Assembly (NCBI GenBank): GCA_964634445.1
Contig: CAZWJA010000003.1
Coordinates: 24,019 to 88,018, forward strand
DNA length: 64,000 nt
Origin: an uncultured Candidatus Saccharibacteria bacterium
Lineage (GTDB): Bacteria > Patescibacteriota > Saccharimonadia > Saccharimonadales > AWTP1-31
Direction: 5' to 3'
Shown here: one piece after another, positions 1 to 64,000 of the stretch
Position numbering within the stretch: position 1 is the stretch's first letter
How the letters are laid out: the number at the start of each line of letters is the position of its first letter
Notes under the pieces: generated by a model
Told to the model about the DNA's origin: nothing
Databases searched by the model: none
What the model saw: the letters and a program-made list of their open reading frames with translations, nothing else
Translations under genes and position numbers: made by a program

Positions 1-97
1 TTACCTCGTCAATATGAGGAAAATCTTGTGCAGCATGAATAGGGGCTATGATTCTTTCACTCTCATTATAAATAGGGATAATAACTGCTGATTTCAT
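1..97 (-). CDS. Glycosyltransferase family 2, N-terminal fragment (gene runs off the window start)
   Basis: Not in the ORF track (too short). The reverse strand from ATG at 97..95 reads MKSAVIIPIYNESERIIAPIHAAQDFPHIDEV. The (V/I)IIPxYNE start is the classic GT2 N-terminal motif. Truncated by the window edge. Confidence 0.5.
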   Translation of the reverse strand, partial: MKSAVIIPIYNESERIIAPIHAAQDFPHIDEV

Positions 98-184
98 TGA
101 ATTTATTGTAACAGCTTACTCTTGCACTTTTAACATCTTATGTCTCAATATTATGTCGCACAATCAACATTCAGCGACGTACCC

Positions 185-260
185 TAACAGGGGTAGAGCC
201 ATTTATTTAGCGACATAAGGCTTTGTCAAGGGCTAGTGTTCTTTTCGCCTACCCCTGTTA
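185..260. repeat. Perfect 12-bp inverted repeat TAACAGGGGTAG (185-196) / CTACCCCTGTTA (249-260) with a 52-nt spacer
   Basis: Read directly from the sequence. It interleaves with a second inverted repeat, TTATGTCGC (151-159) / GCGACATAA (210-218). It lies just 3' of the minus-strand NTPase gene. Confidence 0.6.
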
Positions 261-287
261 AAAAGCATATTATACAATGTTGGTATT

Positions 288-1505
288 TCAGTAATCCAAA
301 TAGAAGTCACAATTGAAATGGCTGTCGTCATTATCACCAGGAAATCTTGAAATTGCCCACGGAATTGAAGGATGTCCCTTTACGCCCTGATTAGGATCAC
401 GAGTAATCAACTTAAAATCGTAACCTCCTCTGACGGGCTTATTCTCTCTATCAAGCAGTCCGCTATTGCCAACAATGGCCGACATTAGGGTATTAAAGTC
501 ACTCCCTCTAGCTACACGCCCTTGTTGTATGAACTGCTCAAAATAAGTCCTTCCGTCACCACTAGGTATTGGCACATATCTAGCCATCTCAAACATAATT
601 GTCATTCTAAAATCAGGGTCCAGACCTTCTTTTACTTGATTGGAGTAATTAAGGTCTGATTTCCTCAGAATCTGCTTCATCTTTCTCAAGGTCATGCCAG
701 GCTTAGCCAGCATTAACTCAAGAAATTGAATCATCTGTTGCTTAGCACCTTGTATTTCCAGATTATCTTTGTCGAATATCTCAGCTACAAACTTCGTTAG
801 ACCTATTCTCCTAGTTGCAAAATGCTCGATTATATCTAGACACTTCAGGTAGGAATCCTGATTTAGATTAAACATTTCATTTGCTATTGGTACTACGACT
901 TTGATTTTTGCTTCCGTGTGCTTTGACCGCAAATAATGTTTAAGGGTTTCTAGGAAGAAGATTCCAGCGTCCCCAGAACGATCAATGTCCTCTACGATTA
1001 TGACCACTTCTTTTTCTTTGCAATGTTTCTCAATTAACCCATCCAGCACCATCTGAACCTCGAAGGTTCTTCTTGCAGGAGTCGTTGAAAAGAAATGATT
1101 TAGACCCTTAACAGCACCCATGCCAGGGATAGAAGCTATAGTACCGACTAACGCTTGCTTATCATCATTCTGCTTACCATCTATCTTGCTCAGAGCTTCA
1201 TTAAACGCCTCCTGATCAATGTGTCGAGCAAATTCGAGTACGAAACCTTCCCATAGGTCCTTTCTTTCTGGGAACTTCCAAGCATCAAATTCAATCCATA
1301 GCGTGTCGCTTGATCTAGTCATATGTATTTGATGGAGCAACGTGCTTTTACCCGATCCGTATTCGCCCACCAACCCAATCATTGACCCACTTTTTGCACC
1401 TATAATCTTTTTATCAAAATCTTTAATCAGCCTACTTAAATCCAGAAGGTCCTCGATCTTGTGGCTTTCATCTAGTAGCTGGGGCTTTTTCACAAAAGAA
1501 ACCAT
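288..1505 (-). CDS. KAP-family-like P-loop NTPase (soluble; no transmembrane insert seen)
   Basis: Walker A is GLVGEYGSGKSTLL, followed by the KAP-typical FDAWKF...LWEGF motif. Walker B-like is VVIIVEDIDRSGD. The start is moved to the internal MVSFVKK (1505) because the 33 upstream codons look like a non-coding extension. Confidence 0.7.
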   Translation of the reverse strand: MVSFVKKPQLLDESHKIEDLLDLSRLIKDFDKKIIGAKSGSMIGLVGEYGSGKSTLLHQIHMTRSSDTLWIEFDAWKFPERKDLWEGFVLEFARHIDQEAFNEALSKIDGKQNDDKQALVGTIASIPGMGAVKGLNHFFSTTPARRTFEVQMVLDGLIEKHCKEKEVVIIVEDIDRSGDAGIFFLETLKHYLRSKHTEAKIKVVVPIANEMFNLNQDSYLKCLDIIEHFATRRIGLTKFVAEIFDKDNLEIQGAKQQMIQFLELMLAKPGMTLRKMKQILRKSDLNYSNQVKEGLDPDFRMTIMFEMARYVPIPSGDGRTYFEQFIQQGRVARGSDFNTLMSAIVGNSGLLDRENKPVRGGYDFKLITRDPNQGVKGHPSIPWAISRFPGDNDDSHFNCDFYLDY

Positions 1506-1767
1506 ACCTCGATTATACCTCCAAATTAACACCTTGGCCACAGGGATAGCACAAATACTCAACTCAAGCCTAGAACACGTCCAGAAAGCTCCTAAATGCT
1601 CCACAAAGGCATTAAATCTTGTTCACTAATCATGCATGAAATACCATAGGCTAGTGCGTATGAGAATTTTGTCCAGATTTTACACCCCTTAACGCCGTTT
1701 GCTTGAATAACTGCTGTACTTTCCGTACATCAAAATCTACAAAATCATCACAAAATGTAGCGATTTT

Positions 1768-2001
1768 CTATGGAAGTGCAAAGAAACTAAATACTACTTC
1801 ACTCTGCCTTTGTTTCGCCGCAGTCATCTTGTCTCTAAACACTTCATTATTACGCATGTAATAAAAGAAAGTTGTCCGACTTATACCAACCCAACGACAA
1901 GCCTCGGTGATTGTACTATTGTGCTGTATCGCATCCTCTAAACGTAGCATAGTAGTGTAGGTTACTTTAGGTGGTCTACCAACAGCTTTTTTGATTTCCA
2001 T
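1768..2001 (-). CDS. Small helix-turn-helix DNA-binding protein
   Basis: GRPPKVTYTTMLRLEDAIQHNSTITEACRWVGISRTTFFYYM is a resolvase/terminase-small-subunit-type HTH. The gene is divergent from recombinase 1. Confidence 0.6.
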   Translation of the reverse strand: MEIKKAVGRPPKVTYTTMLRLEDAIQHNSTITEACRWVGISRTTFFYYMRNNEVFRDKMTAAKQRQSEVVFSFFALP

Positions 2002-2061
2002 TTTTCTCCTTTGTTTTCGGCGTTGCCTCTCTTATCATTATCTCAAATGCATCATTTCTAC

Positions 2062-2090
2062 TTGACAATGCTTATGGTAAGGTGTATAAT
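2062..2090 (+). promoter_or_regulatory. Consensus sigma-70-type promoter (TTGACA, 17 nt spacer, TATAAT)
   Basis: TTGACA at 2062-2067, a 17-nt spacer, then TATAAT at 2085-2090, both matching consensus perfectly. It points toward 2223..4353. Confidence 0.5.
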
Positions 2091-2222
2091 TACTAACATA
2101 GAACTATGCCTCTAGGTGCTTAAAGCACAAACAACAATCGCTATTTTTTAGAGGCGAACAGCATTAAACCAATATAAACCCCTCGACCGTTCAGCGAGGT
2201 AAGTATAGTATTGGATTTTTTA

Positions 2223-2459
2223 ATGCTTACTCCTCAAACGACACAAGAGAGTGGTCAAGAACAAACACAAAACATCAACCCTGAGACACAACAAGATGCT
2301 AGTGATTACCACGCAATGGCATCAGTCGCAGAGCTACTGGTTACGCTTCGTAGCGATAACCAAAGCAACAAATACAAAACTGGGAAGAAACAATACACAA
2401 AAATGGATTTCATTGATAAGAAAACAGGAGAAGTCACCACGCAGCGAGTATTGTTTTAA
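2223..2459 (+). CDS. Hypothetical small Q/T-rich acidic protein
   Basis: This is the ORF-track frame 2211..2459, with the ATG at 2223 preferred. No recognisable domain. It competes with an overlapping alternative frame (2251..2469), so coding status is uncertain. Confidence 0.3.
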   Translation: MLTPQTTQESGQEQTQNINPETQQDASDYHAMASVAELLVTLRSDNQSNKYKTGKKQYTKMDFIDKKTGEVTTQRVLF

Positions 2460-2508
2460 TGTAGCCTAAACTTTCTCGAACTAATACATAGAGCTTATAA
2501 TTGTATCT

Positions 2509-4353
2509 ATGGACACTCTGAACACATCAAAGCAGTTATTCGACTTACTCAAAGAAGGGGTTGATCCTAAAGCTGGAGAAATTGACTATTCCGAACTGAA
2601 GTATGTAATTTATGCAAGAAAGTCTACTACTGGTGATGAAAGACAAGAACGTTCTATACCAGACCAGGTAAGGGATATTAAAGACAAAATTGTTGATGTT
2701 GACCAGATAGATGCCAATGGTGGCAAGTACCGATTAAATGTGAACAAGAAGGCTATCAAAGAGAAGTGTTCAGCTAAAGACCCTGGGATACGAGAGAAAT
2801 TTACCCAGCTCATTCAAGATGTTAAAGACGGTAAAGTAGACGGTATCATTGCATGGCATCCAGACAGATTGTCTCGAAACATGAAGGAGGCTGGTGAGAT
2901 TATCGACTTGCTCGATAAGGGCATCTTAAAAGACCTACGCTTTGCGACATCAACATTCGAAAATAGTCCAACTGGAAAGATGCTTCTCGGCATCTCTTTT
3001 GTCCTGTCCAAGCAATACTCTGAGCACCTTAGCGAGAGTGTAGCCAGAGGTAATCGCCGAAAGATTGAAGAAGGTGTCTTTATTGGCAAATTTAAGCATG
3101 GCTATCGTATGAACAAACAGAGTCAACTGTTTCCTGATGATAATAACTGGGTAATTATCAAAAAAGCATTCGATATGCGACTTAATGGCGAAACTCAACA
3201 GAACATAGCCGAATGGCTAAACACGACAGGTTATCAGGTATTTAAGCGTATAAAAGACGATGACAAAAACTCAGGATTCAAAAGAGCTGATTATACATGG
3301 GGTAAAGATACTGTGTCAGACCTCTTGAAAGACCCGATATACGCAGGGGTACTCAAGTATGGCGATAATCTGTGTAATTTAGAGGAGTTCTATGATTTCT
3401 CTCCTGTCATATCTGTTGAGAACTTCTTGAAAATTAACAAAGTAGACGACCTTAACTCCTCTAAACTAGTGTCATCCATTATGTCTAAAGACAAGCGAGA
3501 TACAAAAGCAAGTCTACTAAACGGAATGATACTTTGCGGGTTCTGCAATAAGGCTTTATCAGCTGGTCTAACATCAAAGGTACTTGCCAGTAAGGAGAAG
3601 ATACATTATTACAATTACAGATGCGAAACTGAGCATTGTGAGTTCAAAAACAAGAGTATCCGTGCAAATGTAATTCTTGATTACTCCTATGCTTTCCTCG
3701 GCGAACACCTATTTACAACTAAATCTAATTACGACAAATTCAAACTGGGTGCTAGGGATCAGGTTATGCAACGCAACAAAGAGATTAGAAGCCTGATTGG
3801 TTCAGCAAAGCAAGGTATTGGACGTAAACAGGAAGAGCTAGACAGTACGAAAGACTTAATTAGACACAATCCTGAACTAAAGGAAGATTACGACCTGAAA
3901 GAGATAAAGAGTGATTTAGAGGATATGAAGGCTGAACTTACGAAGCTAGAAGCTACACTAAAGACATCTAAGGACGCAATTTTGTCTTATGACGAATATC
4001 TCGAACTATTCAAACTCATATCTGTAGAATTGCCAAAATCACAGAATCAAGAGCTACTTGATGGAATACTTAGAATCTTCTTCTCGAACTACACAATTAA
4101 GCGTTACGGAACGGGCAAGCAACAGAGGTACGAAATCACCCATAAATTAAACGAACCCTGGAATGGGTTCGTTAACTCGAAAGATTTCGATCATGGTCGC
4201 AATACAGATACTGCTAACGAACCTGTACTGGACACATTATACAACCTGCTCCTGCACTACAAGTTACTTCTGTCAAAGCTGACCGACCTGAACCAGTTAG
4301 TAGCTGACTTAATCAAGCCAGAGCGAGCCGTTGAAACACAGTTTTTGCTATAA
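2509..4353 (+). CDS. Large serine recombinase 1
   Basis: Resolvase catalytic motifs YVIYARKSTTGDERQERSIPDQ and AWHPDRLSRN. A recombinase domain follows, then a Cys zinc ribbon (CGFCNKAL ... YRCETEHCEF) and a coiled-coil C-terminal region. Confidence 0.9.
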   Translation: MDTLNTSKQLFDLLKEGVDPKAGEIDYSELKYVIYARKSTTGDERQERSIPDQVRDIKDKIVDVDQIDANGGKYRLNVNKKAIKEKCSAKDPGIREKFTQLIQDVKDGKVDGIIAWHPDRLSRNMKEAGEIIDLLDKGILKDLRFATSTFENSPTGKMLLGISFVLSKQYSEHLSESVARGNRRKIEEGVFIGKFKHGYRMNKQSQLFPDDNNWVIIKKAFDMRLNGETQQNIAEWLNTTGYQVFKRIKDDDKNSGFKRADYTWGKDTVSDLLKDPIYAGVLKYGDNLCNLEEFYDFSPVISVENFLKINKVDDLNSSKLVSSIMSKDKRDTKASLLNGMILCGFCNKALSAGLTSKVLASKEKIHYYNYRCETEHCEFKNKSIRANVILDYSYAFLGEHLFTTKSNYDKFKLGARDQVMQRNKEIRSLIGSAKQGIGRKQEELDSTKDLIRHNPELKEDYDLKEIKSDLEDMKAELTKLEATLKTSKDAILSYDEYLELFKLISVELPKSQNQELLDGILRIFFSNYTIKRYGTGKQQRYEITHKLNEPWNGFVNSKDFDHGRNTDTANEPVLDTLYNLLLHYKLLLSKLTDLNQLVADLIKPERAVETQFLL

Positions 4354-4362
4354 TATAAGAGT

Positions 4363-4545
4363 ATGAGTGACGCAAGTGACAACCAACCACAAGACCAAGC
4401 TCCTGCTGAGCCTGTTAGCTTGCCACCGCAAACGTCACCACAGGACACATCTAACTGGGACGACAGACCATTTACCACACCTAGTGACCGAGTTGTTATA
4501 GAGACATTTCAAGGAAGCGACGACGAAGTTGTCGTAGCTGAATAA
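4363..4545 (+). CDS. Hypothetical small acidic P/Q-rich protein
   Basis: ORF only, no recognisable domain. It starts 10 nt after the recombinase 1 stop. Confidence 0.35.
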   Translation: MSDASDNQPQDQAPAEPVSLPPQTSPQDTSNWDDRPFTTPSDRVVIETFQGSDDEVVVAE

Positions 4546-4625
4546 CTAAACCTAAAACTTGCTGAACCTACCAGTAGCTACCAACTACCTACAATAATTA
4601 TAACTAATTAGTAGGAGTTACTTCT

Positions 4626-5039
4626 ATGAGTAAAACATTAGACGAAAAACAGCAGTTTATTGAACTGCGAGCCAAAGGTTACAGCTACCAGAAAATAGCT
4701 GATGATATTGGTGTAAGCAAACCAACCCTAATTGAGTGGTCAAAGGAAGAGCAAACGTCAAAGGACATACACAACCAACGAACGCTGTACCTAGACGAGT
4801 TACAAGAAAAGTATGCAATGACTAAACGTCATAGGATTGCCGTGTTTGGCGATGTACTGAACCGAGCAAAGGCAGAACTTGATAAGCGTGACTTGTCAGA
4901 AATGTCCACTGACAAGCTGGTAACAATGGTTATTAAGTTAAGTGACACGTTACGGCAGGACGAAACGGAGCTAGAACTACACGGAGACTATGAGCTACCT
5001 GCCTTTGGACTTGGTGAAATGACTAAGTGGAAGATTTAA
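4626..5039 (+). CDS. HTH DNA-binding protein with coiled-coil tail
   Basis: The N-terminal sequence LRAKGYSYQKIADDIGVSKPTLIEWSKE is a resolvase/IS-type HTH. An AGGAG ribosome-binding site lies upstream (4612-4616). Confidence 0.6.
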   Translation: MSKTLDEKQQFIELRAKGYSYQKIADDIGVSKPTLIEWSKEEQTSKDIHNQRTLYLDELQEKYAMTKRHRIAVFGDVLNRAKAELDKRDLSEMSTDKLVTMVIKLSDTLRQDETELELHGDYELPAFGLGEMTKWKI

Positions 5040-5126
5040 CGACCAAAAATTGACCGTTTTTTAACCGATAAGCCTTTTATTGGCTATCTGTTAGTTGTAT
5101 AATAATGTTATATAAAGTGAGATTGT

Positions 5127-5309
5127 ATGACCGACACTAAACAACCAGAATATTTAACCCTTACACAAGCCTGTGAACTGTTGCAGGTACACCCAAACAC
5201 CCTACGAAACTGGGACAAAAAAGGTGTACTGAAAGCCAACCGCATAGGCATACGTGGCATACGACGTTACAAGCGTGAAGACTTAATTAAGTTTATGGAG
5301 AAGAAGTGA
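5127..5309 (+). CDS. Excisionase/MerR-type HTH protein (possible recombination directionality factor)
   Basis: LTLTQACELLQVHPNTLRNWDKKGVLKANRIG...RRYKREDL matches the HTH_17/excisionase pattern. It is 60 aa long and is the first gene of the coupled operon. Confidence 0.65.
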   Translation: MTDTKQPEYLTLTQACELLQVHPNTLRNWDKKGVLKANRIGIRGIRRYKREDLIKFMEKK

Positions 5310-5863
5310 GCGAAGTTGTGACCGATAAAACCGAGACTGCACCGACAAAGGAAATGACCGCACAGGACGTGGTTGATGTTATTAAACTATGTGACGAAAA
5401 CGGTATAGAGGTCTACGTTGACGGTGGTTGGGGTGTGGACGCCTTACTTGGCGAACAAACACGAAAACACGGTGACCTAGATATTGCACTACCCCACATA
5501 CACGTACCAAAGTTAAGGGAGCTGCTTGAAGCAAAAGGCTATAAGGACGTCCCCCGTGACGACACAAGGGACTGCAATTTTGTGCTGGGTGATGATAAGG
5601 GACACGAGATTGATTTTCACTCATACACCTTTGACGAAAACGGTAAAAACGTGTTTGGAGTGGCTTACGAACCACGTCACTTAACAGGCACAGGGTCTAT
5701 AAATGGCTATGCCGTTAAGTGCATACCAGCAGACGTAATGGTTGAGTTTCATAGCGGTTATGAATTAGACCAAGATGACTATCACGATGTTAAAGCATTG
5801 TGTGACAGATTTGATATACCACTACCAGCAGAGTACGAAAAGTTTAAGACAGAGGGGGTGTAA
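5306..5863 (+). CDS. ANT(2'')-Ia-family (PF10706-like) nucleotidyltransferase
   Basis: VDGGWGVDALLGEQTRKHGDLDI closely parallels the ANT(2'')-Ia active-site stretch GGGWAIDARLGRVTRKHDDIDL, which I am recalling from memory. Size is about 185 aa. The GTG start overlaps the upstream stop (GTGA). Confidence 0.75.
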   Translation: MSEVVTDKTETAPTKEMTAQDVVDVIKLCDENGIEVYVDGGWGVDALLGEQTRKHGDLDIALPHIHVPKLRELLEAKGYKDVPRDDTRDCNFVLGDDKGHEIDFHSYTFDENGKNVFGVAYEPRHLTGTGSINGYAVKCIPADVMVEFHSGYELDQDDYHDVKALCDRFDIPLPAEYEKFKTEGV

Positions 5864-6519
5864 TGCCACCAGGAGTACGACCAGACTTTAAGTACGACAG
5901 CTCTAAGCTGGTATTAACGTGCAGAAATTGCCATAACAAGGTACTTGCAGTTGCCCTAACTGACGTACCAGAAGTGAAATATGGCGACACCGAAGTGTGG
6001 CTGATAGCTAAATGTCCGCAATGTAGCGAAAAGGTATTTGTTATATTTGACACCTTGAACCACTACGTCAGCAGGACTTTTCCTTTTGGCTACATCACAG
6101 CCTCTGATTACAGTGATGATATACCAGAAAACATACGCACCGACCTAGCAGAAGCCGAGTTGTGTAGGCGAGCACAGGCATATCGGGCGTCAGTTGTCTT
6201 ATATAGACGAGTAGTTGAAAGTGTCGCCAAAAAGGAGCTTGGTCAAAAGAAGATAACTGATAATAAAGCAGATAACCTCAAAAAGAAAATCACACTGATG
6301 TTTAGCGAGGGGCTGATTACAAAGCCAATAGAGCAACAGGCTCAGGAAATAAGAGAGTTTGGCAACTACGGTGCTCACCCAGCAGATGACGGGCTTGACC
6401 TTGATATTGGTAGAGAAGACGTTGAACTAATTGACGACCTAGTATGGGACATAATTCGTACTATTTACATACAGTCAGCCAATCACAAGAAACTAAAAGC
6501 TAAGCGGACAGGAGAATAA
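5863..6519 (+). CDS. Zinc-ribbon plus DUF4145-like domain protein
   Basis: The N-terminal region has CRNC...CPQC (a 4-Cys ribbon). The C-terminal helical region, AYRASVVLYRRVVESVAKK ... REFGNYGAHPADD, matches the DUF4145 pattern. The start overlaps the upstream stop (TAATG). Confidence 0.6.
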   Translation: MPPGVRPDFKYDSSKLVLTCRNCHNKVLAVALTDVPEVKYGDTEVWLIAKCPQCSEKVFVIFDTLNHYVSRTFPFGYITASDYSDDIPENIRTDLAEAELCRRAQAYRASVVLYRRVVESVAKKELGQKKITDNKADNLKKKITLMFSEGLITKPIEQQAQEIREFGNYGAHPADDGLDLDIGREDVELIDDLVWDIIRTIYIQSANHKKLKAKRTGE

Positions 6520-6521
6520 TT

Positions 6522-7256
6522 ATGAAAACAATTCTTATAACTGGTGCTACGAGAGGCATAGGACGGGCTATTACCGACAAGCTATTGTCAGAGGGTCACA
6601 CGATTTACGGTGTTCATAAGGAAAGCAGCTCTCAAGCTGACGAAATGACCTCTAAACACGGTGACAAGTTTAAGTCTATACGAGCAGACCTTGCCAAACC
6701 AGATGACACAAAACAGCTACTAGAACAGCTTAAAGACGTACAGCTAGACGGCATTGTAAACAACGCTGGCATTGTGTACTTAACAAAATGGGACGAGTTG
6801 AACTTTGACGAGTGGGACGAAACACTAGCCGTTAACCTAACTGCTCCTCTTAAATTAGTACACGGATTACGTAACAACTTAAAAGACGGCTCAACGGTAG
6901 TAAATATAGCTTCTGTGGACGGATTTTGTGCTGCATTTGACACTGTTGCCTATGCAGCAAGCAAGGCTGGACTTATTAGTCTAACAAAATCACTTGCTGC
7001 AATTTTAGGCTCACGTAACATACGGGTAAATGCTGTTGCACCAGGCTGGGTTGAGACCGAAATGACAGCCGATACTATGCCTGATGAAAGCAAAGAGCTT
7101 ACACCGTTAAAGCGTAATGCTAAGCCCGAAGAAGTGGCGAGCGTAGTTAGTTTTCTGATGTCAGACCAAGCCAGTTTTGTTAGTGGTACAACCCTAACTG
7201 TTGACGGTGGTTTAACTACCGTTGACTACACGCTATACAAGGAAGCAAACCGATGA
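6522..7256 (+). CDS. Short-chain dehydrogenase/reductase (classical SDR, FabG-like)
   Basis: Contains TGATRGIGRAI (TGxxxGxG), NNAG, the catalytic YAASKAG (YxxxK) and the PGWVETEM motif. Confidence 0.9.
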   Translation: MKTILITGATRGIGRAITDKLLSEGHTIYGVHKESSSQADEMTSKHGDKFKSIRADLAKPDDTKQLLEQLKDVQLDGIVNNAGIVYLTKWDELNFDEWDETLAVNLTAPLKLVHGLRNNLKDGSTVVNIASVDGFCAAFDTVAYAASKAGLISLTKSLAAILGSRNIRVNAVAPGWVETEMTADTMPDESKELTPLKRNAKPEEVASVVSFLMSDQASFVSGTTLTVDGGLTTVDYTLYKEANR

Positions 7257-7696
7257 AAATCTTTGTAGCAGCGTCCTACTCGTCACAAGTTAATTATGAA
7301 ACTGGTGAGGTTTTTCCAGAATACAAGGAGTGGCTGGAAAGTACACTGGGAGTGATAGAAGCTCTTGGTCATACAGTCTTTTGTGCATTACGAGCAGACC
7401 AGTACAAAATCAACGACGCTGACCCAGCAGAAGCATTTAGCCTTGATATGGAACATATAGAGCAAAGTGACGTTTTACTGGCGTTGTTAAGCGATAAACC
7501 CTCTGCTGGTGTTCAGACCGAAATTGGGGTGGCGGTGGCACTCAAAAAGCAAGTACTGTTAGCCCATTTACCAGAACACGAACTTGCATACTTTAATGCT
7601 GCAATGGCAAAAGCAGGTGTTATAACCGAGCTTGAACTACCACTTACAGCAGAGGGAATTGGCAAAGTACTAAATGCCAGACAAGAAGCCTCGTAA
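7253..7696 (+). CDS. Nucleoside 2-deoxyribosyltransferase-fold protein (NDT-like), copy 1
   Basis: It opens with MKIFVAASY in the N-terminal strand and has SDVLLALL ... SAGVQTEIGVAVALKKQVLLA, the S.G...E.G.A.ALkK.v pattern of the NDT family. The ATGA overlaps the SDR stop. A paralog lies at 37464..37874. Confidence 0.55.
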   Translation: MKIFVAASYSSQVNYETGEVFPEYKEWLESTLGVIEALGHTVFCALRADQYKINDADPAEAFSLDMEHIEQSDVLLALLSDKPSAGVQTEIGVAVALKKQVLLAHLPEHELAYFNAAMAKAGVITELELPLTAEGIGKVLNARQEAS

Positions 7697-9515
7697 AAAA
7701 CGTCAAAAGGTACTGCTACCAAAGGACAAACAGCTTGAGACTGAGCAAAAGTTAGCCAAGCGTAAAGCTGAAAATCCTGACGTGTATACCCTGCCCGTCA
7801 GTAAGCGTAGCGTCCAAGACCTAACCGAATACTTTGTACGAGTTGAAGAGGGTGCAAACCGCATATTGCCCAAAGAGAAACGCCGTTACGTGGTGTATCT
7901 GCGTAAGTCTACTGATGATGAAGCCAAGCAGGTACGGTCACTGGAAGACCAACGAGCCGAGTGCCTAGAACTAGCTCACAGGCTTAAAATAACAGTAGAC
8001 GAACGGGACATACTTGAAGAAAGTGCTTCTGCAAAAATATCAGGCAACAGACCCATATTTGACGATATGATTATGGGCTTTAAGACAGGTAAGTATCACG
8101 GGCTAATTGCTTGGTCACCAGACCGCATATCACGCAATATGAAAGAAGCTGGCGAGGTCATAGAAATGATTGACCAAGAGCAAATACAAGACTTGCAATT
8201 CAAGACCTACCAGTTTGAGAACAACCCGAACGGCAAAATGCTACTAGGCATACTGTTTGCCACATCTAAGCAGTATTCTGACAAATTGTCAGTGGACGTA
8301 AGCAGAGGCATTACAGGCAATATCAAGGACGGTAAGTACACGGGTGTTACCAAAAAGGGTTACTACGTAGACAAAAGTACGGGCTACTTTATGCCAGACG
8401 GTTATAACTGGGACTTGCTGCGTGAAGCAGTCAATATGAGACTGTATCAGGGTAAAAACAATATAGAGATTGCTGACTTCTTGAATAAATCACATCTAGG
8501 TGTCAGAAAAGACCAAGACGAAGACCACGCAATGGTCAAAGTAGACAAGCAAATGGTAGGCGATATTTTTGCCGACCCGTTTTATTTTGGCTTGTATCAG
8601 TACGGTAAGAACTTGGCTGATTTGACTGAACTGTACGACTTCCTGCCATTGCTTACACCCGACGAACATATTCAGCTTAATCAAGGCATAGCAAGTAGTT
8701 TTGGTGTTAAATATGCTGGCAAAGCCGTACAAAATAAACGCCTAGACTACGGACTGTTACGAGGCAAGGTCATTTGTGATTACTGCGACACCATAATGCA
8801 GTTTCAGCACCAGGAAATTAAGCGTGGTAAAAACAAAGGTCGCTGGCTGATTAGCTTCTACTGCCGAAACAAGGACTGCCAACGCTACAAGGACGAAGAG
8901 AACGCCAAAGCAGGTATAAAGCTCAAGAAGAGTGTACGAGCTGGCATTGTAATGGCTCATATAGAGTGGACACTGCGTAACTGTACTAAGAAAAGCAAAC
9001 AGGCGTATAGGCAGTACATTGACAGGTTGAGCGTCAGATTGGCTCAGGACACGGCGATTGCTAAACGTAAGCTATCAGAAGCCAAGACCGACCTGCGAAC
9101 CAATGAAAAGCAGTATGCGAGGTATCAGGACTTTCAGATTAAGCACCCTGCTGATTACAAGAAGCACCATACTGGCAAGCTGGAACATCACCAGCAACTT
9201 ATAAACGTAGCCAAGCACAACATTAATAAGAGCGAGGACGAACTGAAACGGTTGAGTGCTGGACTGCCTACCGAGAAAGAGTTTTACGAACTTGTTAAAT
9301 CGTATCTGGTGACGCTACTGAAAACGACTGATTTAATGGAACAAGACGCTGTGTGTAACGAGCTGGTGTTGAACCTACGAGTAGCAAACGACGCTGTATC
9401 TGTTATAAAGCTAAATCCACCATACAATATGCTGGTGGATTTAACGAAAATATCTACTGGTCGGGGTGAAAGGACTCGAACCTTCGACCTGACGGTCCCA
9501 AACCGTCCGCGCTAG
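7674..9515 (+). CDS. Large serine recombinase 2 (3' end reads into tRNA-Pro)
   Basis: Contains YVVYLRKSTDDEAKQVRSLEDQ and AWSPDRISRN, plus a zinc ribbon CDYCDTIM ... FYCRNKDCQRY and a coiled coil. It has a Lys/Arg-rich 70-aa N-terminal extension. The last ~19 codons are the antisense of tRNA-Pro. Confidence 0.9.
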   Translation: MPDKKPRKKRQKVLLPKDKQLETEQKLAKRKAENPDVYTLPVSKRSVQDLTEYFVRVEEGANRILPKEKRRYVVYLRKSTDDEAKQVRSLEDQRAECLELAHRLKITVDERDILEESASAKISGNRPIFDDMIMGFKTGKYHGLIAWSPDRISRNMKEAGEVIEMIDQEQIQDLQFKTYQFENNPNGKMLLGILFATSKQYSDKLSVDVSRGITGNIKDGKYTGVTKKGYYVDKSTGYFMPDGYNWDLLREAVNMRLYQGKNNIEIADFLNKSHLGVRKDQDEDHAMVKVDKQMVGDIFADPFYFGLYQYGKNLADLTELYDFLPLLTPDEHIQLNQGIASSFGVKYAGKAVQNKRLDYGLLRGKVICDYCDTIMQFQHQEIKRGKNKGRWLISFYCRNKDCQRYKDEENAKAGIKLKKSVRAGIVMAHIEWTLRNCTKKSKQAYRQYIDRLSVRLAQDTAIAKRKLSEAKTDLRTNEKQYARYQDFQIKHPADYKKHHTGKLEHHQQLINVAKHNINKSEDELKRLSAGLPTEKEFYELVKSYLVTLLKTTDLMEQDAVCNELVLNLRVANDAVSVIKLNPPYNMLVDLTKISTGRGERTRTFDLTVPNRPR

Positions 9516-9534
9516 CCAACTGCGCCACACCCCG
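9458..9534 (-). tRNA. tRNA-Pro (anticodon UGG), CCA encoded
   Basis: Manual cloverleaf: acceptor CGGGGTG/CACCCCG, D arm GCGC-AGTTGGCTA-GCGC, anticodon arm GACGG-TTTGGGA-CCGTC, variable AGGTC, T arm GAAGG-TTCGAGT-CCTTT (one G.U pair), discriminator A, then CCA. Total 77 nt. Confidence 0.9.
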
Positions 9535-9571
9535 ATACCCGGGTAATTTTAACAGATTGAATGTTATTTTA

Positions 9572-10210
9572 CTATACCTCTATCTCTATGCTTTCCCCGT
9601 CAACGGGTCGGATAATTCTTGTGTCTGTATTCTTGAATACATCTTCAAGACGGTTATAGACATGGTTTCGCCATTCATCATTCCACATCCAATCGTGAAT
9701 CGGAATAATATACTTTGGCTTTAATTCCAGTCCTAATTCAAAAGCCCGGATAGTAGTACCCCATGGAGCTTGCACAGGTAGCAGTAAAACGTCTTTAGTT
9801 TCATTAAAATCATGGGTATCACCTGGACCTGTTACCTTGCCGAATATATTTACGATTAAGTTTTGGACTTGGACGCCAAAAGGAACGACTTTGGCATGGT
9901 CTACTGTCTTAACTTCAACTACATCTGTCGACTGGTCGCTGACGTTTATTACACCCAACGATTTAAGATCGTCAAAAGCATCAGCCGGGGCAAGCCACCG
10001 TACGTCTGGTTGTAGTTCGACAATTGCTTTTACGAATGGCTCACCAAGATGGTCGGCGTGTTTATGAGTCACAATAACAGCATCTAACTTAGGAAACTTG
10101 GAAACTTCTATTATACCGCTGTTCCAACTAAATATTCCCGGGTCAATTAGAATTACTTTTCCTGCCTCTTCAATTAAGACGCACGAATGGACTAGCTTTG
10201 TGATTTTCAT
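9572..10210 (-). CDS. MBL-fold metallo-hydrolase
   Basis: HxHxDH motif (VTHKHADHLG), an N-terminal beta-lactamase-fold pattern (KLVHSCVLIE) and a C-terminal His (IPIHDW). Confidence 0.8.
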   Translation of the reverse strand: MKITKLVHSCVLIEEAGKVILIDPGIFSWNSGIIEVSKFPKLDAVIVTHKHADHLGEPFVKAIVELQPDVRWLAPADAFDDLKSLGVINVSDQSTDVVEVKTVDHAKVVPFGVQVQNLIVNIFGKVTGPGDTHDFNETKDVLLLPVQAPWGTTIRAFELGLELKPKYIIPIHDWMWNDEWRNHVYNRLEDVFKNTDTRIIRPVDGESIEIEV

Positions 10211-10212
10211 AT

Positions 10213-10407
10213 CTAGTCTTTCCCAAAGGGGTTATCTCTAACTACCTGGCTGCCAATTCCAGCAATCATACCGAGCAAAAAGATAATGAAAGCAATTGTT
10301 AATTTGGCCAATATTGCGAAAACTATTCCAGTTGCTATCAATATTAGAGCTGAAGCTAGCAGCTGCTTGGCAAGGTTGGGTTTTGGAGGAATATCGAACT
10401 TTGCCAT
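10213..10407 (-). CDS. Small membrane protein
   Basis: 64 aa with two hydrophobic helices. It is tightly packed between its neighbours (2-nt gaps). Confidence 0.45.
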   Translation of the reverse strand: MAKFDIPPKPNLAKQLLASALILIATGIVFAILAKLTIAFIIFLLGMIAGIGSQVVRDNPFGKD

Positions 10408-10409
10408 TT

Positions 10410-10736
10410 TCAGTACCCGCTTGGAATTCCAGATTTAGCAGGTACTTTTTCTGCCCTTGTTAAGAGTCTTCTATATTCTAAATTACGAGATGAAATGTCT
10501 AATTCCAATGATTCTAATAGACTAGCAAACCCGTCTAGCGTATTTGTTTGTCGATCAATGCTTTTTTCAAGTTTTGTAACATTTTCTTCAAGTTGATTAA
10601 ATCTATGATCAACATTAATAGCCAACTGATTTATAACGTCTGTTAAATCATCAACTATTTTATTGCTGAGATCTTTTCCAAAGTCTATCAAGTCGCTTTT
10701 ACTTACATAGTCGGTTTGAGAATTTTTTACTGCCAT
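10410..10736 (-). CDS. Hypothetical coiled-coil protein (tail motif AK.G....Y)
   Basis: Heptad-like helical sequence. The C-terminal ...AEKVPAKSGIPSGY resembles the tail of the ORF at 41261..41500. Confidence 0.45.
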   Translation of the reverse strand: MAVKNSQTDYVSKSDLIDFGKDLSNKIVDDLTDVINQLAINVDHRFNQLEENVTKLEKSIDRQTNTLDGFASLLESLELDISSRNLEYRRLLTRAEKVPAKSGIPSGY

Positions 10737-10783
10737 CGTAAGAATATATTACGCCTTAAGTTATTCTCAAACAATTGTATTAT

Positions 10784-12298
10784 CTACTTGGCGAATTCAA
10801 TTGCCCGGGTTTCTCGAATAACATTCACTTTGATAGTACCTGGGTACTGCATAGTGCTTTCAATCTTGTTGGCAATGTCTCGAGCTAGTCGGATTGCACT
10901 TAGGTCATCTACATTCTGAGGTTTTACGAAAACTCTGACTTCTCGTCCAGCACTAATGGCGTAGCTCTTATCGATGCCTTCGAAACCGTTGGCAATATTT
11001 TCTAGTTCCTTCATTCTTTCGCCGAAATTCTCAGCGCTTATGTTTCGGGCGCCAGGACGTGATGCGCTAATCGCATCTACCACTCGGACAATGACTGCCT
11101 CTACGCTGGTCGCTTCGACGTCGTCGTGATGCTGCTCGGCTGCTAATGCAACTGCCTCGGGCGCACCGTACTTACGCAGCATTTCCCCACTAATATGGTG
11201 GTGCTTGCCCTCTATCTTATGAGTTAAAGCTTTGCCTAAGTCGTGGACTAGAGCCGCGTACTTGGCAATCCGGACATCTGCGCCGACTTCTTCGGCGATA
11301 ACACCGGCAATATGGGCCATCTCAGTACTGTGCTTCAGAACGTTCTGTCCATAGCTAGTCCGGTATTTAAGTTCACCGAGAAGCTGAAGTACTTCCTTTG
11401 GTATTCCAATTACTCCGACTTCACGAGCTGCATCTTCTCCAGCCCGGATAACATCTTTCTGGACATTCTTCTGAGCCTTTTCTACGACTTCTTCTATTCT
11501 TCCTGGATGTACTCGTCCGTCTTTTAACAACAGCTCAAGAGCTTGTCTTGCGACTTCACGCCTAACAGGATCAAACGAACTTAGGATGATCATACCAGGC
11601 GTGTCGTCGACCATGATGTCGACACCGGTGGCCCGCTGCAGCGACTGGATATTACGGCCTTCCTTGCCAATGATTCGGCCCTTCATTTCTTCGTCTTCTA
11701 ATTTGACAGCTGTTACCGTTCGCTCTGCTGTCACTTCACTAGCCATCCTCTCCATAGCAGAAGTCAGGATAACGGCCGCTTTTTCTTCTGCATTGTCTTT
11801 AGCCTCATTCTGCAATTTGTTTACAAGACCAAGAAGATCATTTTTGATATCGCGTTCAGTCATCTTGATAAGCTTCTCTGCTGCTTCTTCTTTCGTCAGC
11901 TTAGCGACTTTTTCCAGCTTTTCAGTCTGGCGTTTTCGGATATCACGAATCTCATTCTTAAGTTCCTCTAATTCGTCTTCGCCTTTACGCAGTGCATCTC
12001 CGCGCTTGTCTAATTGGTCAAGCTTCTTATCTAACGACTCCTGCCGGTCTAACAATTTCTGTTCAATTTCTTTAATTTCACGCCGTCTTGTCTGCTCGTC
12101 TTTACGGGCAGCATCGGCCATCTTGTTGGCTTCCTCACGGGCATCGCTAATAGCTTTTTCTGCTTCCTTGCGGGCTTTCTTGAGTTCCTTTTCAGCTGCA
12201 TCCTGAGCTGTTCCTATTTTTCTTTTGCTTGAATACGTACTGGCACCAAAGCCAATACCAAGCCCAGCCAATGCTAGTACAATGGTTATCGGGTCCAT
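10784..12298 (-). CDS. rny: Ribonuclease Y
   Basis: N-terminal transmembrane helix, a long charged coiled coil, a KH domain (GRIIGKEGRNIQ) and an HD domain (HDLGKA ... HH). Confidence 0.92.
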   Translation of the reverse strand: MDPITIVLALAGLGIGFGASTYSSKRKIGTAQDAAEKELKKARKEAEKAISDAREEANKMADAARKDEQTRRREIKEIEQKLLDRQESLDKKLDQLDKRGDALRKGEDELEELKNEIRDIRKRQTEKLEKVAKLTKEEAAEKLIKMTERDIKNDLLGLVNKLQNEAKDNAEEKAAVILTSAMERMASEVTAERTVTAVKLEDEEMKGRIIGKEGRNIQSLQRATGVDIMVDDTPGMIILSSFDPVRREVARQALELLLKDGRVHPGRIEEVVEKAQKNVQKDVIRAGEDAAREVGVIGIPKEVLQLLGELKYRTSYGQNVLKHSTEMAHIAGVIAEEVGADVRIAKYAALVHDLGKALTHKIEGKHHHISGEMLRKYGAPEAVALAAEQHHDDVEATSVEAVIVRVVDAISASRPGARNISAENFGERMKELENIANGFEGIDKSYAISAGREVRVFVKPQNVDDLSAIRLARDIANKIESTMQYPGTIKVNVIRETRAIEFAK

Positions 12299-12506
12299 GT
12301 CACTCCCTTTCTATATTTGCAGAAACAAGTGGCATCACTATCACTTCATTAGCCGCATGTTATCTGTTGTTTCGAATTTTAATAATTTCTGAATGTTGGT
12401 AGATGCCTTGAATAAACGCACTATCCTAAACATAATAATAGCATATTTGCCTTAAATATAGTTTATGTTATTGTAATTTTTCTGCTTTTAAAACTAACCG
12501 TAAATA

Positions 12507-12899
12507 TTACTTGCGCGGTTTTGTAATATGAACCGGTGCGCCGTATTCGGGTAATACCAGCTCGTCATTTTCGTTGTTCATGAGCGTGTCGATACCGTCT
12601 ATGGTCCAGTCGCTGCCGTTTGTGCCGACTATTGGAATATTGTTTTGGAAGGCAATAGTATTAGCCACACTTATACTGATTCGAAGTCCCGTAAAGCTGC
12701 CTGGACCTTTATAACAAATTATTCCGTCAATATCGCTCCAGGTTATCTTATGGCTATCTAGTAGTTTTTTAATTTTCAAGTGAATAGTCTCAGCTAGCTG
12801 CCTGTGTGCTTGCCACTTTTCATAAGCCAGCTTTTCCGTGTCATCAAATAGGCCTACTTCTGCTTCCGGTTTATCACCCCTAATAGTTAGTATTATCAT
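12507..12899 (-). CDS. tsaB: tRNA t6A37 biosynthesis protein TsaB (short form)
   Basis: The GPGSFTGLRISISVAN motif is present and tsaE is adjacent. At 130 aa it is shorter than the canonical ~230 aa. Confidence 0.7.
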   Translation of the reverse strand: MIILTIRGDKPEAEVGLFDDTEKLAYEKWQAHRQLAETIHLKIKKLLDSHKITWSDIDGIICYKGPGSFTGLRISISVANTIAFQNNIPIVGTNGSDWTIDGIDTLMNNENDELVLPEYGAPVHITKPRK

Positions 12900-13363
12900 T
12901 ATATTTCTTCCATTAAGTAGTTCAGATCTTGGGGAATTCTTATTGAAATCTCCCGATTATTTTCACCGGTTGATTTGATATTTACTTTTAGTCTACTGTC
13001 CGGCAATACGTCCTTAATTATATCGGCCCATTCAACCACTACGACCGCTTTAGGATCGGACAAGCCTTCTTCCAACTCGTGCCTGATTATTCCTGGATCG
13101 CTTAGTCGGTAAAAGTCGTAGTGGTAGATAGTCAGGTCTTTAGCTTTGTACTGCTTGCAGATCATAAAAGTCGGGCTAGCAACAATATCTTTGCTGCCAG
13201 CTCCTTTTGCCAGCCCCCTGACAAAAGTAGTCTTGCCGCCGCCGAGGTCGCTAGTAAGTTCAATGACTTCACCGCCGGTAAGCTTCCTGCCTAGTTTTTC
13301 ACCTAGGTTTTCGGATTCGTCTGAGCTTGTGGTAGAAATTGAATAAGTCTTGTCGGTATTCAT
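12899..13363 (-). CDS. tsaE: tRNA t6A37 ATPase TsaE
   Basis: P-loop [23 protein letters not shown] and the HYDFYRL motif. The start is moved to MNTDKTY (ATG at 13363). The track's 45 upstream codons overlap the preceding gene and look non-coding. Confidence 0.85.
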
Positions 13364-14564
13364 ATGCCCCGTATAGTACAGCCAAGCCGCCGACTCCTGC
13401 AAGTACCCCTGAATGCATAGTTGCCTTAGCTGGCAGATTTGTAGCATCGGATAGTACAGACCCCGCTTTCTTGGCCGCCTGCGATTTCTTACTGGCAACT
13501 TTTGGTTTTGCCTTGGTACTGGTTTTTGTTTTAGCCGCCTTATCAGTCTTAGCCTCTTTTGTGCTCGCGCCGACTAACGGTTCGCTGATTACATTAGCCG
13601 AGTTTGGTGTGACTGAAGAAGTCCATTTCCATGTGCCATTGTCCAACGCCCATGAGCTGCCGGCTGGTGCTGATGCATATCTGGAAGTTTCGAATGAGGC
13701 AGTGCCGTCCGGCCGAAGCAGTTTGGCTTTGCCCTCGGTGTTAGCCAAAGTAAGTTTTGTTTCGGTTATGTAATATGCATGGTACGAATTAGCAGCAATT
13801 TCCTGATCCTTGAAGGTAAAAGAATGGTTCAGTGTTGCACCAGTCATTAGCTTGTATCCAGTCAGCTTTACTGGTACGTCGTACGGGTTATATAGTTCAA
13901 TAAACTCGCCGTTTGCATCTGTTGCTGGCTTAGCCGGATGAGGCAAAAGCTCGCTAATTTCAATGTCGTAGATACCACTTCCAGAGATTAAATTCTCTGA
14001 TGGTATATTACCAGTTTCTATTAGCGTGAAATCAGCCGAATTATTCTGACTATTCACATAGTCTCCATTAGAGTCCTTATTCCTATTTAAAATCTGGCCA
14101 GGAGACATAGCAGACGCAGGAGTACCAAGCGGTTGCAAGGCAGTTCCCCAGCCGACTAGATCTTCTTGGGTAGAGCTAATATTTCTAACTAATCTGACCT
14201 GCCCGCCGGCTGCAGCTAATGTCGGACTAAAACTGAAGTTAGAACTAGAGGTCATATAACCACTGCTGGTAGCGGTAAGAAAAGACTTTGCTCCTATTAC
14301 CCCGCTAAGTAGAATAGTCCGGGTAGGCGAATTAAAATCCTTGGCTGTTGCCGGGTAATATTCCAATTTCCAACCGTTTAAATCTGTTGGACTTGATCCA
14401 GAATTATATATTTCAATAAATTCTTCGCTCGCCGAAGCAGAACTGCCAGCCTGAATTTTAGTAATTTTTAAGCCGGATGCTGCCTGAACATTACTGCCAG
14501 CTGCAAGCGATATACCTAAAACAATAGCAGTTAGCAGACCAATTACCCCTTTGACCCTCATCAT
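13299..14564 (-). CDS. Secreted, C-terminally anchored protein with two lamin-tail (LTD) domains
   Basis: It has a signal peptide. There are two LTD signatures ([20 protein letters not shown] and [20 protein letters not shown]). A K/A/T-rich linker and a C-terminal transmembrane helix ([15 protein letters not shown]) follow. Confidence 0.7.
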
Positions 14565-14687
14565 GAAATAAATATACGACTGTATTTAGATTGTTGCAAC
14601 ATATTTAATATATAAACACAAGTACTTTCAATTATCTCGTAGTATGCTCATTTGTAGAATTTTTTAGAACAAAATAATCAGTATTTA

Positions 14688-15905
14688 TTACTGATCATCT
14701 CGGAGAGCATCTACCGGACTAATTTTTTCAGCTCTACGCGCCGGAAAGTATGAAACACCTAGTCCTACTACAATCATGAATATGATCAAGATAATAGGTA
14801 ACCACCATGGCACTGAAATAATTGAAAAAGTCTCGTTAAAACCACGACGAGCTACAACAGTTTTCATAACTAGATTGATGAGTATGCCTCCAAAAACCGC
14901 TAATAATATACCTAGCATCGAGCCGATTACTGATAGCAGAATACTTTCATAGATAAATAATCTACGAATATCTCGGTTACGTACACCTAGTGCAATCATA
15001 AGTCCTATTTCTCTCGTTCTTTCAAGCAGTGAGATAGTTAAGGTATTAAACATTCCTAAAATAGCTACTAGCATACCAATTGACCCGAAGCCAATAAGTA
15101 TTATATTTATATAATTAAAAAGTTTACTGATTTGCTGAATAGTGTCTAATGGCGAAGTTGTTATAAAACCTAAACTTTCTATTTTGCTGCGTATTTCAGA
15201 AATATTATCTATATTATCAGCAACAACTTTTATTTGTGAATAATTTGTAACTTTATTAGCATCGAACAAACTACGAGGTATAAAAACCTCACTTCCACTT
15301 CCAGAATCGGTAACACCTATAACTTTGTATTTTTGAGAGACTTCCTGAACGGAATCAGCCTTTTCTATAAACACAATCAGTTCCATAGTCTTACCGATTG
15401 CTTGATCTGCTCCAATTCCAAGGATTTCTAATCCAGCACTATTAATTACTACTCTATCGGTCTCCTCATTAGCGAAAAACTTTCCTTTTATTAAGTCAAG
15501 ACTGGCAATTGAATGATACGATTCATCGACACCGTAAACTATAGTATCGGTTTCACTACCGTTTAGCTTTATGGTACCTGAACTATCAAAGCTGCCACCT
15601 ACATGATCGACGTTAGGTAGGTTTTTAATTTTTTCAGAATTTTGTTGATCAATTTTAATTATTGCCGAATTAGGACTTGTTACATCTAGAGTCTTGACAG
15701 ATTGACTCCCTATAATTTCATGAGTTACTAGATTTTGCAAGCCCAAACCAAGCGACAGTAGGAAAAATATTGAGCCTATGCCCACAGTCACACCGGCAAT
15801 TGTAAGGAGAGTACGAAGTTTTTTGAACTTCAGGTTACTCCAGGCCATAAAAAAGCTAATTTGCTTAGAAACTGCCGTAAAGGATTTTTTAAATTCGGGT
15901 TGCAT
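14688..15905 (-). CDS. ABC transporter permease, FtsX/MacB type
   Basis: N-terminal transmembrane helix, a large extracytoplasmic domain, then three C-terminal helices of the FtsX-like fold. Overlaps the ATPase gene by 17 nt. Confidence 0.85.
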   Translation of the reverse strand: MQPEFKKSFTAVSKQISFFMAWSNLKFKKLRTLLTIAGVTVGIGSIFFLLSLGLGLQNLVTHEIIGSQSVKTLDVTSPNSAIIKIDQQNSEKIKNLPNVDHVGGSFDSSGTIKLNGSETDTIVYGVDESYHSIASLDLIKGKFFANEETDRVVINSAGLEILGIGADQAIGKTMELIVFIEKADSVQEVSQKYKVIGVTDSGSGSEVFIPRSLFDANKVTNYSQIKVVADNIDNISEIRSKIESLGFITTSPLDTIQQISKLFNYINIILIGFGSIGMLVAILGMFNTLTISLLERTREIGLMIALGVRNRDIRRLFIYESILLSVIGSMLGILLAVFGGILINLVMKTVVARRGFNETFSIISVPWWLPIILIIFMIVVGLGVSYFPARRAEKISPVDALRDDQ

Positions 15906-16686
15906 GAGCCTTAACCTTTTCGAGTTCTCTTATTCTGTTTTTAGTTTCTTTTATTATCTTCCCAGTAAGAGACGATGTATCATCTTGGGATATATCTTCT
16001 ACTACTCCATTTTGAATACTAAGTAAGTGATCTGCAAAAGGTATATATTCCATGTTGTGCGTTACAAGAATAATAGTTCGGCGAAACTCTGTTTGGCAAT
16101 TCAGTAGCAGGCGCATAATAGAGTCTCCAGCAGGGGTATCTAAATTACCGGTCGGTTCATCTGCAATTAAAAATAATGGGTCATTTGCCAATGCTCGGGC
16201 CATTGCAATTCGTTGTTGCTCACCTCCAGATAATACAGACGGGAATTTATGAGCGTGTTCTGTCATTTGTACTCGGTCTAGCGCACTTATTGCTATTTTC
16301 GCAGATTTAGATCTAGAAAAACCTAAAGCATACAATGGAATTGCAACATTATCTAGCACGCTTAAGCTTTTGACCCAGTAGTTTGTCTGGTGTATAAAGC
16401 CGATACGATTCGCTCTAAAGTTTGATAATTCATCGTTAGTAAGTCTGTATAAATCATAACCTTGTACGTTTACTTTTCCGCTGGTTGGTCTTTGTAGTCC
16501 ACCGATGGTATTCAATAAAGTTGACTTTCCACTTCCAGATGGACCGTATATAATATTGAAACTATTAGATTTGATATTAAAATTAGCATTTTTTAGTGGA
16601 GTAATAATTTCTTCGCCAACATTGAAGTTGACACTAACATCTTCAATTTTTAATATAGTGGTTTTATCTATTATCCCACCGCTCAT
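15889..16686 (-). CDS. ABC transporter ATP-binding protein (MacB/LolD-like)
   Basis: Walker A GPSGSGKST, Q-loop, signature LSGGEQQRIAMARAL, Walker B LFLIADEPTGNLD and H-loop VTHN. Confidence 0.92.
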   Translation of the reverse strand: MSGGIIDKTTILKIEDVSVNFNVGEEIITPLKNANFNIKSNSFNIIYGPSGSGKSTLLNTIGGLQRPTSGKVNVQGYDLYRLTNDELSNFRANRIGFIHQTNYWVKSLSVLDNVAIPLYALGFSRSKSAKIAISALDRVQMTEHAHKFPSVLSGGEQQRIAMARALANDPLFLIADEPTGNLDTPAGDSIMRLLLNCQTEFRRTIILVTHNMEYIPFADHLLSIQNGVVEDISQDDTSSLTGKIIKETKNRIRELEKVKAHATRI

Positions 16687-16688
16687 AA

Positions 16689-19600
16689 TTAGAATCCAAA
16701 CACTTTCTGTAAGGTATTAATAACTATTGTAACTAGATTATCGGAAGCTCGACTGACTATTGCAGATTTTAATGTACCAGTAGATTTATTATTAGATCTG
16801 TCAGATGAAATAGGTGCAATGGTATAAACCGAAGATGTAGATAAATCAGAAATTATGACAATATGTTCCAAGACTCGCTCGAGATCCTCGCTTGATTTGT
16901 TGTTAAGCACTTTTAAGTTGCTTCCTTTGCCGTAAGCTACTTGGCTAGAAGCAAGTTCGTCGGTAGTCCAGGATACGATAACCTGTCCCCTGGCTTCTGC
17001 TCCAGACCCCTTTATCGATGATACGACTTTGAGATTTGATATCTTAGGTGGGCGTGTGTCTAGTTGCGTACGCAGAACATGAGAATCAGATATTGCCAGA
17101 TTGCCATCGCCATCTCGCGATTCAACTGCAAGTGAATATTCGGTATCATCTTCAAGCCCACGAATTACCATTTTGTGGTCTAAGGTTAGAGTAGAATCAT
17201 TCTGCTCATGTTTGGGCTTTGAGGCAGTCGTAAACCGAATCAGCGATGAGGCTGGTACATTAGTATTCCATGTAACTTCTTGGGTACTTGTTGGTTCCCC
17301 AGCAACTGGCTGGAAACGTAGATTCGATATTTTGGGACGGGCAGGCGTCGAAAAATTATCAATTCTAGGAACCTTATATTCATTTCCATCATTATCTACT
17401 GGATTAATTCCAAAATAGTACTTTGTACCATCTTCAAGGCCAGACAATTCGACTGTATAAGTTGAATTAGTAAGTGAAGTGTTTACGGTGTGAAGTCCAC
17501 CAAAGGCAGCAGATTTACCGTAATAAAGTTTTACATTTGATGCATTATCACTAGTGAACTCAATAATTGCCGTAGTCATTGTAACTCGCTTAACAGACAC
17601 TTCTTGGATAGATGGAGCCGGCATAGTAGTAAAGCTAAGTTCGCCGCTTGTTCCTACATTACCGTCTTCATCAGTCCATCGAGCACGGTAATAATAGGTA
17701 GTACCGGCGTCTAAATTTGAAAGTTCGATTCCATGGTTTTTTGTTTGCAGTGAGGCAGCGGCTTCAGTAGTGAAATATTTACCACTTGACGTACCATATT
17801 GTATACGGCTATCGCTGTTACGATCTGTCACCCAGGTAATGTTGGCATTTCGCGTGCTAACTGTAGTTGAAGGTTGGCTGATTAAATTAGCCGGTTCTGT
17901 GTACCTTCCAGTTGGTGTCATCGATACAATACTACTATATGCACCGCAATTATTAGCACTATCACACGCCCTAACTTTATAATAATAGTCAGCCTGAGTT
18001 AATCCACCCTCCACATGACTATTTCCTGCAGTAGATGCAACTTGAGAGAAATTAATTCCATCTGTCGATCGTGACAGCCTGTAATTGGCGACGCCAACAC
18101 CTGTATTCTGTGGTGCACTCCAAGAAAGCGCCAATCGCCAGGTACTAGTAGCCCTGGTAGAAACATCTGCAATCTCAATATCTTGCGGAATTCCAGGCGC
18201 AGATGTATTGGCAGTAAAAGTAGTGCTGGCGGCTGTGGCATAATTTACAGCCATAGTTTCATCGCGGGCAACTACATAAAATGTATTTTCTCCAGGTTGT
18301 GTAGCATATGGGCCTGCAACCAAATTTGTCGCACCAGGCTCAGTCCAGTTGCAAGTATTACTACTAGGCAGTGTATTGATTGTATAGCAGTACGTCAGAT
18401 TATTGGAATCACCCTGGAAAGATGCAGGCTGTACCCAAGAAAAGGCAAAGCTATTAGCTGAACTGTTAGACGGCGTAGCAGTGACATTCAAAGGACTACT
18501 CGCAGCTGACGAATTAAATTTTATGACAGTAGTGACATACGTAGTGCTGACATTTCCCGCACCGTCCCAAGTCCTAAAAAATACCACATTATTTCCTTCA
18601 ATGATGGCGTCATAATCTTCAGGATCAACTGTAATATAGGTGCCATCATTCGCTAAAAGATCGCTGGTATCTTGGTTGCCATTATGCGATTCGCCATACC
18701 AAGTCCCGTTGTTTCCGATGCGGTATTGCAAACCTTCTAAACCGGAATGATTATCACTGGCTGCATTACTGCCTGCTGTTGGCCAAGTTAGCGTCACTTC
18801 CTTATTGCCTACAAATTGAGAAGGTGCCGTTATGTAATCTGGATTATTCGGAGGAGTATTATCAAATCTAAAGTGGAATTGGGCGCTATCTTCATCGTAA
18901 ATGTTATGGGCATTATCAATTGCCTTAATTCTCAGATAATATGCGTCCGAGGAACTGATTAAGGCTGATCCAAGATATCCAGACACAGCAGTATCAATAT
19001 AGTTTGTACCTACAGCATATGGACAGCTGCCAGAGGTATCTAATGGGCTTGTCCCCAGACTGCCTTTTGTCATCACTGGATCTGCTGTCTGATCCGTTCC
19101 TAGATATAAACAGTATCCTTTGATTCCGGTTCCTATGTCTTCACCGGCTGTCCATTCAAAAAACGGAGAATTACCATTTGTCCAAGAATTTTCCGTTATA
19201 TTATCACCACCAGCTGATTTCTTCATGCTAATATCAGAAGCATTAGTTTCTGGAGCTACATTATCGTATGGTGAATATTCAACGCTAATATCTTCAAATA
19301 AAGGCGTTTGACCATCTTCCCCTACTAGCGTAACTTCATACTGTATGTAACGATGGTTTTCAGTTACGCACGATTGGCCAGTAATGTCAGTACCGCTTGT
19401 AACTGGTGCACATCCAGCAAAAGCCGGAGTACCGGACATATCTGCATTGTTGCTACTTCGTACTTTAACACTCGCACTACCCGCACCAGACTTTACATAT
19501 GCTAAGTTACCCCACGCAGAGCCGTGATCGGTATCCATGATGCCCGATACTAGAGTGCCAGAACCGTATGTTTTTAGCGATAAGTTATCAACGTAAACTG

Positions 19601-21086
19601 TTTTATTTGCCCCAACCTGCAAACCATATTTTTTTTCAGTAGTAGTGCCAGTTACGGTTGATTGGAGCTTGTACCAACCAGAACCTACGTCTGTATAGTT
19701 AGTAGTGACTGTAGAAGATCCCACATATAGTGATGCATCATTACTTGTAACTGCGCTGCCGTTAGTATAGACATACGCTTCGAGGATATGCTGATTTGTG
19801 TTTCCAAGATTTTTAGATTGAGTTAGTCTTCCAATAGAGGTCGTGTCTATTCTGCCTGATGCAGCAGAGTTCTGAGACTGCTGAGTTGAACGTATAAAAG
19901 TATCCCTAATGTTCATGAATATTGATAACAGATTATTGTTATATTCAGAGGTGACTAAATCTAAATCCCCATCATCGTCGACATCACTTAACTGAGGATT
20001 TACACTAGCACTTCCTGTAGCTAAATCAACTTTGGCCGCAAATGTACCATTTCCGTTATTTCTAAGTATTGATGTAGTACTGGAATTTTGGTTGTTTGTA
20101 ACAATATCAAGATGTCCATCAAGATCAATATCACCTATAGAAACAGTTTCTGGCGTATTACCCACAGTATACGGTGTACGTGCTGCAAATGTACCATTTC
20201 CGTTGTTCATTAAAACAGAAATTGTAGCTGCGGTAGTATAGTTAGATACTGCTAAATCCAAATCTCCGTCACCATCAAGATCGGCTGCATTTATACCATA
20301 TGCACCGCCGGCCGCATAGTCTACTCTGGCAGCAAATGTACCATTGCCATTATTCTTAAAAATAGAGATAGAGCCGGTGCCATAGTTTGCTACTGCTAAA
20401 TCCAAATCTCCGTCACCATCAAGATCGGCATTGGTAAGGAACCGAGGGCTACTGCCTGCAATATAATCTGTTTTGGCAGCAAATGTTCCATCACCATTGT
20501 TTTTTAGAACCGATAAAGTATCAACAAAATAATTTGTAGTTGTAATATCGATATCTCCGTCACCATCTAAGTCACCTAGCGTAACGATTTGGGGATAATT
20601 CCCTGTGGAATAATCTGTTTTTGCACTAAACGTCCCGTTGCCATTATTTTTAATAACAGAAACGTTATGACCTAGCAAATTTGTAGTTACAGCATCCAAA
20701 TCTCCGTCACCATCAAGATCTTTGGCTTTTATATCATAAGGTTTTGTCCCCACACCGTAATCCGTTTTAGTACTGAATGATCCGTTTCCAATATTCTTGA
20801 GTACCGAAATAGTATTTGCATTGTAATTAGCTGATATGTAATCAAGGTCTCCGTCTCCGTCCAAATCTCCTAGGAAATTGTTCTGAGGATTAGTGCCTGT
20901 AGAATAACTATTCTTAGACCCAAATGAAATTGGGTTACCTGCTTCAAAATTCCAACTATTTGTATTTTCTTCAAATCCATTATTTGTTAGATGCTCTTCG
21001 GGACTAATGCTGAACGAGCCATCCCCAACATCTATATTAGTTTTTTCTGAAAACTGATTGATAGCATTACTACCCTGCCCCCCCAC
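16689..21086 (-). CDS. Giant surface protein body: ~7 FG-GAP/VCBS repeats plus multiple fibronectin-III-like domains
   Basis: The N-terminal part repeats DLDGDGDLD ... NNGNGTFAAKTDY about every 48 aa. The C-terminal half contains FN3-like/PAP-N-like modules (e.g. RIQYGTSSGKY...TTYYYRARWTDEDGN). The track gives a GTG start inside a G7 tract. It is probably one gene with 21070..21450. Confidence 0.85.
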   Translation of the reverse strand: MGGQGSNAINQFSEKTNIDVGDGSFSISPEEHLTNNGFEENTNSWNFEAGNPISFGSKNSYSTGTNPQNNFLGDLDGDGDLDYISANYNANTISVLKNIGNGSFSTKTDYGVGTKPYDIKAKDLDGDGDLDAVTTNLLGHNVSVIKNNGNGTFSAKTDYSTGNYPQIVTLGDLDGDGDIDITTTNYFVDTLSVLKNNGDGTFAAKTDYIAGSSPRFLTNADLDGDGDLDLAVANYGTGSISIFKNNGNGTFAARVDYAAGGAYGINAADLDGDGDLDLAVSNYTTAATISVLMNNGNGTFAARTPYTVGNTPETVSIGDIDLDGHLDIVTNNQNSSTTSILRNNGNGTFAAKVDLATGSASVNPQLSDVDDDGDLDLVTSEYNNNLLSIFMNIRDTFIRSTQQSQNSAASGRIDTTSIGRLTQSKNLGNTNQHILEAYVYTNGSAVTSNDASLYVGSSTVTTNYTDVGSGWYKLQSTVTGTTTEKKYGLQVGANKTVYVDNLSLKTYGSGTLVSGIMDTDHGSAWGNLAYVKSGAGSASVKVRSSNNADMSGTPAFAGCAPVTSGTDITGQSCVTENHRYIQYEVTLVGEDGQTPLFEDISVEYSPYDNVAPETNASDISMKKSAGGDNITENSWTNGNSPFFEWTAGEDIGTGIKGYCLYLGTDQTADPVMTKGSLGTSPLDTSGSCPYAVGTNYIDTAVSGYLGSALISSSDAYYLRIKAIDNAHNIYDEDSAQFHFRFDNTPPNNPDYITAPSQFVGNKEVTLTWPTAGSNAASDNHSGLEGLQYRIGNNGTWYGESHNGNQDTSDLLANDGTYITVDPEDYDAIIEGNNVVFFRTWDGAGNVSTTYVTTVIKFNSSAASSPLNVTATPSNSSANSFAFSWVQPASFQGDSNNLTYCYTINTLPSSNTCNWTEPGATNLVAGPYATQPGENTFYVVARDETMAVNYATAASTTFTANTSAPGIPQDIEIADVSTRATSTWRLALSWSAPQNTGVGVANYRLSRSTDGINFSQVASTAGNSHVEGGLTQADYYYKVRACDSANNCGAYSSIVSMTPTGRYTEPANLISQPSTTVSTRNANITWVTDRNSDSRIQYGTSSGKYFTTEAAASLQTKNHGIELSNLDAGTTYYYRARWTDEDGNVGTSGELSFTTMPAPSIQEVSVKRVTMTTAIIEFTSDNASNVKLYYGKSAAFGGLHTVNTSLTNSTYTVELSGLEDGTKYYFGINPVDNDGNEYKVPRIDNFSTPARPKISNLRFQPVAGEPTSTQEVTWNTNVPASSLIRFTTASKPKHEQNDSTLTLDHKMVIRGLEDDTEYSLAVESRDGDGNLAISDSHVLRTQLDTRPPKISNLKVVSSIKGSGAEARGQVIVSWTTDELASSQVAYGKGSNLKVLNNKSSEDLERVLEHIVIISDLSTSSVYTIAPISSDRSNNKSTGTLKSAIVSRASDNLVTIVINTLQKVFGF

Positions 21087-21450
21087 TCCAATCAGTTTGG
21101 CTCCATGTACTTAAGGCAGATACATTTGAGGTTTTAGTTATAAATACGATCGCAACAATAAAAATCCATGCAGCAGCTAAAAACCCATGCACATGACCGT
21201 GATGAACGCCTCTGTAATTCCAGCTATGCCACCATAAATAATGTTTGGATTTTGCCATCAAATATTCGTGGGGTTTTTGCGCAGAATGATGGTGCAAAAT
21301 CTTATATAATTTATTGGACTTTGGACGAATTGAACTAACTAAATAGTGCTGTAGTTTATTTAAGATCTTTGCTAGTTTATAATAATAAAATAATAACTTT
21401 CTAATATTGTTGTAGGAAATCTGGACTAACTTAAGAAAGATCTTTTTCAT
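21070..21450 (-). CDS. N-terminal His-rich/transmembrane-anchor fragment of the giant surface protein (separated by a frameshift)
   Basis: Basic and His-rich leader, a transmembrane helix FLAAAWIFIVAIVFI, ending ...WSQTDWSGGAG* at the G7 tract. Overlaps the downstream ORF by 17 nt in another frame. Confidence 0.6.
   Translation of the reverse strand: MKKIFLKLVQISYNNIRKLLFYYYKLAKILNKLQHYLVSSIRPKSNKLYKILHHHSAQKPHEYLMAKSKHYLWWHSWNYRGVHHGHVHGFLAAAWIFIVAIVFITKTSNVSALSTWSQTDWSGGAG
21078..21084 (-). repeat. G7 homopolymer (C7 on + strand) at the frame break of the giant surface protein gene
   Basis: The coding strand reads ACT GAT TGG AGT GGG GGG GCA GGG TAG. Removing one G gives ...TDWSGGQGSNAINQF..., which fuses the two ORFs in frame. 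Confidence 0.8.
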
Positions 21451-21655
21451 ATTAGGGTTCAGCTAACAATTATTAGATGATAGAGTGCTTTTTTTGATAC
21501 AAATTAACATCCAAAAGTTCTCCTATTAATAAATGCTAATGTCTATATAATACCAGAAATTAAACCTTATTAAATTATATTGTAGATAATAGATGCATGT
21601 GGTCATGTAAGCTTCTTCCTAGACGAATTAAGAATAGGCAACGTATACTTAAGTA

Positions 21656-22186
21656 ATGCTGATATTGAGCAAGATGGTATTAAACAGAAAAGTCATGAGT
21701 CTGAGAACCGGACGAGAGATTGCTGTTGCCCATGAAGCGATTATTAACCCGAACAATTTAAAGATCGAAGGCTTTCACTGTACTGATTCGCTTAGCCGCG
21801 AACACCTGATACTACTGTCGCAGGATATCCGAGATGTATTGCCAGCCGGCCTGGTTGTAAATGACCATAGCGTTCTAAGCGAACCGGACGATCTTATTAG
21901 ACTCAAGAAAACCATTCAGATGAATTTTGAATTAATAGGCAAGCCGGTATATACCAAATCAAAGAAAAAACTTGGCAAAGTAAATGATTTTGCAACCGAA
22001 CCGCAAAGCCTGCTGATCAAGAAAATATATGTTTCCCAAAGCCTGCTTAAAAGCTTGACCGGGTCAAGTTTAAGTATCGACAGAACCCAGATTATTGAGA
22101 TCACTAGCAAGAAGATAATTGTCCAAGATCCACTCCAGTTGGTTCCAGCTAATGCCCCGGCTCTAAACCCGACACCAGCTTCCTAA
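21656..22186 (+). CDS. PRC-barrel-like domain protein (two repeats)
   Basis: VMSLRTGREIAVAHEAIINPNNLKIEGFHC and a second module, LIGKPVYTKSKKKLGKVNDFATEPQSLLIKKIYV, resemble YlmC/YmxH-type PRC barrels. The exact start is uncertain. Confidence 0.5.
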   Translation: MLILSKMVLNRKVMSLRTGREIAVAHEAIINPNNLKIEGFHCTDSLSREHLILLSQDIRDVLPAGLVVNDHSVLSEPDDLIRLKKTIQMNFELIGKPVYTKSKKKLGKVNDFATEPQSLLIKKIYVSQSLLKSLTGSSLSIDRTQIIEITSKKIIVQDPLQLVPANAPALNPTPAS

Positions 22187-22190
22187 AAGG

Positions 22191-22805
22191 TTATTCCTGG
22201 GTATAGTCGATTTCTTCTAATACGTCTTTTACATCGCCGTAGTTGTAACCCTGACGAATAAGATAGGCCATGAGCTTTTGCTTGTCCTGATAGCGGCTTT
22301 GCTGCTGTTTTCGTTCGATTAGACCTTTTAGCAGTTCTTTTTCGTCCGTCTCATCTTCTGCCAGTACCTGCTTGATTATGTCATCACTAACTCGTTTGGC
22401 TCTAAGTTCCTGCTGTAAACGCCGCTTGCTGGTAGTTTTTAGCAGTCTTCTGTTGTCTACCCATTTGCGAGCGAAAACTGAATCATCCAGCCAGCTATGT
22501 TGATACAGCTTTGCTACCAGCTGGTCGATTAGTTCAGGATCGTAGTCTTTGCGTTTTAGGTATTCCCTAATTTCCCATTCGCTTCTGACTCTGCGAACAA
22601 TTAGATTCAGTGCCCGATTATAAGCCTTATCAAACTTTGCGGTATCTTTAAGCTCGTCTAATTCCTGATTGCTCAACTCCTGCCCAACACGCAGTCCGCT
22701 GACTAGCAGGGCATTTTCACTTAGGCCAAAAGTAAACTTGCCGTCTACAAATATTGAATACCTACCAGCTGTTTTAACCTGCTGCTTGATATCCGTTATT
22801 TGCAT
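22191..22805 (-). CDS. recX: RecA regulator RecX
   Basis: N-terminal ...GRYSIFVDGKFTFGLSENAL followed by repeated three-helix modules (ALNLIVRRVRSEWEIREYL...). Located in the recA operon. Confidence 0.78.
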   Translation of the reverse strand: MQITDIKQQVKTAGRYSIFVDGKFTFGLSENALLVSGLRVGQELSNQELDELKDTAKFDKAYNRALNLIVRRVRSEWEIREYLKRKDYDPELIDQLVAKLYQHSWLDDSVFARKWVDNRRLLKTTSKRRLQQELRAKRVSDDIIKQVLAEDETDEKELLKGLIERKQQQSRYQDKQKLMAYLIRQGYNYGDVKDVLEEIDYTQE

Positions 22806-22810
22806 TTCAA

Positions 22811-23086
22811 CTACACACTAGCATCTGGAATAAAGATCCCATCCCGCCCATTTGCAACCGGTGTATACGGAAATAATCCGACTCGTACAACTTCTCGGAC
22901 TAATCCGCTAAAACCAGGAACTAAGCGGTCTAAAGAGTCCTTATTAACTAAGACATTTTTTTCGACTTCTTCCAGTAGCATATATGCGGGAAATGGAGGT
23001 AATTCTTCGGCAACATAAAACAAAGCTTCTAGGTCTTCCTGTTCGGGTGCGAAAGTAAATGTCCCTTTTAGTCTTTCAATTGCCAT
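22811..23086 (-). CDS. Hypothetical protein between recA and recX
   Basis: 91-aa ORF with 9-nt and 5-nt gaps to recA and recX. No recognisable motif. Confidence 0.5.
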   Translation of the reverse strand: MAIERLKGTFTFAPEQEDLEALFYVAEELPPFPAYMLLEEVEKNVLVNKDSLDRLVPGFSGLVREVVRVGLFPYTPVANGRDGIFIPDASV

Positions 23087-23095
23087 CTTTACTAT

Positions 23096-24139
23096 TTACT
23101 CCTTGCTCTTAGCAGTTTCGCTAACCTTCTTAGCTATCTCACTTAGTACTTTTGGATTTTCTTCTAAGTATTTCTTGGTTGCTTCGCGACCCTGTCCGAT
23201 CTTGTTATCGTTATATGCGAACCAAGCACCTGATTTGTCGACAATCTCGTTCTCGACTGCTAGATCCAAGACATCTCCGCTTCGGCTGATGCCTTCGTTA
23301 TACATAATATCGAATTCGGCTTGTCTAAAAGGCGGAGCTATCTTATTCTTGACCACCTTTACTCTCGTCCTGTTGCCGATAATATTATCGCCGGCTTTGA
23401 TCTGAGCAATTCTTCTAATGTCCATGCGAACGGATGCGTAGAATTTCAAAGCGTTTCCACCGGTTGTAGTCTCGGGGTTGCCGAACATGACGCCGATCTT
23501 CATTCTGATCTGGTTGATAAACACAACAGTTGCCTTGCTCCGGCTGATTACCCCTGTCAGCTTCCTCAGCGCCTGGCTCATGAGCCTAGCTTGCAGACCC
23601 ATATGACTGTCGCCCATCTCGCCTTCTATTTCAGCTCGCGGCACTAGCGCGGCGACTGAGTCGACAACGATAATATCGACAGCGTTACTCCGGACTAGTG
23701 TTTCGGTAATTTCAAGTGCTTGCTCGCCGTTATCCGGCTGGGACAATAGCAGGTTTTCGACGTCCACACCGATTCTTTTGGCATATGACGGGTCAAGCGC
23801 GTGCTCAGCATCGATAAAAGCGGCTGTGCCACAGTTTCTTTGTACTTCTGCAATTGCATGCAGGCTGAGTGTAGTTTTACCACTTGATTCCGGTCCATAG
23901 ATTTCAATGATCCGGCCTTTTGGTATTCCGCCGCCGAGAGCCAAGTCTAAGCTTAGGCTGCCGGTAGAAATACACTCGACTTTAGTTTCGACTGAGTCGC
24001 CGAGCTTCATGATCGAGCCTTTACCGAACTGTTTCTCGATCGTATCCAACGCCAGACTAAGAGCTTTAGTCTTGCCGGATTCGTTGGTCGGAATCTCCTG
24101 CGGTACTTTAGTTGGTGCTTTAGTAGATTTGTTTGCCAT
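23096..24139 (-). CDS. recA: Recombinase RecA
   Basis: Matches the RecA sequence along its whole length: [17 protein letters not shown], the FIDAEHALD motif, VVDSVAAL and [10 protein letters not shown]. Confidence 0.97.
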
Positions 24140-24278
24140 GGTTCCTCCTTATAAAAACTATGTTTATGCTTTATGCACGGCGTTTGGCAAATGCCTTGCA
24201 GACAAAAGTGTATACCAACAATATAAATATGTATATGAAAAATGTCTGTCTAATTTCGTACACATCTGTTATTTTATT

Positions 24279-24292
24279 CTTAACGCGTTAAG
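24279..24292. promoter_or_regulatory. Perfect 14-bp palindrome CTTAACGCGTTAAG in the recA/pilB divergent intergenic region
   Basis: Read directly from the sequence. Only its position suggests an operator; no known box is matched. Confidence 0.3.
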
Positions 24293-24412
24293 TTATTGTA
24301 TTAATTTGTACAGCGTTTCTTTGCCCGATTACAATTAAGGATGATAATTTAACCGTTAAACCTTAGCCGGATATCTTTATACTTTATTCTTTCTCCATTA
24401 TACTAATGCTTA

Positions 24413-26224
24413 ATGCGCATACCAGATGCACTAGTAATACAGCTATTGAAAAATATCGGCCGGCTCACTGACGAGCAGGTTAATACTCTGCATGAGCAAG
24501 AAAAAGTCGAGAAGAAACCGCTTCAGGATCTGGTAATAAAAAACCAGGTCACAACCGAACCAGAACTTACAAAGCTGTACGCTTTAGAAATTGATGTACC
24601 GTACGTTGAATTTGACCCGAAGAAAATTAGACCGGAACTATTAAAGCTTATCCCTGAGAGAATCGCCCGGCAGTACAAAGTAATTGTGTTTGGCAAGGCA
24701 GAAGACGGCAGTATTAATCTGGCCATGGCCGACCCTGATGATATTCAGGCAATCAACTTCTTGCGCAAACAACTGGGCACCAACATTAAGGTGAATATCA
24801 CTACCCAGTCGATCATAAACGTGGCGCTTGACCAGTATCGCGGCAACATATCGACAGAACTTACAAAAGTAATCTCAACTACCGAAGCCGAACAGCCGGA
24901 AGAAGAGCAGGTCAATGCCGAAGACCTGGCTGAGAACTCTCCTATAGCTCAGACCGTAAACTTACTGATTGAATATGCGGTCAAATCCAACGCCAGCGAC
25001 ATCCATATCGAGCCTCGGGAAAACTTCGTCCTTATCCGCTACCGAATTGATGGAATTCTAAGGGAAGCCAACAAATTGCCTAAGAAAATGCTAGGTGCGC
25101 TTGTATCGAGAATTAAAATCCTGTCTAATCTAAAGATTGACGAACGCCGGTCTCCTCAGGATGGCCGGTTCAAGATAGAAGTCAGCGGGCAAGTCTATGC
25201 ACTGCGTGTGTCTACCCTGCCGATTGTCGACGGCGAGAAAGTGGCTATGCGTATTTTGAACGAATCAGCTAAGCCGGCAACTTTGGAAGAATTGGGATTC
25301 TGGGGAACTTCACTGTCCTATATGAACAAAGCTATTGTCCAACCGCACGGTATGATACTGGTTACCGGACCGACCGGATCCGGCAAGTCTACCACATTGT
25401 TTAGCGTCCTAAGCCTGCTAAACAAACCATCAGTCAACATTTCGACAGTAGAAGACCCAGTCGAATACCGGGTTCCCGGCACCAACCAGATCCAGGTCAA
25501 TGTCCAAGCTAATATGACCTTTGTAAACGGGCTGAGGGCACTGCTAAGACAGGACCCGAACATCATAATGGTCGGTGAGATTAGGGACTCAGAAACTGCC
25601 AACCTAGCCGTCCAGGCTGCCCTGACCGGACACTTGGTTTTCTCAACCCTGCACACAAACAATGCCGCAACTTCCCTGCCTCGCTTGCTCGACATGCAGA
25701 TTGAGCCGTTTTTAATTGCCAGCACAGTCAGAGCTGTTGTCGGGCAAAGGTTAGTCCGCAAGCTTTGTGCCGACTGCCGAATCTCCTATCAGCCGGATGA
25801 ACCGACTAAGAAACAGTTAAGTGAAATCTTCCATACTGATGACCCGGCTGTCATGAAACATATCAACGAACTCGAAATCATAGCCGGCCAAAGCGGCATC
25901 GGAAAATCTGTAGCCAAGGACGGATCTGTCAACAATATGGCCCTGGGCAGTGACGTACAAAGCGTCAAGACAATGTGGAAAGCCAATGAAGCCGGCTGCG
26001 AAGTCTGTGGGCATACCGGTTATCGAGGACGAATGGGTATTTATGAGGTCCTGGCCAACTCGCCGGATGTCCAGAAAATGATCGTCAACAGCGATACTTC
26101 AGAAAACATACAGATTCAGGCCATTAAGCAGGGCATGGTCCCAATGCAGATTGACGGCTTTATTAAAGCCCTACGCGGTCAGACAACGATCGAAGAGATA
26201 CTAAGAGTAACCAGTGAAGAATAA
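24413..26224 (+). CDS. pilB: Type IV pilus assembly ATPase PilB (GspE family)
   Basis: Contains a T2SSE N-terminal domain, Walker A GPTGSGKSTT, Asp/His boxes and a tetracysteine motif (CADC ... CEVCGHTGYRGR). Confidence 0.92.
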   Translation: MRIPDALVIQLLKNIGRLTDEQVNTLHEQEKVEKKPLQDLVIKNQVTTEPELTKLYALEIDVPYVEFDPKKIRPELLKLIPERIARQYKVIVFGKAEDGSINLAMADPDDIQAINFLRKQLGTNIKVNITTQSIINVALDQYRGNISTELTKVISTTEAEQPEEEQVNAEDLAENSPIAQTVNLLIEYAVKSNASDIHIEPRENFVLIRYRIDGILREANKLPKKMLGALVSRIKILSNLKIDERRSPQDGRFKIEVSGQVYALRVSTLPIVDGEKVAMRILNESAKPATLEELGFWGTSLSYMNKAIVQPHGMILVTGPTGSGKSTTLFSVLSLLNKPSVNISTVEDPVEYRVPGTNQIQVNVQANMTFVNGLRALLRQDPNIIMVGEIRDSETANLAVQAALTGHLVFSTLHTNNAATSLPRLLDMQIEPFLIASTVRAVVGQRLVRKLCADCRISYQPDEPTKKQLSEIFHTDDPAVMKHINELEIIAGQSGIGKSVAKDGSVNNMALGSDVQSVKTMWKANEAGCEVCGHTGYRGRMGIYEVLANSPDVQKMIVNSDTSENIQIQAIKQGMVPMQIDGFIKALRGQTTIEEILRVTSEE

Positions 26225-26248
26225 TATGAATATTGCGGATAATAAATA

Positions 26249-27469
26249 ATGCAGTTTATGTATATCGCCACTGACAAGTCTGGTGCTACTGTTCATGGCA
26301 GGCTGGAAGCTGCCAACCAGGATTCGGCGATCAAGAACCTCCACGCTCAGAATATGCGCCCCCTGATCATCAAAAAGATATCCGGCAATAAATTTACCCT
26401 AGCTTTTACAAAAACCAAAAAAGTAAAGACCAAGGACTTGGTTATCTTCACCCGCCAGTTGTCGACCATGGTCTCGGCTGGCGTACCTTTAAATAAATCT
26501 CTGGCGACGCTGCAGACCCAGGCTGAAACTAAATATTTCAAAGAAGTCATTGGCACGATTGCCAAAGACGTCCAATCGGGCAACCAGCTTGGCAGCTCGT
26601 TCGCTAAATTCCCGAATATATTTTCTGACGTTTACGTCAATATGGTTATCGCTGGTGAAGCCGGAGGAATACTCGACGAAATCCTAAAACGTCTGGCTGC
26701 CCAGGTGGAACAGGAATCTTCCATGCGCAAGAAGATAAAATCGGCCATGATGTACCCGATGGTAATCCTGTCGATAACAGTTGTAGCTTTCTTCGGCATC
26801 ATGATCTTCATCATTCCTAAAATTGCCAAGATTTTAAACGATTTAGCTGGTCCGGACGCCCAGCTGCCACTACTAACTCGGATAATGGTCGGTATCAGTA
26901 GCTTCATGCAGAGCTACGCAATATTCTTAATAATAGCTATTTCAGCTATTATCTGGTTCTTGAAACGCTACATTAATACTCCCGGTGGCAAGCTTAAATA
27001 CCACAGACTGCTACTTAGAGTACCTTACGTCAAAGTCCTGATCACAAAAGTAGCTGTCGCCCGGTTCAGCCGGACGTTTGCCGCTTTAATGTCCGCCGGT
27101 GTGAACGTCCTGGACGCGCTGGAAGTAACCGGCGGAGCAATGGGTAATCTTGTGATCGAGAATGAGCTTAAAGAGGCCAGTAAGAACGTCAAGAACGGCC
27201 GGCCGCTCAGCGAGCCGATTTCGGCTAGCAAGCATTTTCCACCAATTGTCGGCCAGATGATTGCCGTCGGCGAGGAAACCGGTCAGATTGACGTAATTCT
27301 AGTGAAAGTTGCCGACTTTTATGAAGAAGATGTGACAGTCCAGATTGAAACTATTAGCTCATTTATCGAACCGTTTATGATAATTTTCTTAGGTTCTGCC
27401 GTCGGCCTAATTGCCGCTAGCGTCATGGGCCCAATTGCTTCCCTAAGCAAAAACGTCGGAAATCAGTAA
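26249..27469 (+). CDS. pilC: Type IV pilus platform protein PilC (GspF family)
   Basis: Two T2SSF repeats (FTRQLSTMVSAGVPL and FSRTFAALMSAGVNV), three transmembrane segments and about 400 aa. Confidence 0.9.
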   Translation: MQFMYIATDKSGATVHGRLEAANQDSAIKNLHAQNMRPLIIKKISGNKFTLAFTKTKKVKTKDLVIFTRQLSTMVSAGVPLNKSLATLQTQAETKYFKEVIGTIAKDVQSGNQLGSSFAKFPNIFSDVYVNMVIAGEAGGILDEILKRLAAQVEQESSMRKKIKSAMMYPMVILSITVVAFFGIMIFIIPKIAKILNDLAGPDAQLPLLTRIMVGISSFMQSYAIFLIIAISAIIWFLKRYINTPGGKLKYHRLLLRVPYVKVLITKVAVARFSRTFAALMSAGVNVLDALEVTGGAMGNLVIENELKEASKNVKNGRPLSEPISASKHFPPIVGQMIAVGEETGQIDVILVKVADFYEEDVTVQIETISSFIEPFMIIFLGSAVGLIAASVMGPIASLSKNVGNQ

Positions 27470-27473
27470 CCGG

Positions 27474-28073
27474 TTAACCAGCTGCTGGACAGCTGTCAGC
27501 GGTAATTGTGGCCGAATGATATGCCAAGATTACTCCTTGGGCATCGACAGTTTTTCCAAAAGCAGTCATGCCTTTAAAGCCACCTGATGACTTAGTAATT
27601 GTTTCATTTGTCGTGAAGTCGTAGACAACTGAACCACCCTTGTTAGTAGAGAAGGCACCAATTTCTATACTGTTACCAGCTACGCTGTAGCCTGAAACAC
27701 TACAGCCGTCTGCTGAAATAGTAATCGAGTAGCCGGAACTGGCAGCAGGCGTGGATGGTGCAGCAGCCGGTGCAGATGTTTGAGTTTTAGTAGTCGTGGA
27801 AGTAGAAGGATTACTAGCAGCCGAAGTCGACTTTGTCGGCGTCTGCTTCAAGGTAGCTATTTCAGTTTCCTTCAACTGAACTACTTTAGACTTTGAATCA
27901 TCTTTTACTGATATTACATTTTCAGTACTTGCAATCTTGTCATACTGTTTGTTGGCAGCGTTTCGGTTTCTGACCACAAACCAGCTGGTGAAACCTAATA
28001 TACCTACAATTACGAATAGTAAAATTCCCTCGACCGGGCTGAATCCATTTTGATCTTTTTTCATTTTTTTCAC
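27474..28073 (-). CDS. Pilin-like protein with prepilin-type N-terminus and S/T/A/P-rich linker
   Basis: MKKMKKDQNG|FSPVEGILLFVIVGILG has G at -1, F at +1, E at +5 and a hydrophobic helix. Convergent with pilC. Confidence 0.6.
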   Translation of the reverse strand: MKKMKKDQNGFSPVEGILLFVIVGILGFTSWFVVRNRNAANKQYDKIASTENVISVKDDSKSKVVQLKETEIATLKQTPTKSTSAASNPSTSTTTKTQTSAPAAAPSTPAASSGYSITISADGCSVSGYSVAGNSIEIGAFSTNKGGSVVYDFTTNETITKSSGGFKGMTAFGKTVDAQGVILAYHSATITADSCPAAG

Positions 28074-28193
28074 TTATACCTTTTGTTACTGCTTATTGTT
28101 GTATAAGCATAAATATAACCTTGCTTGCAGTTTATATCAAATAATCTCTACTTCTCACCCCATATAAAACAAGTTAATTAATGACTAATACTA

Positions 28194-28221
28194 TTGACTG
28201 TGAACTAGTTATGCTTATAAT
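28194..28221 (+). promoter_or_regulatory. Near-consensus promoter for the major pilin gene
   Basis: TTGACT (28194-28199), a 16-nt spacer, then TATAAT (28216-28221), about 60 nt upstream of the pilA start. Confidence 0.45.
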
Positions 28222-28280
28222 CATTACTAGATGCACAAAATGCTCTAACAAAAATATTATTAAACAAGGGGGCGGGCTCC

Positions 28281-28760
28281 ATGAAGTTAAGAAACAAGCA
28301 ACAGGGTTTCACAATTGTGGAACTTTTAATCGTGATCATCGTAATCGGTATTTTGGTCGGTTTGGTCATCACTACCTTTACTGGTATACAGCAAAAGGGA
28401 CGGAACACAGAACGTCAAACAGATATTAAAGCAATCCACGGACAGCTGGAAGCATACTTTGCACAAAACGGTAAGTATCCAGAATTAACCGATTTAAACA
28501 CTGAAAGCTGGCGATCTACTAATATGAAAGGTCTAGACAAGGACGCTTTGTACGATCCTCGCGACACAACCAAGGACACAACTCCACTTGAGAGTACTCC
28601 AACAGTCGACCGATATTCATATGAAGTTGTTTACCACCCATCTAGCGGTGCTGACAGTGCCTGTAGCAATGCAGACGCTTCGACTACAGAATGTAACAAG
28701 TACACTCTGACTGCTAAGCAGGAAGGTACTACCGACTACACCAAGAACAGCTTGAACTAA
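28281..28760 (+). CDS. pilA: Major type IV pilin (PilA-like)
   Basis: MKLRNKQQG|FTIVELLIVIIVIGILVGL is a canonical class III signal. It has its own promoter, a strong terminator and a C-terminal Cys pair. Confidence 0.85.
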   Translation: MKLRNKQQGFTIVELLIVIIVIGILVGLVITTFTGIQQKGRNTERQTDIKAIHGQLEAYFAQNGKYPELTDLNTESWRSTNMKGLDKDALYDPRDTTKDTTPLESTPTVDRYSYEVVYHPSSGADSACSNADASTTECNKYTLTAKQEGTTDYTKNSLN

Positions 28761-28790
28761 AACAGTTCACGAGAAGCCGTTACATAAAAA

Positions 28791-28822
28791 ACCGGGGCCA
28801 AAACAGCTCCGGTTTTTTATTT
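28791..28822 (+). terminator. Rho-independent terminator after pilA
   Basis: ACCGGGGC-caaaaca-GCTCCGGT forms an 8-bp stem with one G.U pair, followed by TTTTTTATTTTA. Confidence 0.7.
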
Positions 28823-28857
28823 TATTGCCTACAAACTAAGCTATAATTAACATAAGC

Positions 28858-29307
28858 ATGAAACTATTCAGTATTAAGGGTGAGCACGGCTTTACAATCT
28901 TTGAGGTACTTCTAGCCTGTATCATGTTTCCATTACTGGTCATTTCTATTTCTGGAGCATATGACTCTATCCGGCGCTCATATACTGTCAGCAAGGAATT
29001 TAATGAAATGTACGCCGTACTATCCGCCTGCCCGGAAATTGACCGGGCCCTGCAGTACGATTCTATTTCCAGCAACACCAACTGCTACCCGAACAACTCA
29101 TTTAAAGCAGAAGGCGGGGGGAGCAACATTATTACCTATACGCCAACCCTAACCGTTACTAATACCTCAGCCCTACCGAATACAGATCCGTTAAAATCAA
29201 TACCTGATTCAAAGATAGTTAACATATCTACTAAATTCCAAAAAAGCACCGCTCCGGAATTGGAACTCAGGATGCTAATCACCCGTAACGGAATCGGGCA
29301 GCTGTAA
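28858..29307 (+). CDS. Minor pilin-like protein
   Basis: MKLFSIKGEHG|FTIFEVLLACIMFPLLVI is a prepilin-type N-terminus with E at +5. Confidence 0.65.
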   Translation: MKLFSIKGEHGFTIFEVLLACIMFPLLVISISGAYDSIRRSYTVSKEFNEMYAVLSACPEIDRALQYDSISSNTNCYPNNSFKAEGGGSNIITYTPTLTVTNTSALPNTDPLKSIPDSKIVNISTKFQKSTAPELELRMLITRNGIGQL

Positions 29308-30101
29308 TGCATTTTGTCGTGAAGAAAAATAATAATCTTGGTCAAAACGGTTATACGCTGCCTGAAATGCTGGTAACACTGATAATGACCGCCTTATTCG
29401 TAGCTCTAATCATGACTTTTACTTTCAGCTACTGGCGCTATGGTGCGTCCCAGGAAGCAGATTTGGATACCCTGACAACTAGATTAAATGCTGGTGACAT
29501 TTTAAGGGAATACTTGACCCAAAGCTCAGGCTTAATCACCCAAAACAGCTTGCCCGACAGCCATGTTCTAAATCCTGACCCGTTAGTGACTAACGGTCTG
29601 CACTGGCAGCCGCTACATGCTATTCCCGGCAATTATTCGGTTGCAAACGGCACCAAACCGTTGCTATATTTCCGCCGCTTCACCCAAAACACTACTGGCA
29701 ATTTTATTCTAAACGGTACCCAGCCATACGAAGACGAGTATGTCATCTACTTAAACGCAGCTAAAAAACAGATGCTGCTGAGGACTTTAGCTAATCAGGC
29801 AGCCGGCAACAAAATTGCTAGTTCGTGCCCGCCCAGCCAAGCGACACAAGCTTGTTCGGCCGACAAGGTGATTGCCAGCGACATTGAGTCAGTCGACTTA
29901 AGGTATTTTTCTAGGGCTGGTAATCTGTTGGACTACACTTCAATTACCGATCCCGATCTTCCAGGTACATACATAGGGCCAGATTTTCCAGTTGTCGAGG
30001 TTGTTGAATTGACCTTGAACTTAAGCAAGAAGCCGTTTTTGAACCAGACTAATTCGACTAAAAACAGTACGATAATCAGGATTGCCCTGAGGAACACTTA
30101 A
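29307..30101 (+). CDS. Minor pilin-like protein (PilW-like size)
   Basis: ...LGQNG|YTLPEMLVTLIMTALFVALIM is a prepilin-type N-terminus. The start overlaps the upstream stop. Confidence 0.65.
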   Translation: MHFVVKKNNNLGQNGYTLPEMLVTLIMTALFVALIMTFTFSYWRYGASQEADLDTLTTRLNAGDILREYLTQSSGLITQNSLPDSHVLNPDPLVTNGLHWQPLHAIPGNYSVANGTKPLLYFRRFTQNTTGNFILNGTQPYEDEYVIYLNAAKKQMLLRTLANQAAGNKIASSCPPSQATQACSADKVIASDIESVDLRYFSRAGNLLDYTSITDPDLPGTYIGPDFPVVEVVELTLNLSKKPFLNQTNSTKNSTIIRIALRNT

Positions 30102-30113
30102 CTTCAAATAATT

Positions 30114-31556
30114 ATGAATATATTTAAAGCTAAACATATAAAAAGACTCAATCAGCAGGGATCAATTGTCGTTTCTATATTAATTGTCAGTATCTTTTTT
30201 GTAATAATTTCATCCAGCTTGATCGTGCTGGCCAATGCCAACATAACCCGAGCGAAGGGAAGGGTACTTTTGCTCCAGGCCCAATACGCAGCCGAGTCTG
30301 GCGTAGATAGTGCAATCGCTATGCTTAACAGTGGTAACGAGAGCTACGCTGGATCAGGTTCCGATATTCAGATATTGGCCAACTCAAGATACAAATCAAC
30401 CTATTCCTCTTCAGTTACTGGTTCTGGCAAAGACCGCAAGATTACAGCCACTGGCAAAGTATTTATTCCAGCCAACAGTTTGACTCCTAGTTTTACGAGA
30501 AAAATAGAAGTCTCAGCTGAACGATCCAGTTCGACTGGTTCATCTTCTATTGTCAGCCGCAATATCGTCGATATTGCCAGTGGCGTGAAAAACTTGTCTG
30601 CTAAGGGGATGTACGTCAACGGGTTCATCAATATGAGCAAGAATACTACAAATCTAATAGCAGAAAATATTACTGTGGTAGATAAGAATACTTCGGCTAG
30701 TAATTGTTCGATAGGAGGAACCGGTAATTTAGTCAAACCAGCTACCTTCTCTACCCCCGGCCAGACTAAAACAATCATCAATATGGGCTTTAACAACTGT
30801 ATTTCCCCTCCCGGCAATACCAGCAATGCCAATTTTACTGTTTCTGCCAACCAAACGAACCTGACAAAGATTCAGTCAACATTTATTCCATGGTCACAAT
30901 ATATGGACAATACCTACCAGAACTCTATTGGCGGTGATTGCCGAGACTGGACAACTGGCGGTTCGACCAGGCAAATTCCAAGCACTGGAAATACTAAAAA
31001 AACCCATTACCCCAACAGCAGTGCTAATATTAGTACAACTTCATGCGGCACTAACGGAAACATCAACTTAGACGACCATACGTATGTTATCAACGATCAT
31101 GTTCATGTTAGAGCAAACTTCTGCGCTACTTCAGCCTGCGCACCGATATTTAATAATCCTAGTACGACCATGAGGTTTATATTCATTGAGGGTACAGTTA
31201 ATTTTGATAGCATCCGAACAGCAAGCAATAGTGGCCCTATAGTATTAGTAGTTTATGGCGCAGATCCAGCATCAAAGTCTGGTAGCTGCCCGTATGGTGG
31301 TTCTGCCTATTTAGGGCAGGGTTCACCAGGCTCATATACTTCAGCCCCTGATCTGTTTATTCTATCGACCAACGGTATCTGCCTAGATAAGACTAAATTC
31401 GGCACTAATCCAGCCTTAGGCGGTGTTTCAGGTAAGAATATCTATGTGGCTAGTAGTACTGGAACACCTTTTGACCTTGCCCTAGACCCGACTTTCCCGA
31501 CCGAACAGATTCAAGTCGACCTTGCTTGGCGGGCAGTCCAATATCGCCGTTTATAA
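30114..31556 (+). CDS. PilX-N-like large pilus-associated protein (candidate tip/adhesin subunit)
   Basis: N-terminal helix QQGSIVVSILIVSIFFVII followed by ...AQYAAESGVDSAIAML (PilX_N-like). The body is N/S/T/G-rich with several Cys. Confidence 0.5.
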   Translation: MNIFKAKHIKRLNQQGSIVVSILIVSIFFVIISSSLIVLANANITRAKGRVLLLQAQYAAESGVDSAIAMLNSGNESYAGSGSDIQILANSRYKSTYSSSVTGSGKDRKITATGKVFIPANSLTPSFTRKIEVSAERSSSTGSSSIVSRNIVDIASGVKNLSAKGMYVNGFINMSKNTTNLIAENITVVDKNTSASNCSIGGTGNLVKPATFSTPGQTKTIINMGFNNCISPPGNTSNANFTVSANQTNLTKIQSTFIPWSQYMDNTYQNSIGGDCRDWTTGGSTRQIPSTGNTKKTHYPNSSANISTTSCGTNGNINLDDHTYVINDHVHVRANFCATSACAPIFNNPSTTMRFIFIEGTVNFDSIRTASNSGPIVLVVYGADPASKSGSCPYGGSAYLGQGSPGSYTSAPDLFILSTNGICLDKTKFGTNPALGGVSGKNIYVASSTGTPFDLALDPTFPTEQIQVDLAWRAVQYRRL

Positions 31557-31653
31557 AAAATTACTACTCGTTTTAATCTGTTAAATAGTACTTGGATATG
31601 CTATAGTTCAAGTAAGTAAAGCGGTTATGCTTTAGCAAAATTTTGACTTATTT

Positions 31654-32715
31654 ATGAAAAAAACATATTTTTACCGCGACAAACCAATCTTCGGACTTTC
31701 ACTTGGTTTCAACGATCTTAGAATTATGCAAGTCAAAGATTCTAAGCACGGTCCTGAAGTCCAAGCTTATGGTTGCTGTACTTTCGATCCGGCTGCCTTA
31801 AAAGACGGCGTTATTATAGATATCAATGCGGTTGCCAAAACCGCTAAAGAACTATTACAAAACGGTATTACCGGTAAAATTACGACTCGTAGAGTCATAG
31901 TTTCTATTCCGGCATCACGGACGTTTAGCCGGGCGGTCAAGCTTCCGAAACTTGGCGAAAAAGAGTTAAACGATGCAGTCAGGCTGGAAGCCGAGCAGTA
32001 TATCCCCTTGCCGATTGATGATCTCTATCTAGACCATACTGTCATTGCCCAAAATGAAACTGACGTCGAACTTTTTGCCGTAGCGGCTCCAAAAAACATT
32101 ATTGATTCATATGTAGCCCTGACCAAAATGCTGGATCTTGAAGTAGTCGCAATAGAAACAACCATCGATTCAGCAGCCAGATTATTTTCGATCTCTAAGC
32201 ACGATGTCACGCCGACAGTATTAATCGACTTTGGTCCCAATTCAGTCGATATAACTATTTTCGATAATGTTATTTTGGCAACCGGTACAGTTAGTGGCGG
32301 TGGAGAAAGCTTTACCGAAAGAATAGCCAATTATATGGGCGTATCAGCTCAGGAAGCCCAAGATATTAAAGGCAAGTACGGCCTAAGCTATAGCGACAAG
32401 CAGACTCAGATCACCAAAGCCCTAGATCCGATACTCGAGCAGTTTTTCAAAGAAGTCCAGCGCATGATCCGCTACTACGAAGAAAGATATCCGAAACGCC
32501 AAAAGATTAGCCAGGTAGTATTGATGGGTTCAGGAGCCGGTATACCTGGTCTAAGCGAACATATGACGGATGCACTCCGTTTGCCTGTCCGTCCAATCGA
32601 GCCATGGCAGACAGTTACTTTCGGTTCACTGAAGCCACCGGAGCAGCAAGAAAGCTTAGGCTACATGTCGGCAGCCGGCGCGGCTATGATTTCGCCTAAA
32701 GGCCTATACCAATGA
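31654..32715 (+). CDS. pilM: Type IV pilus assembly protein PilM (actin-like ATPase fold)
   Basis: FGLSLGFNDLRIMQV..., EAEQYIPLPIDDLYLD and LMGSGAGIPGL are typical PilM motifs. Confidence 0.85.
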   Translation: MKKTYFYRDKPIFGLSLGFNDLRIMQVKDSKHGPEVQAYGCCTFDPAALKDGVIIDINAVAKTAKELLQNGITGKITTRRVIVSIPASRTFSRAVKLPKLGEKELNDAVRLEAEQYIPLPIDDLYLDHTVIAQNETDVELFAVAAPKNIIDSYVALTKMLDLEVVAIETTIDSAARLFSISKHDVTPTVLIDFGPNSVDITIFDNVILATGTVSGGGESFTERIANYMGVSAQEAQDIKGKYGLSYSDKQTQITKALDPILEQFFKEVQRMIRYYEERYPKRQKISQVVLMGSGAGIPGLSEHMTDALRLPVRPIEPWQTVTFGSLKPPEQQESLGYMSAAGAAMISPKGLYQ

Positions 32716-33299
32716 TTAACCTGCTTAGCTCCAACGTCAAACAGGATATTTTGTTTGCCAAGCGGAATACCCAACTACTGCGTTGGTGCTTAATACTTCT
32801 GTTAATTATATTCGGGGTGGGTGTAATTTCAGTAAGTGGAATATTCTACCTGAAAAAGTCTCAGCGCCAATACTCAGTTCAAATTGAAAGCTCTAAAATC
32901 CAGCTAAGTGAACAAAAACTAACTCAAACCCAAAAAGAAATTGAATCGATAAGCAACAATCTAAAACTTACAACCCAGGTCTTATCCAAAGAAATACTAT
33001 TCTCTAAGTTATTTACCCAAATTGGTGCCGCAATGCCGCCAAAAACCAATTTAACTGATCTAAAGATTGCCAACACAAGCGGCGGAATCGATTTGTCTGC
33101 CAGTGGAGCTGACTACAATGCCGCATCTCAGGTTTTGGTTAACTTCCAAGATCCAAATAACAAGATATTCGACAAAGCCGATCTATTAAACATTGGTTGC
33201 GATACAGTAGTCCGAAATACCTACCCATGCTCCATTAGCCTGCGAGCAAGGTTTGGGGCAGACAAATCTTACTTATTTATTAGTCAGGAGAAGAAATGA
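32712..33299 (+). CDS. pilN: PilN-like bitopic membrane protein
   Basis: INLL start motif, a single transmembrane helix and a coiled coil. Translationally coupled to pilM (ATGA). Confidence 0.6.
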   Translation: MINLLSSNVKQDILFAKRNTQLLRWCLILLLIIFGVGVISVSGIFYLKKSQRQYSVQIESSKIQLSEQKLTQTQKEIESISNNLKLTTQVLSKEILFSKLFTQIGAAMPPKTNLTDLKIANTSGGIDLSASGADYNAASQVLVNFQDPNNKIFDKADLLNIGCDTVVRNTYPCSISLRARFGADKSYLFISQEKK

Positions 33300-33919
33300 G
33301 CAGCAAGCATGTCTACTGGCTGACCATTTTCCTACTAATTGTCTTAGGTTTCGGCATAGTCGGATCGACCTACTATTCAACCAAGATCCTTAAGAAGGAA
33401 TCCGATAAGCTGGTTGATCTTAAATTAGAGAACCGACTATTAGAAGACCAACAGAGCGCACTTAGTGTTGCTAAAAAATCAATTGATAAATACAAGGAGC
33501 TCGACAAAATTGCCAGAACCGTATTGCCACAAGATAAGGACCAGGCTAAAGCCGTAAGGGAACTGGTGAATCTGTCTGGTGAATCCGGCATAAGGCTATC
33601 AAGCATTACCTTCCCAAGTTCCAACTTAGGTATAGTACAACCAGTTCCATTAAATAAAGATGGTCAGAAGAAACCGGCCACACCAGCCGAGACCCAAGTT
33701 AAACCAGTCGCTGGAATTCCTGGAGTATATGAAATGGAAATCAACGTAAAACAGGACCCTACACTGCCAATTTCATACCCGGCGTTTATTAATTTCTTGT
33801 CTAAGCTAGAAAACAACCGCCGGACAGCTCAAGTTTCCAACATTAGCGTAACGCCGTATGATCAGGATAGGAGCAAGCTGGTAATGAATATGACACTTAA
33901 ACTTTATATTAAACCATGA
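33296..33919 (+). CDS. pilO: PilO-like bitopic membrane protein
   Basis: N-terminal transmembrane helix, a coiled coil and a C-terminal alpha/beta region. Its position after pilN and the ATGA coupling support the call. Confidence 0.5.
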   Translation: MSSKHVYWLTIFLLIVLGFGIVGSTYYSTKILKKESDKLVDLKLENRLLEDQQSALSVAKKSIDKYKELDKIARTVLPQDKDQAKAVRELVNLSGESGIRLSSITFPSSNLGIVQPVPLNKDGQKKPATPAETQVKPVAGIPGVYEMEINVKQDPTLPISYPAFINFLSKLENNRRTAQVSNISVTPYDQDRSKLVMNMTLKLYIKP

Positions 33920-34215
33920 AGAAATTAGAATTAAACTTTAAGACCAAGATTTTACCGGCCCTTAAATGGTTCTTGAAACACTACGCTGTAATCTGCATTG
34001 TTAGCGTCCTGGCTTTGTATAGCTGGCTGGTAATAAACATAAACCTTCTTGACCGTCGTGAACCAGACGAAGACGTCTACACTGAAAAACTGCAAACTAT
34101 TAAGAAGCCGACTATTTCCGACGAAGTAATTAAGAAACTGACAGATCTAGAAGATAATAATGTTGAAATACGGTCGCTGTTTAAGCAGGCCCGCGATAAT
34201 CCGTTCCAGGAGTAG
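33916..34215 (+). CDS. Small bitopic membrane protein, last gene of the pilus operon
   Basis: One transmembrane helix (YAVICIVSVLALYSWLVI). Coupled to pilO by ATGA. No recognisable domain. Confidence 0.45.
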   Translation: MKKLELNFKTKILPALKWFLKHYAVICIVSVLALYSWLVININLLDRREPDEDVYTEKLQTIKKPTISDEVIKKLTDLEDNNVEIRSLFKQARDNPFQE

Positions 34216-35032
34216 AACTACCCTGTTCCTGCTGGCCAGTATCAGTTAAAGGGTACTGAGACGGATATTGCTGGGGTGCTGGCTGTTGTTGCGGTTGAGG
34301 CTGCTGCTGAAACTGCGGATTGTTAGCTTGCTGCTGGTAATAAGGCTGTGCTGGCTGTTGTTGCTGAAACTGCTGGGGTTGTTGAGGTTGTTGATTTTGG
34401 GGAGGCATCTGCCTGTATTGCGGCTGCATACCCTGGGGTGCAGCATATGACGCGTATGATAGTTCCTGCTCTCTCATTTCAAATTCGCGGCGGCTCATAA
34501 ACTGCTGTCGGGTTTCCAGAATTAACTTGGCATAGTGGTCCGGGTTCGGACAGTAGTCGAAATGGAAATTTTCTTGCTCACCGGCGGTTTCTACCAGCAG
34601 CCGCCCGAAATTCAGCATAGTCGGGAAAAAACCGGCTTTTTGGGCTGTGACATCTTCGATACTGGACACGGCTAATTGGGATATTTTCTTATTAAACAAA
34701 CCTACCTGCAACGTCTGGGTAATAGTTTTGTCGGTCAGGATAATCTTGCTCTGCCGGTAAATAAAAGTTGCTACTAGAAGCATAAAGGAAACAATAACTA
34801 AAACAATTACGACAATCATGGCGATAAGCCCGTATGCATCCGGGTTGTCTTCTTTAGAAATCATTGTCGGCAGTAAGTACAGTACCAGCCCGATCGAAGT
34901 CAGCATCCCGAGCCCAGCTTGGACATACAATTTTATTAGGCCGAACAAGTGCTTCTTAATAACTGCTAGTAGTTTTTCATCAGGATCAACCCGCTCTAAG
35001 GTGTGGGAAAAATCTTGTTTAGGGGGATTCAT
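34181..35032 (-). CDS. Membrane-flanked bacterial PH domain (bPH_2/YdbS-like) protein with Q/P-rich C-terminal tail
   Basis: Two transmembrane helices, then the bPH_2 pattern (IILTDKTITQ...LNFGRLLVETAG). The last ~95 aa are mostly Q/P/N/Y. Confidence 0.65.
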   Translation of the reverse strand: MNPPKQDFSHTLERVDPDEKLLAVIKKHLFGLIKLYVQAGLGMLTSIGLVLYLLPTMISKEDNPDAYGLIAMIVVIVLVIVSFMLLVATFIYRQSKIILTDKTITQTLQVGLFNKKISQLAVSSIEDVTAQKAGFFPTMLNFGRLLVETAGEQENFHFDYCPNPDHYAKLILETRQQFMSRREFEMREQELSYASYAAPQGMQPQYRQMPPQNQQPQQPQQFQQQQPAQPYYQQQANNPQFQQQPQPQQQPAPQQYPSQYPLTDTGQQEQGSSTPGTDYRGPA

Positions 35033-35040
35033 TTGCTACA

Positions 35041-36084
35041 TTATACCAGTGTAGCCTGATTGCTTCCAGAGGTGTTCGCAGTCTTTGGTTTTTTATTTAA
35101 ATGCTTGTAGGCTTTGTTTGTCACTTTCCGTCCTCTTGGTGTACGTTCCAGCAAGCCTATCTGCATGAGATATGGTTCGTAAAAATCCTCGATCGTACTT
35201 CGCTCTTCTGCCGTTAGTGCTGCCAGAGTATCGACACCAACAGGTCCGCCATCATAGCTCTCAATGATTGCATTCAGCAGCATCCGGTCGCCCGGATCAA
35301 GTCCTAGCTCATCTATTTCTAGTAGATCTAAAGCTTGCTGGCTAATGACAGTGTCTATTATTCCGTCGCCGTTGACATCAGCATAGTCGCGCACGCGCCT
35401 AAGCAAACGGTTGGCAATACGTGGCGTCAGTCTAGCCCGGTGTGCCAGTTGTTCCGAAGCCAGCTTATCTATTTTTATCCCGAGTATTTCCGCTGATCTT
35501 TCTAAAATCATTGCGACTTCTTCAGGCTTATAAAATTCTAACCGGTGAATCATGCCGAAACGGTCGCGCAATGGAGCGGCTAAGGCTCCGGTACGAGTTG
35601 TCGCCCCGATCAAAGTAAACTTCGGCAGATCCAACCTCAAGCTTTTGGCACTCGGGCCTTTGCCGAGCATTATATCCAGCTTGAAATCTTCCATGGCACT
35701 GTAGAGTACTTCTTCGACCGAACGGTTTAGACGATGGACCTCGTCAATAAACAATATGTCGCCGTCCTGCAAGTTAGTCAGCAAACTAGCTAGATCACCT
35801 GCCCGCTCAATTGCCGGACCGCTGGTTATTCTAATCTGGGCACCCATTTCATGAGCGATTACGCTCGCCATAGTAGTTTTACCGAGTCCCGGTGGACCGT
35901 AAAGTAGAATATGATCGAGTGCTTCTCCACGTTTTGTGGCTGCGTCTATTGCTAGCTTTATATTCTGTTTAAGTCTTTCCTGACCTATATAATTAGTAAA
36001 GTCTCTAGGTCGAAGCGTCTGTTCAAGTACTTCTTCAACTTCATCCTCGATTACCCCATCGCTAACTATCCGTTCAATTGCCAT
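35041..36084 (-). CDS. ruvB: Holliday junction helicase RuvB
   Basis: [12 protein letters not shown], Walker [10 protein letters not shown], Walker B FIDEVHRL, and a match along the whole length. Confidence 0.96.
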
Positions 36085-36264
36085 ACACCCATTATACTGG
36101 CGAAGTAAGTTTATTCCTATTTACGCTATAGGTTATTTAAACAAGCTTAAGTAGTTAACTATACTGCAAATTAATTACCCAAAGACAGATAATATATATC
36201 GTGAGATCACTTTGATATCTGTAAGCATATTGACATCGTATTTTTTTAATGCTTTAATAAGTGA

Positions 36265-36855
36265 ATGTCAAAAATTGAAATTATCCGGCCGGTCCTTAGC
36301 ACAAGCGTTAATATTATAAATGAAATGGTTCAGTGGACACTTGCAGATCCATATGAAGCCAAAGCTGACGGCTTATATTTCGAACCCCTTGTAATCCCTC
36401 GATTTACAGATGCTGTTATAGATCCAAACTACCATGTCGATTTAGATAGAATTGAACTTCTAGACAATATTTTAGACCACCGAAGTAGTGAAATCCAAAG
36501 GTCCGTATTACCGAATTTTGGTTTTGCTCCAGGCTATATTACCGAAAAACTAGAATCAGCCGAAGATAAAGACTCAGATGAAATTGAAATTGATTTATTT
36601 CTTTCATTAAGACGGGACGCCCGTTTTAGCAAAATGGTTCCAAAAAAAGTTGTCCGACATTTAGAAGCCTACGATTTTGATGCAGTTAACTCAAACACTC
36701 AGGTTCAATTAAGCAGTCCTTCCGTGAAACTTAGGGCTGGAATTGAAGATTACAAGCTATTCGGCAGTGAATACCTTAACGAATTATCTAGTACATTAGC
36801 TCGTTCGATAGGAACTGTCGGACTGAGCCGACTGACTTTTGGTACAAGTATATAG
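36265..36855 (+). CDS. Hypothetical protein
   Basis: 196-aa ORF on the opposite strand to the ruv genes. No recognisable motif. Confidence 0.45.
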   Translation: MSKIEIIRPVLSTSVNIINEMVQWTLADPYEAKADGLYFEPLVIPRFTDAVIDPNYHVDLDRIELLDNILDHRSSEIQRSVLPNFGFAPGYITEKLESAEDKDSDEIEIDLFLSLRRDARFSKMVPKKVVRHLEAYDFDAVNSNTQVQLSSPSVKLRAGIEDYKLFGSEYLNELSSTLARSIGTVGLSRLTFGTSI

Positions 36856-36888
36856 ATAAAAAATGATTCTAAATTTAGCTATTAGCTA

Positions 36889-37467
36889 CTAACTATTCGC
36901 TAAAGCTTTTTTAATTCTGTCTTCAGTTGGTAATTTAGGATCTATATTACTAAGTGCAGTAACAGCGTCTGAATCGGAATAGCCAAGGGCAATTAAAGCC
37001 TGGACCGCTTCGTCACTAATGTTGAGTCCAGATCTGTTAACTAAATCTTCAGCCGCTCCGCCTACCGGAGCTCCAACTTTATCCCTTAGCTCGACTACCA
37101 TCTGCTCGGCTGCCCGCTTGCCTACGCCTTTGGCAGATTGTAAAAACTTAATATCTCCTCCAGCGATTGCTGCCCGAACTTGGTCACTACTTCCGGAATC
37201 CAGAACTGCCAATGCAACTTTAGGCCCGACATTCTTGACGCTGATTAGCTGCTCGAAGAGCTGCTTTGTAGTTAGCTCTGTAAAACCATATAAATCATGG
37301 GCATCTTCTTTGATATGCTCATGTATATATACTTGGACTTTTGATCCAGGAACTAACAGCAGTTCGTCGGAAATGGTGGTTATTACTCCGTAACCGACTC
37401 CGCCAACATCTATTACACTTTGCCTACCTAGCTTGTTTCCGACTTTGCCACTCAGGCTGACGATCAT
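36889..37467 (-). CDS. ruvA: Holliday junction DNA-binding protein RuvA
   Basis: N-terminal OB fold (MIVSLSGKV...GVGYGV), the HhH pair LISVKNVGPKVA / LQSAKGVGKRAAEQ, and the C-terminal domain III. Confidence 0.9.
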   Translation of the reverse strand: MIVSLSGKVGNKLGRQSVIDVGGVGYGVITTISDELLLVPGSKVQVYIHEHIKEDAHDLYGFTELTTKQLFEQLISVKNVGPKVALAVLDSGSSDQVRAAIAGGDIKFLQSAKGVGKRAAEQMVVELRDKVGAPVGGAAEDLVNRSGLNISDEAVQALIALGYSDSDAVTALSNIDPKLPTEDRIKKALANS

Positions 37468-37874
37468 ATATTCAAGCCTTGGATTTTTTTCGACAGGTCT
37501 GCAAGATCGCTAAACTCAAATGACAGGTCTGTTAGCTGATCGGCATACGTTACAACATCTTTCTGCCTGGCTACAATTACTGGTTTCTTAAGGGCAAGAG
37601 CATAACCTAGTTCCATTAGCTGACCTTCGCTTTTTTCGCCCTTCATAATTAGTACGAACAATCCGTCCATGGCAGCTATTTTTTGAAACGCTTTTTCCAT
37701 TATCTGCCCGGCTGTTGTCTGATTCTTTTCAAATTGTTCTTCGTCAAATAGTGTAGCGTAAGCCTTAATATCTTTTGTCGCCAGGGCTGTTTCTACAACT
37801 CTTATTCTTTGTTCCAATTCGTCTATGTTTTCACCGGTATGCCGGTAAGCAATGAAGTATTTTTTGTCTAGCAT
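37464..37874 (-). CDS. Nucleoside 2-deoxyribosyltransferase-fold protein (NDT-like), copy 2
   Basis: KYFIAYRHTG..., MDGLFVLIM ... SEGQLMELGYALALKKPVIVA. Overlaps the ruvA start by 4 nt (ATGA). It has the same motif layout as 7253..7696. Confidence 0.55.
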   Translation of the reverse strand: MLDKKYFIAYRHTGENIDELEQRIRVVETALATKDIKAYATLFDEEQFEKNQTTAGQIMEKAFQKIAAMDGLFVLIMKGEKSEGQLMELGYALALKKPVIVARQKDVVTYADQLTDLSFEFSDLADLSKKIQGLNI

Positions 37875-37910
37875 ATATCTACCATAGCCTAGAGATTGTA
37901 CTCGGACAAG

Positions 37911-38384
37911 TTATTTGATCGCCATTGAACAGCAGATTGCCGCTGCCAAGGCGTCGGCAGCATCGTCAGGTTTAGGAATTTCCTTAAGCTTTAAAAGCAT
38001 TCTGACCATTTCCTGCATCTGCTTCTTATCCGCCTTTCCGTATCCGGTAATAGCCTGCTTGATCTGCATTGGGGTGTATTCATACAGTTCCATGCCGTAT
38101 TGCTGGCCTAGCAAAAGAACGACACCTCTGGCCTGAGCTACAGTCATTGCAGTAGTAACATTTTTAGCAAAAAACAGTTTCTCAACCGACATTACTTCCG
38201 GTTTGTTCTGGTTGATTATATCTGTCAGTTCTTCAAAGATAGTCACTAACCTGACTGCATCGTCTTCTTTGACGGGCGTTCTAATAACACCGGCATCTAC
38301 AAGTTGAATCTCACCGCGCTTGCTTACATCTATGACTCCGAAACCAAGAATTCCGGTGCCTGGGTCAATTCCTAGGATTCGCAT
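37911..38384 (-). CDS. ruvC: Holliday junction resolvase RuvC
   Basis: MRILGIDPGTGILGFG, the catalytic E in SVEKLFF, and the C-terminal PKPDDAADALAAAIC. Confidence 0.92.
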   Translation of the reverse strand: MRILGIDPGTGILGFGVIDVSKRGEIQLVDAGVIRTPVKEDDAVRLVTIFEELTDIINQNKPEVMSVEKLFFAKNVTTAMTVAQARGVVLLLGQQYGMELYEYTPMQIKQAITGYGKADKKQMQEMVRMLLKLKEIPKPDDAADALAAAICCSMAIK

Positions 38385-38760
38385 GTCTGTTTTTTATCTT
38401 TAATAATAACAAAATAAAACCATACCAAATAATAGCCCAAAAGAATGAGTTAGCCCAATACTGCCAGTAGGTAAACAATTTTGTATTTATCATTAACGAA
38501 AATCTGTTTGGTGAATCGAATTCATAGAAAGTACAAGCATCAACGTAAGTTTTATTTTCTACCGAAAATGGAAAACCTATATCATGTCCTATATAAGCAT
38601 CACTATATACATTTGTACCGTCACAGGGCTGTTTATTTGCTGTATTTCCAAAATTGCTAAATTCATGGTCAAAGTAATATCCATTTCTAATTATCTGAAA
38701 GCTCACTATTGATGTAAATATACCTAGTAGTATGGCAACAATAACTAGTTTCTTATTCAT
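38365..38760 (-). CDS. Hypothetical membrane protein
   Basis: N- and C-terminal transmembrane helices with an aromatic-rich middle. Overlaps the ruvC start by 20 nt. Confidence 0.45.
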   Translation of the reverse strand: MNKKLVIVAILLGIFTSIVSFQIIRNGYYFDHEFSNFGNTANKQPCDGTNVYSDAYIGHDIGFPFSVENKTYVDACTFYEFDSPNRFSLMINTKLFTYWQYWANSFFWAIIWYGFILLLLKIKNRHANPRN

Positions 38761-38825
38761 ATTAGTTACTATTATGGCACAATATCTAAAACTAGATTGC
38801 CAATCATGCTTATGAAATTAATATA

Positions 38826-39560
38826 TTAGATTTTAGAAGCATTTTCTTCAGCTATATCAAAATTGACATGCGTATTACTGACGTCATCCAGGCTTTCCAG
38901 CGCATCCATGATTCGCATAATCTTGCCGGCGGTAGCTTCATCGGTTACTTCTACCGTACTGTTTGGAACGAATGTCAGTTCGGATTCAAGTATATCCAGT
39001 CCTTGGTCTTTTAATGTATCTCTAACTTTATTGAGATCTTTGGGATTGGTATATATAACTGATTCTTCGTTTTCTTCATGCATGTCTTCGGCACCAGCAT
39101 CAATGGCTTGAAGCATGAGTTCATCACCGGAACCTTTTACTCGGATCATACCTTTGCGGTCAAACTGGAAGGCAACTGCGCCTTTTTCAGCAATATTGCC
39201 GCCGTGCTTAGAAAAAGCCAAGCGGACCTCTGGATAAGTCCGGTTAAGATTGTCGGTCGCGCATTCGACAAGAATAGCTACGCCGCCAGGACCATAACCT
39301 TCGTACATGACTTCCTGAATCTGCTCGCCGCCTAGTTTGCCGGATCCGCGGTCAATGCTGCGCTGGATGTTGGCCATTGGCATATTGGCAGATTTGGCTT
39401 TGTCGATCGCCAATCGCAGCGTAAAGTTCATTTCCGGATCAGCCCCGGCACGGGCAGCTATTGCAATGGCGTTACCAAGTTTCGTAAATATGGCGCCCCG
39501 GGCAGCATCTTTAGCTCCCTTTTGCCGCTTGATCGTTGACCACTTGGAATGTCCAGACAT
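38826..39560 (-). CDS. YebC/PmpR-family transcriptional regulator
   Basis: MSGHSKWSTIKRQKGAKDAARG... is a family hallmark. It sits in the conserved position upstream of ruvC. Confidence 0.93.
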   Translation of the reverse strand: MSGHSKWSTIKRQKGAKDAARGAIFTKLGNAIAIAARAGADPEMNFTLRLAIDKAKSANMPMANIQRSIDRGSGKLGGEQIQEVMYEGYGPGGVAILVECATDNLNRTYPEVRLAFSKHGGNIAEKGAVAFQFDRKGMIRVKGSGDELMLQAIDAGAEDMHEENEESVIYTNPKDLNKVRDTLKDQGLDILESELTFVPNSTVEVTDEATAGKIMRIMDALESLDDVSNTHVNFDIAEENASKI

Positions 39561-39569
39561 ATTTATTCC

Positions 39570-40994
39570 TCAAACTAACTGTTTTCTATCTGTTAGTTTA
39601 GCATTTAATGGCGTCTTTTTCCAGAGTACAAGAATAATCAACATTACTAATATATAGCTATAAATAAGCTGTAAAGCAGTTAAAGATATCTCGATCGATG
39701 CTTTAGGCAGTTTTGCGAACAGGCGTATCAAATCGACAATATAGGTCATTAGTAGATTTGCCGGCCAGGCTAGCCACCCGGCTAATGCCGGTGTCAGCCA
39801 TCCGGCCATTCCGGCAATTAGACAAAGTCCCATAGCCAATGGAACGAGCGGGATAATAAACATGTTTGCGAGCAGTGAGATTATAGATAACTTGCCAAAG
39901 ATAAACATTATCAAGGGCAGGGTTAAAAGCTGGGCTGAAAAAGTCTCGACAAACATACTGGCAATAGCTTTGGGTTCGGTTTTAAAGAAACGCCGGGTAA
40001 TTAAAGGACCAAGCACCAGCACACCGGCAAAGGCAAGAAAGGACAAGTGCCAGCCGATGTCGCTCCACAAATATGGCGGGAAGTAGCCGGCTGTAATAAC
40101 TGCCGACAAAAGCAACAGTAAAACCGGCTTGAACTTGCGGCCGAAGTACCAAGCCCAAAGGCTCAGGATACTGACGATTGACGCCCTGACAATTGACGCA
40201 CTGAATCCCGTAACTAGCAGGAACGATCCTATTAATAACAAAGTTAGAATTGTTGACTGGTATTTGGACCGTTTTCGCGTCAAGCGGTGGGCCAGATTTA
40301 CCATAATAGTTAGGTTGTAGCCGCTGACTGCCACTATATGCGTCAGTCCGACAATGGAAATCTGCTGGGTAAGGGAATCGGGCAGGGTAGTCCTCTGCCC
40401 TATCAGAATTCCTAACCCGAAGGATCCTAATGGTTCAGGCATGGCATTTTGGATACCGGCCGCAAACTGGCGCCTTATTTTATCTATATTAGAATTTCCG
40501 GACTGAATTTTATTAATCTCGGCGAAGCTGATATTTGCCTGCCTACTACCCTTTGCAATTCGTATCTTGCCGCTTATATTTAATTTATCGCCCTTGTAGA
40601 CCATTGATTCACCGTAGCCTTTGACAGCAATCGTGCCGATCAGCTCTTTTTTGTAAGGTTTGCTTACTACAATGTTTCCGGCATCAAAACTTAGCTGGCC
40701 TTTATCGCCGTAAACTGAGTCTGAAGATGCAGTGGCCGAAAATTCTACTTTCTGACTTGTCAGACTTACGTAATCGTTGATCTTGTTCATATAAACGCTA
40801 CCCCTTAAGATCCCCAGTAACGTAAACAGCAATATTAATCCGGCTATTCTCAACTTCCGGATAAGTATTAGGCAGCAAGAGAAAAACACCAGCAAGATTG
40901 CCGATATTCCCAAGTTCAGCTGATGCTTTCGAGACAATACTAATCCCACCAGAAACCCGAGTAAACACATAGAGATAACAGTTGTTTGCCGCAT
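39570..40994 (-). CDS. comEC: ComEC/Rec2-family DNA internalisation channel (no C-terminal MBL domain)
   Basis: N-terminal transmembrane helices plus an OB-like DUF4131 region, then a polytopic competence domain (GLTHIVAVSGYNLTI). The start is set at MRQTTV (40994). At ~474 aa it ends right after the membrane domain. Confidence 0.78.
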   Translation of the reverse strand: MRQTTVISMCLLGFLVGLVLSRKHQLNLGISAILLVFFSCCLILIRKLRIAGLILLFTLLGILRGSVYMNKINDYVSLTSQKVEFSATASSDSVYGDKGQLSFDAGNIVVSKPYKKELIGTIAVKGYGESMVYKGDKLNISGKIRIAKGSRQANISFAEINKIQSGNSNIDKIRRQFAAGIQNAMPEPLGSFGLGILIGQRTTLPDSLTQQISIVGLTHIVAVSGYNLTIMVNLAHRLTRKRSKYQSTILTLLLIGSFLLVTGFSASIVRASIVSILSLWAWYFGRKFKPVLLLLLSAVITAGYFPPYLWSDIGWHLSFLAFAGVLVLGPLITRRFFKTEPKAIASMFVETFSAQLLTLPLIMFIFGKLSIISLLANMFIIPLVPLAMGLCLIAGMAGWLTPALAGWLAWPANLLMTYIVDLIRLFAKLPKASIEISLTALQLIYSYILVMLIILVLWKKTPLNAKLTDRKQLV

Positions 40995-41150
40995 TTGTTT
41001 ACCCTTGCCCATGTAAGAAATAAATATATGCTCATTAGTTCTTATAAACAAAAGCAATAATAATCTTGTCTAGATTGACTTTTTACTAAAAAAATAGATA
41101 ATGTAAGGAGTTAATTTCCCATTTTGGTAAATAAACTAACCAAAACAAAT

Positions 41151-41227
41151 GGGTCCATAGCTCAGCTGGTTAGAGCACCTGCCTTTTAAGCAGGGTGTCG
41201 TGGGTTCGAGTCCCACTGGACCCTCCA
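41151..41227 (+). tRNA. tRNA-Lys (anticodon UUU), CCA encoded
   Basis: Cloverleaf: GGGTCCA/TGGACCC acceptor, GCTC-AGCTGGTTA-GAGC, CCTGC-CTTTTAA-GCAGG, GTGTC, GTGGG-TTCGAGT-CCCAC, discriminator T, CCA. Confidence 0.92.
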
Positions 41228-41260
41228 ATAACATCCATGATCTGATATACTTAGTGCACT

Positions 41261-41500
41261 ATGAGCGAGGATCAATTCACTAAACTATACAAGTACATGC
41301 AAGATGAATTTAAACTTGTACGTGATGATGTAGGTGAAGTAAAAGAGATGGTCCGCGGATTACACAGTTCGGTAGATAGTTACGCCAAGCAAGTACTTGA
41401 TATTACGCAAGAGCATCTAATGCTGGCACGCAAAGTCGAGCGCATGGAGCAATGGCTTCAACAAGTAGCTGCAAAGACGGGTGTTAAGTTAGAATATTAG
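41261..41500 (+). CDS. Hypothetical coiled-coil protein (tail motif AAKTGVKLEY)
   Basis: 79-aa helical ORF. Its C-terminal tail is similar to that of 10410..10736. Confidence 0.45.
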   Translation: MSEDQFTKLYKYMQDEFKLVRDDVGEVKEMVRGLHSSVDSYAKQVLDITQEHLMLARKVERMEQWLQQVAAKTGVKLEY

Positions 41501-41578
41501 AAATAATTTTTATGCTTGGTAAGGCAAGTAAAGTTTTTCTAAACTACCCCAGTGAGCCCACCAAAAATACTTTTTTTT

Positions 41579-42196
41579 ATGACTAAACCCAATCTCGACG
41601 AAATACAAAAACTCGTTCATCAATTAGTGCTGCCGTTCTATTTAATTAATAGAGATATGGATATTCAAATAACTGATACGGTACATCGCAAGGAAACTGA
41701 TGCGGAACACGCATGGTCTATTGCAATAGTGGCATGTAGCATAGCACCGCTTATCGATAGTAAACTGGATGTCGGTAAAATTGCACAATTGGCCGTAGTA
41801 CACGATCTTGTTGAGATTTACGCTGGAGACGTATCAATTTGGGGTTCAGAAGAAGAATTAGCACAGAAGGAGAATCGTGAAAAACAGTCTTTCGGTAAAA
41901 TAATAGAAGAGTTTTCAAAATTTCCATGGCTAATTACAAACATCGAAGAATATGAAAATAAAACTTCTAATGAGGCCTTATTTGTTTACGCGGTCGACAA
42001 ATTAGTCCCATTCTTTTTTAGGATTTTAGTTAAACCACAACCGTTCGAAAGAAAAAAAATAACAATAGAAGATTTTGAAAAAGGAATTCAAGCTTCTCGA
42101 AAAAAAGCTAAAAGCAATGTAGACATAGGTAAGTATTTTGATGAAATGCTCGAGGTATTTATGAAGCATCCTGAATACTTCTATTCTAAAAAATAA
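41579..42196 (+). CDS. HD-domain phosphohydrolase (YfbR-like 5'-deoxynucleotidase family)
   Basis: H...HD...D metal ligands (TDAEHAWSIAIVA, VHDLVEIYAGD, YAVDKL). The ATG at 41579 is preferred over the track's upstream GTG. Confidence 0.65.
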   Translation: MTKPNLDEIQKLVHQLVLPFYLINRDMDIQITDTVHRKETDAEHAWSIAIVACSIAPLIDSKLDVGKIAQLAVVHDLVEIYAGDVSIWGSEEELAQKENREKQSFGKIIEEFSKFPWLITNIEEYENKTSNEALFVYAVDKLVPFFFRILVKPQPFERKKITIEDFEKGIQASRKKAKSNVDIGKYFDEMLEVFMKHPEYFYSKK

Positions 42197-42425
42197 AAAC
42201 TGAGTAAGCACTTATTGCTTTTGAATCTTATTAAAAGCATCTATGTCACTTAATGATCCCTCATTATGTTTCTTAGGTTAAATAGTTAATTTTAACTTTA
42301 GTACTTTTTTAAAGTATTATCTGTTTCGTTACTAATAATTACTACTTTTTAATTCATTGTAATATATTTAACAAATATAGAGGTTGTAACGGAATAGAAT
42401 ACTTTTTGAGTACATAATAGGAGAT

Positions 42426-43610
42426 TTGGTGGAAGTGACAAAAACCAAGACCAAGACATTGCGAACAAAACACAGCGAAGCTTTAGTGGAATTAGACAAA
42501 TACAAACTGCTTGTTGAAAGCATCCAAGATTATGCAATTTTTCTTTTGGATAACGATGGCTACATCCAGTCCTGGAATATTGGGGCTGAGAGAAATAAGG
42601 GGTATAAGCCTAATGAAATAATCGGCCAGCATTTCTCTGTTTTTTATATGGCAGAAGATATCAAAGCTGGTAAACCAGATAAAGAGCTAGTTATTGCTAA
42701 GCAGTACGGCCGGGTCGAAGATGAAGACTGGCGGGTCAGAAAAGATGGCAGTCGGTTTTGGGCTAGCGTATTAATTACCGCCCTGTTTGACAGCTCAGGC
42801 GAGCATGTCGGTTTTGCAAAAGTAACTAGAGACCTTACTGAAAGAAAGCTGCACGAAGACGAACTTAGACGGGCTAACTCTCAGCTAAAAGCTCAGAGTA
42901 ACGAGCTGGAGCGCCTAAACCAGTCAAAAGACGATTTCATTTCCCTTGCTTCCCACCAGTTAAGAACTCCAGCAACAGTAGTCAAGCAAATGCTAGGACT
43001 TTTCACTGACGGCATATTAAATACTCTGGATGAACCCAGCTACAACATTGTCAGCAAAGCCTACATAAGCAACGAGCGCTTAATCTCAATCATTAACAGC
43101 TTGCTTAAAGTAGCCCAGGTTGATTCCGGAAAGATGAAGTTAAAAAAGACCATGTTCAACCTAAACAACATGATTCTGGATATAATTAGCGACTTCAAAG
43201 ATGATATCGCCGACCGTCAGCAGCATATAGAATTCAAAAGCAACAGAAAGTCTATTCCTGTAATTGCCGATATGCAGAACCTTCGGATGGCAATTGAGAA
43301 TATTATCAGCAATGCCTCTAAATACACTTTTGATAACGGTACCATTGCCATTAAAGTACATAAGTCGGCAAAAAACATAACTATCTCAATAACTGACAAC
43401 GGTGTAGGTATTCCAAGTAATGAGATCGGCAAGCTGTTTGTTAAGTTTGCCAGGCTACAGAACGACTTGTCAGACAAAGTCGGCGGTACCGGACTTGGAC
43501 TATACTGGTCTAACAAGATAATTGAGATGCACAAAGGCAGAATTGAAGTCGAGTCAAGTCTGAATAACGGATCAATATTTAAAGTTTTTTTGCCGATTGG
43601 AGACAAATAA
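42426..43610 (+). CDS. Cytoplasmic PAS-domain sensor histidine kinase
   Basis: PAS (DNDGYIQSWNIGAERNKGY...), H-box SLASHQLRTPAT, N box NASKYT and the G boxes DNGVGI / GGTGLGL. No transmembrane segment. The exact start is uncertain (TTG/GTG cluster at 42426-42437). Confidence 0.85.
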   Translation: MVEVTKTKTKTLRTKHSEALVELDKYKLLVESIQDYAIFLLDNDGYIQSWNIGAERNKGYKPNEIIGQHFSVFYMAEDIKAGKPDKELVIAKQYGRVEDEDWRVRKDGSRFWASVLITALFDSSGEHVGFAKVTRDLTERKLHEDELRRANSQLKAQSNELERLNQSKDDFISLASHQLRTPATVVKQMLGLFTDGILNTLDEPSYNIVSKAYISNERLISIINSLLKVAQVDSGKMKLKKTMFNLNNMILDIISDFKDDIADRQQHIEFKSNRKSIPVIADMQNLRMAIENIISNASKYTFDNGTIAIKVHKSAKNITISITDNGVGIPSNEIGKLFVKFARLQNDLSDKVGGTGLGLYWSNKIIEMHKGRIEVESSLNNGSIFKVFLPIGDK

Positions 43611-43614
43611 AGAT

Positions 43615-43989
43615 ATGAGAAAAATACTAGTAGTTGAAGACGATGAAATGCTGAGGGAAAGCTATAGCATTATTTTGTCGACAGAGCCGTATAATCTTTT
43701 TGTGGTCAGCGACGGCGACGAAGCTTTAAAGATATGTGAAGATAATAACTTCGACCTGATACTACTGGATCTTATGATGCCACGAGTCGACGGAGTGTCA
43801 TTCCTGAAGAAATACAAAAGCAAAGTTGAGCGATTGCCTAAAATAATACTACTTAGTAATTTATCTTCAGGTGAATTACTCAACCAAGCTTTGAAACTAG
43901 GCGCCTACAAGAACGTGCTAAAAGCTGATTTGTCACCCAAACAGTTAATATCTCTGGTCAAATACGAGCTAGAACCAGTTGTCACTTAG
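43615..43989 (+). CDS. Stand-alone response-regulator receiver domain (CheY-like)
   Basis: MRKILVVEDDE, phospho-acceptor LILLDLMMP and the conserved K in VLKADL. There is no output domain. The ATG at 43615 is preferred, with GGAGA 12 nt upstream. Confidence 0.85.
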   Translation: MRKILVVEDDEMLRESYSIILSTEPYNLFVVSDGDEALKICEDNNFDLILLDLMMPRVDGVSFLKKYKSKVERLPKIILLSNLSSGELLNQALKLGAYKNVLKADLSPKQLISLVKYELEPVVT

Positions 43990-44007
43990 ATTATATTTCT
44001 AATTAAA

Positions 44008-44289
44008 TTATTTTCTTTTTGATCGATAATTGGAATAAATACCTATTATACTCAAAGTTAAACCTGCATATAATCCATATATACTTAATCGGCCAATGAG
44101 TGAAGCCATGTCTAAGGAACTGCAGACACGGTCATCTGATGAAATACATTTGTTACCAACATCATAGGTATGCAGCAAGTTAAAAATCATGACGACAAAA
44201 CTGACCGTAAACAATATCATTCCGGAAATAATATAATTGTTTAAGCTACTGCGGTTACTGTCTTTATTATCTTTATTAAGCTTTGGCAT
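44008..44289 (-). CDS. Small membrane protein
   Basis: Two hydrophobic helices. No recognisable domain. Confidence 0.4.
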   Translation of the reverse strand: MPKLNKDNKDSNRSSLNNYIISGMILFTVSFVVMIFNLLHTYDVGNKCISSDDRVCSSLDMASLIGRLSIYGLYAGLTLSIIGIYSNYRSKRK

Positions 44290-44327
44290 AATCTAAGAAT
44301 AAGCCATATCTCTGATATAGTAAATTC

Positions 44328-44825
44328 ATGACAAATACATCATCAGTTAATACTAATATACCTAGTGGGCAACAAGTATTTACAGCTTGTGCTTTTATTC
44401 ACAAGTTAATTGGCAGTGAAGAAAAAGTGTTTTTGGCCAAGCGTGCAGCTACTAAAAAGTTTTTGCCAAACGTTTTTGAACTACCTGGCGGCCATATAAA
44501 TTTCAATGAGGATTTGAAGTTAGGTTTAGCCAGGGAAATTATGGAGGAATTCCAAAAAGATATTGTTATCAATGATCCTTTTTACGTTTTTACATATCAT
44601 AACGAAATAACCGGGACCCATTCGATTGAAGTAGTATATTATGCTCAGTTTACAAATGACTCCATGCCTGTAATCCTTAACCAAGCAGATCATTCTGAAT
44701 ATGGCTGGTACGGCGTAAACGAACTCGACAAAGCTTATTCGGAAGCTAAAGGTGAAGATGACGAGGAGTTTATTGCAATTAGAAAAGGTTTTGAGCTAAT
44801 AAATGGCGGGAAATTAAAATACTAA
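44328..44825 (+). CDS. NUDIX hydrolase
   Basis: The Nudix box GGHINFNEDLKLGLAREIMEEF fits GX5EX7REUXEEXGU. Confidence 0.82.
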   Translation: MTNTSSVNTNIPSGQQVFTACAFIHKLIGSEEKVFLAKRAATKKFLPNVFELPGGHINFNEDLKLGLAREIMEEFQKDIVINDPFYVFTYHNEITGTHSIEVVYYAQFTNDSMPVILNQADHSEYGWYGVNELDKAYSEAKGEDDEEFIAIRKGFELINGGKLKY

Positions 44826-45145
44826 TGAAGGAATTAGTTAAATTAGTCGTATTTATTCCTGAAGAAAATGCTAATCAAATGCGACAAGCTTTAGGTGAAG
44901 CCGGTGCTGGAAAAATCGGCGATTATTCTTTCTGTAGTTATTCAATCAGAGTTATTGGACGATTCAAACCAGGTAAAAATGCTAATCCGCATATTGGATC
45001 TAAAGGCAAGTTGGAAGAAGTAAATGAAGAGCGAATTGAAGTCGCTTGCGATAAATCGCAAGTAACAGACATAGTTAATCTAATAAAAAATGTCCATCCT
45101 TACGAAGAAGTAGTCATAGACATTTACCCGATGTTGTCATTTTAA
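44825..45145 (+). CDS. NIF3/YqfO-insert-like small protein (COG3323-like)
   Basis: KLVVFIPEENANQMRQALGEAGAGKIGDYSFCS...GRFKPGKNANPHIGSKGKLEEVNEERIEV follows the PII-like NIF3 insert-domain pattern, recalled from memory. Confidence 0.45.
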   Translation: MKELVKLVVFIPEENANQMRQALGEAGAGKIGDYSFCSYSIRVIGRFKPGKNANPHIGSKGKLEEVNEERIEVACDKSQVTDIVNLIKNVHPYEEVVIDIYPMLSF

Positions 45146-45152
45146 AATATAA

Positions 45153-45650
45153 CTACCTGCCCCTTTTACCTTTTTTATGTCCCCTTAAACCTCTGCCGCC
45201 AGACCAAAGCTGAAGCATGGCAATAAACACTGCCGTGCCAACAAGAACTGTTTGGTACTGCAGTAATTGGCTCCACTGCTGAGAGGCAATAATATTACTA
45301 GAAGTTCCAGGTGAAAGTAAAGGTACTACCAAATAGACGGCCATTACGCCTGTCAGGGCGGCTGGCAACAAGTTGGTTATTGCATTCGGACCGCTGACTG
45401 ATTTTCTTAGCAGCAGCATAGTTATTAAAGCCGGCAAAACCAAAAGTAAGACATTCGTAATTGCCATGCTGTTTTCACTGTAGTTCTTAATGAAATACTG
45501 CATGAAATCAAGTGCACCATCACTCACAAAATTTGTCAGAATGTTACCAGCTGCAAGAGCTAGAAAAACATAAGATGCTTTTACTCGCAACAGATTGATT
45601 AATACAAAAGTCAAGCCGCCAATTAGGGCAATAACTATAAGCGGATTCAT
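45153..45650 (-). CDS. Polytopic membrane protein
   Basis: Four to five hydrophobic helices and a basic C-terminal tail. No recognisable domain. Confidence 0.45.
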   Translation of the reverse strand: MNPLIVIALIGGLTFVLINLLRVKASYVFLALAAGNILTNFVSDGALDFMQYFIKNYSENSMAITNVLLLVLPALITMLLLRKSVSGPNAITNLLPAALTGVMAVYLVVPLLSPGTSSNIIASQQWSQLLQYQTVLVGTAVFIAMLQLWSGGRGLRGHKKGKRGR

Positions 45651-45711
45651 GCCCTAATCATACCATGGCACTATACTTTGAAGTTACTAATTAAGGTGAT
45701 TATTATTTATA

Positions 45712-46614
45712 TTAAGCGCCGACCCGGTCTTTGCGGTTCTTGGCTTTAGCGTTCTGTTCGATGTATTCAATTATCCGTTCGGCAACGTTGCGGTCAGTCA
45801 CTTTTTCAATTGCAAAACCTGGAGACGGATTCACTTCCAGTACCAATGGTCCGCGTTCGCTTCTCATCATATCGACACCGCAGATTGATAAGCCCATAGC
45901 TTTGGCAGCTTTGAGGGCAGTCTTGCGTTCTTCTTCGCTAAGCTTAACGACAGACCCTTCTCCGCCTTGGTGAATATTAGACCTGAAATCGTCGTCTAGA
46001 CTCTGACGCTTCATGCTTGCTACAACTCGGCCCCCAACAACGAAAGCACGAATATCTTCACCGGCAGATTCTTCGACGAATTCCTGCACTAGGAATGACA
46101 CGCCTTCGACATAGAAGGCCTGCATTACCGCTTGCGCAGCTTTTTTAGTTTCAGCTAGTACAACTCCATTGCCATGAGTTCCACGGGCTACCTTGATAAT
46201 CAACGGAGTTCCACCGGCCTGCTCGATAACGTCTTCTACATCAGAGGTTTCCCGGGCGAACACGGTTTTTGGAATACCGACATCAGCTCGACCTAGTATC
46301 TGCATTGAGCGCAGCTTGTCTCGTGACCGGTTGATAGCGATTGAACTGGCAGTGGTATATACACCCTGCATTTCAAACTGCCGGACCATGGCTGTGCCGT
46401 ATTTGGTAATACTAGAACCAATTCTAGGAATTATCACGTCTATGTCCGTCAAGTCTTCTCCTCGGTAGCGTACAACTGGCCGGCTTTTTTCGACCGTAAC
46501 ATAACACTCGGCATGATTAATAACCCGGACTTTATGACCACGCTTAATAGCTTCTTCTTTTAGCCTTTTAGTTGAATAATTCCCGGGTCCCCGGGATAGA
46601 ATTGCAATATTCAT
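45712..46614 (-). CDS. rimK: RimK-family alpha-L-glutamate ligase (ATP-grasp)
   Basis: MNIAILSRGPGNYSTKRL..., PLIIKVARGTHGNGV, the EFVEES...DIRAFVVG motif and GVDMMRSERGPLVLEVNPSPG. The start is set at 46614; the track's 30-codon extension overlaps the upstream gene. Confidence 0.88.
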   Translation of the reverse strand: MNIAILSRGPGNYSTKRLKEEAIKRGHKVRVINHAECYVTVEKSRPVVRYRGEDLTDIDVIIPRIGSSITKYGTAMVRQFEMQGVYTTASSIAINRSRDKLRSMQILGRADVGIPKTVFARETSDVEDVIEQAGGTPLIIKVARGTHGNGVVLAETKKAAQAVMQAFYVEGVSFLVQEFVEESAGEDIRAFVVGGRVVASMKRQSLDDDFRSNIHQGGEGSVVKLSEEERKTALKAAKAMGLSICGVDMMRSERGPLVLEVNPSPGFAIEKVTDRNVAERIIEYIEQNAKAKNRKDRVGA

Positions 46615-46615
46615 A

Positions 46616-47104
46616 TTAGTCCTCAATGCTTTCTTCGTCTTCTGGCAGAGCGATTCCATATTTTTCTTTGAGCAGCTTGCGGTTAATGTTCGAATCTCGG
46701 ACATCTACTAAAAAGCGGTTGCGAATCAGTTTGCGTCCCATAAGGATCGGGTATATCTTTTTAGACCGGTCGGCTAGAGTAAAGGTCGTAAAGAAAACTT
46801 TTGAACTTATTTTTACTCTGAGCTTAACTTCAAATCTGGTTTCTTCATGACCAAATGAATTGGCAATTTTTACTCGGCTGTATTCTGTTGTCTCTACAAC
46901 TTCAGATTCTGTAGCACATGGATGGCCGGTAAATAATGAGTACTGTAGATACTTTACGCCGTTTTTTGTAATTTCCTTAGCTTTAGTACAGTGGACAGCC
47001 GACCGGTAGGCACCGGTATCGGTTTTTGCAGGAACGTCGTGAATATTAAGATCAACAAAAGTAATCGGCTCGCCTCTGCCAATGACCATAGGGTATTTGC
47101 TCAT
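46616..47104 (-). CDS. RimK-associated retropepsin-like / ATP-dependent zinc protease family protein (RimB-like, PF05618)
   Basis: IGRGEPITFVDLNIHDVPAKTDTGAYRSAVH matches the family N-terminus. It lies immediately upstream of rimK with a 1-nt gap. Confidence 0.7.
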   Translation of the reverse strand: MSKYPMVIGRGEPITFVDLNIHDVPAKTDTGAYRSAVHCTKAKEITKNGVKYLQYSLFTGHPCATESEVVETTEYSRVKIANSFGHEETRFEVKLRVKISSKVFFTTFTLADRSKKIYPILMGRKLIRNRFLVDVRDSNINRKLLKEKYGIALPEDEESIED

Positions 47105-47294
47105 ACTTCGCTTCCTTTTGTTAAACTTAATTTAATCCCGAGATTATACTATATTTTCACATTTATGTCAATACTAATTTACTTATTTTATCTTTGGTTA
47201 GAAAGAACTTTATATCTGTTATTTAACACTTACTACTTTAAAAAGTTACGGTGTTACGTCTGCATTATACCCTCTTTAATATATACTGCTATAT

Positions 47295-48518
47295 ATGATT
47301 TTAGTTGTCGGAAAACATTTCAACGGTCTCAGGCAGTATCTTGCTGACCAAGGTATCGAACAAATGCTGCTTCTGGATGAACTTGTTGGTGAAAATCACG
47401 CAATTAAACAGGGGTGCAATTTTGTCACCGCATCTTTCTCTAGCCGCGAATCAATTGAATCTGTATTAGAGCAAATACCCGGCAAAGTCGACGCAGTAGT
47501 GGCTATATATGAGAACTACGTACTACCGGCTGCCTGGATTGCGGAAAAACTAAAAGCCAACGGCTTGCCGGTAAAAAGCGCTGAAGCCTGCACGGACAAA
47601 GAGCTAATGAGGTCCTTATTCAATAAAGCCCCGAAACAGATCAGCCCGGATTTTAGAGTCGTAAACGAAAAACAAGAACTTCTTGATTTTGCTGACAAAC
47701 ACAGCTACCCACTAGTCTTAAAGCCTGCCAACCTGGCCAAAAGTCTGCTGGTTACCACCTGCAACAATAAGGACGAGCTGGTAGATTCTTACGAATCTGC
47801 CCTTAGGGAAATCAATAACATCTACCGTAAACATGCTCCGCACAGAAAACCCAAGCTAATCATTGAGGAATACTTAAAAGGACCAGTCCATTCCGTGGAT
47901 GCATTCGTAGATGGAGACGGCAAGCCCCATATCCTAGATGCGATCGTAGATTACCGGACCGGCCACGATATCGGCTACCACGACAATTTCCACTACAGCC
48001 GAGTATTACCGACAAGCTTAAGCAAAGAAGATCAGAAAAAGTTTAAGGAAGCCGCCGAACTCGGCGTAAAAGCATTAGGAATGAAATATACGGCCGCTCA
48101 TATCGAGATCATTATGACAGAGCAAGGTCCGAGAATAGTTGAGATTGGTGCCCGGAACGGTGGCTACCGGCCAAGAATGCATATGCTGGCTAACGGTATT
48201 AATATCTACCAGCAGCTAATAAATACATTGACTGATCAGCCAATTGACATAACTAATAAGAAAAATAGCGGCTGTGCCGTTCTTGAACTGTTTCCAAAAG
48301 TACCCGGCGAATTTAAAGAGCTGCTAAATGAAGTTAAGTTAAGACAGCTTGATTCTTTTAAATACCTTAGCCTGAAGGCCAAGCCAGGCGAACATATTGG
48401 CTTGTCCTCCCAAGGCTATAAAATGTCTGCCGTAGTTATTTTGCAGAACGATAATTTAAATCAGTTTAAGAGTGACCTAGAGTTTGTAGATGATAATGTC
48501 AGGGTTGATACTCGTTAA
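47295..48518 (+). CDS. ATP-grasp enzyme, L-amino-acid-ligase-like (ATP-grasp_4 type)
   Basis: YPLVLKPANLAKSL, IIEEYLKGPVHSVDAFV and AAHIEIIMTEQGPRIVEIGARNGG form an ATP-grasp core with a pre-ATP-grasp N-terminal domain. Confidence 0.8.
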   Translation: MILVVGKHFNGLRQYLADQGIEQMLLLDELVGENHAIKQGCNFVTASFSSRESIESVLEQIPGKVDAVVAIYENYVLPAAWIAEKLKANGLPVKSAEACTDKELMRSLFNKAPKQISPDFRVVNEKQELLDFADKHSYPLVLKPANLAKSLLVTTCNNKDELVDSYESALREINNIYRKHAPHRKPKLIIEEYLKGPVHSVDAFVDGDGKPHILDAIVDYRTGHDIGYHDNFHYSRVLPTSLSKEDQKKFKEAAELGVKALGMKYTAAHIEIIMTEQGPRIVEIGARNGGYRPRMHMLANGINIYQQLINTLTDQPIDITNKKNSGCAVLELFPKVPGEFKELLNEVKLRQLDSFKYLSLKAKPGEHIGLSSQGYKMSAVVILQNDNLNQFKSDLEFVDDNVRVDTR

Positions 48519-48576
48519 AATTATTATATCTATTTGTTGTTGTTATTATCAATTGTTTATTGTATAATAACTTTAT

Positions 48577-49344
48577 ATGGAAATAATTGTACCTAAGTTA
48601 CAGGTAGTAGCCATGGGCAGCGCGCTTCTAACTGAACGTGAACAAATATTTACTCGCCAAGCTCTGGACATGACCGGCGAGCAGAAGCCAACTGTCTTAA
48701 CTATTAATACTGCAAAGGCAACTGCTGAATCTTGCGAAGCATATGCTGAGAAAACACAGGCTCATTTTACTAATTTAGGTGCATCAGTTTTAGACCTGCA
48801 TCAGTTCGAGCAACCTCCGAGTAGCTTGGAGATAGTTGAAAAAATAGGAGCTGCATCAATGCTGTTTGTTGCTGGCGGGAATACACGTGCGATGATAAAT
48901 TTCTGGCGACAAAATAATATTGCCGCTGAAATTGAAAGCAAGATCCGCGAAGGTGTTGTTTTAGCTGGCGGAAGTGCTGGGGCTTTAGCATGGTTTGAAC
49001 TAGGACACAGTGATGCTGAATTTTATGAGAAACCTGAAGGTGAGCCATGGGAATATATTTTGACTGAAGGACTAGGATTTATAGGAGCGACAGCCTGCCC
49101 CCATTTTGATTCTAAAACTGCCGATAATGAACCTAGACGCGATAATTTTACTCAACTTCTGATTAAAAACGACCATCCTATGCCTGCTATTGGTATAACT
49201 AATAGAGCAGCCTTAGTTATCGATGGCGAGGATTACAGAACTCTTAGTGTAGATGAAACTGGAGCTGTTTTTACGATTGAATTAGACAGCAATGATAACG
49301 CTACAGAAATTCAGTTGGATAAGGGTAAAATTGCAGATCTTTAA
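48577..49344 (+). CDS. Peptidase S51 family (dipeptidase E / cyanophycinase-like)
   Basis: LFVAGGNTRAMINFW, the nucleophile elbow LAGGSAGALAW and a downstream His (CPHFD). Confidence 0.78.
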   Translation: MEIIVPKLQVVAMGSALLTEREQIFTRQALDMTGEQKPTVLTINTAKATAESCEAYAEKTQAHFTNLGASVLDLHQFEQPPSSLEIVEKIGAASMLFVAGGNTRAMINFWRQNNIAAEIESKIREGVVLAGGSAGALAWFELGHSDAEFYEKPEGEPWEYILTEGLGFIGATACPHFDSKTADNEPRRDNFTQLLIKNDHPMPAIGITNRAALVIDGEDYRTLSVDETGAVFTIELDSNDNATEIQLDKGKIADL

Positions 49345-49347
49345 CTT

Positions 49348-49452
49348 CTATTTTTGACTTACTCTCAAATATGCAAACACAATAACGGCTAGGATTACTA
49401 AAATTATACTTAGCATCATAGGTATAAAACCGTTTTGGTTGTCTTTAAGCAT
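49348..49452 (-). CDS. Possible 34-aa mini-protein with a pilin-leader-like N-terminus
   Basis: Not in the track. The reverse strand reads MLKDNQNGFIPMMLSIILVILAVIVFAYLRVSQK*. The KDNQNGF leader plus hydrophobic helix resembles the 27474..28073 N-terminus, but it lacks E at +5. Confidence 0.3.
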   Translation of the reverse strand: MLKDNQNGFIPMMLSIILVILAVIVFAYLRVSQK

Positions 49453-49490
49453 TATAAGTATTCTATAATCTTAAGTTAAAGTTTTCAATC

Positions 49491-50381
49491 CTATATCACG
49501 CAGGACAATGCTTTTGGCTTGATACTTACCTTGACCTGGCAGTCGGGATCAATGTCAAAGACTTCCCCGTCTAGCTGGACTGAGAGTTTTTTTATCGTCT
49601 TGAAGGAATAATTGTCAGTTTGAATTGAGTGAGGTACTCCACTAGTAGCTGCCTTAACTAGACTGCGTAGTATAGTCGCCCTGTCCGGTTCGATTGTAAA
49701 AACCTCGAACTTGCCGTCGTCTATGCTTGAGTCTTTAGACAAGTTAAAGAATTTACTCATTCGGCTGACATTGCTAATTACAAGGCTGAAATACTGTTGT
49801 TTCTTTCCAGACTTTTCGATTAACATTGGCTTGGTATTGGAAATTGTCTTTAGTACTATCCGGATTTCCTTGGCCGGCGTAAGATCTATCTTATTTAGTT
49901 CTTTACTTGCTTCTGGTGTTATACCAAAACCAATATAGCTGTGAGCGTACCTTTGCCAAGGTTTGCCATTTATTTTTGCCGAAATTGATAGCAGATCTAT
50001 TTGCTTGGTTGAGCCGTCTTTAATTTGCTTCAAGATATCCCGGTCATGCAGTTCTTTGTAGTGGTCATTGGCGTTCCCGGACGGCAACAGCCCGCTGACA
50101 ACTGTTTTTCCTGCTTCATTTGCTTTCATGATGCCGTTGACAACTTCGTTGTAACCGCCATCGCCGCTGGAAGAAATAACTAATGGATTGTCAGTACTAA
50201 TTGAATGCTCATAGGCAAGTTCTTCGGCATGTCCGCTATGCTCGGTTGCCGCAATTTGGACCTGCTCGTCATAACCTAGACGTTTAAGTCTTTTAGCCAG
50301 CCGTTCAGCTTTTTTTTGACTTGAGCCAGTAGAATTCGGATTATATATAATTGTTATCGAACTATAATGCATCCCAACCAT
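49491..50381 (-). CDS. Diacylglycerol-kinase-catalytic-domain lipid kinase (YegS/DagK-like)
   Basis: ITIIYNPNSTGS and SSGDGGYNEVVNG (a variant of GGDGT..NG), followed by LPSGNANDH. Confidence 0.75.
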   Translation of the reverse strand: MVGMHYSSITIIYNPNSTGSSQKKAERLAKRLKRLGYDEQVQIAATEHSGHAEELAYEHSISTDNPLVISSSGDGGYNEVVNGIMKANEAGKTVVSGLLPSGNANDHYKELHDRDILKQIKDGSTKQIDLLSISAKINGKPWQRYAHSYIGFGITPEASKELNKIDLTPAKEIRIVLKTISNTKPMLIEKSGKKQQYFSLVISNVSRMSKFFNLSKDSSIDDGKFEVFTIEPDRATILRSLVKAATSGVPHSIQTDNYSFKTIKKLSVQLDGEVFDIDPDCQVKVSIKPKALSCVI

Positions 50382-50454
50382 TATATAGGAAATGTTCGTT
50401 AATACTTGCTTAACAGGAATATAATTAGAACTTAAGGGAACTTAAGGAGGAGAT

Positions 50455-50850
50455 ATGAAAATAGTAAACGGATTTGGCAGTTTTTCGATCAAGGATACCG
50501 ATAGAAGCTTAAAGTTCTACAAAGAAACACTAGGGCTGGATGCAAACAAAGAAGAAAAGATGGGTCTAATTAAACTTAGCCTTCCAAATGGTGGAGAAAT
50601 AATGATCTACCCAAAAGGCGACGGACATACTCCGGCTACCTTTACGGTTCTAAATCTGGTAGTAGACAATCTAGATGAATCTGTTGACGAGCTAAGTAGT
50701 AAAGGAATTGTTTTTGAACAATACGACAATGAGAATATGAAGACCGATGAAAAAGGAATCGTTAGATCCGATGGCGAACACGGTCCTAGCATTGCCTGGT
50801 TCAAGGATCTAGACGGTAATATCTTGTCGCTGATAGAAAAAGACAAATAA
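50455..50850 (+). CDS. VOC/glyoxalase-family protein
   Basis: FSIKDTDRSLKFYKETLGL plus a C-terminal WFKDLDGNILSL beta-alpha-beta-beta-beta module. Confidence 0.72.
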   Translation: MKIVNGFGSFSIKDTDRSLKFYKETLGLDANKEEKMGLIKLSLPNGGEIMIYPKGDGHTPATFTVLNLVVDNLDESVDELSSKGIVFEQYDNENMKTDEKGIVRSDGEHGPSIAWFKDLDGNILSLIEKDK

Positions 50851-51332
50851 TGGCTGGAAAAATATACTTTATTGCGGCCATAGACGCAAAGCGTGGGATC
50901 GCGGATGAACATGGTATTCCCTGGCAAGGTAAAATTCCAGGAGATGTTGCCCATTTCCGAGACTCGACAATTCACAAGAGCATCATGATGGGTGCCGGCT
51001 GGTACAAAGAACAGATCAAGCCTCTGCCGGAGCGGATTAACTATGTCGCTACTAGTTCTAACGATGAACTTAGACCTGGGTTTGTAAAAGTACCGGATGC
51101 TAGAGAATTTTTAATTAATTCTGATCAGGAAATCTGGGTTGGAGGCGGCGCCGGACTATTTGCCAGTACGCTCGACCTGGCCGACGAACTAGACCTGACA
51201 ATACTTGACGCTAAATTTAGCTGTACTAAATTCTTCCCGGAATATGAAGACAAATTTGTTAAATTTTACGAAAGCACGCCGATGACGGAAAATGGAATTA
51301 CTTACAGGTTTACAAAATGGAAAAAGAAATAA
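50850..51332 (+). CDS. folA: Dihydrofolate reductase
   Basis: IYFIAAIDAKRGIADEHGIPWQGKIPGDVAHFRDST...IMMGAGWY...WVGGGAGLF follows the DHFR fold motifs. Size is about 160 aa. Confidence 0.72.
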   Translation: MAGKIYFIAAIDAKRGIADEHGIPWQGKIPGDVAHFRDSTIHKSIMMGAGWYKEQIKPLPERINYVATSSNDELRPGFVKVPDAREFLINSDQEIWVGGGAGLFASTLDLADELDLTILDAKFSCTKFFPEYEDKFVKFYESTPMTENGITYRFTKWKKK

Positions 51333-51339
51333 GTATTAA

Positions 51340-52179
51340 TTATATACAGGAGTGGTTTTTGTCTAAGTTCTGTTGGACATATTGTGTAAGAGAAATAAAG
51401 CCACCGTTAGTTAAAGGATCTACCTTGCAATTTGCTTTGGCATTTTCCAAGCTCGCTCCGCTAGGCCGCCAATTGGCTAATCCGTTGAGGTTACTATCTG
51501 CATCCACCGTACCGACGATTGAATTCCACTGGAAAGCTGTAGAGTATAACCCGACTTTAGCCTGATTCTGTTTGAAATATGCTGTCATGCCTTCCAGTGA
51601 TGCTGCATTACGAGCCAGTGCCTCGTAAGATCCGGATTGCCAGGTGTTCATAGTCTCGACATCCAACCACCAATAATAATCGGCAATGGCAGTACTTATT
51701 CCTGCTTTAGCTGCTGCCGGCTTAAACCGGTCTAAATAATCTTCTACCGCTCGGTTCCAACCATACTGCCAAGAACAGGCTAAATCATTTGCACCAGTGC
51801 AGGTACCTTGCGGGTTAGGTGCAGTATTCCCTGACTTATCCTTATTATTAGTTGGCCATGTAGTTATCTGGTTAATTACTTCCCCGGGATTTGCAGTGTT
51901 TACATAAAGCTGAATTTTAGGCTGGTTAGTCGTGCCACTAGCTTTTTTGGCCCAAGTAAGTTGGCTAGATAGGCACGGGTTAGTAGTTGCGGCATTGCCA
52001 CCGTTTACCCCGATAATTGCAAAAGCAGCATCAGTCGGTAATTTCTTGCCACATTGCGGATAGGAAATGTCATAGCCGACTTTTTCGGTTACACTAATCG
52101 GCCTTGCGGCATTAGCTTTAGTATTAATTGCGATTAGCGAAACTAGTACACCGGCAATTAGTAAGTATCTCCTCTTCAT
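51340..52179 (-). CDS. Secreted lysozyme-like (GH25/DUF1906-like) protein
   Basis: Signal peptide. GYDISYPQCG... and W-rich TIM-barrel-like motifs resemble DUF1906/GH25-type cell-wall hydrolases, recalled from memory. Confidence 0.45.
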   Translation of the reverse strand: MKRRYLLIAGVLVSLIAINTKANAARPISVTEKVGYDISYPQCGKKLPTDAAFAIIGVNGGNAATTNPCLSSQLTWAKKASGTTNQPKIQLYVNTANPGEVINQITTWPTNNKDKSGNTAPNPQGTCTGANDLACSWQYGWNRAVEDYLDRFKPAAAKAGISTAIADYYWWLDVETMNTWQSGSYEALARNAASLEGMTAYFKQNQAKVGLYSTAFQWNSIVGTVDADSNLNGLANWRPSGASLENAKANCKVDPLTNGGFISLTQYVQQNLDKNHSCI

Positions 52180-52276
52180 CCTTCTATTATAACAAAATGC
52201 TTTGGCTTAAAATTGATTAATTTATATTTGCATGTTGGATCAGTTCGTGCTAACCTTAATCCTAATGCATAAGTTT

Positions 52277-52345
52277 AAGGATCTCCATGAATCTTAAAAA
52301 GGGGATCCTTTTTATATCAAACAGCCCTCCGGGGCTGTTTTTTTA
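52277..52345 (+). terminator. Two tandem intrinsic-terminator-like hairpins in the leader of the asnA-like gene
   Basis: Hairpin 1: AAGGATCTCC (52277-86) / GGGGATCCTT (52301-10), 10 bp with one G.U pair, then TTTTT. Hairpin 2: ACAGCCC (52321-27) / GGGCTGT (52332-38), then TTTTTTT. Both are oriented with the + strand. Confidence 0.55.
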
Positions 52346-52393
52346 TGCATTAATTTTATCAACCAAAATAATAAAACATCAAAGGAGGTGTGA

Positions 52394-53227
52394 ATGTTAA
52401 ATAACTATAAAGGGGTCGAGGACTCGGAAGCCTACTCAAAAGTCGTGAATCAGCTTCGCGACTTTTGTCTAAAGAAGGGTCTGACAGAAGTCCATACTCA
52501 GGATCGCTTGAGCATCCTGGCCGCCTGTGAGGATCCAAATACGGTCGCGCCGTATGAATATATGGGGGAAATATGGCCACTACCACAAACCGGACAAATG
52601 TGGCTCGAATATGAGCTGCTAACAAAACCGAAACTTCCCGGAGTATTCTGCGTCAGTACAAGTTACCGCAACGAACAGAATCCAGTTGCCGGACGGCACA
52701 AACTAATCTTCCCGATGTTCGAATTCGAAATTAAAGGCGGAATTGAAAAACTAATGACATTCGAAATTGAGATGCTCGAACATCTAGGCTATGCCAGCAA
52801 AGATTTCATATATAAGACATACGACGAACTGAAAGATTTCTATAAAACCGAGGAACTAACTCACAGACATGAGAATAAAATGTTTAAAGATTTTGGCGAA
52901 GTAGTCTTCTGCCGGGATTTCCCAGTCTATACGTCTCCCTTCTGGAACATGAAGAAGAAGGGCGGCGACCATGCCCACAAGATCGACGTCATTATCAGGG
53001 GTAATGAAACGATCGGCAGTGCCGAGCGCAGTAGCGACGTGAGCGAAATGAGAAACGAGTTCTACTCAATATCCGATGGCAAATATGCTGACAAGCTTTT
53101 CAACCTGTTCGGTAAGGACAGAGTCGAAAAGGAATTAAACGAGTTTTTGGAGCTTAGCTTCTTCCCCAGATCCGGAGGCGGTATAGGGCTAACGCGGCTG
53201 ATCCATGCAATAAAAGGAAAGGGGTAA
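52394..53227 (+). CDS. AsnRS/AspRS-catalytic-core paralog lacking an anticodon-binding domain (archaeal-type asparagine synthetase A-like)
   Basis: Class II aaRS motif 2 (FCVSTSYRNEQNPVAGRHKLIFPMFEFE) and motif 3 (SGGGIGLTRLIHAI). At only 277 aa it has no N-terminal OB domain. A strong SD (AAGGAGG) lies upstream. Confidence 0.7.
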   Translation: MLNNYKGVEDSEAYSKVVNQLRDFCLKKGLTEVHTQDRLSILAACEDPNTVAPYEYMGEIWPLPQTGQMWLEYELLTKPKLPGVFCVSTSYRNEQNPVAGRHKLIFPMFEFEIKGGIEKLMTFEIEMLEHLGYASKDFIYKTYDELKDFYKTEELTHRHENKMFKDFGEVVFCRDFPVYTSPFWNMKKKGGDHAHKIDVIIRGNETIGSAERSSDVSEMRNEFYSISDGKYADKLFNLFGKDRVEKELNEFLELSFFPRSGGGIGLTRLIHAIKGKG

Positions 53228-53269
53228 TCATGAACAACATTAATAACAACAACTAATAAATAGTCAAAG

Positions 53270-53310
53270 GACTTCTATGGCGCCGTAGGAGTCTTTTTAC
53301 TTTTTTTTAT
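53270..53310 (+). terminator. Rho-independent terminator (between the convergent asnA-like gene and folP)
   Basis: GACTTCTA ... TAGGAGTC stem with one G.U pair around a GC-rich loop, followed by TTTTTACTTTTTTTTATTTT. Confidence 0.65.
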
Positions 53311-53311
53311 T

Positions 53312-54067
53312 TTATATACTTGTTCTAGCTATTAATTCCCTGTGCCCAGCGACATCATGAACTCGCAGATATTTTGCACCATGGGCTGCGGCAATTCTGC
53401 CAGCTGCCAGATTTGGTTCCAGGTCCATTCTTTTTTCACCTAGGAATCGCTTCCTTGAGTATCCGATCATTACTTTATAATCTGGTACGAAGTCGGCAAA
53501 TTTCAGAAGTTCCCGATTTAAGTCCATTGTTTTGCCGAAGCCGATACCGGGATCCAGAATTATGTTTTCTTTCTTATGACCTTTGCTTATTAGCAATTCT
53601 GCTTTACTTAACAGCTCTTTTTTTACGACCTGCATATCGCTGACGTTACCTTCCCGATGAGCTTTCTGGATATCTACTCCTGGCAGATGGCTAATTATTA
53701 CTTTGGCATCTAGTTTTACAATGACTTTAACCATCTCCGGATTATTCAGCCCGGTAACGTCATTTACTATTACTGGTCCGATTTTAAAAGCTTTAATAAT
53801 CGTTTCCGGATGATATGAGTCTAGTGAAATACGACCTGGGAATTCAGGGTTTAGAATTTCTAAAACCGGCTCCAATCGCTGCCATTCCTGCTCGCTAGTT
53901 AGTGAGTCTGCATTTGGCCGGGTTGACTCTGCCCCTATATCAATAATCGAGGCGCCATCCTGAATCATTTGCCGTGCTCGTTTTACAGCCGTATCAGGAT
54001 CCAAATATAATCCGCCGTCGCTAAAACTGTCAGGTGTAATATTTAATATTCCTACCAATTCAATCAT
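53312..54067 (-). CDS. folP: Dihydropteroate synthase
   Basis: GILNITPDSFSDGG, IIDIGAESTRP, the NDV motif, DPGIGFGK and RVHDV. Confidence 0.9.
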   Translation of the reverse strand: MIELVGILNITPDSFSDGGLYLDPDTAVKRARQMIQDGASIIDIGAESTRPNADSLTSEQEWQRLEPVLEILNPEFPGRISLDSYHPETIIKAFKIGPVIVNDVTGLNNPEMVKVIVKLDAKVIISHLPGVDIQKAHREGNVSDMQVVKKELLSKAELLISKGHKKENIILDPGIGFGKTMDLNRELLKFADFVPDYKVMIGYSRKRFLGEKRMDLEPNLAAGRIAAAHGAKYLRVHDVAGHRELIARTSI

Positions 54068-54135
54068 GGGAGTAATAATATCAGACTAATTAAATTACTA
54101 CCCTAGAAAACTTCAATCGTCTATACTTCTTATGT

Positions 54136-54774
54136 ATGAACAACGACCCAGAGCCGGTTAACAAAATAAATACAGTTAATCTTGAAGACACAACTCACAG
54201 TAACGATACCCATCCTACCAGGCCATTCGTCAGTAATATCAGCCGAGGTCCTTTTTTTACACGTAAAAGAATTAGGATTGGCCTAGCAGTAATTGCGCTT
54301 ATTCTGCTTATTCCGGTAATAACTGTGCTGGCTAAAAGTATTACTAATCGATCCAATACTGTAAAGACAGTCCAGCCGGATCCAGTTTCTACTCAGCCTC
54401 AACAGACCGTTGCCCCTACCCCAGCTGCTAATACTAAAAATTCAGCAGCCCCCTCAACACAGACTCCTTCTACTTCTGCACCCACTTCAAACAAAGTATT
54501 CTGTGGCGTTCCAAATATGCCAGAAGGTGTTTGTACAGCTATAACTAGTATTGAAACCGCGGGCATTAAGAACAACCCATATGTTACTGCAGATACTAGC
54601 GCCCTACCAGACAATACAACTGTAGTTACAATTAGGAACAGCTGGAATATGCCAGATGCAAATTCAGGTAATCTGAATTTCACAGCTAAAGTATCCGGAA
54701 TAGAATATAAAGGAACAGGCCAACTAGCGGTAGTCCAAGGACAATGGAAAGTGACAAGCTACAAGTTGCAGTAA
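54136..54774 (+). CDS. Membrane-anchored extracytoplasmic protein with P/T/S/Q-rich linker
   Basis: Transmembrane helix (IGLAVIALILLIPVITVLA), a low-complexity linker and a small C-terminal globular part. No recognisable domain. Confidence 0.5.
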   Translation: MNNDPEPVNKINTVNLEDTTHSNDTHPTRPFVSNISRGPFFTRKRIRIGLAVIALILLIPVITVLAKSITNRSNTVKTVQPDPVSTQPQQTVAPTPAANTKNSAAPSTQTPSTSAPTSNKVFCGVPNMPEGVCTAITSIETAGIKNNPYVTADTSALPDNTTVVTIRNSWNMPDANSGNLNFTAKVSGIEYKGTGQLAVVQGQWKVTSYKLQ

Positions 54775-54778
54775 GCAA

Positions 54779-56152
54779 ATGTTAAGAAAAATAAAACAAT
54801 CTAAAAAGCACCCGTTCTTAATCGCTACAATACTTTGGTACTTCTTATTTTGGTTCTGGGCATTTCAAACCGACATACTAGATTTGGCTGGTTCTAGAAT
54901 AGTCGGCTGGGCGCTAGCGATTTTTATAGTTTCCGCCAACGTCGCATTATCTGTTTTTATTATGAAAAAGTCGGTCAGTAGAATTAATCGGGTTTATAAA
55001 AAACTGCCTAAATATTATTCAGTTCCAATTATTATTATTTTATTTTCTGCAGTTGATTTTTTTATTGCCTGGCTGCCGGCAGCAATCTGGTTAGGCCCCC
55101 AGGGCAGAATAGATAGTATTCTACCACTTAGCTCTCCAGCACTTTTACTAATTAATACGCCATTGGTTTTTGCCAGCCGGCTTATCGGGTATTTCGGTTT
55201 GGCTGGATTATTTTGGTCATTTGTTTACCTTTTTATCTATAAAAAGCAGAAGCTTATAGGTTTAATACCGGTTTTCGTACTTTGCTTGCTGTCGCTGAGC
55301 GGTTGGCTGTTATACAGAACTCCTAATGGCAGCAGCTTTAAAACCAGGATTATCAGTGAAACTTTGGTCGACCGGATTCCGCCGATAAATGCAAAAGATG
55401 AAAAGCTAGTCATTTTTCCAGAGTATGGTCTTGAGCAGATAGACAACAAAAATTTGAAAGACCGTATCACATCGTCGCCTGAAACAAAAACATATTTCTT
55501 AGGATCCGAGCAAGTATATAGCCAAGCATATGTCGGGCATATTAACCGGATGGTGTTTGGAAATACTACCGAAGGGATCAATCAGCACCAAGACAAATAT
55601 CGTTTAATACCAGCCGGTGAGGATATGCCGTTTATTCTAAGAACTTTGCTTCGAGCTACCAATCAAGTTGATACGCTAAACTATTTCAGCTCTGCCAAAG
55701 GCGTAATTAAAAGTAACCAGCAACTTGTACCGTTTGTTATCGACAAAGACACCCGAGTAGCGGCGGCGGTCTGTTCAAGTATTATTTCGCCGTCGGATTA
55801 CCGACAGTTTACCGCAAGCGGCGCTACAGTACTTACCAACTCTGCTTCGCTAACTACATTTAAAGGTTCCAGGCTATTTGCTTGGAAACAAAAATCTTTA
55901 GGTCGGTTTATGGCCGTAGCAAACAGCAGATATTTCTTGCAGTCTGCCAACAGTGCGAGTGCCTATGCGTTTGACAATAACGGTAAGAAACTTGTGCAGG
56001 TATATGGCAAAAATTCTGCTGAAGTTAATGTAATTAATAACACTAGAAAAATAGTCTACTCTTATATTGGTGAATGGATGGTATATATCGGTTTTACTTT
56101 TACGGCAGTTTACCTAGGCTTTTACCTGAAGAATAAATACTTAAAATCTTAG
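54779..56152 (+). CDS. Apolipoprotein N-acyltransferase-like (Lnt; CN-hydrolase with polytopic N-terminus)
   Basis: Six or more N-terminal transmembrane helices and a candidate E-K-C triad: LVIFPEYGL, QDKYRLIPAGEDMPF, AAAVCSSII. There is also a final transmembrane helix. Confidence 0.55.
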   Translation: MLRKIKQSKKHPFLIATILWYFLFWFWAFQTDILDLAGSRIVGWALAIFIVSANVALSVFIMKKSVSRINRVYKKLPKYYSVPIIIILFSAVDFFIAWLPAAIWLGPQGRIDSILPLSSPALLLINTPLVFASRLIGYFGLAGLFWSFVYLFIYKKQKLIGLIPVFVLCLLSLSGWLLYRTPNGSSFKTRIISETLVDRIPPINAKDEKLVIFPEYGLEQIDNKNLKDRITSSPETKTYFLGSEQVYSQAYVGHINRMVFGNTTEGINQHQDKYRLIPAGEDMPFILRTLLRATNQVDTLNYFSSAKGVIKSNQQLVPFVIDKDTRVAAAVCSSIISPSDYRQFTASGATVLTNSASLTTFKGSRLFAWKQKSLGRFMAVANSRYFLQSANSASAYAFDNNGKKLVQVYGKNSAEVNVINNTRKIVYSYIGEWMVYIGFTFTAVYLGFYLKNKYLKS

Positions 56153-56499
56153 TTGATTTCGGCATTGGCAAGATCAGACAAATTGCTTTGGTCTGCTAAT
56201 ATTTCATGGAAATCAATTGCATAATCCGTTAACGGTTCAGTGGTCTTTTTTACCGGATCGTATATTTCTTCGTATGGATAAGGAATCTCTGGCTCAACTT
56301 TAACATTACTACCAATAAGCTGAGCCTCTTTTTTCGGAGCGCAAAATTCTACTTGAATTAAGTTACAAAATTTACAAGTATAGCGGTAGAATTTTTTCCA
56401 ATCATAAGGTTGGACTTCCTGATTAAATATCTTTACGTCGATACTTACAAGCTTGTTGAACTTACCGCAGCTATCACAAGTTTTGGTAATTCTTTCCAT
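56149..56499 (-). CDS. Zinc-ribbon hypothetical protein
   Basis: A CDSCGK ... CKFCN Cys4 pattern. No other recognisable motif. Confidence 0.4.
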   Translation of the reverse strand: MERITKTCDSCGKFNKLVSIDVKIFNQEVQPYDWKKFYRYTCKFCNLIQVEFCAPKKEAQLIGSNVKVEPEIPYPYEEIYDPVKKTTEPLTDYAIDFHEILADQSNLSDLANAEIN

Positions 56500-56586
56500 A
56501 GTTAGACTGTACTACTAAAGCTTAACAATTAAAAATGTGAAATCTACATATTGCTAACTAGTTAATGTATATGGTTTATATTACTA

Positions 56587-57360
56587 TTACGGCGCAAGTT
56601 TTTTAGCCAGCTCGATAGTAATGCCGACTGTCACAGCGCCTAAAATTAGTAGCAGCGCCTGCAGATCAAACGGCTTATGGCCATGGCTGCCGGTGCGCCG
56701 GTGCTGATGAATTGTAGGGATTATATCGCTGGTAGCAATATACAAAAGAAAGCCGGCGCTTATGCCTATTATTACTCCTAGGGGTATTTTTTCCTTACTG
56801 CCAACTGCAAATGTAATAACTGCCATCAAAGTCGTCGCGAGAGCGCTAGTTAGATTAACTAACAATACTTTACGCCGCTTCATGCCTCGGCTTAGCAGCA
56901 AACCGAAATCTCCGATTTCCTGGGGTATTTCATGGGCGGCAACAGCCAAAGTAGTTACGATACCAGTCGGCACGCTGATCAGGAATGCCGTCGCTATGGC
57001 AGCCCCGTCTAAGGCATTATGAATTGTATCTCCGATTATTATTAGCGGAATAGAACTGTCCGACTTTTCATCCTTATCGTTATGATGGTGATGAAACCAG
57101 CTTAAGAAGCCTTCGGCTAAAAAGAAAATTAAAATACCAACCAAAGTAGAGATAAGTACAGTATCAGTCGTAGATTCTTCCAACCCGTCCTTTAAAAGAT
57201 CTAGGAAAACAGCTGCCAGTAGGGCACCGCCGGCAAATGGCGTTGCATACCTGCCTAGAGTCCCAGCCAGTTTCTTGTTGCTTAATAACAGGAAGCCACC
57301 GATGAGCGAAAATACTCCACCGATTAGTGAGAAAAAGATTACATGACCGTAATTAGCCAT
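56587..57360 (-). CDS. ZIP-family metal (zinc) transporter
   Basis: HNALDGAAIA and HEIPQEIGDFGLLL signatures with a His-rich loop (HHHHNDKDE). Confidence 0.85.
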   Translation of the reverse strand: MANYGHVIFFSLIGGVFSLIGGFLLLSNKKLAGTLGRYATPFAGGALLAAVFLDLLKDGLEESTTDTVLISTLVGILIFFLAEGFLSWFHHHHNDKDEKSDSSIPLIIIGDTIHNALDGAAIATAFLISVPTGIVTTLAVAAHEIPQEIGDFGLLLSRGMKRRKVLLVNLTSALATTLMAVITFAVGSKEKIPLGVIIGISAGFLLYIATSDIIPTIHQHRRTGSHGHKPFDLQALLLILGAVTVGITIELAKKLAP

Positions 57361-57403
57361 TTGAATTTCCTAGCATAAATGTACTATAACTGGACAGTAG
57401 TAT

Positions 57404-57442
57404 TATTGCAATTTTGTCGCATTTTGTTATAATATTGCAACA
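57404..57442. promoter_or_regulatory. Candidate Zur/Fur operator region (two TATTGCAA motifs; imperfect palindrome over a TATAAT)
   Basis: TATTGCAA occurs at 57404-11 and 57433-40. TGTTATAATATTGCAACA (57425-42) is 14/18 self-complementary and contains TATAAT. It lies between the divergent ZIP and Fur-family genes. Confidence 0.3.
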
Positions 57443-57864
57443 TGTCTAACAACTTATTTCACTTGCACAATCATCTTAAAGAAGCCGGACTTAGCGACAC
57501 AAAACCAAGGCGGATTATTTTTAATATCCTAGAAGCAAATAAGCCGTTGACTATGAAGCAGCTGACCGAAAAAGTAACCGGTGAAATAGATCGGGCATCG
57601 GTATACAGAATAATTACGTTATTTGAAAAACTTGACATAGTGCGTCGGATAAATATTGGCTGGAAATACAAACTAGAGCTGTCCGACCAGTTTATGCCCC
57701 ATCACCACCATTTAAGCTGTTTGAAATGCGGTCGTATTACAGATATTAAAGACGAGGAACAGATTGATGAATTTATCAGTCTAATTACAGATAAAACCGG
57801 CTTCAAGCCCAGCCGCCACCAGTTTGAAATCGAGGGCTATTGCCACAACTGTCAAAAAGTTTAA
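57442..57864 (+). CDS. Fur-family transcriptional regulator (Zur-like)
   Basis: Winged-helix N-terminus (PRRIIFNILE...ASVYRIITLFE), HHHHLSCLKCGRI and a CHNC structural zinc site. Confidence 0.88.
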   Translation: MSNNLFHLHNHLKEAGLSDTKPRRIIFNILEANKPLTMKQLTEKVTGEIDRASVYRIITLFEKLDIVRRINIGWKYKLELSDQFMPHHHHLSCLKCGRITDIKDEEQIDEFISLITDKTGFKPSRHQFEIEGYCHNCQKV

Positions 57865-57890
57865 ATTAACTTAACTAATTATTTTAGAAA

Positions 57891-58346
57891 TTACCAGGGC
57901 AGACTCATATAGAAAGTAATGAACATTAGTCCAATAAAAAGCCATAGGGCGATAATGCCTAAGCCAACCGGAATATCGCTTGGCCTAGGTAGAAGTAGCA
58001 GAGCCGCATCGTTAAAAGAATAAACTGTTTTCTGAAGCGACAATGCAATCGGGTGAATAAGAATTACACATAGAGCGATACCCCCGCTAAAATGGTGAGC
58101 AATATACATTTTGTTTAACCCGCCGAAAATATTCTCAACTAACTTCAATCTCTTAGTCAGCATTATATTAATGCAGAATAGCACTAAGGCAATTATGCCT
58201 GACAGCTTACCAATAATTCCAAGCGCGACATATGACGATGCAAACCGGTCGCTAATCGGGCCGATACTCGACCAAAGTAGAATTGGAAATACAGTCAGTA
58301 GTATTACTATTGGCCAGCCCAAATGGGCAATTAATCTAGATTTCAT
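57891..58346 (-). CDS. Ferric-reductase-like transmembrane domain protein (short)
   Basis: Four helices with ...KRLKLVENIFGGLNKMYIAHHFSGGIALCVILIHP, the R..fGGld..y..H....H pattern of FRD/MsrQ-type heme-binding membrane domains. Confidence 0.45.
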   Translation of the reverse strand: MKSRLIAHLGWPIVILLTVFPILLWSSIGPISDRFASSYVALGIIGKLSGIIALVLFCINIMLTKRLKLVENIFGGLNKMYIAHHFSGGIALCVILIHPIALSLQKTVYSFNDAALLLLPRPSDIPVGLGIIALWLFIGLMFITFYMSLPW

Positions 58347-58470
58347 AAGTTAATAAACAGCAAATAGGCAATACATTATACCCTTAAACTATTTATGCTT
58401 ATATTATATCAATAATTGCTAACTTGTTACAGATTAGTTAAACGTATATTAATTAGTTTTTTACTAATTA

Positions 58471-58722
58471 CTAGCTGCCAGCTTCGGTTTCCATTTTCTT
58501 AAGTCTTGTGTAGTAGTCGCCGATTTCTTTTAAGTGTGCCCAGGCGATCTTGCCTGTTAGGTAAACGTCGCCGTTGGTAACATTAGTTTCCGGATCGTTA
58601 GAACCGTGTTCTAGCTCGATAGCCAATCCCATTCGGAACTGTTCTAGATCAAACTTTGTAAAATCTATACCTATCTTTTCACCTATTTCTCGTGCTTCTT
58701 CTGTAGTAAATTCTTTTATCAT
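58471..58722 (-). CDS. DUF5661-like small protein
   Basis: GLAIELEHGSNDPETNVT...AWAHLKEIGDYYTRLKKME matches my recollection of that family's ELEH...DHL...YY..L pattern. Confidence 0.45.
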   Translation of the reverse strand: MIKEFTTEEAREIGEKIGIDFTKFDLEQFRMGLAIELEHGSNDPETNVTNGDVYLTGKIAWAHLKEIGDYYTRLKKMETEAGS

Positions 58723-58749
58723 ACTTACATCATACCAGTTTCCTAATTT

Positions 58750-59334
58750 TTATTTTTGAACCAATCCCATTTCCTTATTCACAAAAGCTTCTGGTAAAAA
58801 TGTTAAGATTGAGTAACTTAAAATTATCTGTTCTGTCGGATTAGTATAAAAGAACATGGATACAACAACACATAGTATAGAAATAACAAATGTCATCTTA
58901 AAACCAAAACTTGAAATATGTCGACTTGAATATTTTTCTTTCATTAAACTAATTAATGCTTTGTCTAATAAATCGTTTAAAGGTTGATTTGATTGTATTT
59001 TTTTCTCAATTTCTAAATAAATAGGTATTAATAGAAAAGATACAAACGATCGCACACCTACAAAGATTGCCAGTATTAAACTAAGCTTTGAATACGATAA
59101 TAAACTCGTACCCATAGAATCATCGATGAATTTTTGAAAAACTATAACTGCAGCAAAGCCACTGATGAAAACGACAATGCAACGGTCAATTATTTTTTGC
59201 CTTAAAGATACTTTCTTATCATGTTTTTTATAGATTACGACGAGATGGTAAACCAGAAAAGCCATTAATGGGAAAAAAGAGATTACGCCCAGCAACAATA
59301 TAGCCGGATCTAAGTTGCGCATTAACGCAGTCAA
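58750..59334 (-). CDS. Polytopic membrane protein (AT-rich gene)
   Basis: Five hydrophobic helices. No recognisable domain. By eye it is noticeably more AT-rich than its neighbours. Confidence 0.45.
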   Translation of the reverse strand: MTALMRNLDPAILLLGVISFFPLMAFLVYHLVVIYKKHDKKVSLRQKIIDRCIVVFISGFAAVIVFQKFIDDSMGTSLLSYSKLSLILAIFVGVRSFVSFLLIPIYLEIEKKIQSNQPLNDLLDKALISLMKEKYSSRHISSFGFKMTFVISILCVVVSMFFYTNPTEQIILSYSILTFLPEAFVNKEMGLVQK

Positions 59335-59478
59335 AGTGCAGGTTATGCCAATGATTATACAGCCGACAGTTTAATATTCTCCAATTTTTGGTAAAAATAG
59401 TAAGCTAAAAAGCTTCTTCATGTTATTACTATAACAAATACTAAACTCCCCAAATTGAGGAGTTTAGACATGATCAAG

Positions 59479-59490
59479 ATTGGAGGGCCA
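59479..59490. repeat. 12-bp direct repeat ATTGGAGGGCCA, identical to the 3' end of tRNA-Lys(CUU) plus 2 flanking nt (second copy 60151-60162)
   Basis: Read directly from the sequence. 10 of the 12 nt are the tRNA CCA, discriminator and the first 6 acceptor bases (minus-strand gene). Confidence 0.7.
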
Positions 59491-59553
59491 CCGTACTTCT
59501 TGTTGCAACTATTTTCCAAGAAAGCAGTAGGAATTTGCTGTATAATAAATAAT

Positions 59554-60114
59554 ATGTCATTGTACTTCATAACAGGTTCGGCCGGTGCAGGTAAAACAAC
59601 CATCCAAAAGGAGTTATCCTCAAGAGGCTATGCAGCCTACGATACAGACGATCCAGAAAAGACCGGGCTTAGCGCCTTGCATGAGAGATCTAGCGGTAAG
59701 GCAATTGCTCAGTACAATGAGTTTAATTGGGGACAAGATGGGATTAGTTTCGATACACATATCTGGGGCCTAACAGTTGAAGGACTGTCACGAGTAGTTG
59801 ACGAATCAGAAAAAAGGCACGTGTTTCTCGTGGGTAGACTACGTGAACCTATGAGTGATCTAGATGACGCTTTGAGTTTGAGGTTCTTTCTTACGCTACC
59901 CGAAGCTGTAATTGCTGAGAGACTACGAAGAAGAGCCGAGTTAGCAGAAAATGGTCAAGATGTTGTGCTTTGGGGTATGGATCAATCACAAATTGATTTT
60001 ACCGTTGAGCAGAATCCAAAACTCACTAATCAATATAGGCTGCTTGGAGCTGTAATGATTGATGCAAGGCCTGAGCCTTCTATTGTGGCTGATGAAATAG
60101 AGAAACATTTATAA
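59554..60114 (+). CDS. P-loop kinase/NTPase (AAA_33 / nucleoside-kinase-like)
   Basis: MSLYFITGSAGAGKTT is a Walker A right at the N-terminus, with Walker-B-like HVFLVG. The start is moved to 59554; the track's 33-codon extension covers the repeat and lacks coding character. Confidence 0.6.
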   Translation: MSLYFITGSAGAGKTTIQKELSSRGYAAYDTDDPEKTGLSALHERSSGKAIAQYNEFNWGQDGISFDTHIWGLTVEGLSRVVDESEKRHVFLVGRLREPMSDLDDALSLRFFLTLPEAVIAERLRRRAELAENGQDVVLWGMDQSQIDFTVEQNPKLTNQYRLLGAVMIDARPEPSIVADEIEKHL

Positions 60115-60115
60115 G

Positions 60116-60138
60116 AAACAGAGGTAAAACCTCTGTTT
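60116..60138. terminator. Bidirectional hairpin between the kinase gene and tRNA-Lys(CUU)
   Basis: AAACAGAGG-taaaa-CCTCTGTTT is a perfect 9-bp stem with A/T runs on either side. Confidence 0.55.
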
Positions 60139-60152
60139 AGGCATAACCGAAT

Positions 60153-60229
60153 TGGAGGGCCAGGAGGGACTCGAACCCTCGACACCCTGCTTAAGAGGCA
60201 GGTGCTCTAACCAGCTGAGCTACTGGCCC
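60153..60229 (-). tRNA. tRNA-Lys (anticodon CUU), CCA encoded
   Basis: Cloverleaf: GGGCCAG/CTGGCCC, GCTC-AGCTGGTTA-GAGC, CCTGC-CTCTTAA-GCAGG, GTGTC, GAGGG-TTCGAGT-CCCTC, discriminator T, CCA. Confidence 0.92.
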
Positions 60230-60306
60230 ATGATTATATAAGTTATATAACTGACGAATATTAACATATTACCCCTGTTATATCAATGCTTATATTTACC
60301 AGATTA

Positions 60307-61572
60307 CTACTTCGATCTTAAATCTTTGTGAATGTCATGCAGCAGGTAAAAAGATCCTGTAATTAGAAATGGCCCATTACCGGTGGTTTCTAACTTCTTA
60401 ATTGCTTCACCAGAGTCTTTTATTGGAGTAGTTTTAGTAAATCCCATTTCAATACATAGTTTGTTTATCTCATCAGCTGGCGTAGAAAACTTCTTCAAAT
60501 CCTGGCCGGCAACAAATTCAGTAACTATTATCTGCTCGGTTATGGGAAGTATATTTTCAAGTACACCACGGAGTTTGAAATCTCTGCTTTTTAATAGCGA
60601 AAGCAACACAGTGAACTTTTGTCCTGGATATTTGTTTTTCAGACTGTTGACTAGAGCTTCCATTTTCTGCGGGTTATGGGCAGCATCTAAAATGTAAGTT
60701 TTGTTATCTTTCTTAATTATTTCCATTCGAGCTGGAATATATGTTTGCAAGCTTTGGGTTTTTTGTTCTTCTGTTAACGGCTGCAGGTTATCTCTTTGAA
60801 TCAGAAACTGGACGACTTTGTCGGCTAAATACCAATTTCGCTGCTGGTATAAAGGTAGACTTTTAAGTTGAGGCAAGTCTTGCTGTTTGAATATCTTTAT
60901 GTCAGCATTTAAGCTGGCAGCTGTGTCTTTAAATACTTCTAGAATTTCACTGTCTTGCTCTAGGCATATTCCGTCACTTCCAGGCAGCAAAATACCAATC
61001 TTCTGGGCAGCAATTTCTTCCAAGGTATTCCCTAGTATATTCTGGTGGTCGAAGCCGATATCTGTAATAACAGAGACTTTTTCCTTATTCTTAATGACGT
61101 TAGTAGCATCACCGATTCCACCGAGTCCTACTTCTATCACGGCATAGTCGACATTTTGACGTTTAAACTCCCAGCAAGCAAAAGCTATCATGAATTCAAA
61201 ATAGGTTGGCCTTATCGGGGCTTTTTCTAATACTTTAATAAACTCGTTAAATTCGCTGCAAAATTCTTTTTCGCTTAACGGTAATAGATTTATCTGAACC
61301 CGTTCATTTATATCGTCGACATGTGGAGAGACAGTATGTCCAACTTTTTTTCCCAGAATCTTAAGCAAAGCTGCAATGTAGTAAGTCGTTGATGTCTTAC
61401 CGGAAGTTCCGGCTACATGAATTATTTTGTAATCTTCCTGCGGATTTCCAAGATAATCCATTAATGAGATCATATTGGTTAGGTCGTACTTGATACGCAA
61501 CATTCTAACTGGAGGCGTAAAGTCGGCCAGAAACTTCTCCACCTCATTAAAATTAGAAACGGTTTTCATCAA
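60307..61572 (-). CDS. folC: Folylpolyglutamate synthase / dihydrofolate synthase (Mur-ligase family)
   Basis: P-loop HVAGTSGKTSTTYYIA, EVGLGG, and the C-terminal Mur-ligase domain with DAAHNP. Confidence 0.88.
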   Translation of the reverse strand: MMKTVSNFNEVEKFLADFTPPVRMLRIKYDLTNMISLMDYLGNPQEDYKIIHVAGTSGKTSTTYYIAALLKILGKKVGHTVSPHVDDINERVQINLLPLSEKEFCSEFNEFIKVLEKAPIRPTYFEFMIAFACWEFKRQNVDYAVIEVGLGGIGDATNVIKNKEKVSVITDIGFDHQNILGNTLEEIAAQKIGILLPGSDGICLEQDSEILEVFKDTAASLNADIKIFKQQDLPQLKSLPLYQQRNWYLADKVVQFLIQRDNLQPLTEEQKTQSLQTYIPARMEIIKKDNKTYILDAAHNPQKMEALVNSLKNKYPGQKFTVLLSLLKSRDFKLRGVLENILPITEQIIVTEFVAGQDLKKFSTPADEINKLCIEMGFTKTTPIKDSGEAIKKLETTGNGPFLITGSFYLLHDIHKDLRSK

Positions 61573-61573
61573 A

Positions 61574-61966
61574 TTAGTTAGTTTTTTTCTTTCTAGTTTC
61601 TACGTGCTTGGAAATTGCATCGTGGATCCGGCTGTATTTTTTCTGCAATTTAGCTAGTTCATCATCACTAGCATCTTCTAGATCCACCATGGCATTGCTA
61701 GCATTTTTGGAACTTTTAATAAGCTCATCCAGCTGCAAATGGATACTTTTGGCATCTCGATTCTGGGTATTCTGGATAAGAAATACCATTAAAAAAGTAA
61801 CAATTGTAGTGCTAGTATTTATAATTAATTGCCAGGTGTCTGAAAAATTAAACATTGGTCCAGTTATCGCCCAGACAGCTATTACGGTCACAGCTACGAC
61901 AAACGCCGGCGCTGATCCAACAATACTAGAAATATATGCGGAGAATCTTCTAAACAATTCGTTCAT
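61574..61966 (-). CDS. Low-affinity iron permease family protein (PF04120-like)
   Basis: FSAYISSIVGSAPAFVVAVTVIAVWAITGP...WQLIINTSTTIVTFLMVFLIQNTQNRD matches the family pattern. Confidence 0.7.
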   Translation of the reverse strand: MNELFRRFSAYISSIVGSAPAFVVAVTVIAVWAITGPMFNFSDTWQLIINTSTTIVTFLMVFLIQNTQNRDAKSIHLQLDELIKSSKNASNAMVDLEDASDDELAKLQKKYSRIHDAISKHVETRKKKTN

Positions 61967-62026
61967 ATGATTACTTTACCACAGTAAACCTAACTCTGGT
62001 TTAACAGGTGTGCAATTAATTAGGTC

Positions 62027-62800
62027 ATGCATAGTATAATTATGCTTATGCAAATACCACAAAACCTTATCCAGGATTACTTGGTATTACCTTTTGCAGT
62101 ATATCTGGCAATCGACAATCTAATTAGATACCGTAAGACTAAAAATCTTACCAGCCTACAGTTGTGTTTAGCAACTACTTATATCAGCGTATCTATGGTA
62201 GCATTCGGGGTGCCAGCCGCATTCACGCATGATCCAAGACTTATCAGCATGGGAACCTTTGTTGGCGATGTTATGCAAGCAGCGTCTTTTATTTTCTTAT
62301 GGTTTATTTCAATTAGGGCTTTTTTAAGTCACAGACCTAAGCTTCAGAAAACCGCCTATATCTTTGTGTATCTTTTAACTGCTGCATTAATGGCAGAAGC
62401 TGTTTACCGCGATCTTACTCCTCCGTACGGAGCTAAAATAATTGAATTGTCTGCCGGCAAGCTAGCCCTTATTTACAATGACACTATGTTTACAACTATT
62501 CTCTATGCTGTCGACAGCCTGGCGCTTCTTATATTAGGTATCTATTTCTGGATGCAGGCAAAAGCTGCTCCAACTTTATCGCAACAAATAAAAATTAGAT
62601 CATTTGCAATCGGTATGGTTTTTATTACCCTTGCCTTTACAGTTCCGCATGCATTTCCACTAGAACAGCAACTAGTTATTAGCACTCTAATGTTTTCACT
62701 ATTTCCAATTAGTGTTGGCGTCGGTATGCTAATGGCTCGCCTCAAAGAAAAGCCTAAAGCTCCAGTCGAAGATAAACCGCAATCTTTTCCTAACCCGTAG
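62027..62800 (+). CDS. Polytopic (about 7-helix) membrane protein
   Basis: Hydrophobic helices throughout, with no recognisable motif. It is convergent with the downstream histidine kinase (6-nt gap). The start is uncertain. Confidence 0.5.
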   Translation: MHSIIMLMQIPQNLIQDYLVLPFAVYLAIDNLIRYRKTKNLTSLQLCLATTYISVSMVAFGVPAAFTHDPRLISMGTFVGDVMQAASFIFLWFISIRAFLSHRPKLQKTAYIFVYLLTAALMAEAVYRDLTPPYGAKIIELSAGKLALIYNDTMFTTILYAVDSLALLILGIYFWMQAKAAPTLSQQIKIRSFAIGMVFITLAFTVPHAFPLEQQLVISTLMFSLFPISVGVGMLMARLKEKPKAPVEDKPQSFPNP

Positions 62801-62806
62801 CATTTA

Positions 62807-63958
62807 CTAACTAAAGACGTTCGCTACTTCATTCTTGGTTATATTTTTTGCATCAATATCTTGAGCCGCGACAACAGGTAACACGATCGAGAAAGTAGAT
62901 CCTTTCTTTAGCTTCGATTCCAAATCAAGTTCAGCTCCAAGTCTATGCGCTAGCTCTGCGGTAATAAACAATCCCAAACCTGTACCACCCGTAGATCTAG
63001 TATATGGATCTTCTGATCGCCAAAATTTCTGGTAGACTTTTGCCTGGTCGCTCTTACTTATACCCGCTCCGGTATCCTGGACTCCAATTTTAATATGTTC
63101 GCCACCTTGTTTAGTAGCCTTAATAGTAACTCCGCCCTCAAGCGTATATTTAATAGCATTAGTTATAAAGTTCTGCATAATTTCCTTGAAGTACAATCTC
63201 GAAGTCGTTATTGGCGGAAGATTGTCATCTAGTTCAAGCTTCATATATAAGCTTTTCTTCTCGGCTTGTGGACGGTATTGTTCTTCCAGCTCGCGTAGCA
63301 CGTCAGTGGCGGCAAAAGTTTCAATGTCCATATCCTTGTCTTCCCGGCTTGCACGCGACAAAGCTGACAAATCATTTACCATATCTGCTAAGAATATTAT
63401 CTGGTCATGTGCTTTTTCGACACTGGATTTTACATCTGGAATCACCGGTTGTGGCTTGTCGGTCAACATTACGGCCATACTCAAATTGCCCTCGGCAATT
63501 GTAATCGGCGTCCTTAACTCATGACTGACCTCAGAGATAAACAAGTCTTTTTCTTCGTCTAGTGACTTTTGCTTGGTTATATCACGAAGCAGGAAAGTAA
63601 ATCCTTGTTGTTTTGCGAGCAAGGTAGAACGTGATATCCGGCTTATGTTCATATCCAGGTCTACTTTATCCTCTGCACTTATTGGGATAGATAAGTCTAA
63701 CTTGTGCTGCACATAGGTCGTTTTTTCAGCAACATCCATAATATTAAGCAAGTTACCTTTCTGATCTTGAAGCTTTAACACATCAGCTATGTTCAAATCT
63801 GTTAAAGTTGCGTTGGTGTCTAACAGATCCAGTGCCGCTGCATTATATGTCAAAATCCTTCCGGTTTCATCTGTCGCAATAACTGCATCGCTCATAGAGT
63901 TGATCAGAGCTACCAGACGACCGTGCTCATACTCGGCCTTTACTATTTTTTCTTCCAT
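62807..63958 (-). CDS. PAS-domain sensor histidine kinase (frame stays open to the window end, so possibly 5'-truncated here)
   Basis: PAS (SMSDAVIATDETGRILTYN), H-box SEVSHELRTPIT, N box NAIKYT and the G boxes DTGAGI / GGTGLGL. The 14 codons upstream of the ATG (to 64000) contain no stop. Confidence 0.85.
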   Translation of the reverse strand: MEEKIVKAEYEHGRLVALINSMSDAVIATDETGRILTYNAAALDLLDTNATLTDLNIADVLKLQDQKGNLLNIMDVAEKTTYVQHKLDLSIPISAEDKVDLDMNISRISRSTLLAKQQGFTFLLRDITKQKSLDEEKDLFISEVSHELRTPITIAEGNLSMAVMLTDKPQPVIPDVKSSVEKAHDQIIFLADMVNDLSALSRASREDKDMDIETFAATDVLRELEEQYRPQAEKKSLYMKLELDDNLPPITTSRLYFKEIMQNFITNAIKYTLEGGVTIKATKQGGEHIKIGVQDTGAGISKSDQAKVYQKFWRSEDPYTRSTGGTGLGLFITAELAHRLGAELDLESKLKKGSTFSIVLPVVAAQDIDAKNITKNEVANVFS

Positions 63959-64000
63959 GTTTTTTCGCTCTTGTCGGTCTCCAAAAGAAAGTCGTGAAAC

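Follow-up and report, generated by a model that had tools for sequence, protein, structure and literature searches.

Tandem integrative elements at the CCA end of a Saccharibacteria tRNA-Pro gene, each probably with its attachment site inside its own serine recombinase gene

Large serine recombinases (LSRs) are unusual at the 3' ends of tRNA genes (Mageeney et al.), and the left part of a 64,000-nucleotide window from an uncultured Candidatus Saccharibacteria bacterium (contig CAZWJA010000003.1) raises the question of how two of them came to lie in one island that borders on the 3' end of tRNA-Pro(UGG). The first-pass annotation of this window had pointed to that rarity, had proposed an accessory mobile island, and had left two readings of it: tandem elements, each with its own recombinase, or a single element with a recombinase pair. 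The island and the rarity of such recombinases at a tRNA end are both borne out, and every feature then listed is present by ORF calls, domain searches and tRNA calls. We find that positions 154-9459 hold two integrative elements in tandem in the chromosome, el.1 (~4.0 kb, carrying LSR1) followed by el.2 (5.26 kb, carrying LSR2), with unrelated cargoes. It is very probable, in our judgment, that both were inserted at the CCA end of tRNA-Pro and that each has its attP within its own LSR gene; the sequences themselves show the boundaries and the split gene, the forms that assemble as circles, the constant geometry and a P' arm that follows the target tRNA.

The tRNA gene (9458..9534, minus strand; ARAGORN, Rfam 64.4 bits) is intact, encodes its CCA, points its 3' end toward the island and contains the B' half of the attachment site. 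The island had been said to stop exactly at this 3' end, which does not hold for its last gene, since the LSR2 ORF enters the tRNA by 58 nt in antisense and takes from this run the tail GRGERTRTFDLTVPNRPR. The left boundary, earlier placed at position 98, lies at 154-155. The stretch 98..153 is the former tRNA-distal flank, a remnant (B arm) of the original sequence downstream of tRNA-Pro that is now displaced 9.3 kb from it; in the four-locus alignment that delimits it (A2), the loci are conserved to the right of ATGTCG and unrelated to its left. Beyond this flank, the start of a chromosomal gene (1..97, minus strand; translated N-terminus MKSAVIIPIYNESERI) runs off the window and, by its motif, looks like a GT2 glycosyltransferase. 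The left 9.5 kb differs from the rest of the window in gene content, as had been noted, and not in base composition. Empty tRNA-Pro(UGG) sites with an encoded CCA are present in relatives and circle-assembling contigs were found in other metagenomes; neither an empty site nor a circular junction was recovered for this exact strain, and two Logan contigs from the same population break inside the tRNA or at its end.

The LSR1 body (2509..4195, plus strand, 562 aa up to the crossover) has Resolvase, Recombinase and Zn_ribbon_recom domains, and the LSR2 body (7674..9459, plus strand, 595 aa up to the crossover) has Resolvase and Recombinase domains. The called ORFs are longer: that of LSR1 (2509-4353, 614 aa) adds 52 aa read from el.2, and that of LSR2 (7674-9515, 613 aa) adds 18 tRNA-antisense codons, so that the shared length of ~614 aa reported earlier is real and its equality a mere coincidence. 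The two proteins are co-oriented, 3.3 kb apart and 30% identical (E 1e-63), and both ORFs are intact, with the invariant catalytic Ser and Arg and the four zinc-ribbon Cys residues kept. LSR1 has more than 1500 homologs, and among the 120 matches listed most end in tRNA-antisense tails; LSR2 has 402, and the exact LSR2 protein was not found elsewhere on record. With an AF2 model of LSR2, Foldseek matches the SPbeta SprA, Bxb1, PhiC31 and LI integrases (best matches E 1e-17 to 4e-9), and a profile match to SprA has E 1e-12. In the model, G601-R602, the codons at which the crossover falls, belong to a linker (pLDDT <50) that connects the fold to a separate tail helix of moderate confidence (pLDDT 60-73).

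The 52 codons that close the LSR1 ORF (4196..4353, plus strand) belong to el.2, being the last 52 codons of the free-form LSR2 gene (tail HMM, E 2.6e-28), read here in frame by LSR1. This tail exon is ~75% identical to the tails of two close LSR2 homologs on circle-assembling contigs (P0017 and P0021), and a further protein, P0228, is 46% identical to LSR1 but carries the window tail bar one residue. The 52-codon tail has the pattern GR.TD.A.EP.L..LY.LLLNY...QFLL, and for 35 of 60 tRNA-adjacent LSRs its HMM detects such an exon of ~52 codons, orphaned but in frame, farther upstream, mostly at a distance of 3-8 kb and once at 11 kb; of the 25 for which none was found, 21 are on contigs with too little upstream DNA. 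All 18 distinct copies of the exon are open, and the differences among them (0.40, 0.27 and 0.54 at the three codon positions) are greatest at the third, a pattern by which the exon is coding. The stop codon upstream lies just 1-5 codons ahead of the junction in many copies, and most tails lack Met, so that an independent start codon could hardly be accommodated, if at all.

On contigs that assemble as circles, exon and body are one gene. The ends of L003/L004 (4680 bp) and of L006 (7031 bp) overlap exactly over 127 bp, and a single 6.9-kb element, recovered from four metagenomes, appears in permuted form as L005-L008; these contigs carry LSRs of 651-652 aa, with the long tail always fused in frame and no tRNA. 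Because the tail exon rejoins the LSR body in these contigs, attP very probably lies inside the LSR gene and the crossover at the CCA. The same contigs could instead represent tandem identical copies rather than free circles. It is highly unlikely that the tail is foreign to the LSR, whether as a small gene in its own right or as an attP arm that codes for nothing, and that read-through into it or into the tRNA is an incidental ORF extension of no consequence: the modeled tail helix does stand apart behind a disordered linker, the tail has no family match, and integrated LSRs appear complete without it, but such a tail would account neither for the open reading frame in every distinct copy nor for the scant room for a start codon nor for the constant in-frame fusion, and an LSR attP arm needs ~25 bp, as against 156 bp here.

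Circle-assembling contigs of 4.5 and 6.9 kb, recurring in several metagenomes, might also be autonomous plasmids whose LSR acts mainly as a resolvase, with chromosomal copies as occasional by-products. We give this reading very little credence, since the circle-assembling contigs lack any recognizable replication, partition or transfer gene, integrated copies outnumber distinct circle-assembling ones by 60 to ~8, and the P' arm tracks the target tRNA. Most copies of the tail exon begin with TGG, the opening 6-8 nt being a copy of the target tRNA's end: TGGTCG for Pro, TGGTGG for Val, Ile and Leu, and TGGCTG or TGGCTA for Gln. In the window, TGGTCG at 9458..9463, the complement of the discriminator-plus-CCA end of tRNA-Pro, is the attR of el.2, with the crossover within it according to the sequence and a survey of LSR 3' ends.

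That survey covered 60 LSR ends, the window's among them, and in it a minus-strand tRNA CCA begins 47 nt (54 ends) or 48 nt (6 ends) after a conserved motif near the end of the body, LNPPY in LSR2 and LNEPW in LSR1. The targets are tRNA-Pro with anticodons UGG, CGG or GGG (47), Gln (7), Val (3), Leu (2) and Ile (1), and two further contigs, from IMG/VR, have tRNA-Gly(GCC) at an offset of 47 nt. Because the offset recurs throughout these 60 ends and the two IMG/VR contigs, the geometry is not chance. Crossover at the CCA with attP in the gene is a property of two large clades of Saccharibacteria LSRs rather than an isolated curiosity. The tRNA side of the attachment site is its conserved half, and the opposite side has no visible consensus.

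The junction and the occurrence of each type by itself bear on the choice between two elements and one. At 4194..4199, TGGTCG lies between the P1 arm of el.1 and the P2' arm of el.2 as an attP-like hybrid site, and blastn identity to the related locus L058 begins exactly at 4194; window segments 4194-5311 and 7684-9534 match L058 at ~91%. In other Saccharibacteria, elements of the el.2 type occur alone at tRNA-Pro in L058 and L143, and alone also in L144 and L146, and an el.1-type element stands alone at tRNA-Pro in L059. The tandem order, LSR1-type then el.2-type, recurs in L062 and L093, and in L062 a different LSR1-type element (46% identical) precedes the same el.2 type. One composite element with a cooperating recombinase pair, as ccrAB of SCCmec, acting on the outer ends only, is therefore exceedingly improbable, even though two co-oriented paralogous LSRs do share one 9.3-kb island and NCBIfam profiles give a weak CcrB/CcrA similarity, far under the cut-offs; the genes are 3.3 kb apart with an att-type junction between them, and each type of element is found by itself. 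The tandem reading thus stands, and the recombinase-pair alternative of the first-pass annotation falls.

The left end of el.1 reads xATG|TCGCAC in four loci, where the attL core is probably TG (154..155), complementary to the terminal CA of the CCA, by comparison with the attR of L059 (caTG|GTCGGGG) and with CCA-encoding empty sites; judged from these sequences, GT or GG are alternatives. That the junction is ATGTCG rather than TGGTCG means either that the core is TG or that el.1 has lost one G and become immobilized. A fixed relic, in which one or both elements no longer excise and the overlap of LSR and tRNA is a frozen scar, is accordingly worth weighing, for the el.1 junction is one G short, el.1 no longer touches the tRNA, and this strain has yielded no free form or empty site. 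We regard it as unlikely: the two LSR ORFs have kept their invariant residues, the el.2 tail exon is open, its identical copies in at least five contexts argue for recent spread, and across the family the exon shows a coding-type substitution pattern.

Elements of the el.1 type share a conserved left-end module (153..278) with a 12-bp stem; islands in L059, L062 and L011 carry copies of it, 77-82% identical, at their left ends. It is non-coding but for at most 10-18 codons and has no Rfam match, and a free form of an el.1-type element that bears it was not found. The cargo is a KAP-family P-loop NTPase (288..1604, minus strand; PF07693, 30.9 bits, E 2.2e-7), whose similarity to PifA and QatA is weak and confined to the P-loop; the same slot holds a peptidase S58, NT5C or a type III R-M system in L059, L062 and L011. 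A small HTH protein (1768..2001, minus strand; weak HTH_28/HTH_29 matches), conserved in L059/L060, diverges from the LSR1 operon. A putative sigma-70-type promoter (2062..2090, plus strand), which matches TTGACA-17-TATAAT at 12/12 consensus positions, precedes orf82 (2211..2459, plus strand; no family match) and LSR1. The segment 2294-4199 is conserved in L059.

In el.2, the backbone includes orf60 (4363..4545, plus strand), which has no family match and is conserved with el.2 in L058, L062, L143 and L152, and a 137-aa HTH_23 protein (4626..5039, plus strand; PF13384), identical copies of which occur on 10 contigs from other samples. An excisionase-like HTH_17/MerR protein follows (5127..5309, plus strand; PF12728, E 1.8e-12; TIGR01764 'excisionase', with 32.7 bits where the cut-off is 28.8) and is a candidate recombination directionality factor. 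The variable cargo slot (5306..7696, plus strand) holds, by domain searches, a Lnu/ANT(2'')-like nucleotidyltransferase, DUF4145, an SDR protein and a nucleoside 2-deoxyribosyltransferase-like protein. The first of these (5306-5863) had been called resistance-like; Lnu(D) is indeed its nearest match, yet at 133.8 bits it falls far under the cut-off of 325. Elsewhere the slot is filled by a UPF0020 methylase (L058), DUF4145, SDR and cupin (L062), or a nucleotidyltransferase, DUF4145 and SET (L143).

We propose that el.1 and el.2 were inserted successively at one point, the CCA end of tRNA-Pro(UGG), each moved by its own LSR, which lies at the right end and reads outward. With attP in the 3'-terminal part of the LSR gene, the gene body would stop ~47 nt past LNPPY/LNEPW, and the final 52 codons of el.2 would come to lie at its opposite, left end; the circle-assembling form would join both into a full-length enzyme of ~650 aa. 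Strands would be exchanged inside TGG and most probably at its TG, which is complementary to the tRNA's terminal CA. Three consequences would follow: the mature tRNA is kept whole and, with the crossover at the CCA, no tRNA fragment is duplicated; the LSR exchanges its native tail for a few to ~45 junk codons antisense to the tRNA; and the tRNA's own terminator is moved to the far end, leaving an LSR-encoded hairpin after the tRNA. A half-site conserved on the tRNA side only would let a second element insert beside a resident one. In the window, el.2 would have entered between el.1 and the tRNA, and LSR1 therefore reads into the el.2 tail exon. Because the LSR gene spans its own attachment site, insertion would swap the tail of the enzyme, which may alter its activity or stability and act as a state switch. 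The searchable literature yielded no description of a serine integrase that has the attachment site within its own gene and its tail swapped on insertion.

The large serine integrases of phages and prophages (SPbeta SprA, Bxb1, PhiC31, Listeria A118/LI) have the same domain order of Resolvase, Recombinase and zinc ribbon with a long coiled coil, and their junctions likewise share a short identity block without long repeats. Sequence identity to them is, however, 12-15%, and only the Saccharibacteria LSRs have a C-terminal tail that can be detached and, in the LSR2 type, a folded helical extension at the N-terminus; they target the CCA end of a tRNA rather than a protein-coding gene or intergenic site, and their elements are 3-8 kb long, with attP inside the integrase ORF and no phage genes. 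SCCmec/ccr islands pile up in tandem at rlmH (orfX), where a conserved chromosomal half-site is reused, and as a matter of general knowledge the Saccharibacteria elements resemble them in stacking beside a conserved gene end. SCCmec nevertheless targets the end of a protein-coding gene, two Ccr proteins cooperate in most SCC types, and the ccr genes lie inside the element, clear of the att site. The myxophage Mx8 integrates at the 3' end of a tRNA gene. Its attP lies within the 3' end of its integrase gene intP, according to the account in PMC4383910 of a 1996 study, but IntP is a tyrosine recombinase of a 50-kb phage, unlike the Saccharibacteria LSRs in chemistry, site architecture and family. 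Archaeal viruses and plasmids have 'suicidal' SSV-type integrases, tyrosine recombinases said to be found exclusively in archaea, whose gene is split by integration into a tRNA gene (PMC8371274); there the gene is inactivated by being cut into two large parts, whereas here the loss is limited to a 52-codon tail and the catalytic body remains whole. Tyrosine-integrase islands of the Islander/TIGER class share the tRNA 3' border, the integrase gene beside the tRNA and the variable cargo. Their crossover lies inside the tRNA, a replacement tRNA fragment is carried and the displaced fragment forms a direct repeat (PMC4383910), in contrast to a crossover at the terminal CCA with only 6-8 bp shared.

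Downstream of the tRNA, 14 nt past its CCA, the LNPPYNMLVDL codons of LSR2 contain a hairpin (9411..9444, minus strand; -19.6 kcal/mol, z -5.2) in which 87.9% of cells pair, as against at most 43% with partners slid, and both sides have changed in 13 cells, a result reached in 0 of 500 shuffles. It may serve as a replacement terminator, or processor, of the tRNA-Pro transcript, and its conservation possibly has more than one cause, because the same stretch encodes a conserved protein motif and takes in some of the expected P-arm binding site. A second hairpin, terminator-like on the tRNA strand by terminator scan, lies in the LNEPWNGFV codons of LSR1 (4150..4173, minus strand; RNA fold -23.2 kcal/mol, z -4.0), with compensatory variants in L059 and L062. 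The identical el.2 tail exon adjoins five different left contexts, the break always falling at |TGGTCG, and two of the five are terminator hairpins.

The sequence shows two tandem integrative elements with definable boundaries at the tRNA-Pro(UGG) gene, a large serine recombinase (LSR) gene that is split in the chromosome and rejoined in circle-assembling forms, a fixed geometry at the tRNA CCA end, P' arms that track the target tRNA, and modular cargo. Element 1 contains a KAP-type P-loop NTPase as cargo (288-1604, minus strand), a small HTH protein (1768-2001, minus strand) and LSR1 (2509-4353, plus strand; PF00239 and PF07508), with orf82 between the last two. A match to TTGACA-17-TATAAT, 12/12 to the sigma-70 consensus, lies at 2062-2090 on the plus strand between the divergent HTH gene and orf82/LSR1, and is the sole perfect one within the first 10.3 kb. 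Element 2 begins its backbone with orf60, which lies between LSR1 and an HTH_23 protein (4626-5039), and continues with an HTH_17 excisionase-family protein (5127-5309), four cargo genes (5306-7696) and LSR2 (7674-9515; PF00239 and PF07508), all four of these features on the plus strand. The tRNA-Pro(UGG) gene (9458-9534, minus strand) faces the island with its 3' end. Housekeeping genes make up the right flank (MBL-fold hydrolase, RNase Y, TsaB, TsaE), and on the left a gene whose N-terminus resembles that of a glycosyltransferase begins at 97 and exits the window leftward. All genes that the first-pass annotation listed for this end are present. The source organism belongs to the Saccharibacteria, and base composition does not set the island apart from the rest of the window.

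By domain content, invariant residues and fold, LSR1 and LSR2 are large serine recombinases, 30% identical to each other across 565 residues. The Resolvase domain PF00239 is recognized in both (E 1.7e-17 in LSR1, 1.7e-18 in LSR2), as is the Recombinase domain PF07508 (E 3e-11 in LSR1; E 6.1e-5 in LSR2, whose 23.6 bits exceed the cut-off of 21.1). In 34-55 sequences no variation occurs in the Y-x-R-K-S-T and P-D-R-x-x-R-N motifs or in four cysteines of the zinc ribbon (C368, C371, C397 and C402 in LSR2 numbering); the Pfam family Zn_ribbon_recom gives a sub-threshold match in LSR1 only. An AF2 model built on the free-form LSR homologue P0017 (mean pLDDT 82) shows the strands of the zinc ribbon at 371-401, followed by the long helices of the coiled coil at 447-532. 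Its top Foldseek matches, cryo-EM and crystal structures, are the SPbeta integrase (9y66/9dxd, E 1e-17), Bxb1 (9iu2), PhiC31 (9rah) and LI (4kis), all at probability 1.00 and with low TM-scores, the models differing in domain arrangement. The N-terminal extension noted on first pass is conserved in the family and predicted to be helical: K/R-rich residues 1-70 of LSR2 (7674-7883) are conserved across the LSR2 clade, two confident helices are modeled within the extension of P0017 (residues 22-66, pLDDT 79-92), and the solved LSR structures matched have no counterpart. Pfam searches with this extension alone, and with the C-terminal tail described below alone, gave nothing meaningful.

The 3' end of the LSR2 gene reaches into its own target. 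The island had been said to stop at the tRNA 3' end, and the tRNA end does bound it, but the LSR2 reading frame runs 58 nt farther, so that its last 18 residues (GRGERTRTFDLTVPNRPR) are an antisense reading of the tRNA acceptor and T arms. Homologues number 402 for LSR2 and more than 1500 for LSR1. Most of the 240 listed end in a tRNA-antisense peptide or in GRG*, GRGERT* or GRGDRI*, where a stop within the T arm cuts that reading short; the antisense ending is a family trait. We surveyed the geometry at 60 LSR 3' ends, including that of the window, in assemblies taken from Logan, NCBI, ENA and JGI. Counted from the first base of the LNPPY/LNEPW motif, the minus-strand tRNA starts exactly 47 nt on in 54 of the 60, and 48 nt on in the other six. 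Targets are tRNA-Pro(UGG) in 37, Pro(CGG) and Pro(GGG) in five each, Gln in seven, Val in three, Leu in two and Ile in one. The 48-nt subgroup (loci L096, L099, L117, L118, L122 and L133) has a shifted frame, its integrated ORF ending in ...SWSG*, and its upstream tail exons match the tail HMM described below just partially. A scan of IMG/VR returned two LSR1-type genes only, running antisense into tRNA-Gly(GCC) at the 47-nt offset (L153, 11501-11623; L154, 10343-10465); both contigs are catalogued as viral, and they add Gly to the list of targets.

A few close homologues of LSR2 (P0017, P0021 and P0103) end not in tRNA codons but in a tail of 52 residues, GR.TDTAIEP.L..LY.LLLNY...SERA..QFLL. 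The contigs that carry them assemble as circles (L003/L004, 4680 bp; L006, 7031 bp) with exact 127-bp terminal overlaps, contigs L005-L008 from four metagenomes are permutations of a single 6.9-kb gene circle, and no tRNA occurs in any of the circle-assembling contigs. An HMM of the tail, run on all loci translated in six frames, located an orphan exon (about 52 codons, LSR strand) upstream of 35 of the 60 LSRs next to a tRNA; of the 25 loci with no match, 21 have under 3 kb of contig upstream. All 18 distinct tail exons are open, and their differences by codon position (0.40/0.27/0.54) are highest at the third. In many copies the stop-to-stop piece opens just 1-5 codons ahead of the junction and most tails contain no Met, which leaves hardly any space, if any, for an independent start codon. 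Most tail exons start at TGG, and their first 6-8 nt repeat the end of the occupied tRNA: TGGTCG where the target is Pro, TGGTGG where it is Val, Ile or Leu, and TGGCTG or TGGCTA where it is Gln.

Body and tail are thus contiguous in the circle-assembling forms and apart when integrated, mostly by 3-8 kb and in one case by 11 kb, which places attP inside the LSR gene. The circle-assembling form encodes a full-length enzyme of about 650 aa, and integration detaches the last 52 codons from the LSR body. Terminal overlaps of this kind could also come from tandem identical copies rather than free circles; a phage or plasmid reading of the same contigs found no notable Rep, partition, capsid or terminase match. 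Element types that occur both integrated and as circle-assembling contigs, together with an excisionase-family HTH gene beside the cargo, hint indirectly at attP x attB integration and excision as the candidate activity of these LSRs, with the HTH_17 protein as the putative directionality factor. In the AF2 model the fold ends at about residue 593, the crossover codons G601-R602 fall in a linker with pLDDT below 50, and the tail forms a separate helix (609-640, pLDDT 60-73), so the cut leaves the fold undisturbed. In the 6.9-kb element that assembles as a circle, a 241-aa ORF (L006, 1727-2452) matches phrog_32160, a family of unknown function, with an E-value of 2e-41; viral protein collections thus already include relatives of these elements.

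The tail exon also delimits the two elements of the window. Aligned by blastn with L058, a lone element 2-type insertion at tRNA-Pro in another genome, the window matches from 4194 (TGGTCGCAAT...) onward, the match covering 4194-5311 and 7684-9534 at about 91%; left of this point L058 has a chromosomal terminator hairpin, whereas the window has the 3' end of LSR1. An identical tail exon (100% in protein) occurs in five left contexts (L058, L143, L144, L146/L147 and window/L152), the break always falling immediately before TGGTCG, which sets element 2 at 4194-9459 (5264 bp between cores). The last 52 residues of annotated LSR1 are accordingly not its own: they are the tail exon of element 2, read in frame by LSR1. 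Protein P0228 is 46% identical to LSR1, yet its tail differs by one residue, and an element 2-type element comes next in its surroundings (L062); P0122 and P0123, 87% identical to LSR1, end straight in tRNA-Pro. On these grounds element 1 extends over 154-4195. Its left end carries a module of about 125 bp (153-278), with copies at the left ends of islands in L059 (5664-5791), L062 (8267-8393) and L011 (15138-15263, reverse complement) that are 77-82% identical and diverge completely left of ATGTCG. The module contains a 12-bp stem (AACAGGGGTAG...CTACCCCTGTT) and an outward-facing TATAAT, and was found in four closely related lineages only, in one of them beside an LSR2-type remnant. A search of 1-12000 against Rfam (E<=1) gave only the tRNA and a chance snoRNA match, so the module is not a known RNA, and its stem shows no compensatory change among the four copies.

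Two readings of this arrangement had been offered at first pass, tandem elements and a ccrAB-like recombinase pair within one element. The former is borne out by the att junction between the two LSR genes and by the occurrence of each unit alone elsewhere. These same facts contradict the latter, which calls for operon-adjacent genes, those of the window being 3.3 kb apart; scores against the Ccr equivalogs are likewise far off (CcrB 61.2 and 21 bits, where the cut-off is 900; CcrA 31.3 bits, where it is 700). As tandem elements, element 1 would have come to tRNA-Pro first and element 2 later, between element 1 and the tRNA; an LSR1-type followed by an element 2-type element is also found in L062 and L093. 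Additional tail exons, or ones after the 3' end of another LSR, occur upstream of tRNA-adjacent elements in L083/L084 (5364 and 6880) and L093 (118), and arrays or remnants at one tRNA therefore seem common.

Empty tRNA-Pro(UGG) genes of related genomes encode CCA, followed by unrelated sequence, and TGG, the complement of CCA, is the only sequence common to all junctions of all tRNA classes; attL and attR share only 6-8 bp. In element 2 types at Pro the shared block is TGGTCG, and in element 1 types the left junction reads xATG/TCGCAC (the slash marking the break) against caTG/GTCGGGG at the tRNA. These junctions are most simply explained by a core dinucleotide TG, complementary to the terminal CA, which we favor over a GG or GT core or the loss of one base in element 1; if the ATGTCG junction does reflect a lost base, element 1 may be locked in place. 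Whichever core applies, the exchange keeps the mature tRNA entirely to one side, and no displaced tRNA fragment is expected. Neither a displaced tRNA-Pro fragment nor long direct repeats were found in 1-10500, nor a tRNA repeat in the whole window. A tyrosine-integrase tRNA island was considered and rejected, as no island ORF has a Phage_integrase domain and the distal end carries no tRNA 3' fragment, sharing only TGGTCG/TGTCG. Across from the tRNA, the chromosomal arm is rich in A/T and shows no evident consensus, so a resident junction would be usable as a target and arrays could build up.

A scan for the MBL-fold neighbor recovered the empty tRNA-Pro(UGG) sites that the first-pass annotation had looked to in related genomes, though none with the same flanking synteny. 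The genome-collection scan gave no strain-level empty site, the MBL-fold relatives being just 56-69% identical; neither a circular junction nor an empty site was found for this exact strain, and the exact LSR2 protein has no database record. Logan contigs L001 and L002 (SRR8893622/3), short contigs of another sample that correspond to 9458-9640 of the window, carry the identical MBL-fold neighbor, one breaking off within tRNA-Pro and the other two bases before its CCA; these ends may hint at an assembly-graph branch at the attachment site. Excision of element 2 is predicted to yield an attP2 junction ...AAAATATCTAC-TGGTCGCAATACAGATAC and a restored junction ...GATTTCGATCA-TGGTCGGGGTGAAAGG between the element 1 arm and the tRNA, and the fully empty site would read ...CTCAATATTA-TGGTCGGGGTGAAAGG.

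Both LSR genes encode an inverted repeat in their last conserved codons, forming a 9-12-bp hairpin on the tRNA strand: LNPPYNMLVDL in LSR2 (9411-9444) and LNEPWNGFV in LSR1 (4150-4173). The LSR2 hairpin starts 14 nt after CCA and leads into a U-rich stretch. The folding energies predicted are -19.6 kcal/mol (z -5.2) for LSR2 and -23.2 kcal/mol (z -4.0) for LSR1, the latter also being picked up by a terminator scan. Among 38 aligned sequences, 87.9% of cells pair, compared with at most 43% when the partners are slid, and 13 cells are changed on both sides (A-U to G-C, C-G to G-C or A-U), a count reached in 0 of 500 shuffles; LSR1-type hairpins differ in sequence, occupy the same place and show compensatory differences too. 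Integration shifts the tRNA's own terminator to the far junction (L058, L146), so the likeliest role for the hairpin would be in terminating or processing the tRNA transcript and in curbing antisense transcription that enters the LSR gene. That it is a terminator has, in our judgment, about an even chance of being right; the region also overlaps the expected outer P arm and a conserved protein motif.

Genes that extend across attP, as the LSR genes do here, are described for Mx8 IntP and the SSV integrases (PMC4383910); those are tyrosine enzymes, whereas the Saccharibacteria LSRs use serine chemistry and do not belong to that class. The 'suicidal' integrases of the SSV type have been called exclusive to archaea (PMC8371274), and a 2020 survey held the use of tRNA genes by serine integrases to be unreported and in need of proof (PMC7192596). 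In the literature searched, attP-spanning integrase genes are described only for tyrosine enzymes (Mx8, SSV), and we found no description of tRNA-targeting or attP-spanning serine integrases, or of these Saccharibacteria elements, an absence that is not proof of novelty. The loci compared here outline a widespread clade of serine integrases at the tRNA CCA end whose genes span attP and shed a 52-codon tail on insertion.

How such an enzyme might operate can be sketched. Integration would fall to the full-length enzyme, which the circle alone would produce; the tail-less form, which the chromosome alone would produce, would stay silent or excise only with an Xis-like partner; and the hairpin in the last conserved codons would replace the displaced tRNA terminator. 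By analogy with Mx8 IntP and, more loosely, with the split integrases of the SSV type, the two forms might differ in activity or stability, so that the element 'knows' its state, a proposal we rate slightly short of even. The reading as a whole is more tentative still: a large and undescribed 'split' class of serine integrase in Saccharibacteria that would dock on the tRNA acceptor/T-arm, cut at CCA and detach 52 residues, the tail acting as a state switch, the hairpin as a stand-in terminator and the clade as a retargeted series.

Serine integrases are the main tools for large-DNA insertion, and tRNA genes were believed not to be among their natural targets. This clade, seen at the 60 LSR 3' ends and on the two IMG/VR contigs, uses the tRNA CCA end with base-exact geometry and shows how the target tRNA can stay intact with no duplicated fragment. 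The locus offers a testable case of a recombinase product that depends on integration state. Because the opening 6-8 nt of the P' arm follow the identity of the target tRNA (Pro, Gln, Val, Leu or Ile), the clade would be a natural series of integrases retargeted among conserved sites, and its specificity variants, with Gly added, are ready to hand. To our knowledge, few genetic tools exist for Saccharibacteria/Patescibacteria, to which integrating vectors of 3-8 kb would be native.

Backbone genes are constant among copies and cargo is variable. In element 2 types a methylase, SDR plus cupin, or SET takes the place of SDR plus NDT-like genes, and in element 1 types peptidase S58, NT5C or a type III restriction-modification system replaces the KAP NTPase. 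The locus would explain how small cargo cassettes (nucleotidyltransferases, restriction-modification systems and NTPases) move among these reduced genomes. The cargo gene at 5306-5863, initially described as resistance-like, encodes a nucleotidyltransferase nearer to lincosamide nucleotidyltransferases (Lnu(D) 133.8 bits, Lnu(P) 113 bits) than to ANT(2'')-Ia (31.5 bits); a resistance role was dropped, as the Lnu and ANT(2'') similarities fall far below curated cut-offs. A defence-system reading of the cargo was also rejected, PADLOC showing only weak P-loop similarity for the KAP NTPase. In a related genome (L011, 9215-15263), tRNA-Pro(UGG) is empty and an island occupies tRNA-Pro(CGG), in which the last ~80 LSR codons are fused to an unrelated N-terminus and accompanied by a type III restriction-modification system; it looks like a decayed element that is probably immobile.

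Follow-up and report, generated by a model that had tools for sequence, protein, structure and literature searches.

Where does a recombinase gene end when its 3′ end lies within a tRNA gene, and what becomes of the protein's C-terminus when the DNA around it is rearranged? The question arises from a 64,000-nucleotide stretch of DNA from an uncultured Candidatus Saccharibacteria bacterium (hereafter the window), in which the ORF of recombinase 2 (Rec2) overlaps a tRNA-Pro gene on the opposite strand by 58 nt.

The Rec2 gene crosses the junction between an element and tRNA-Pro

The right-hand end of the locus has these features:

7674-9515, plus strand: Rec2 ORF, 613 aa, a large serine recombinase (LSR) with Resolvase and Recombinase Pfam domains
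7674..9464, plus strand: Rec2 body up to the GR codons, holding both Pfam domains; tblastx similarity to circular contig L001 ends exactly at 9464
9465..9515, plus strand: junction-derived Rec2 tail GERTRTFDLTVPNRPR and stop codon, antisense to the acceptor, T and anticodon arms of the tRNA
9458..9534, minus strand: complete tRNA-Pro(TGG) with encoded CCA (ARAGORN), the inferred integration target, which supplies attB with its B′ arm
9458..9463: right-junction (attR) core TGGTCG, the reverse complement of CGACCA at the tRNA 3′ end; exchange is placed within these 6 bp

These positions confirm the proposal of the first-pass annotation that the Rec2 ORF crosses an element/tRNA junction, and the coincidence it noted between the GR codons (ggt cgg, 9459-9464) and the encoded CCA end of tRNA-Pro is borne out; in related loci, CCA is encoded in 136/136 tRNA genes. 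Similarity between Rec2 and a second recombinase, Rec1, had been said to end at a shared GR, and the BLASTP alignment (30% identity, E = 1e-63) does stop only four residues past it, with 1/4 identical. Two details needed correction: the recombinase 19-mers compared at this point share 8/19 residues rather than 9, and the final residues of Rec2, which do originate from antisense tRNA as claimed, number 16 after GR rather than 17. Judged from the sequence, the tail that Rec2 carries while inserted is a run of 16 meaningless, tRNA-derived codons. That this C-terminus is junction-derived is supported by homologues, whose tails track the identity of the tRNA, and the suggestion that the junction is marked to within a few bp also holds, the limit being the 6 bp of TGGTCG at 9458-9463, the sole block common to attR, attL and the attP of the circles described below.

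Rec2 and Rec1 are large serine recombinases

Both proteins are LSRs and meet the catalytic, Recombinase, zinc-ribbon, coiled-coil and 5-bp-offset criteria for the group. Each has an N-terminal resolvase-type catalytic domain (PF00239; E = 1.7e-18 for Rec2 and 1.7e-17 for Rec1), with the YxRKST motif and its invariant Ser present in 84/84 aligned sequences, followed by a Recombinase domain (PF07508; E = 3e-11 for Rec1 and 6.1e-05, above the curated cut-off, for Rec2). The zinc-ribbon Pfam match is weak (Rec1 E = 0.0012, below cut-off; Rec2 none), and the four zinc-ribbon cysteines (C368, C371, C397 and C402) are invariant in the alignments. An AlphaFold model of the Rec2 relative P0017 predicts coiled-coil helices at 447-495 and 507-533 (pLDDT around 90), and the body, which retains all recognised domains, is confidently modelled to about residue 600. 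A sequence search against solved structures matched the catalytic domain only.

The Rec2 tail is displaced to the end of Rec1

At the left-hand end of the locus lie the following:

1..4193, plus strand: right-hand part of the Rec1 element (Pfam); its left end is beyond the window, with neither a plus-strand TGGTCG nor tail-like sequence in 1-4193
288-1604, minus strand: KAP-type NTPase of the Rec1 element (Pfam)
2509..4200, plus strand: Rec1 body, an LSR of a second subfamily with the same tRNA end as target (Pfam)
4194..4199: core TGGTCG of the left junction (attL) of the Rec2 element, inside the Rec1 ORF
4201..4353, plus strand: displaced C-terminal tail of the Rec2 element (NTDTANEP...QFLL and stop), in frame with the Rec1 body

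The first-pass annotation held that Rec1 likewise continues after its GR, for 51 non-homologous codons. This part of its reading has to be replaced: the segment 4201-4353 comprises 50 codons plus a stop and encodes the genuine, conserved tail that belongs to the Rec2 element. Its protein sequence matches the orphan tail of L013 at 100% identity (the L013 recombinase being 98% identical to Rec2), and it is syntenic with the tail of circle L001. With this tail making up the terminal 50 codons of Rec1, the left junction of the Rec2 element falls at 4194-4199, and the two elements stand in tandem; because the Rec1 element occupies the same tRNA site in this array, the Rec2 tail is currently read as the Rec1 C-terminus. 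Rec1 homologues such as P0121 (87% identical) end in DHGRGERTRTFDLTVPNRAR, and after predicted excision of the Rec2 element Rec1 would end in GRGERTRTFDLTVPNRPR and a stop codon at 580 aa, resembling P0121. A separate assembly, L012, encodes a 614-aa Rec1 protein of body plus tail identical to that of the window, again with a 60-aa ORF after it, and further tandem arrays are found at L039, L040, L072, L073 and L087. Outside the window, the sole contig found to encode the window Rec1 is 2.5 kb long, and neither the outer junction nor native DNA downstream of the tRNA can be read from it.

Between the two cores, the Rec2 element is made up as follows:

4194..9463, plus strand: whole Rec2 element, 5264 bp core to core, related to L001-type circles by circular permutation, with the cut at the core
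4363..5039, plus strand: conserved element genes, a 60-aa ORF and a 137-aa HTH_23 protein (tblastx to L001; Pfam)
5127..5309, plus strand: 60-aa HTH_17/MerR-like (excisionase-like) protein (PF12728, E = 1.8e-12)
5306..7696, plus strand: cargo genes for an ANT(2″)-like nucleotidyltransferase, a DUF4145 protein, an SDR and a nucleoside deoxyribosyltransferase-like protein (Pfam)

The 60-aa HTH_17 protein is conserved in L004, L010, L011 and L087 and is a candidate directionality factor. Direct repeats of the tRNA 3′ end that could serve as island borders are absent from positions 1-20000 of the window beyond the 6-bp core. We also considered Rec2-type elements as phages, an idea that was dropped because they have zero relatives among IMG/VR viral contigs.

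Circular and integrated relatives

Related elements occur as circular contigs, in which the body, core and tail are continuous. In a tblastx comparison of the window with L001, similarity stops exactly at 9464 and restarts at 4201, and the next two genes are syntenic. Terminal overlaps of 127 nt close L001 and L002 into a 4553-bp circle; a 6904-bp circle follows from a 127-nt terminal overlap of L004 and from the start of L003 being repeated at 6904; and L091 and L092 give a third, of 5637 bp. The body-core-tail arrangement is present on all of them. On the 4.55 and 6.9 kb contigs, the ORF of the Rec2 relative continues through the core into a conserved tail of ~50 residues ending in QFLL and a stop codon. 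The same outcome is predicted for the window: joining 7674-9463 to 4200-4353 yields one 647-aa ORF ending in QFLL, which supports the earlier claim that excision would change the Rec2 tail, and this predicted product is 76.6% identical end to end to P0017, encoded on the 4553-bp circular contig. The predicted circular junction reads ...AATATCTAC-TGGTCG-CAATACAGATACT, also written GATTTAACGAAAATATCTAC-TGGTCG-CAATACAGATACTGCTAACGAACCT, and the predicted restored site after excision AAAGATTTCGATCA-TGGTCG-GGGTGAAAGGACTCGAACC. A search of metagenome contigs with the predicted attP of the exact element (a 29-mer, exact) gave 0 matches, and a degenerate attP pattern matched only the L001 contig there.

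Integrated relatives have the complementary structure. In the single integrants L010, L011 and L013, with recombinases 88-98% identical, the left junction consists of unrelated host DNA, TGGTCG and an intact orphan tail, and the right junction of body, TGGTCG and tRNA-Pro. A genome survey of 73 Saccharibacteria loci recovered 58 junctions with the body ending exactly at the antisense-tRNA CCA end, mostly of tRNA-Pro and sometimes of tRNA-Val, -Gln, -Leu or -Ser. In these loci the same core recurs 2.8-7.9 kb upstream, followed by an orphan tail copy. The core tracks the tRNA at both junctions, being TGGTGG for Val and TGGCGG for Ser. A tRNA-antisense tail, or a stop within 5 residues of GR, is found in ~110 of the best 120 Rec2 homologues and ~103 of the best 120 Rec1 homologues, and these counts, together with the 58 exact junctions, indicate that the arrangement is not due to chance. 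Homologues stop wherever the tRNA antisense has a stop codon, as in GRG-stop, GRGDRI-stop and GRGDRT-stop.

Architecture of the attachment sites

Three segments flank the cores:

9413..9457, plus strand: final coding stretch of the Rec2 body, doubling as the P arm; 33 tRNA-Pro junctions conserve it
9477..9483: B′-arm copy of CGAACCT, antisense to the T-loop/T-stem, 13 nt past the core (arm profile and sequence)
4218..4224: CGAACCT in the P′ arm, forming codons N-E-P, 18 nt past the core (arm profile and sequence)

CGAACCT thus lies 5 bp farther from the core in the element (P′) arm than in the tRNA (B′) arm, and a 5-bp offset of motifs between attP and attB fits LSR half-site geometry (10.1101/2025.05.02.651858). 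The arm profile detects no conservation in the host-side B arm of attB, and an attB without a conserved B arm is unusual among large serine recombinases. With no difference between attP and attB anywhere in the core, the crossover dinucleotide cannot be fixed from sequence alone, and candidate centres of exchange conflict: one near the middle of TGGTCG from the outer motifs, one 2 nt to the right of it from the inner AGATA(C) motifs, and TG from the Rec1 P arm.

A recombinase gene probably split by integration

We think it very probable that 4194-9463 is a 5.26-kb integrative circular element with an intragenic attP and a tRNA-Pro attB, whose recombinase gene is split on integration and regains its tail on excision. 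The attP would lie inside the 3′ part of the Rec2 gene, centred on TGGTCG and covering the GR codons, and attB would be the 3′ end (CGACCA) of tRNA-Pro(TGG). The zinc-ribbon domain probably reads CGAACCT, as tRNA T-loop/T-stem in B′ and as N-E-P codons in P′, and the host side (B arm) of attB is probably not specifically recognised; both are inferences. Integration would leave the tRNA intact and split the recombinase gene, fusing the catalytic and DNA-binding body to 16 meaningless tRNA-antisense codons at 9458-9463 and leaving the real, helical tail of ~50 residues behind at 4194-4199, and excision would necessarily rejoin body and tail in frame as the 647-aa protein. The tailed enzyme, which only the circular form could encode, may be the integration enzyme; loss of the tail may alter the enzyme's activity or stability, and the small HTH_17 protein may aid excision. 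None of these three roles has been shown. The outer junction lies beyond the window, so the empty attB of this genome cannot be read, and this counts against the explanation, as do the missing circular form of this exact element, the possibility in principle that circular-looking contigs are collapsed tandem repeats, the unusual lack of a conserved B arm, the low-confidence model of the tail and the shortness of some tail families.

Whether the exchange of tails has any consequence is a separate matter. It is quite possible, if short of an even chance in our judgement, that the exchange is real and of no functional importance, attP overlapping the 3′ end of the gene only through the compactness of the element and the body working in both states. 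The body is a complete recombinase in the AlphaFold model, integrated forms tolerate from 1 to about 40 junk residues, some tail families have only 12 residues (L054 and L065), and the DNA motif CGAACCT explains part of the tail conservation through the N-E-P codons. Against this, 42/42 tails (39 unique) are open over 51-52 codons, the A-type tails combine that fixed length with a conserved hydrophobic pattern, the dN/dS of the tail family, ~0.35 and likewise from codon 13 onward, outside the expected att site, marks it as coding sequence, and tails have been kept although they are orphaned in nearly all sequenced copies. The tail itself is modelled by AlphaFold with low confidence (pLDDT 35-59) as a linker and one long helix, and the last residues of the tail families are hydrophobic or aromatic (FLL, LVF, YAY, VVY), which is only suggestive of a proteolysis tag.

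Only tentatively, and as a doubtful proposition taken whole, do we suggest that the tail exchange acts as a self-contained sensor of state. The tailed isoform, made only from the circle, would integrate, and the tail-less isoform, made only from the chromosome, would differ in directionality or stability, so that the topology of the DNA, and not a separately regulated directionality factor, would largely set the direction of the reaction; recognition of a universal half-site of T arm and CCA would permit retargeting among tRNAs and stacking into arrays.

Our preferred account, a mobile element with a split recombinase gene, also has to be weighed against the idea that the window copy is an immobile fossil whose recombinase gene merely runs into the tRNA, excision having ceased. 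In favour of the fossil, the metagenome collection yielded no circular form of this exact element; the body, orphan tail and both cores are nevertheless intact and in frame, and recombinases 97-98% identical to Rec2 adjoin tRNA-Pro in differing host contexts and with different cargo (L011 and L013 versus the window), which implies recent movement, and we regard the fossil as unlikely. We give very little credence to the view that the apparently circular contigs are only collapsed tandem chromosomal copies and that free circles do not exist: heterologous arrays are common in the family and identical tandem copies would assemble as circles, yet there are three different circles, the 6.9-kb one was recovered from four samples (P0021 contigs L003-L006) with permuted gene order, different permutation points and no host flanks, and the position of the junction and the in-frame fusion would be unchanged even if it were true. 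The first-pass annotation would have been refuted by homologues from unrelated loci sharing the GERTRTFDL-type tail, and sharing was indeed seen, yet without the consequence, since these homologues share it because they too sit at tRNA-Pro. That GERTRTFDL...R is a genuine conserved C-terminus, and the tRNA overlap a normal gene overlap, is practically untenable, for although the tail is common to many homologues, it varies with the tRNA (there are variants for Val, Gln, Leu, Ser and Ala), chance antisense stops or read-through to ...YQLRHTP... determine how long it is, and circular forms lack it.

Comparison with known systems

Like the integrases of phages phiC31, Bxb1, LI/A118 and SPbeta, Rec2 combines resolvase, recombinase and zinc-ribbon domains with an inserted coiled coil, and uses short att sites with minimal attP/attB identity and a 5-bp motif shift. 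It differs from them in targeting the 3′ CCA end of a tRNA gene instead of a protein-coding gene, in having attP within the recombinase ORF and only one conserved attB half-site (the tRNA), and in that its similarity to solved structures is confined to the catalytic domain. SCC elements, with two serine recombinases each (CcrAB), target the 3′ end of rlmH without destroying the gene and form tandem arrays, and their attP is not known to lie inside the recombinase gene. The Rec2 element shares with them the insertion by a serine recombinase at the 3′ end of a conserved gene, the preservation of that gene and the tandem arrays, but has a tRNA as its target and attP inside the recombinase gene. 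Tyrosine-integrase islands likewise target tRNA 3′ ends, leave the tRNA intact, place the recombinase gene next to it and form tandem arrays; here, in contrast, the recombinase is of the serine type and the junctions have only 6 bp in common, versus tyrosine integrases and direct repeats of tens of bp.

The closest parallels in attP placement are not serine integrases. The SSV-type "suicidal" integrases of archaeal viruses and plasmids are tyrosine recombinases inactivated by the split (PMC7253208). They too carry attP inside the integrase ORF, are split by integration into a tRNA gene and give rise to hybrid enzymes from parts of different origin, seen here as mixing of bodies and tails. Rec2, unlike them, is a bacterial serine recombinase with a Resolvase domain and no tyrosine recombinase fold, and loses only a C-terminal tail of ~50 residues, its catalytic and DNA-binding body remaining intact as far as sequence and model can tell, activity not having been shown. 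In mycobacteriophage BPs and its relatives, whose immunity depends on integration, it is the repressor gene that is split and a degradation tag that is lost (PMC4557955). In both cases attP lies in the 3′ part of a gene and integration alters the C-terminus of the protein, which reports the integration state, but in the Rec2 element the gene that is split is the recombinase itself.

Novelty and implications

The Rec2-type arrangement recurs across Saccharibacteria. Full-text searches of the literature turned up no account of serine recombinases at tRNA genes in Saccharibacteria, nor of an attP inside a serine integrase gene, and a large survey of LSRs nowhere mentions tRNA. For the biology of serine integrases, the family would combine an intragenic attP with a tRNA 3′-end target and a one-half-site attB, and comparing the two natural isoforms of Rec2 would directly test the effects of a C-terminal extension on directionality. 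Genetic tools are scarce for Saccharibacteria and other Patescibacteria, and elements of 3-8 kb with a defined 6-bp core and arms, and a target in every genome, are natural candidates for integration vectors.

On a practical level, users of sequence databases should be aware that hundreds of "recombinase" proteins of this family have tRNA-antisense C-termini, and that the tails proper to them appear in annotations as small hypothetical ORFs at the opposite end of the element. A search of the tail against 1.84 billion proteins matched no known domain; multi-stretch matches to long leucine-rich proteins were regarded as compositional, and apart from leucine-rich matches only short ORFs of 54-155 aa ending in the tail were found, among them P0241 (76 aa), which matches the 76-aa ORF at the left junction of L011.

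Overlap of the recombinase and tRNA genes

The window carries genes for two large serine recombinases, Rec1 and Rec2, the second overlapping a tRNA-Pro gene identified with ARAGORN.

2509-4353, Rec1 ORF, 614 aa, Resolvase and Recombinase Pfam domains
7674-9515, Rec2 ORF, 613 aa, Resolvase and Recombinase Pfam domains
9458-9534, minus strand, tRNA-Pro(TGG), CCA end encoded at 9458-9460

The two proteins are 30% identical (E = 1e-63), with the alignment stopping 4 residues past a common GR. The first-pass annotation had placed the GR codons of Rec2 at the CCA end of the tRNA, and they do coincide (ggt cgg, 9459-9464; tRNA from 9458). It was also right that the end of Rec2 is antisense to the tRNA, GERTRTFDLTVPNRPR being the reverse complement of tRNA-Pro, although 16 residues rather than 17 follow the GR; its nine identities between the 19-mers of Rec1 and Rec2 become eight on recounting.

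A search with Rec2 returned 398 homologues, and in about 110 of the best 120 (58-98% identical) the protein has a tRNA-antisense tail or stops no more than 5 residues past the GR. The same pattern was found in about 103 of the best 120 of 1557 Rec1-family matches. The position of the stop is set by the tRNA: a TGA in the T-loop antisense gives GRGDRI or GRGDRT before the stop, other homologues read through to ...VPNRARYQLRHTP, and a few have tails antisense to other tRNAs. Because the tail follows the tRNA across both families, the GERTRT tail is not a conserved C-terminus; it is common as a consequence of a common insertion site. Aligning homologue C-termini, as had been proposed, thus bears out the view that the Rec2 tail is junction-derived.

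Circular relatives and the predicted excision product

Tails unrelated to tRNA were found in six proteins of the Rec2 family and about eight of the Rec1 family. In the homologues P0017, P0021 and P0103 a Rec2-like body is followed by a tail of ~50 residues (..TDTAIEP.L..LYNLLLNY...QFLL, then a stop) closely similar to the "extra" end of Rec1. The P0017 contig (4680 nt) has a 127-nt exact terminal overlap, giving a 4553-bp circle, while P0021 lies on contigs from four samples (L003-L006) with circularly permuted gene order, which define a 6904-bp circle (the ends of L004 overlap by 127 nt, and the start of L003 recurs at 6904). Two samples yielded a 5637-bp circle that encodes the Rec1-family protein P0129. 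No tRNA was found on the 4553-, 6904- or 5637-bp circles. We infer that these are free replicons or excision products and not collapsed repeats.

By tblastx, window 7677-9464 matches 841-2628 of the related contig L001 at 77% amino-acid identity, and the match breaks off exactly at 9464; from 2629 on, L001 matches window 4201-4362 (the tail), 4402-4545 and 4617-4994. On this comparison, the window element corresponds to an L001-type circle opened at the GR codons. The same 6 bp, which we call the core, stand at all three junctions.

Circle junction: ...tatctac TGGTCG aactacagatact...
Right junction of the window: ...atatctac TGGTCG gggtgaaagg (tRNA)
Window 4194 junction: ...tttcgatca TGGTCG caatacagatact...

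The earlier claim that the junction could be placed to within a few bp therefore stands, as does the claim that the C-terminus would change on excision: joining 7674-9463 to 4200-4353 yields one 647-aa ORF ending in QFLL and a stop, and this predicted product matches circle-encoded P0017 along its full length at 76.6% identity. These sequence comparisons show that the junction falls inside TGGTCG and attP inside the recombinase ORF, that integration parts body from tail and that excision re-fuses them in frame; the arrangement is, on the same evidence, widespread across the recombinase family.

A tandem array at tRNA-Pro

Single elements at tRNA-Pro(TGG) occur in loci L010, L011 and L013, with recombinases 88%, 97% and 98% identical to Rec2. 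On the left of each, unrelated host DNA is followed by TGGTCG and an intact orphan tail, a tail left at the far end of the element; on the right, the body is followed by TGGTCG and the tRNA. The L013 orphan tail has 100% protein identity to window 4201-4353, and the last 50 Rec1 codons therefore belong to the Rec2 element:

4194-9463, Rec2 element, 5264 bp core to core

Rec1 does continue past its GR at 4201-4353, as first annotated, by 50 codons and a stop instead of 51 codons, and that end is not "likewise" non-homologous sequence. The locus is a tandem array, with the Rec1 body joined in frame to its neighbour's tail, as the sequence comparisons show. The separate assembly L012 matches the window here, with an identical Rec1 body-plus-tail protein of 614 aa and a 60-aa ORF behind it. 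Once the Rec2 element has excised, Rec1 is predicted to have 580 aa, ending in GRGERTRTFDLTVPNRPR before the stop, like P0121, an 87% relative. The window does not extend to the Rec1 element's left end. The order of arrival of the two elements is an inference.

Survey of related loci

We surveyed 73 loci from species-representative genomes, nearly all of them MAGs of Saccharibacteria and a few from elsewhere in the Patescibacteria. At 58 junctions the body gives way to an antisense tRNA exactly at the CCA end; these tRNAs are mostly for Pro (TGG, GGG or CGG) and also for Val, Gln, Leu and Ser. The core tracks the tRNA (TGGTGG for Val, TGGCGG for Ser), and each element has that core at its left junction too. 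Orphan tails lie upstream of the body end by 2.8-7.9 kb, which gives the element sizes. Further tandem arrays are present in L039, L040, L072, L073 and L087, the last with at least three elements. CCA is encoded in all 136 tRNA genes of the surveyed loci, and since unoccupied tRNA-Pro genes there also end in ...CCGACCA, followed by unrelated sequence, the core is native to the target.

Such unoccupied genes occur in the same genomes at L010 6026-6102, in L028 and in nine other loci, mostly as the CGG isoacceptor; L028 has a free TGG gene and an occupied CGG gene. As tRNA-Pro genes with the same end are left unoccupied, target choice needs more than the core and T-arm motif. At an internal junction of L039 (11683-11720) a recombinase body and core are followed by ~15 more nt of tRNA 3' end and unrelated DNA, with a second recombinase and tRNA downstream; the fragment is unexplained by simple tandem insertion at the core. 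B-type orphan tails are also found in L048/L049 (2342-3935) and L021 (5574-6321), 0.7-1.6 kb before the next core, with no recombinase between and one core mutated to TAGTCG. These stretches are what is left of decayed elements and never lie on the tRNA side; those of L021 and L048 provide weak evidence for new insertions going in beside the tRNA.

The tail as coding sequence

All 42 A-type tails (39 unique), the family to which the window tail belongs, have an open frame of 51-52 codons, and a one-codon indel is the only gap in their alignment. Pairwise dN/dS is ~0.35, and ~0.35 too from codon 13 to the end, past the expected att site, so that the tail is, by these sequence measures, real coding sequence. 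At least three other tail families (B, C and D) are common to the Rec1 and Rec2 families, and tails seem to have passed from element to element by exchange at the common core. The AlphaFold model is confident for the body to about residue 600 and gives the tail as a low-confidence linker and one long helix. That tail exchange alters activity, directionality or stability is speculation.

A tail query against 1.84 billion proteins recovered short ORFs (54-155 aa) ending in the tail, together with long leucine-rich proteins matched over several stretches. P0241 (76 aa) matches a 76-aa ORF at the L011 left junction, and we therefore read the short matches as orphan tails called as small ORFs.

Several minor observations concern the tails. 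That L011 ORF (7874-8104) begins in unrelated host DNA and crosses the core into the orphan tail, and gene callers annotate P0241-P0270 as short "hypothetical proteins" of 54-155 aa with the tail at the end. The Rec1 and Rec2 subfamilies, with bodies 30% identical, have at least four unrelated tail families in common, on the evidence of tails in P0015, P0063, P0111, P0129, P0163, P0164, P0184 and P0220 and at L087 17238-17364. The last residues are mostly hydrophobic or aromatic (FLL, LVF, YAY, YRY, VVY), the exceptions being P0063 (VSV) and P0163/P0164 (SIS, ITS).

Inferred site recognition

For arm profiles we used 33 tRNA-Pro right junctions and 39 left junctions. The profiles showed no conservation in B, the host-side arm of attB. 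The motif CGAACCT occurs in the P' and B' arms.

4218-4224, P' (element) arm, 18 nt after the core, N-E-P codons
9477-9483, B' (tRNA) arm, 13 nt after the core, T-loop/T-stem antisense

In large serine recombinases the zinc-ribbon motif lies 5 bp further out in attP than in attB, and the phiC31 enzyme contacts attP at ±4-15 through its recombinase domain and at ±17-27 through its zinc-ribbon domain (10.1101/2025.05.02.651858). We infer that the zinc-ribbon domain reads CGAACCT. One half-site reading a universal tRNA feature would account for the switches among tRNAs, and for insertion beside a tRNA already occupied by another element. More speculatively, the 60-aa HTH_17 protein (5127-5309) might be a directionality factor, and convergent tRNA transcription might damp recombinase expression in the inserted state.

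Comparison with known systems

The enzyme fits the large serine recombinase criteria that were tested. In the archaeal SSV-type "suicidal" integrases, which insert into tRNA genes and for which hybrid enzymes are described, attP lies inside the integrase ORF as here, but these are tyrosine enzymes (PMC7253208). The C-terminus of the mycobacteriophage BPs protein also changes on integration, but this is a repressor (PMC4557955). Full-text literature searches found no serine integrase with attP inside its ORF or a C-terminus changed by integration, and no account of these elements in Saccharibacteria; a large survey of large serine recombinases does not mention tRNA, and IMG/VR contained no relatives.

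Cargo and other features of the window

Low-GC stretches (0.34-0.39) at window 41000-45000 and 58000-60200 lie beside two tRNA-Lys genes, neither of which is adjoined by a large recombinase ORF.

41151-41227, plus strand, tRNA-Lys
60153-60229, minus strand, tRNA-Lys

A KAP-family P-loop NTPase is encoded at 288-1604 (minus strand), probably within the Rec1 element, and is of a kind that often occurs in defence islands. Within the Rec2 element, 5306-5863 matches aminoglycoside 2''-adenylyltransferase (PF10706, E = 6.8e-30), possibly antibiotic-resistance cargo on a Saccharibacteria mobile element. The cargo between the HTH_17 and recombinase genes differs among elements whose recombinases are 88-98% identical, and this region looks like a cassette-exchange zone.

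Window, 5306-7696: ANT(2''), DUF4145, SDR, deoxyribosyltransferase-like gene
L010, 7646-9991: methyltransferase, DUF4145, SDR, cupin
L011, 9064-10008: UPF0020 methyltransferase only

Follow-up and report, generated by a model that had tools for sequence, protein, structure and literature searches.

The window, the whole 64 kb stretch of DNA analysed here, carries on its minus strand two open reading frames (ORFs) that overlap at a G7 homopolymer and are read in different frames. The shorter encodes 126 aa (21450-21070) and the longer 1,465 aa (21086-16689). Genes for an ABC transporter ATPase and a MacB-type permease lie downstream. The features of the locus are as follows.

21579-21606, minus strand: weak sigma-70-like promoter match 5' of ATG 21450 (consensus match alone, 9 of 12 positions)
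16689-21450, minus strand: whole gene as in relatives, 1,586 aa after removal of one base
21070-21450, minus strand: 5' fragment, 126 aa in the present frame, ending ...WSQTDWSGGAG and stop
21187-21297, minus strand: conserved His-rich N-terminal region, residues 52-88 (ortholog alignment)
21139-21186, minus strand: sole strongly hydrophobic segment of the 126-aa stub, residues 89-104
21109-21123, minus strand: A-x-S motif VSALS
21079-21105, minus strand: WSQTDWSGG
21078-21084, minus strand: G7 homopolymer (C7 on the plus strand), comprising the two invariant Gly codons of W-x-Q-T-D-W-S-G-G and one extra G
21070-21084, minus strand: interval bounding the single extra base; the 126-aa frame matches orthologs upstream and the body frame downstream
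21070-21072, minus strand: premature TAG
16689-21086, minus strand: gene body in the +1 frame, 1,465 codons as listed, no internal stop
about 19911-20909, minus strand: seven DxDxDG motifs of FG-GAP/VCBS type at ~49-residue spacing
19260-19910, minus strand: all-beta region without Pfam match
16692-19259, minus strand: FN3/purple-acid-phosphatase-N-like repeats and conserved C-terminal tail
15889-16686, minus strand: ABC transporter ATPase (Pfam ABC_tran 2.3e-29), starting 3 nt past the stop of the giant gene
14688-15905, minus strand: MacB-type permease with MacB_PCD and FtsX domains (Pfam 9e-21 and 1.1e-20), overlapping the ATPase gene

At the junction the minus strand reads ...TGG AGT GGG GGG GCA GGG TAG. 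The stop after 126 aa in this context is as the initial annotation reported it, and its proposal that loss of one G joins the ORFs also holds: deletion of one G yields a single open frame through ...TDWSGGQGSNAINQF.... The product is a giant single protein, as had been stated, with an exact length of 1,586 aa rather than about 1,590. The GTG start described within the run is indeed listed there, but it is merely the first start codon taken by the ORF finder. The tract occupies codons 123-125 of 1,586, inside the 5' coding region. Lengths of G6 or G9 keep the two parts in one frame; G5, G7 and G8 do not. The two readings of the junction are GGG GGG GCA GGG TAG and G GGG GGG CAG GGT AGT. Any one base dropped between 21084 and about 21072 restores the frame and gives GGQGS or GGAGS, both within the family consensus. 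The +1 insertion most probably happened in the run at 21078-21084; as far as the letters allow, the extra base cannot be assigned to the run itself and could formally sit in the next GGG or T.

This G7 is the sole G/C run of at least seven across the 64 kb. There is one G6 run, at 29116 (a T7 lies at 21489), and runs of five number 13 against the ~39 expected from base composition. GGG makes up 10% of Gly codons, and GGG-GGG accounts for one of 70 Gly-Gly pairs. Codon usage by chance could account for the run by itself, with no selection needed. That it falls at the frame junction of a gene left unbroken in all relatives is not chance. The 64 kb contain no second long G/C tract and so give no hint that the genome carries a whole set of them.

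The 126-aa fragment contains the His-rich leader, the hydrophobic helix and the WSQTDWSGG sequence that had been attributed to it. The role of membrane anchor also attributed to the helix is less secure: all relatives have an A-x-S/A motif ahead of the W motif, so the segment may instead be a signal peptide that is cleaved off. Residues H61, Y71, W74, H75, H84, H86, H88, W116, Q118, W121 and G124 are invariant in orthologs. The gene is otherwise intact: the body is free of stops and aligns end to end with orthologs, leaving a single lesion. Maximal Kyte-Doolittle hydropathy is 1.3 in the body versus 2.36 in the stub, and hydropathy reveals no hydrophobic export signal in the body. The Pfam matches of the body lie above their curated cut-offs (FG-GAP_3 154.8 bits, cut-off 26.9; FG-GAP 58.2; Pur_ac_phosph_N 62.3; fn3 43.4); a Pfam search with the N-terminal 126 aa and the middle region matched no family. 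The DxDxDG series suggests a seven-blade propeller of the FG-GAP/VCBS type. For the region at 19260-19910, an AlphaFold single-sequence model is all-beta at a pLDDT of 50.8. With PF13517, PF01839 and FN3-type domains present, the protein falls among the FG-GAP/VCBS and FN3 surface proteins. It resembles the surface proteins of PF13517, PF01839, PF00041 and PF16656 in its above-cut-off family matches and its seven regular DxDxDG motifs. It differs from them in its His-rich N-terminus, W-x-Q-T-D-W-S-G-G motif, middle beta domain and fixed MacB-type linkage, features without a described family. A literature search for the TDWSGG motif or for FG-GAP proteins in Saccharibacteria or the CPR returned nothing relevant. 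That the protein is 'adhesin-like' is inferred from its domain content.

The ATPase and permease genes are adjacent to the giant gene and co-oriented with it, the arrangement of a MacB-type (type VII) ABC transporter operon. The order giant gene, ATPase, permease is the same in five other loci (L002/L003, L004, L013, L165 and L169). The upstream promoter match is not evidence of function because such matches are fewer here than in shuffled sequence. Between stub and body no terminator-like site is found.

About 45 relatives, all Saccharibacteria, are continuous at the junction (W-x-Q-T-D-W-S-G-G-x-G) with mixed Gly codons, and in them the gene is likewise followed by the ABC ATPase and MacB/FtsX genes. 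They spell the same GG as GGC GGC, GGT GGA and similar, and the closest orthologs have no G tract at all. The suggestion that the DNA comes from a CPR cell is borne out by this taxonomy, which every relative found shares. The five closest database proteins (1,547-1,617 aa) and 47 N-terminal-domain matches in related loci cross the junction without a break, or else their breaks lie at other places or are caused by N gaps. Orthologs P0003 (1,603 aa), P0004 (1,580 aa), P0005 (1,547 aa) and P0007 (1,617 aa) cover 97-100% of the repaired protein. Identity of the body to complete WSGG-subtype orthologs is 44-55% over the full length, and the best segment per locus gives 42-58%. Among 1.84 billion representatives, the window ORF is the only match that ends at the junction, and a word-indexed search with the repaired N-terminus returned the window's own stub alone. 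Once one base is removed, the ortholog alignment passes the junction unbroken.

These comparisons bear directly on whether the locus holds two real genes, a small membrane protein and a separate 1,465-aa protein translated from GTG. The ORF finder does list a GTG start inside the run, with a GGAG just 5' of it. This GGAG abuts the GTG at a spacing of about 1 nt, and the body would lack an export signal. It had been proposed beforehand that orthologs with no homopolymer and a separate upstream gene would establish two genes. The orthologs indeed lack the homopolymer, yet all are fused. Because relatives read through the junction, the two-gene reading is refuted and retains a negligible probability. 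On comparative grounds the two ORFs belong to one gene that a single extra base, at or beside the G run, has broken. At the level of sequence, the single-gene architecture, the +1 nt lesion within 21070-21084, the recurrence of G7 in a second assembly and tract-length variation in an ortholog are shown.

Of the two origins first offered for the extra base, sequencing or assembly error is the less likely, given the same G7 from a second assembler and eight other G7 runs in frame. An artefact would mean that the true sequence is G6 and the gene intact. The tract is the longest G/C homopolymer of the window, hence its most error-prone site, and the remainder of the ORF is perfect. Such an error is nevertheless improbable, at long but not extreme odds. 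Logan contig SRR8893623_974980 matches at 100% identity over 1,779 bp, including the G7 and four other homopolymers, although run SRR8893623 and the metagenome-assembled genome (MAG) are possibly the same data and the second assembly is perhaps not an independent sample. For the window organism the NCBI MAG and this Logan run record only G7, and 5.8 billion proteins include no recorded G6 (intact) version of the gene. Across 843 kb of related loci from Saccharibacteria, eight of 11 G/C runs of at least seven are in frame within long ORFs, which argues that G7 is not systematically mis-assembled. The out-of-frame lengths of an ortholog each recur in two or three separate sequencing runs. Five suspicious ORF pairs in the window were checked for further frameshifts and all are separate genes (among them 12899-14564, 45712-47104, 42426-43989 and 37911-38760). 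The extra base is probably present in the DNA of the dominant population. A count of no intact G6 against three broken tracts was also considered as an exclusion of random error. It is weakened by a metagenome pattern scan (at least 80 loci, mostly chance matches), according to which G6-G8 runs that keep the frame are a common feature of this motif in many other secreted proteins and also in the family member L130, with G7 in frame.

The best explanation, to which a probability of roughly three in four is assigned, is that slipped-strand mispairing at a hypermutable tract has produced a genuine +1 G allele, in one gene that is now OFF. The proposed course of events is the following. (i) The gene would encode an exported giant surface protein, with His-rich N-terminus, signal or anchor, W-x-Q-T-D-W-S-G-G, propeller and FN3-like repeats, in an operon with a MacB-type transporter. 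(ii) Its invariant Gly codons happen to be GGG GGG, and G6 would have become G7 by replication slippage, the probable source of the extra base. (iii) The slippage would be left uncorrected, the lineage reportedly being without MutS and MutL. (iv) Ribosomes starting at ATG 21450 would stop at TAG 21070 after 126 residues. (v) The other 1,462 codons would be out of frame and without an export signal of their own. For this reason the surface protein is predicted not to be made, which is the expected consequence of G7 for expression. (vi) Loss of one G, or gain of two, would bring back the full frame, so that the frameshift is probably reversible. Mechanistically, the tract would be an ON/OFF mutational switch caught OFF, because in an ortholog the same codons carry tracts that differ in length from one near-identical strain to another. 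All observed OFF alleles are expansions (+1 or +2), which matches the insertion bias of Campylobacter jejuni, where short poly-G tracts (G8) mutate mainly by insertion (PMC3401435). MutS and MutL are absent from Saccharibacteria in a phylum-wide gene-content study (PMC8406219).

Some full-length protein might be made from G7 by recoding, through +1 slippage of tRNA-Gly on GGG GGG G or RNA polymerase stutter. On G7, a tRNA-Gly in the P site would again find a perfect pairing after a +1 shift, and the body ORFs are open in every frameshifted allele. OFF consensus lengths would be harmless if bypassed, and stutter could serve G7 and G8 both. Recoding is very unlikely all the same: the frameshift is not conserved, the nearest orthologs are in frame without the run, and G7 and G8 require different shifts. 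The programmed +1 frameshift of prfB (RF2) is the known system closest to the tRNA route, in that a +1 shift is needed and the P-site tRNA could re-pair. The window gene differs: the site is not conserved, the A site holds no stop codon, and a Shine-Dalgarno-like stimulator in a consistent position is lacking. The shift codon is not followed by a slow or stop codon; the next codons are GCA GGG, then TAG, and the 0-frame stop lies 2, 9 and 34 codons on in three frameshifted genes. No Rfam element is found around the site, and RNA folding is no better than in shuffles (z = 0.27). Transcriptional slippage is typified by a long, conserved, out-of-frame A/T run, and the run here is G7 and not conserved. 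Frameshifts rescued by slippage are known from A/T runs of at least 9. In Buchnera and Blochmannia, poly(A) frameshifts are reportedly rescued by transcriptional slippage (Tamas 2008; Wernegreen 2010) at A/T runs of about 9-11 that are conserved between species. These reduced-genome symbionts likewise carry intact genes with out-of-frame homopolymers in the consensus, but the tract here is G7 and is missing from the closest orthologs.

Evidence that tract length changes comes from ortholog L013, which shares 45% aa identity with the window protein and belongs to a different clade, one whose closest relatives have intact genes and no tract. G7 occupies the same pair of Gly codons in L013, as seen in the MAG and also in Logan runs SRR11567520 and SRR12900980, and the same species has G8 in runs SRR14932559 and SRR14932523 (loci L013/L169/L170 and L165/L166, respectively). 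For about 4.9 kb, a stretch that takes in the upstream genes, the stub and the initial 1.6 kb of the body, the G7 and G8 strains have 0 mismatches. Within 8.9 kb they differ by no indel other than the tract, and every other homopolymer has the same length in both. A dN/dS of 0.03 between these strains was considered as a sign of purifying selection after the frameshift. It was rejected because all 46 differences lie in one ~1-kb recombined patch on an otherwise identical backbone and reflect the history of the donor. The sister species L167/L168 (~82% nt identity) has G6, in frame at the site, and a frameshift at a non-repeat site in two runs. G6 is also the length of the ortholog's tract in SRR12350681/2. 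A third lineage (L079) carries an out-of-frame G9 as well as an in-frame TAA in the hydrophobic segment; L086 and L140 are 100% identical to L079 and are no independent alleles. The open remainders of the frameshifted genes measure 1,465, 1,491 and 1,924 codons. No ON allele of the window gene or of the L013 species was found in databases.

Given a real slipped allele, the tract may be exploited or the gene may be in early decay. As a contingency locus, the tract would be retained because the cell gains from switching the giant surface protein ON and OFF at random, for instance in attaching to hosts, in the range of hosts or in evading recognition by host or phage. This is a tentative proposal. 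A tract in the 5' coding region sets the frame, about 10 codons past the signal or anchor; a position just after the signal or anchor is classic for phase-variation switches. The initial suggestion of phase variation gains comparative support from the G6/G7/G8 series in the L013 clade, where length is the sole such difference between near-clonal strains at the orthologous site; for the window genome itself, G7 alone is on record. G6 is kept at ~82% nt identity though flanking synonymous sites have changed. Codon usage predicts G-runs of at least six at the site in 0.41 of 18 lineages, and they arose in three (P about 0.008, or 0.06 without the window, these being small-sample, post hoc statistics). 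The three tracts here are all out of frame, as opposed to the eight G7 runs in frame elsewhere, the remaining ORFs are fully open, and the phylum is reportedly without MutS and MutL. Against maintenance stand the uniformly OFF alleles of the window and the L013 species, the solitary long tract in 64 kb and the ordinary decay also seen in the family. The tract is not conserved in the window's clade, since the closest orthologs have none, and G7 is the lower limit of tracts usually called phase-variable.

Plain loss of function has a substantial claim, somewhat short of even odds. The gene would be dispensable or redundant, with G6 its most mutable site; it would now be a young pseudogene, and later tract changes would be neutral drift. 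Other lesions in the family make this option about as likely as phase variation: L079 combines its TAA with G9, L167/L168 are frameshifted outside any repeat, and L019, L027 and L065 are interrupted away from any homopolymer. Some genomes contain paralogs, as in the tandem pair of L002. Only OFF alleles are seen in the window and L013 strains, and the existence of the tract requires no selection. On the other side, there is just one lesion in 4.8 kb in the window, and likewise in L013/L165, so that any decay must be very recent. With its single lesion the window gene lacks the several independent disabling mutations of a pseudogene, although it may be a very young one. Other tracts of G6 or longer in the same genes remain undamaged, and the gene and its operon are conserved across Saccharibacteria.

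The C. jejuni poly-G/C contingency loci (Bayliss et al. 2012; Lango-Scholey et al. 2016) are comparable in having a 5' coding G tract in a surface-structure gene, a frame set by length and no functional mismatch repair. In that species tracts of at least seven are treated as candidates, and there are about 29 poly-G/C loci per genome, with modal G9 and measured switching rates (PMC3401435, PMC4965091). Here, by contrast, one tract is present in 64 kb, and the lengths are G6-G9. A further parallel is Neisseria pilC, with a G run in or near the signal codons of a large adhesin-type protein and a short OFF stub. In pilC the poly-G (about G11-G14) lies in signal-peptide codons, switching is shown experimentally, and Neisseria has mismatch repair. 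The pilC tracts are longer, and there is no sequence relationship with the window gene.

If switching is genuine, it would provide heritable, reversible variation of a huge surface protein in CPR episymbionts. The giant protein is a candidate determinant of attachment, host range and visibility to host defences or phages. The loss of mismatch repair in Saccharibacteria would then have functional effects at short homopolymers. A wider form of this idea, which is equally tentative, holds that poly-G tracts after the signal sequence are contingency switches of Saccharibacteria for the giant FG-GAP/FN3 protein and its MacB-type operon. At the same Gly-Gly codons they would have arisen independently three times or more among the lineages and would toggle among G6, G7 and G8 from one near-clonal strain to the next. 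No CPR episymbiont would previously have been described with simple-sequence phase variation, here of a candidate host-interaction protein; a literature search for phase variation or homopolymeric tracts in Saccharibacteria or the CPR gave nothing relevant. If the tract reflects mere decay or error, the finding is an ordinary one. For annotation, the two window ORFs should become one frameshifted gene. The pairs of a small membrane protein and a giant protein in the L013, L165 and L079 MAGs should likewise be read as one frameshifted gene.

Within the window, the giant minus-strand gene is broken at a single junction, which reads ...CAA ACT GAT TGG AGT GGG GGG GCA GGG TAG. The features of the locus are as follows.

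ATG 21450 to TAG 21070-21072, minus strand: stub ORF of 126 residues, ending ...STWSQTDWSGGAG before the stop
21078-21084, minus strand: G7 homopolymer, read from the window sequence
21086-16689, minus strand: body ORF of 1,465 codons from the ORF finder, whose listed GTG start overlaps the G7 run
15889-16686, minus strand: ABC ATPase, directly downstream of the giant gene
14688-15905, minus strand: MacB_PCD/FtsX permease, after the ABC ATPase

The G7 run thus separates the two ORFs as the initial annotation had described, and its claim that loss of one G fuses them also holds: deleting one G from the window sequence yields one open frame, 1,586 residues long, with ...TDWSGGQGSNAINQF... across the junction. 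G9 would likewise be in frame; G5 and G8 would not. The extra base can be placed only to the interval 21070-21084. A deletion inside the G7 run gives GGQGS, one inside the following GGGT gives GGAGS, and both match the family consensus; the run is the most mutable candidate site in this interval. No other G/C homopolymer of at least seven occurs in the 64-kb window, and there is one G6. Runs of exactly five G/C number 13, against about 39 of five or more predicted from base composition, an about three-fold deficit, and A/T runs of up to eight are frequent. This depletion is consistent with mutable G/C runs being selected against when a genome has no mismatch repair. GGG is the least used glycine codon (10%) and GGG-GGG encodes one of 70 Gly-Gly pairs, about chance level, so the G7 run is unremarkable by itself. 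Its coincidence with the frame junction of an otherwise continuous gene is not chance.

Stub and body belong to one gene. Database searches with the repaired protein found full-length relatives that are 1,547-1,617 residues long and match it at 47-56% identity over 97-100% of its length; all carry the His-rich N-terminal region, the hydrophobic segment and the W motif in a single frame. The family motif at the junction is W-(T/N/S)-Q-(T/S)-(D/N)-W-S-G-G-x-G. A scan of relatives' loci, one genome per species, returned 80 loci, labelled nearly all Saccharibacteria/Saccharimonadia, with one Nomurabacteria and a few designated only 'bacterium' or 'Patescibacteria group'. Among the 47 with the N-terminal domain, the frame stays open for more than 1,000 further codons with few exceptions, and three of these exceptions are interrupted by scaffold gaps. 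When the stub was searched without filters against 1.84 billion representatives, 23 proteins were recovered; apart from the window's own ORF, all of them continue in frame across the junction. Two separate genes, the alternative left to ortholog comparison, are refuted by these fused orthologs, by the constant downstream transporter genes and by the body itself, which has no hydrophobic segment of its own and a GGAG only about 1 nt from its GTG.

The choice originally posed was between a sequencing or assembly error and a slipped-strand switch. An artefact at the G7 is unlikely. In Logan, a separate assembly of public runs, a contig of SRR8893623 equals window 20400-22178 without difference, including the G7 and four other homopolymers; it is a second assembly, and may share reads with the MAG. 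All five overlapping ORF pairs in the window that looked suspicious proved to be separate genes. Related loci totalling 843 kb contain 59 G6/C6 runs, ten G7 and one G9; eight of the ten G7 runs lie in frame inside long ORFs, so such MAGs do not mis-assemble G7 systematically. The protein collections searched contain no G6 or G8 version of the window gene.

At the same codons, the frame is also broken in two other family members. L079, whose sequence is shared by L086 and L140, has TCG GGG GGG GGA, a G9. L013, a syntenic ortholog at about 45% identity, has TGG GAC GGG GGG G AG TGG, a G7; with one G fewer it reads WDGGSGTSTTNQYDS and runs on into a 1,491-codon ORF. In a neighbour-joining tree the window groups with L006, L005 and L004, and L013 with L009 and L008; since all five are intact and run-free, the two G7 tracts arose independently. 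With the L013 N-terminus as query, a cluster of stubs was recovered: G7 in Logan runs SRR11567520 and SRR12900980, on contigs 100% identical to L013, and G8 in SRR14932559 and SRR14932523. In a sister species at ~82% nucleotide identity (SRR12350681/2) the tract is G6 and in frame. Every tract length was seen in two or more runs, and this speaks against read error. Between the G7 and G8 strains, about 4.9 kb (four upstream genes, the stub and the body's first 1.6 kb) is free of mismatches, and their 148 differences are confined to two recombined patches. Over 8.9 kb no indel other than the tract separates them, and all other homopolymers are equal in length. A tract that shifts in length while thousands of flanking bases stay fixed is the signature of a hypermutable repeat.

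The patches separating these near-clonal strains (L169 versus L165) are sharply bounded, at L169 ~5000-6000 and 8000-8859. That in the giant gene holds 46 differences in ~1 kb, 42 of them synonymous, and that in the ABC ATPase ~99 (dS 0.51), which indicates recent homologous recombination with divergent donors. A dN/dS of 0.03 between the strains was set aside because the substitutions all lie in one recombined patch. L079 also carries an in-frame TAA (nt 930-932) within the hydrophobic segment, where its relative L130 has Ile; the G9 frameshift (nt 1028-1036) lies 100 nt past it, and the downstream 1,924-codon ORF of this paralog-type member is still open.

Without mismatch repair, short G/C runs turn into indel hot spots. 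MutS and MutL are absent from Saccharibacteria in a phylum-wide gene-content study (PMC8406219). In C. jejuni, which also lacks mismatch repair, G/C tracts of at least 7 are treated as phase-variable (PMC4965091), and insertion is the main mutation type in G8 tracts (PMC3401435). The out-of-frame alleles among the compared loci are all expansions (G6 to G7, G7 to G8, G8 to G9). The best explanation is that the window gene is a real slipped-strand OFF allele at a hypermutable tract (probability roughly 0.75). Most likely, replication slippage would add one G, translation from ATG 21450 would terminate after 126 residues, the body would go untranslated or, if initiated internally, unexported, and the surface protein would be missing until a compensating slip. 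The stop, 4.4 kb upstream of the tightly coupled transporter genes, may also lower their expression.

A +1 slip of tRNA-Gly on GGG GGG G, by which translation would bypass the frameshift, is stereochemically possible. It is nonetheless very improbable: the frameshift is not conserved, the distance to the 0-frame stop varies (2, 9 or 34 codons) in the three frameshifted cases, G7 and G8 would require different shifts, and around the window site no Rfam element was found and RNA structure is no better than in shuffles. As a class for the window gene, programmed frameshifting was ruled out.

Whether such a real allele is exploited as adaptive phase variation is a narrower matter; this is plausible but unproven, and falls clearly short of even odds. 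The tract sits directly behind the signal sequence, forms a length series G6/G7/G8, and keeps GGGGGG in the sister species at ~82% identity though nearby synonymous sites have diverged. Downstream ORFs are wholly open, and the three tracts at the junction site are broken, whereas eight G7 runs elsewhere are intact. The tract recurs in 3 of 18 lineages where 0.41 would be expected (P about 0.008; 0.06 without the window), but these statistics are post hoc and the numbers small. Against exploitation, all recorded alleles of the window and L013 species are OFF, L079 has a second lesion, the G6 sister species is frameshifted at a non-repeat site in two runs, and three further family members are interrupted where there is no homopolymer. 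Paralogs are present in some genomes, and the window's nearest relatives lack the tract. That the real allele is a young loss of function is slightly likelier, though also below even odds. The sister-species frameshift (L167, identical to L168) lies at nt ~1975-1996, in non-repetitive sequence inside the FG-GAP propeller, and both runs come from one study.

The window tract is a mechanistic match to the poly-G contingency loci of C. jejuni, Neisseria and Helicobacter, and a candidate member of that class. In the literature searched, simple-sequence phase variation is not described for Saccharibacteria or for any other CPR bacterium. If confirmed, a known mechanism, poly-G phase variation, would be placed in a lineage without earlier description; if not, this is an ordinary frameshifted gene.

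The body matches six FG-GAP_3 domains, FN3 and purple-acid-phosphatase-N-type (FN3-like) domains in Pfam, and seven DxDxDG motifs spaced ~49 residues apart point to a predicted seven-blade propeller. Pfam has no family for the N-terminal 126 residues or for a ~215-residue all-beta middle region. Domain content and export signal suggest the surface, 'adhesin-like' role first proposed. Of the proposed membrane anchor, the His-rich region and hydrophobic segment are present; because all relatives have an A-x-S/A motif ahead of the W motif, the segment may instead belong to a signal peptide that is cleaved off and whose conserved, His-rich cytoplasmic part is unusually long. That part contains the His/Trp-rich motif HHxxAxxPHxYLMxxSxxYxxWHxWxYxxxHHxHVH (stub residues 52-88; window 21187-21297, minus strand), which lies ahead of the hydrophobic segment and is conserved in both subtypes of N-terminus, 'W.QTDWSGG' and 'DL.D.W(N/D)FS'. 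H61, H75, H84, H86 and H88 are invariant, and the motif, which has no Pfam match, might bind metal. All orthologs end in ...ASD(S/N)(V/L)(I/V)xIV(L/I)NxLxx(I/V)FG(F/Y) (window 16692-16760, minus strand); an aromatic final residue is unusual for a bacterium presumed to be monoderm, with a single membrane, and the tail could serve as a signal for sorting or interaction.

W-x-Q-T-D-W-S-G-G-x-G also occurs right behind the signal peptides of otherwise unlike secreted proteins (L094, L096/L131, L113/L138, L133, L160, L107, L121), on metagenomic contigs of 36-63% GC, frequently coded with in-frame G6-G8 runs. No report of this motif or of the giant protein family was found in the literature searched. 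The ATPase and permease genes always follow the giant gene, the stop codon of one gene touching or overlapping the start codon of the next (window 14688-21450, minus strand; L002, L004, L013, L165, L169), which points to a three-gene operon conserved across Saccharibacteria. In L002, tandem paralogs (598-5457, 1,619 aa; 5545-10356, 1,603 aa) precede one ABC transporter pair. The window locus lies beside recX, recA and a PilB-like type IV pilus/T2SS ATPase (24413-26224), with a 406-aa ORF after them (22191-27469 in all), a typical surface-machinery context in Saccharibacteria.
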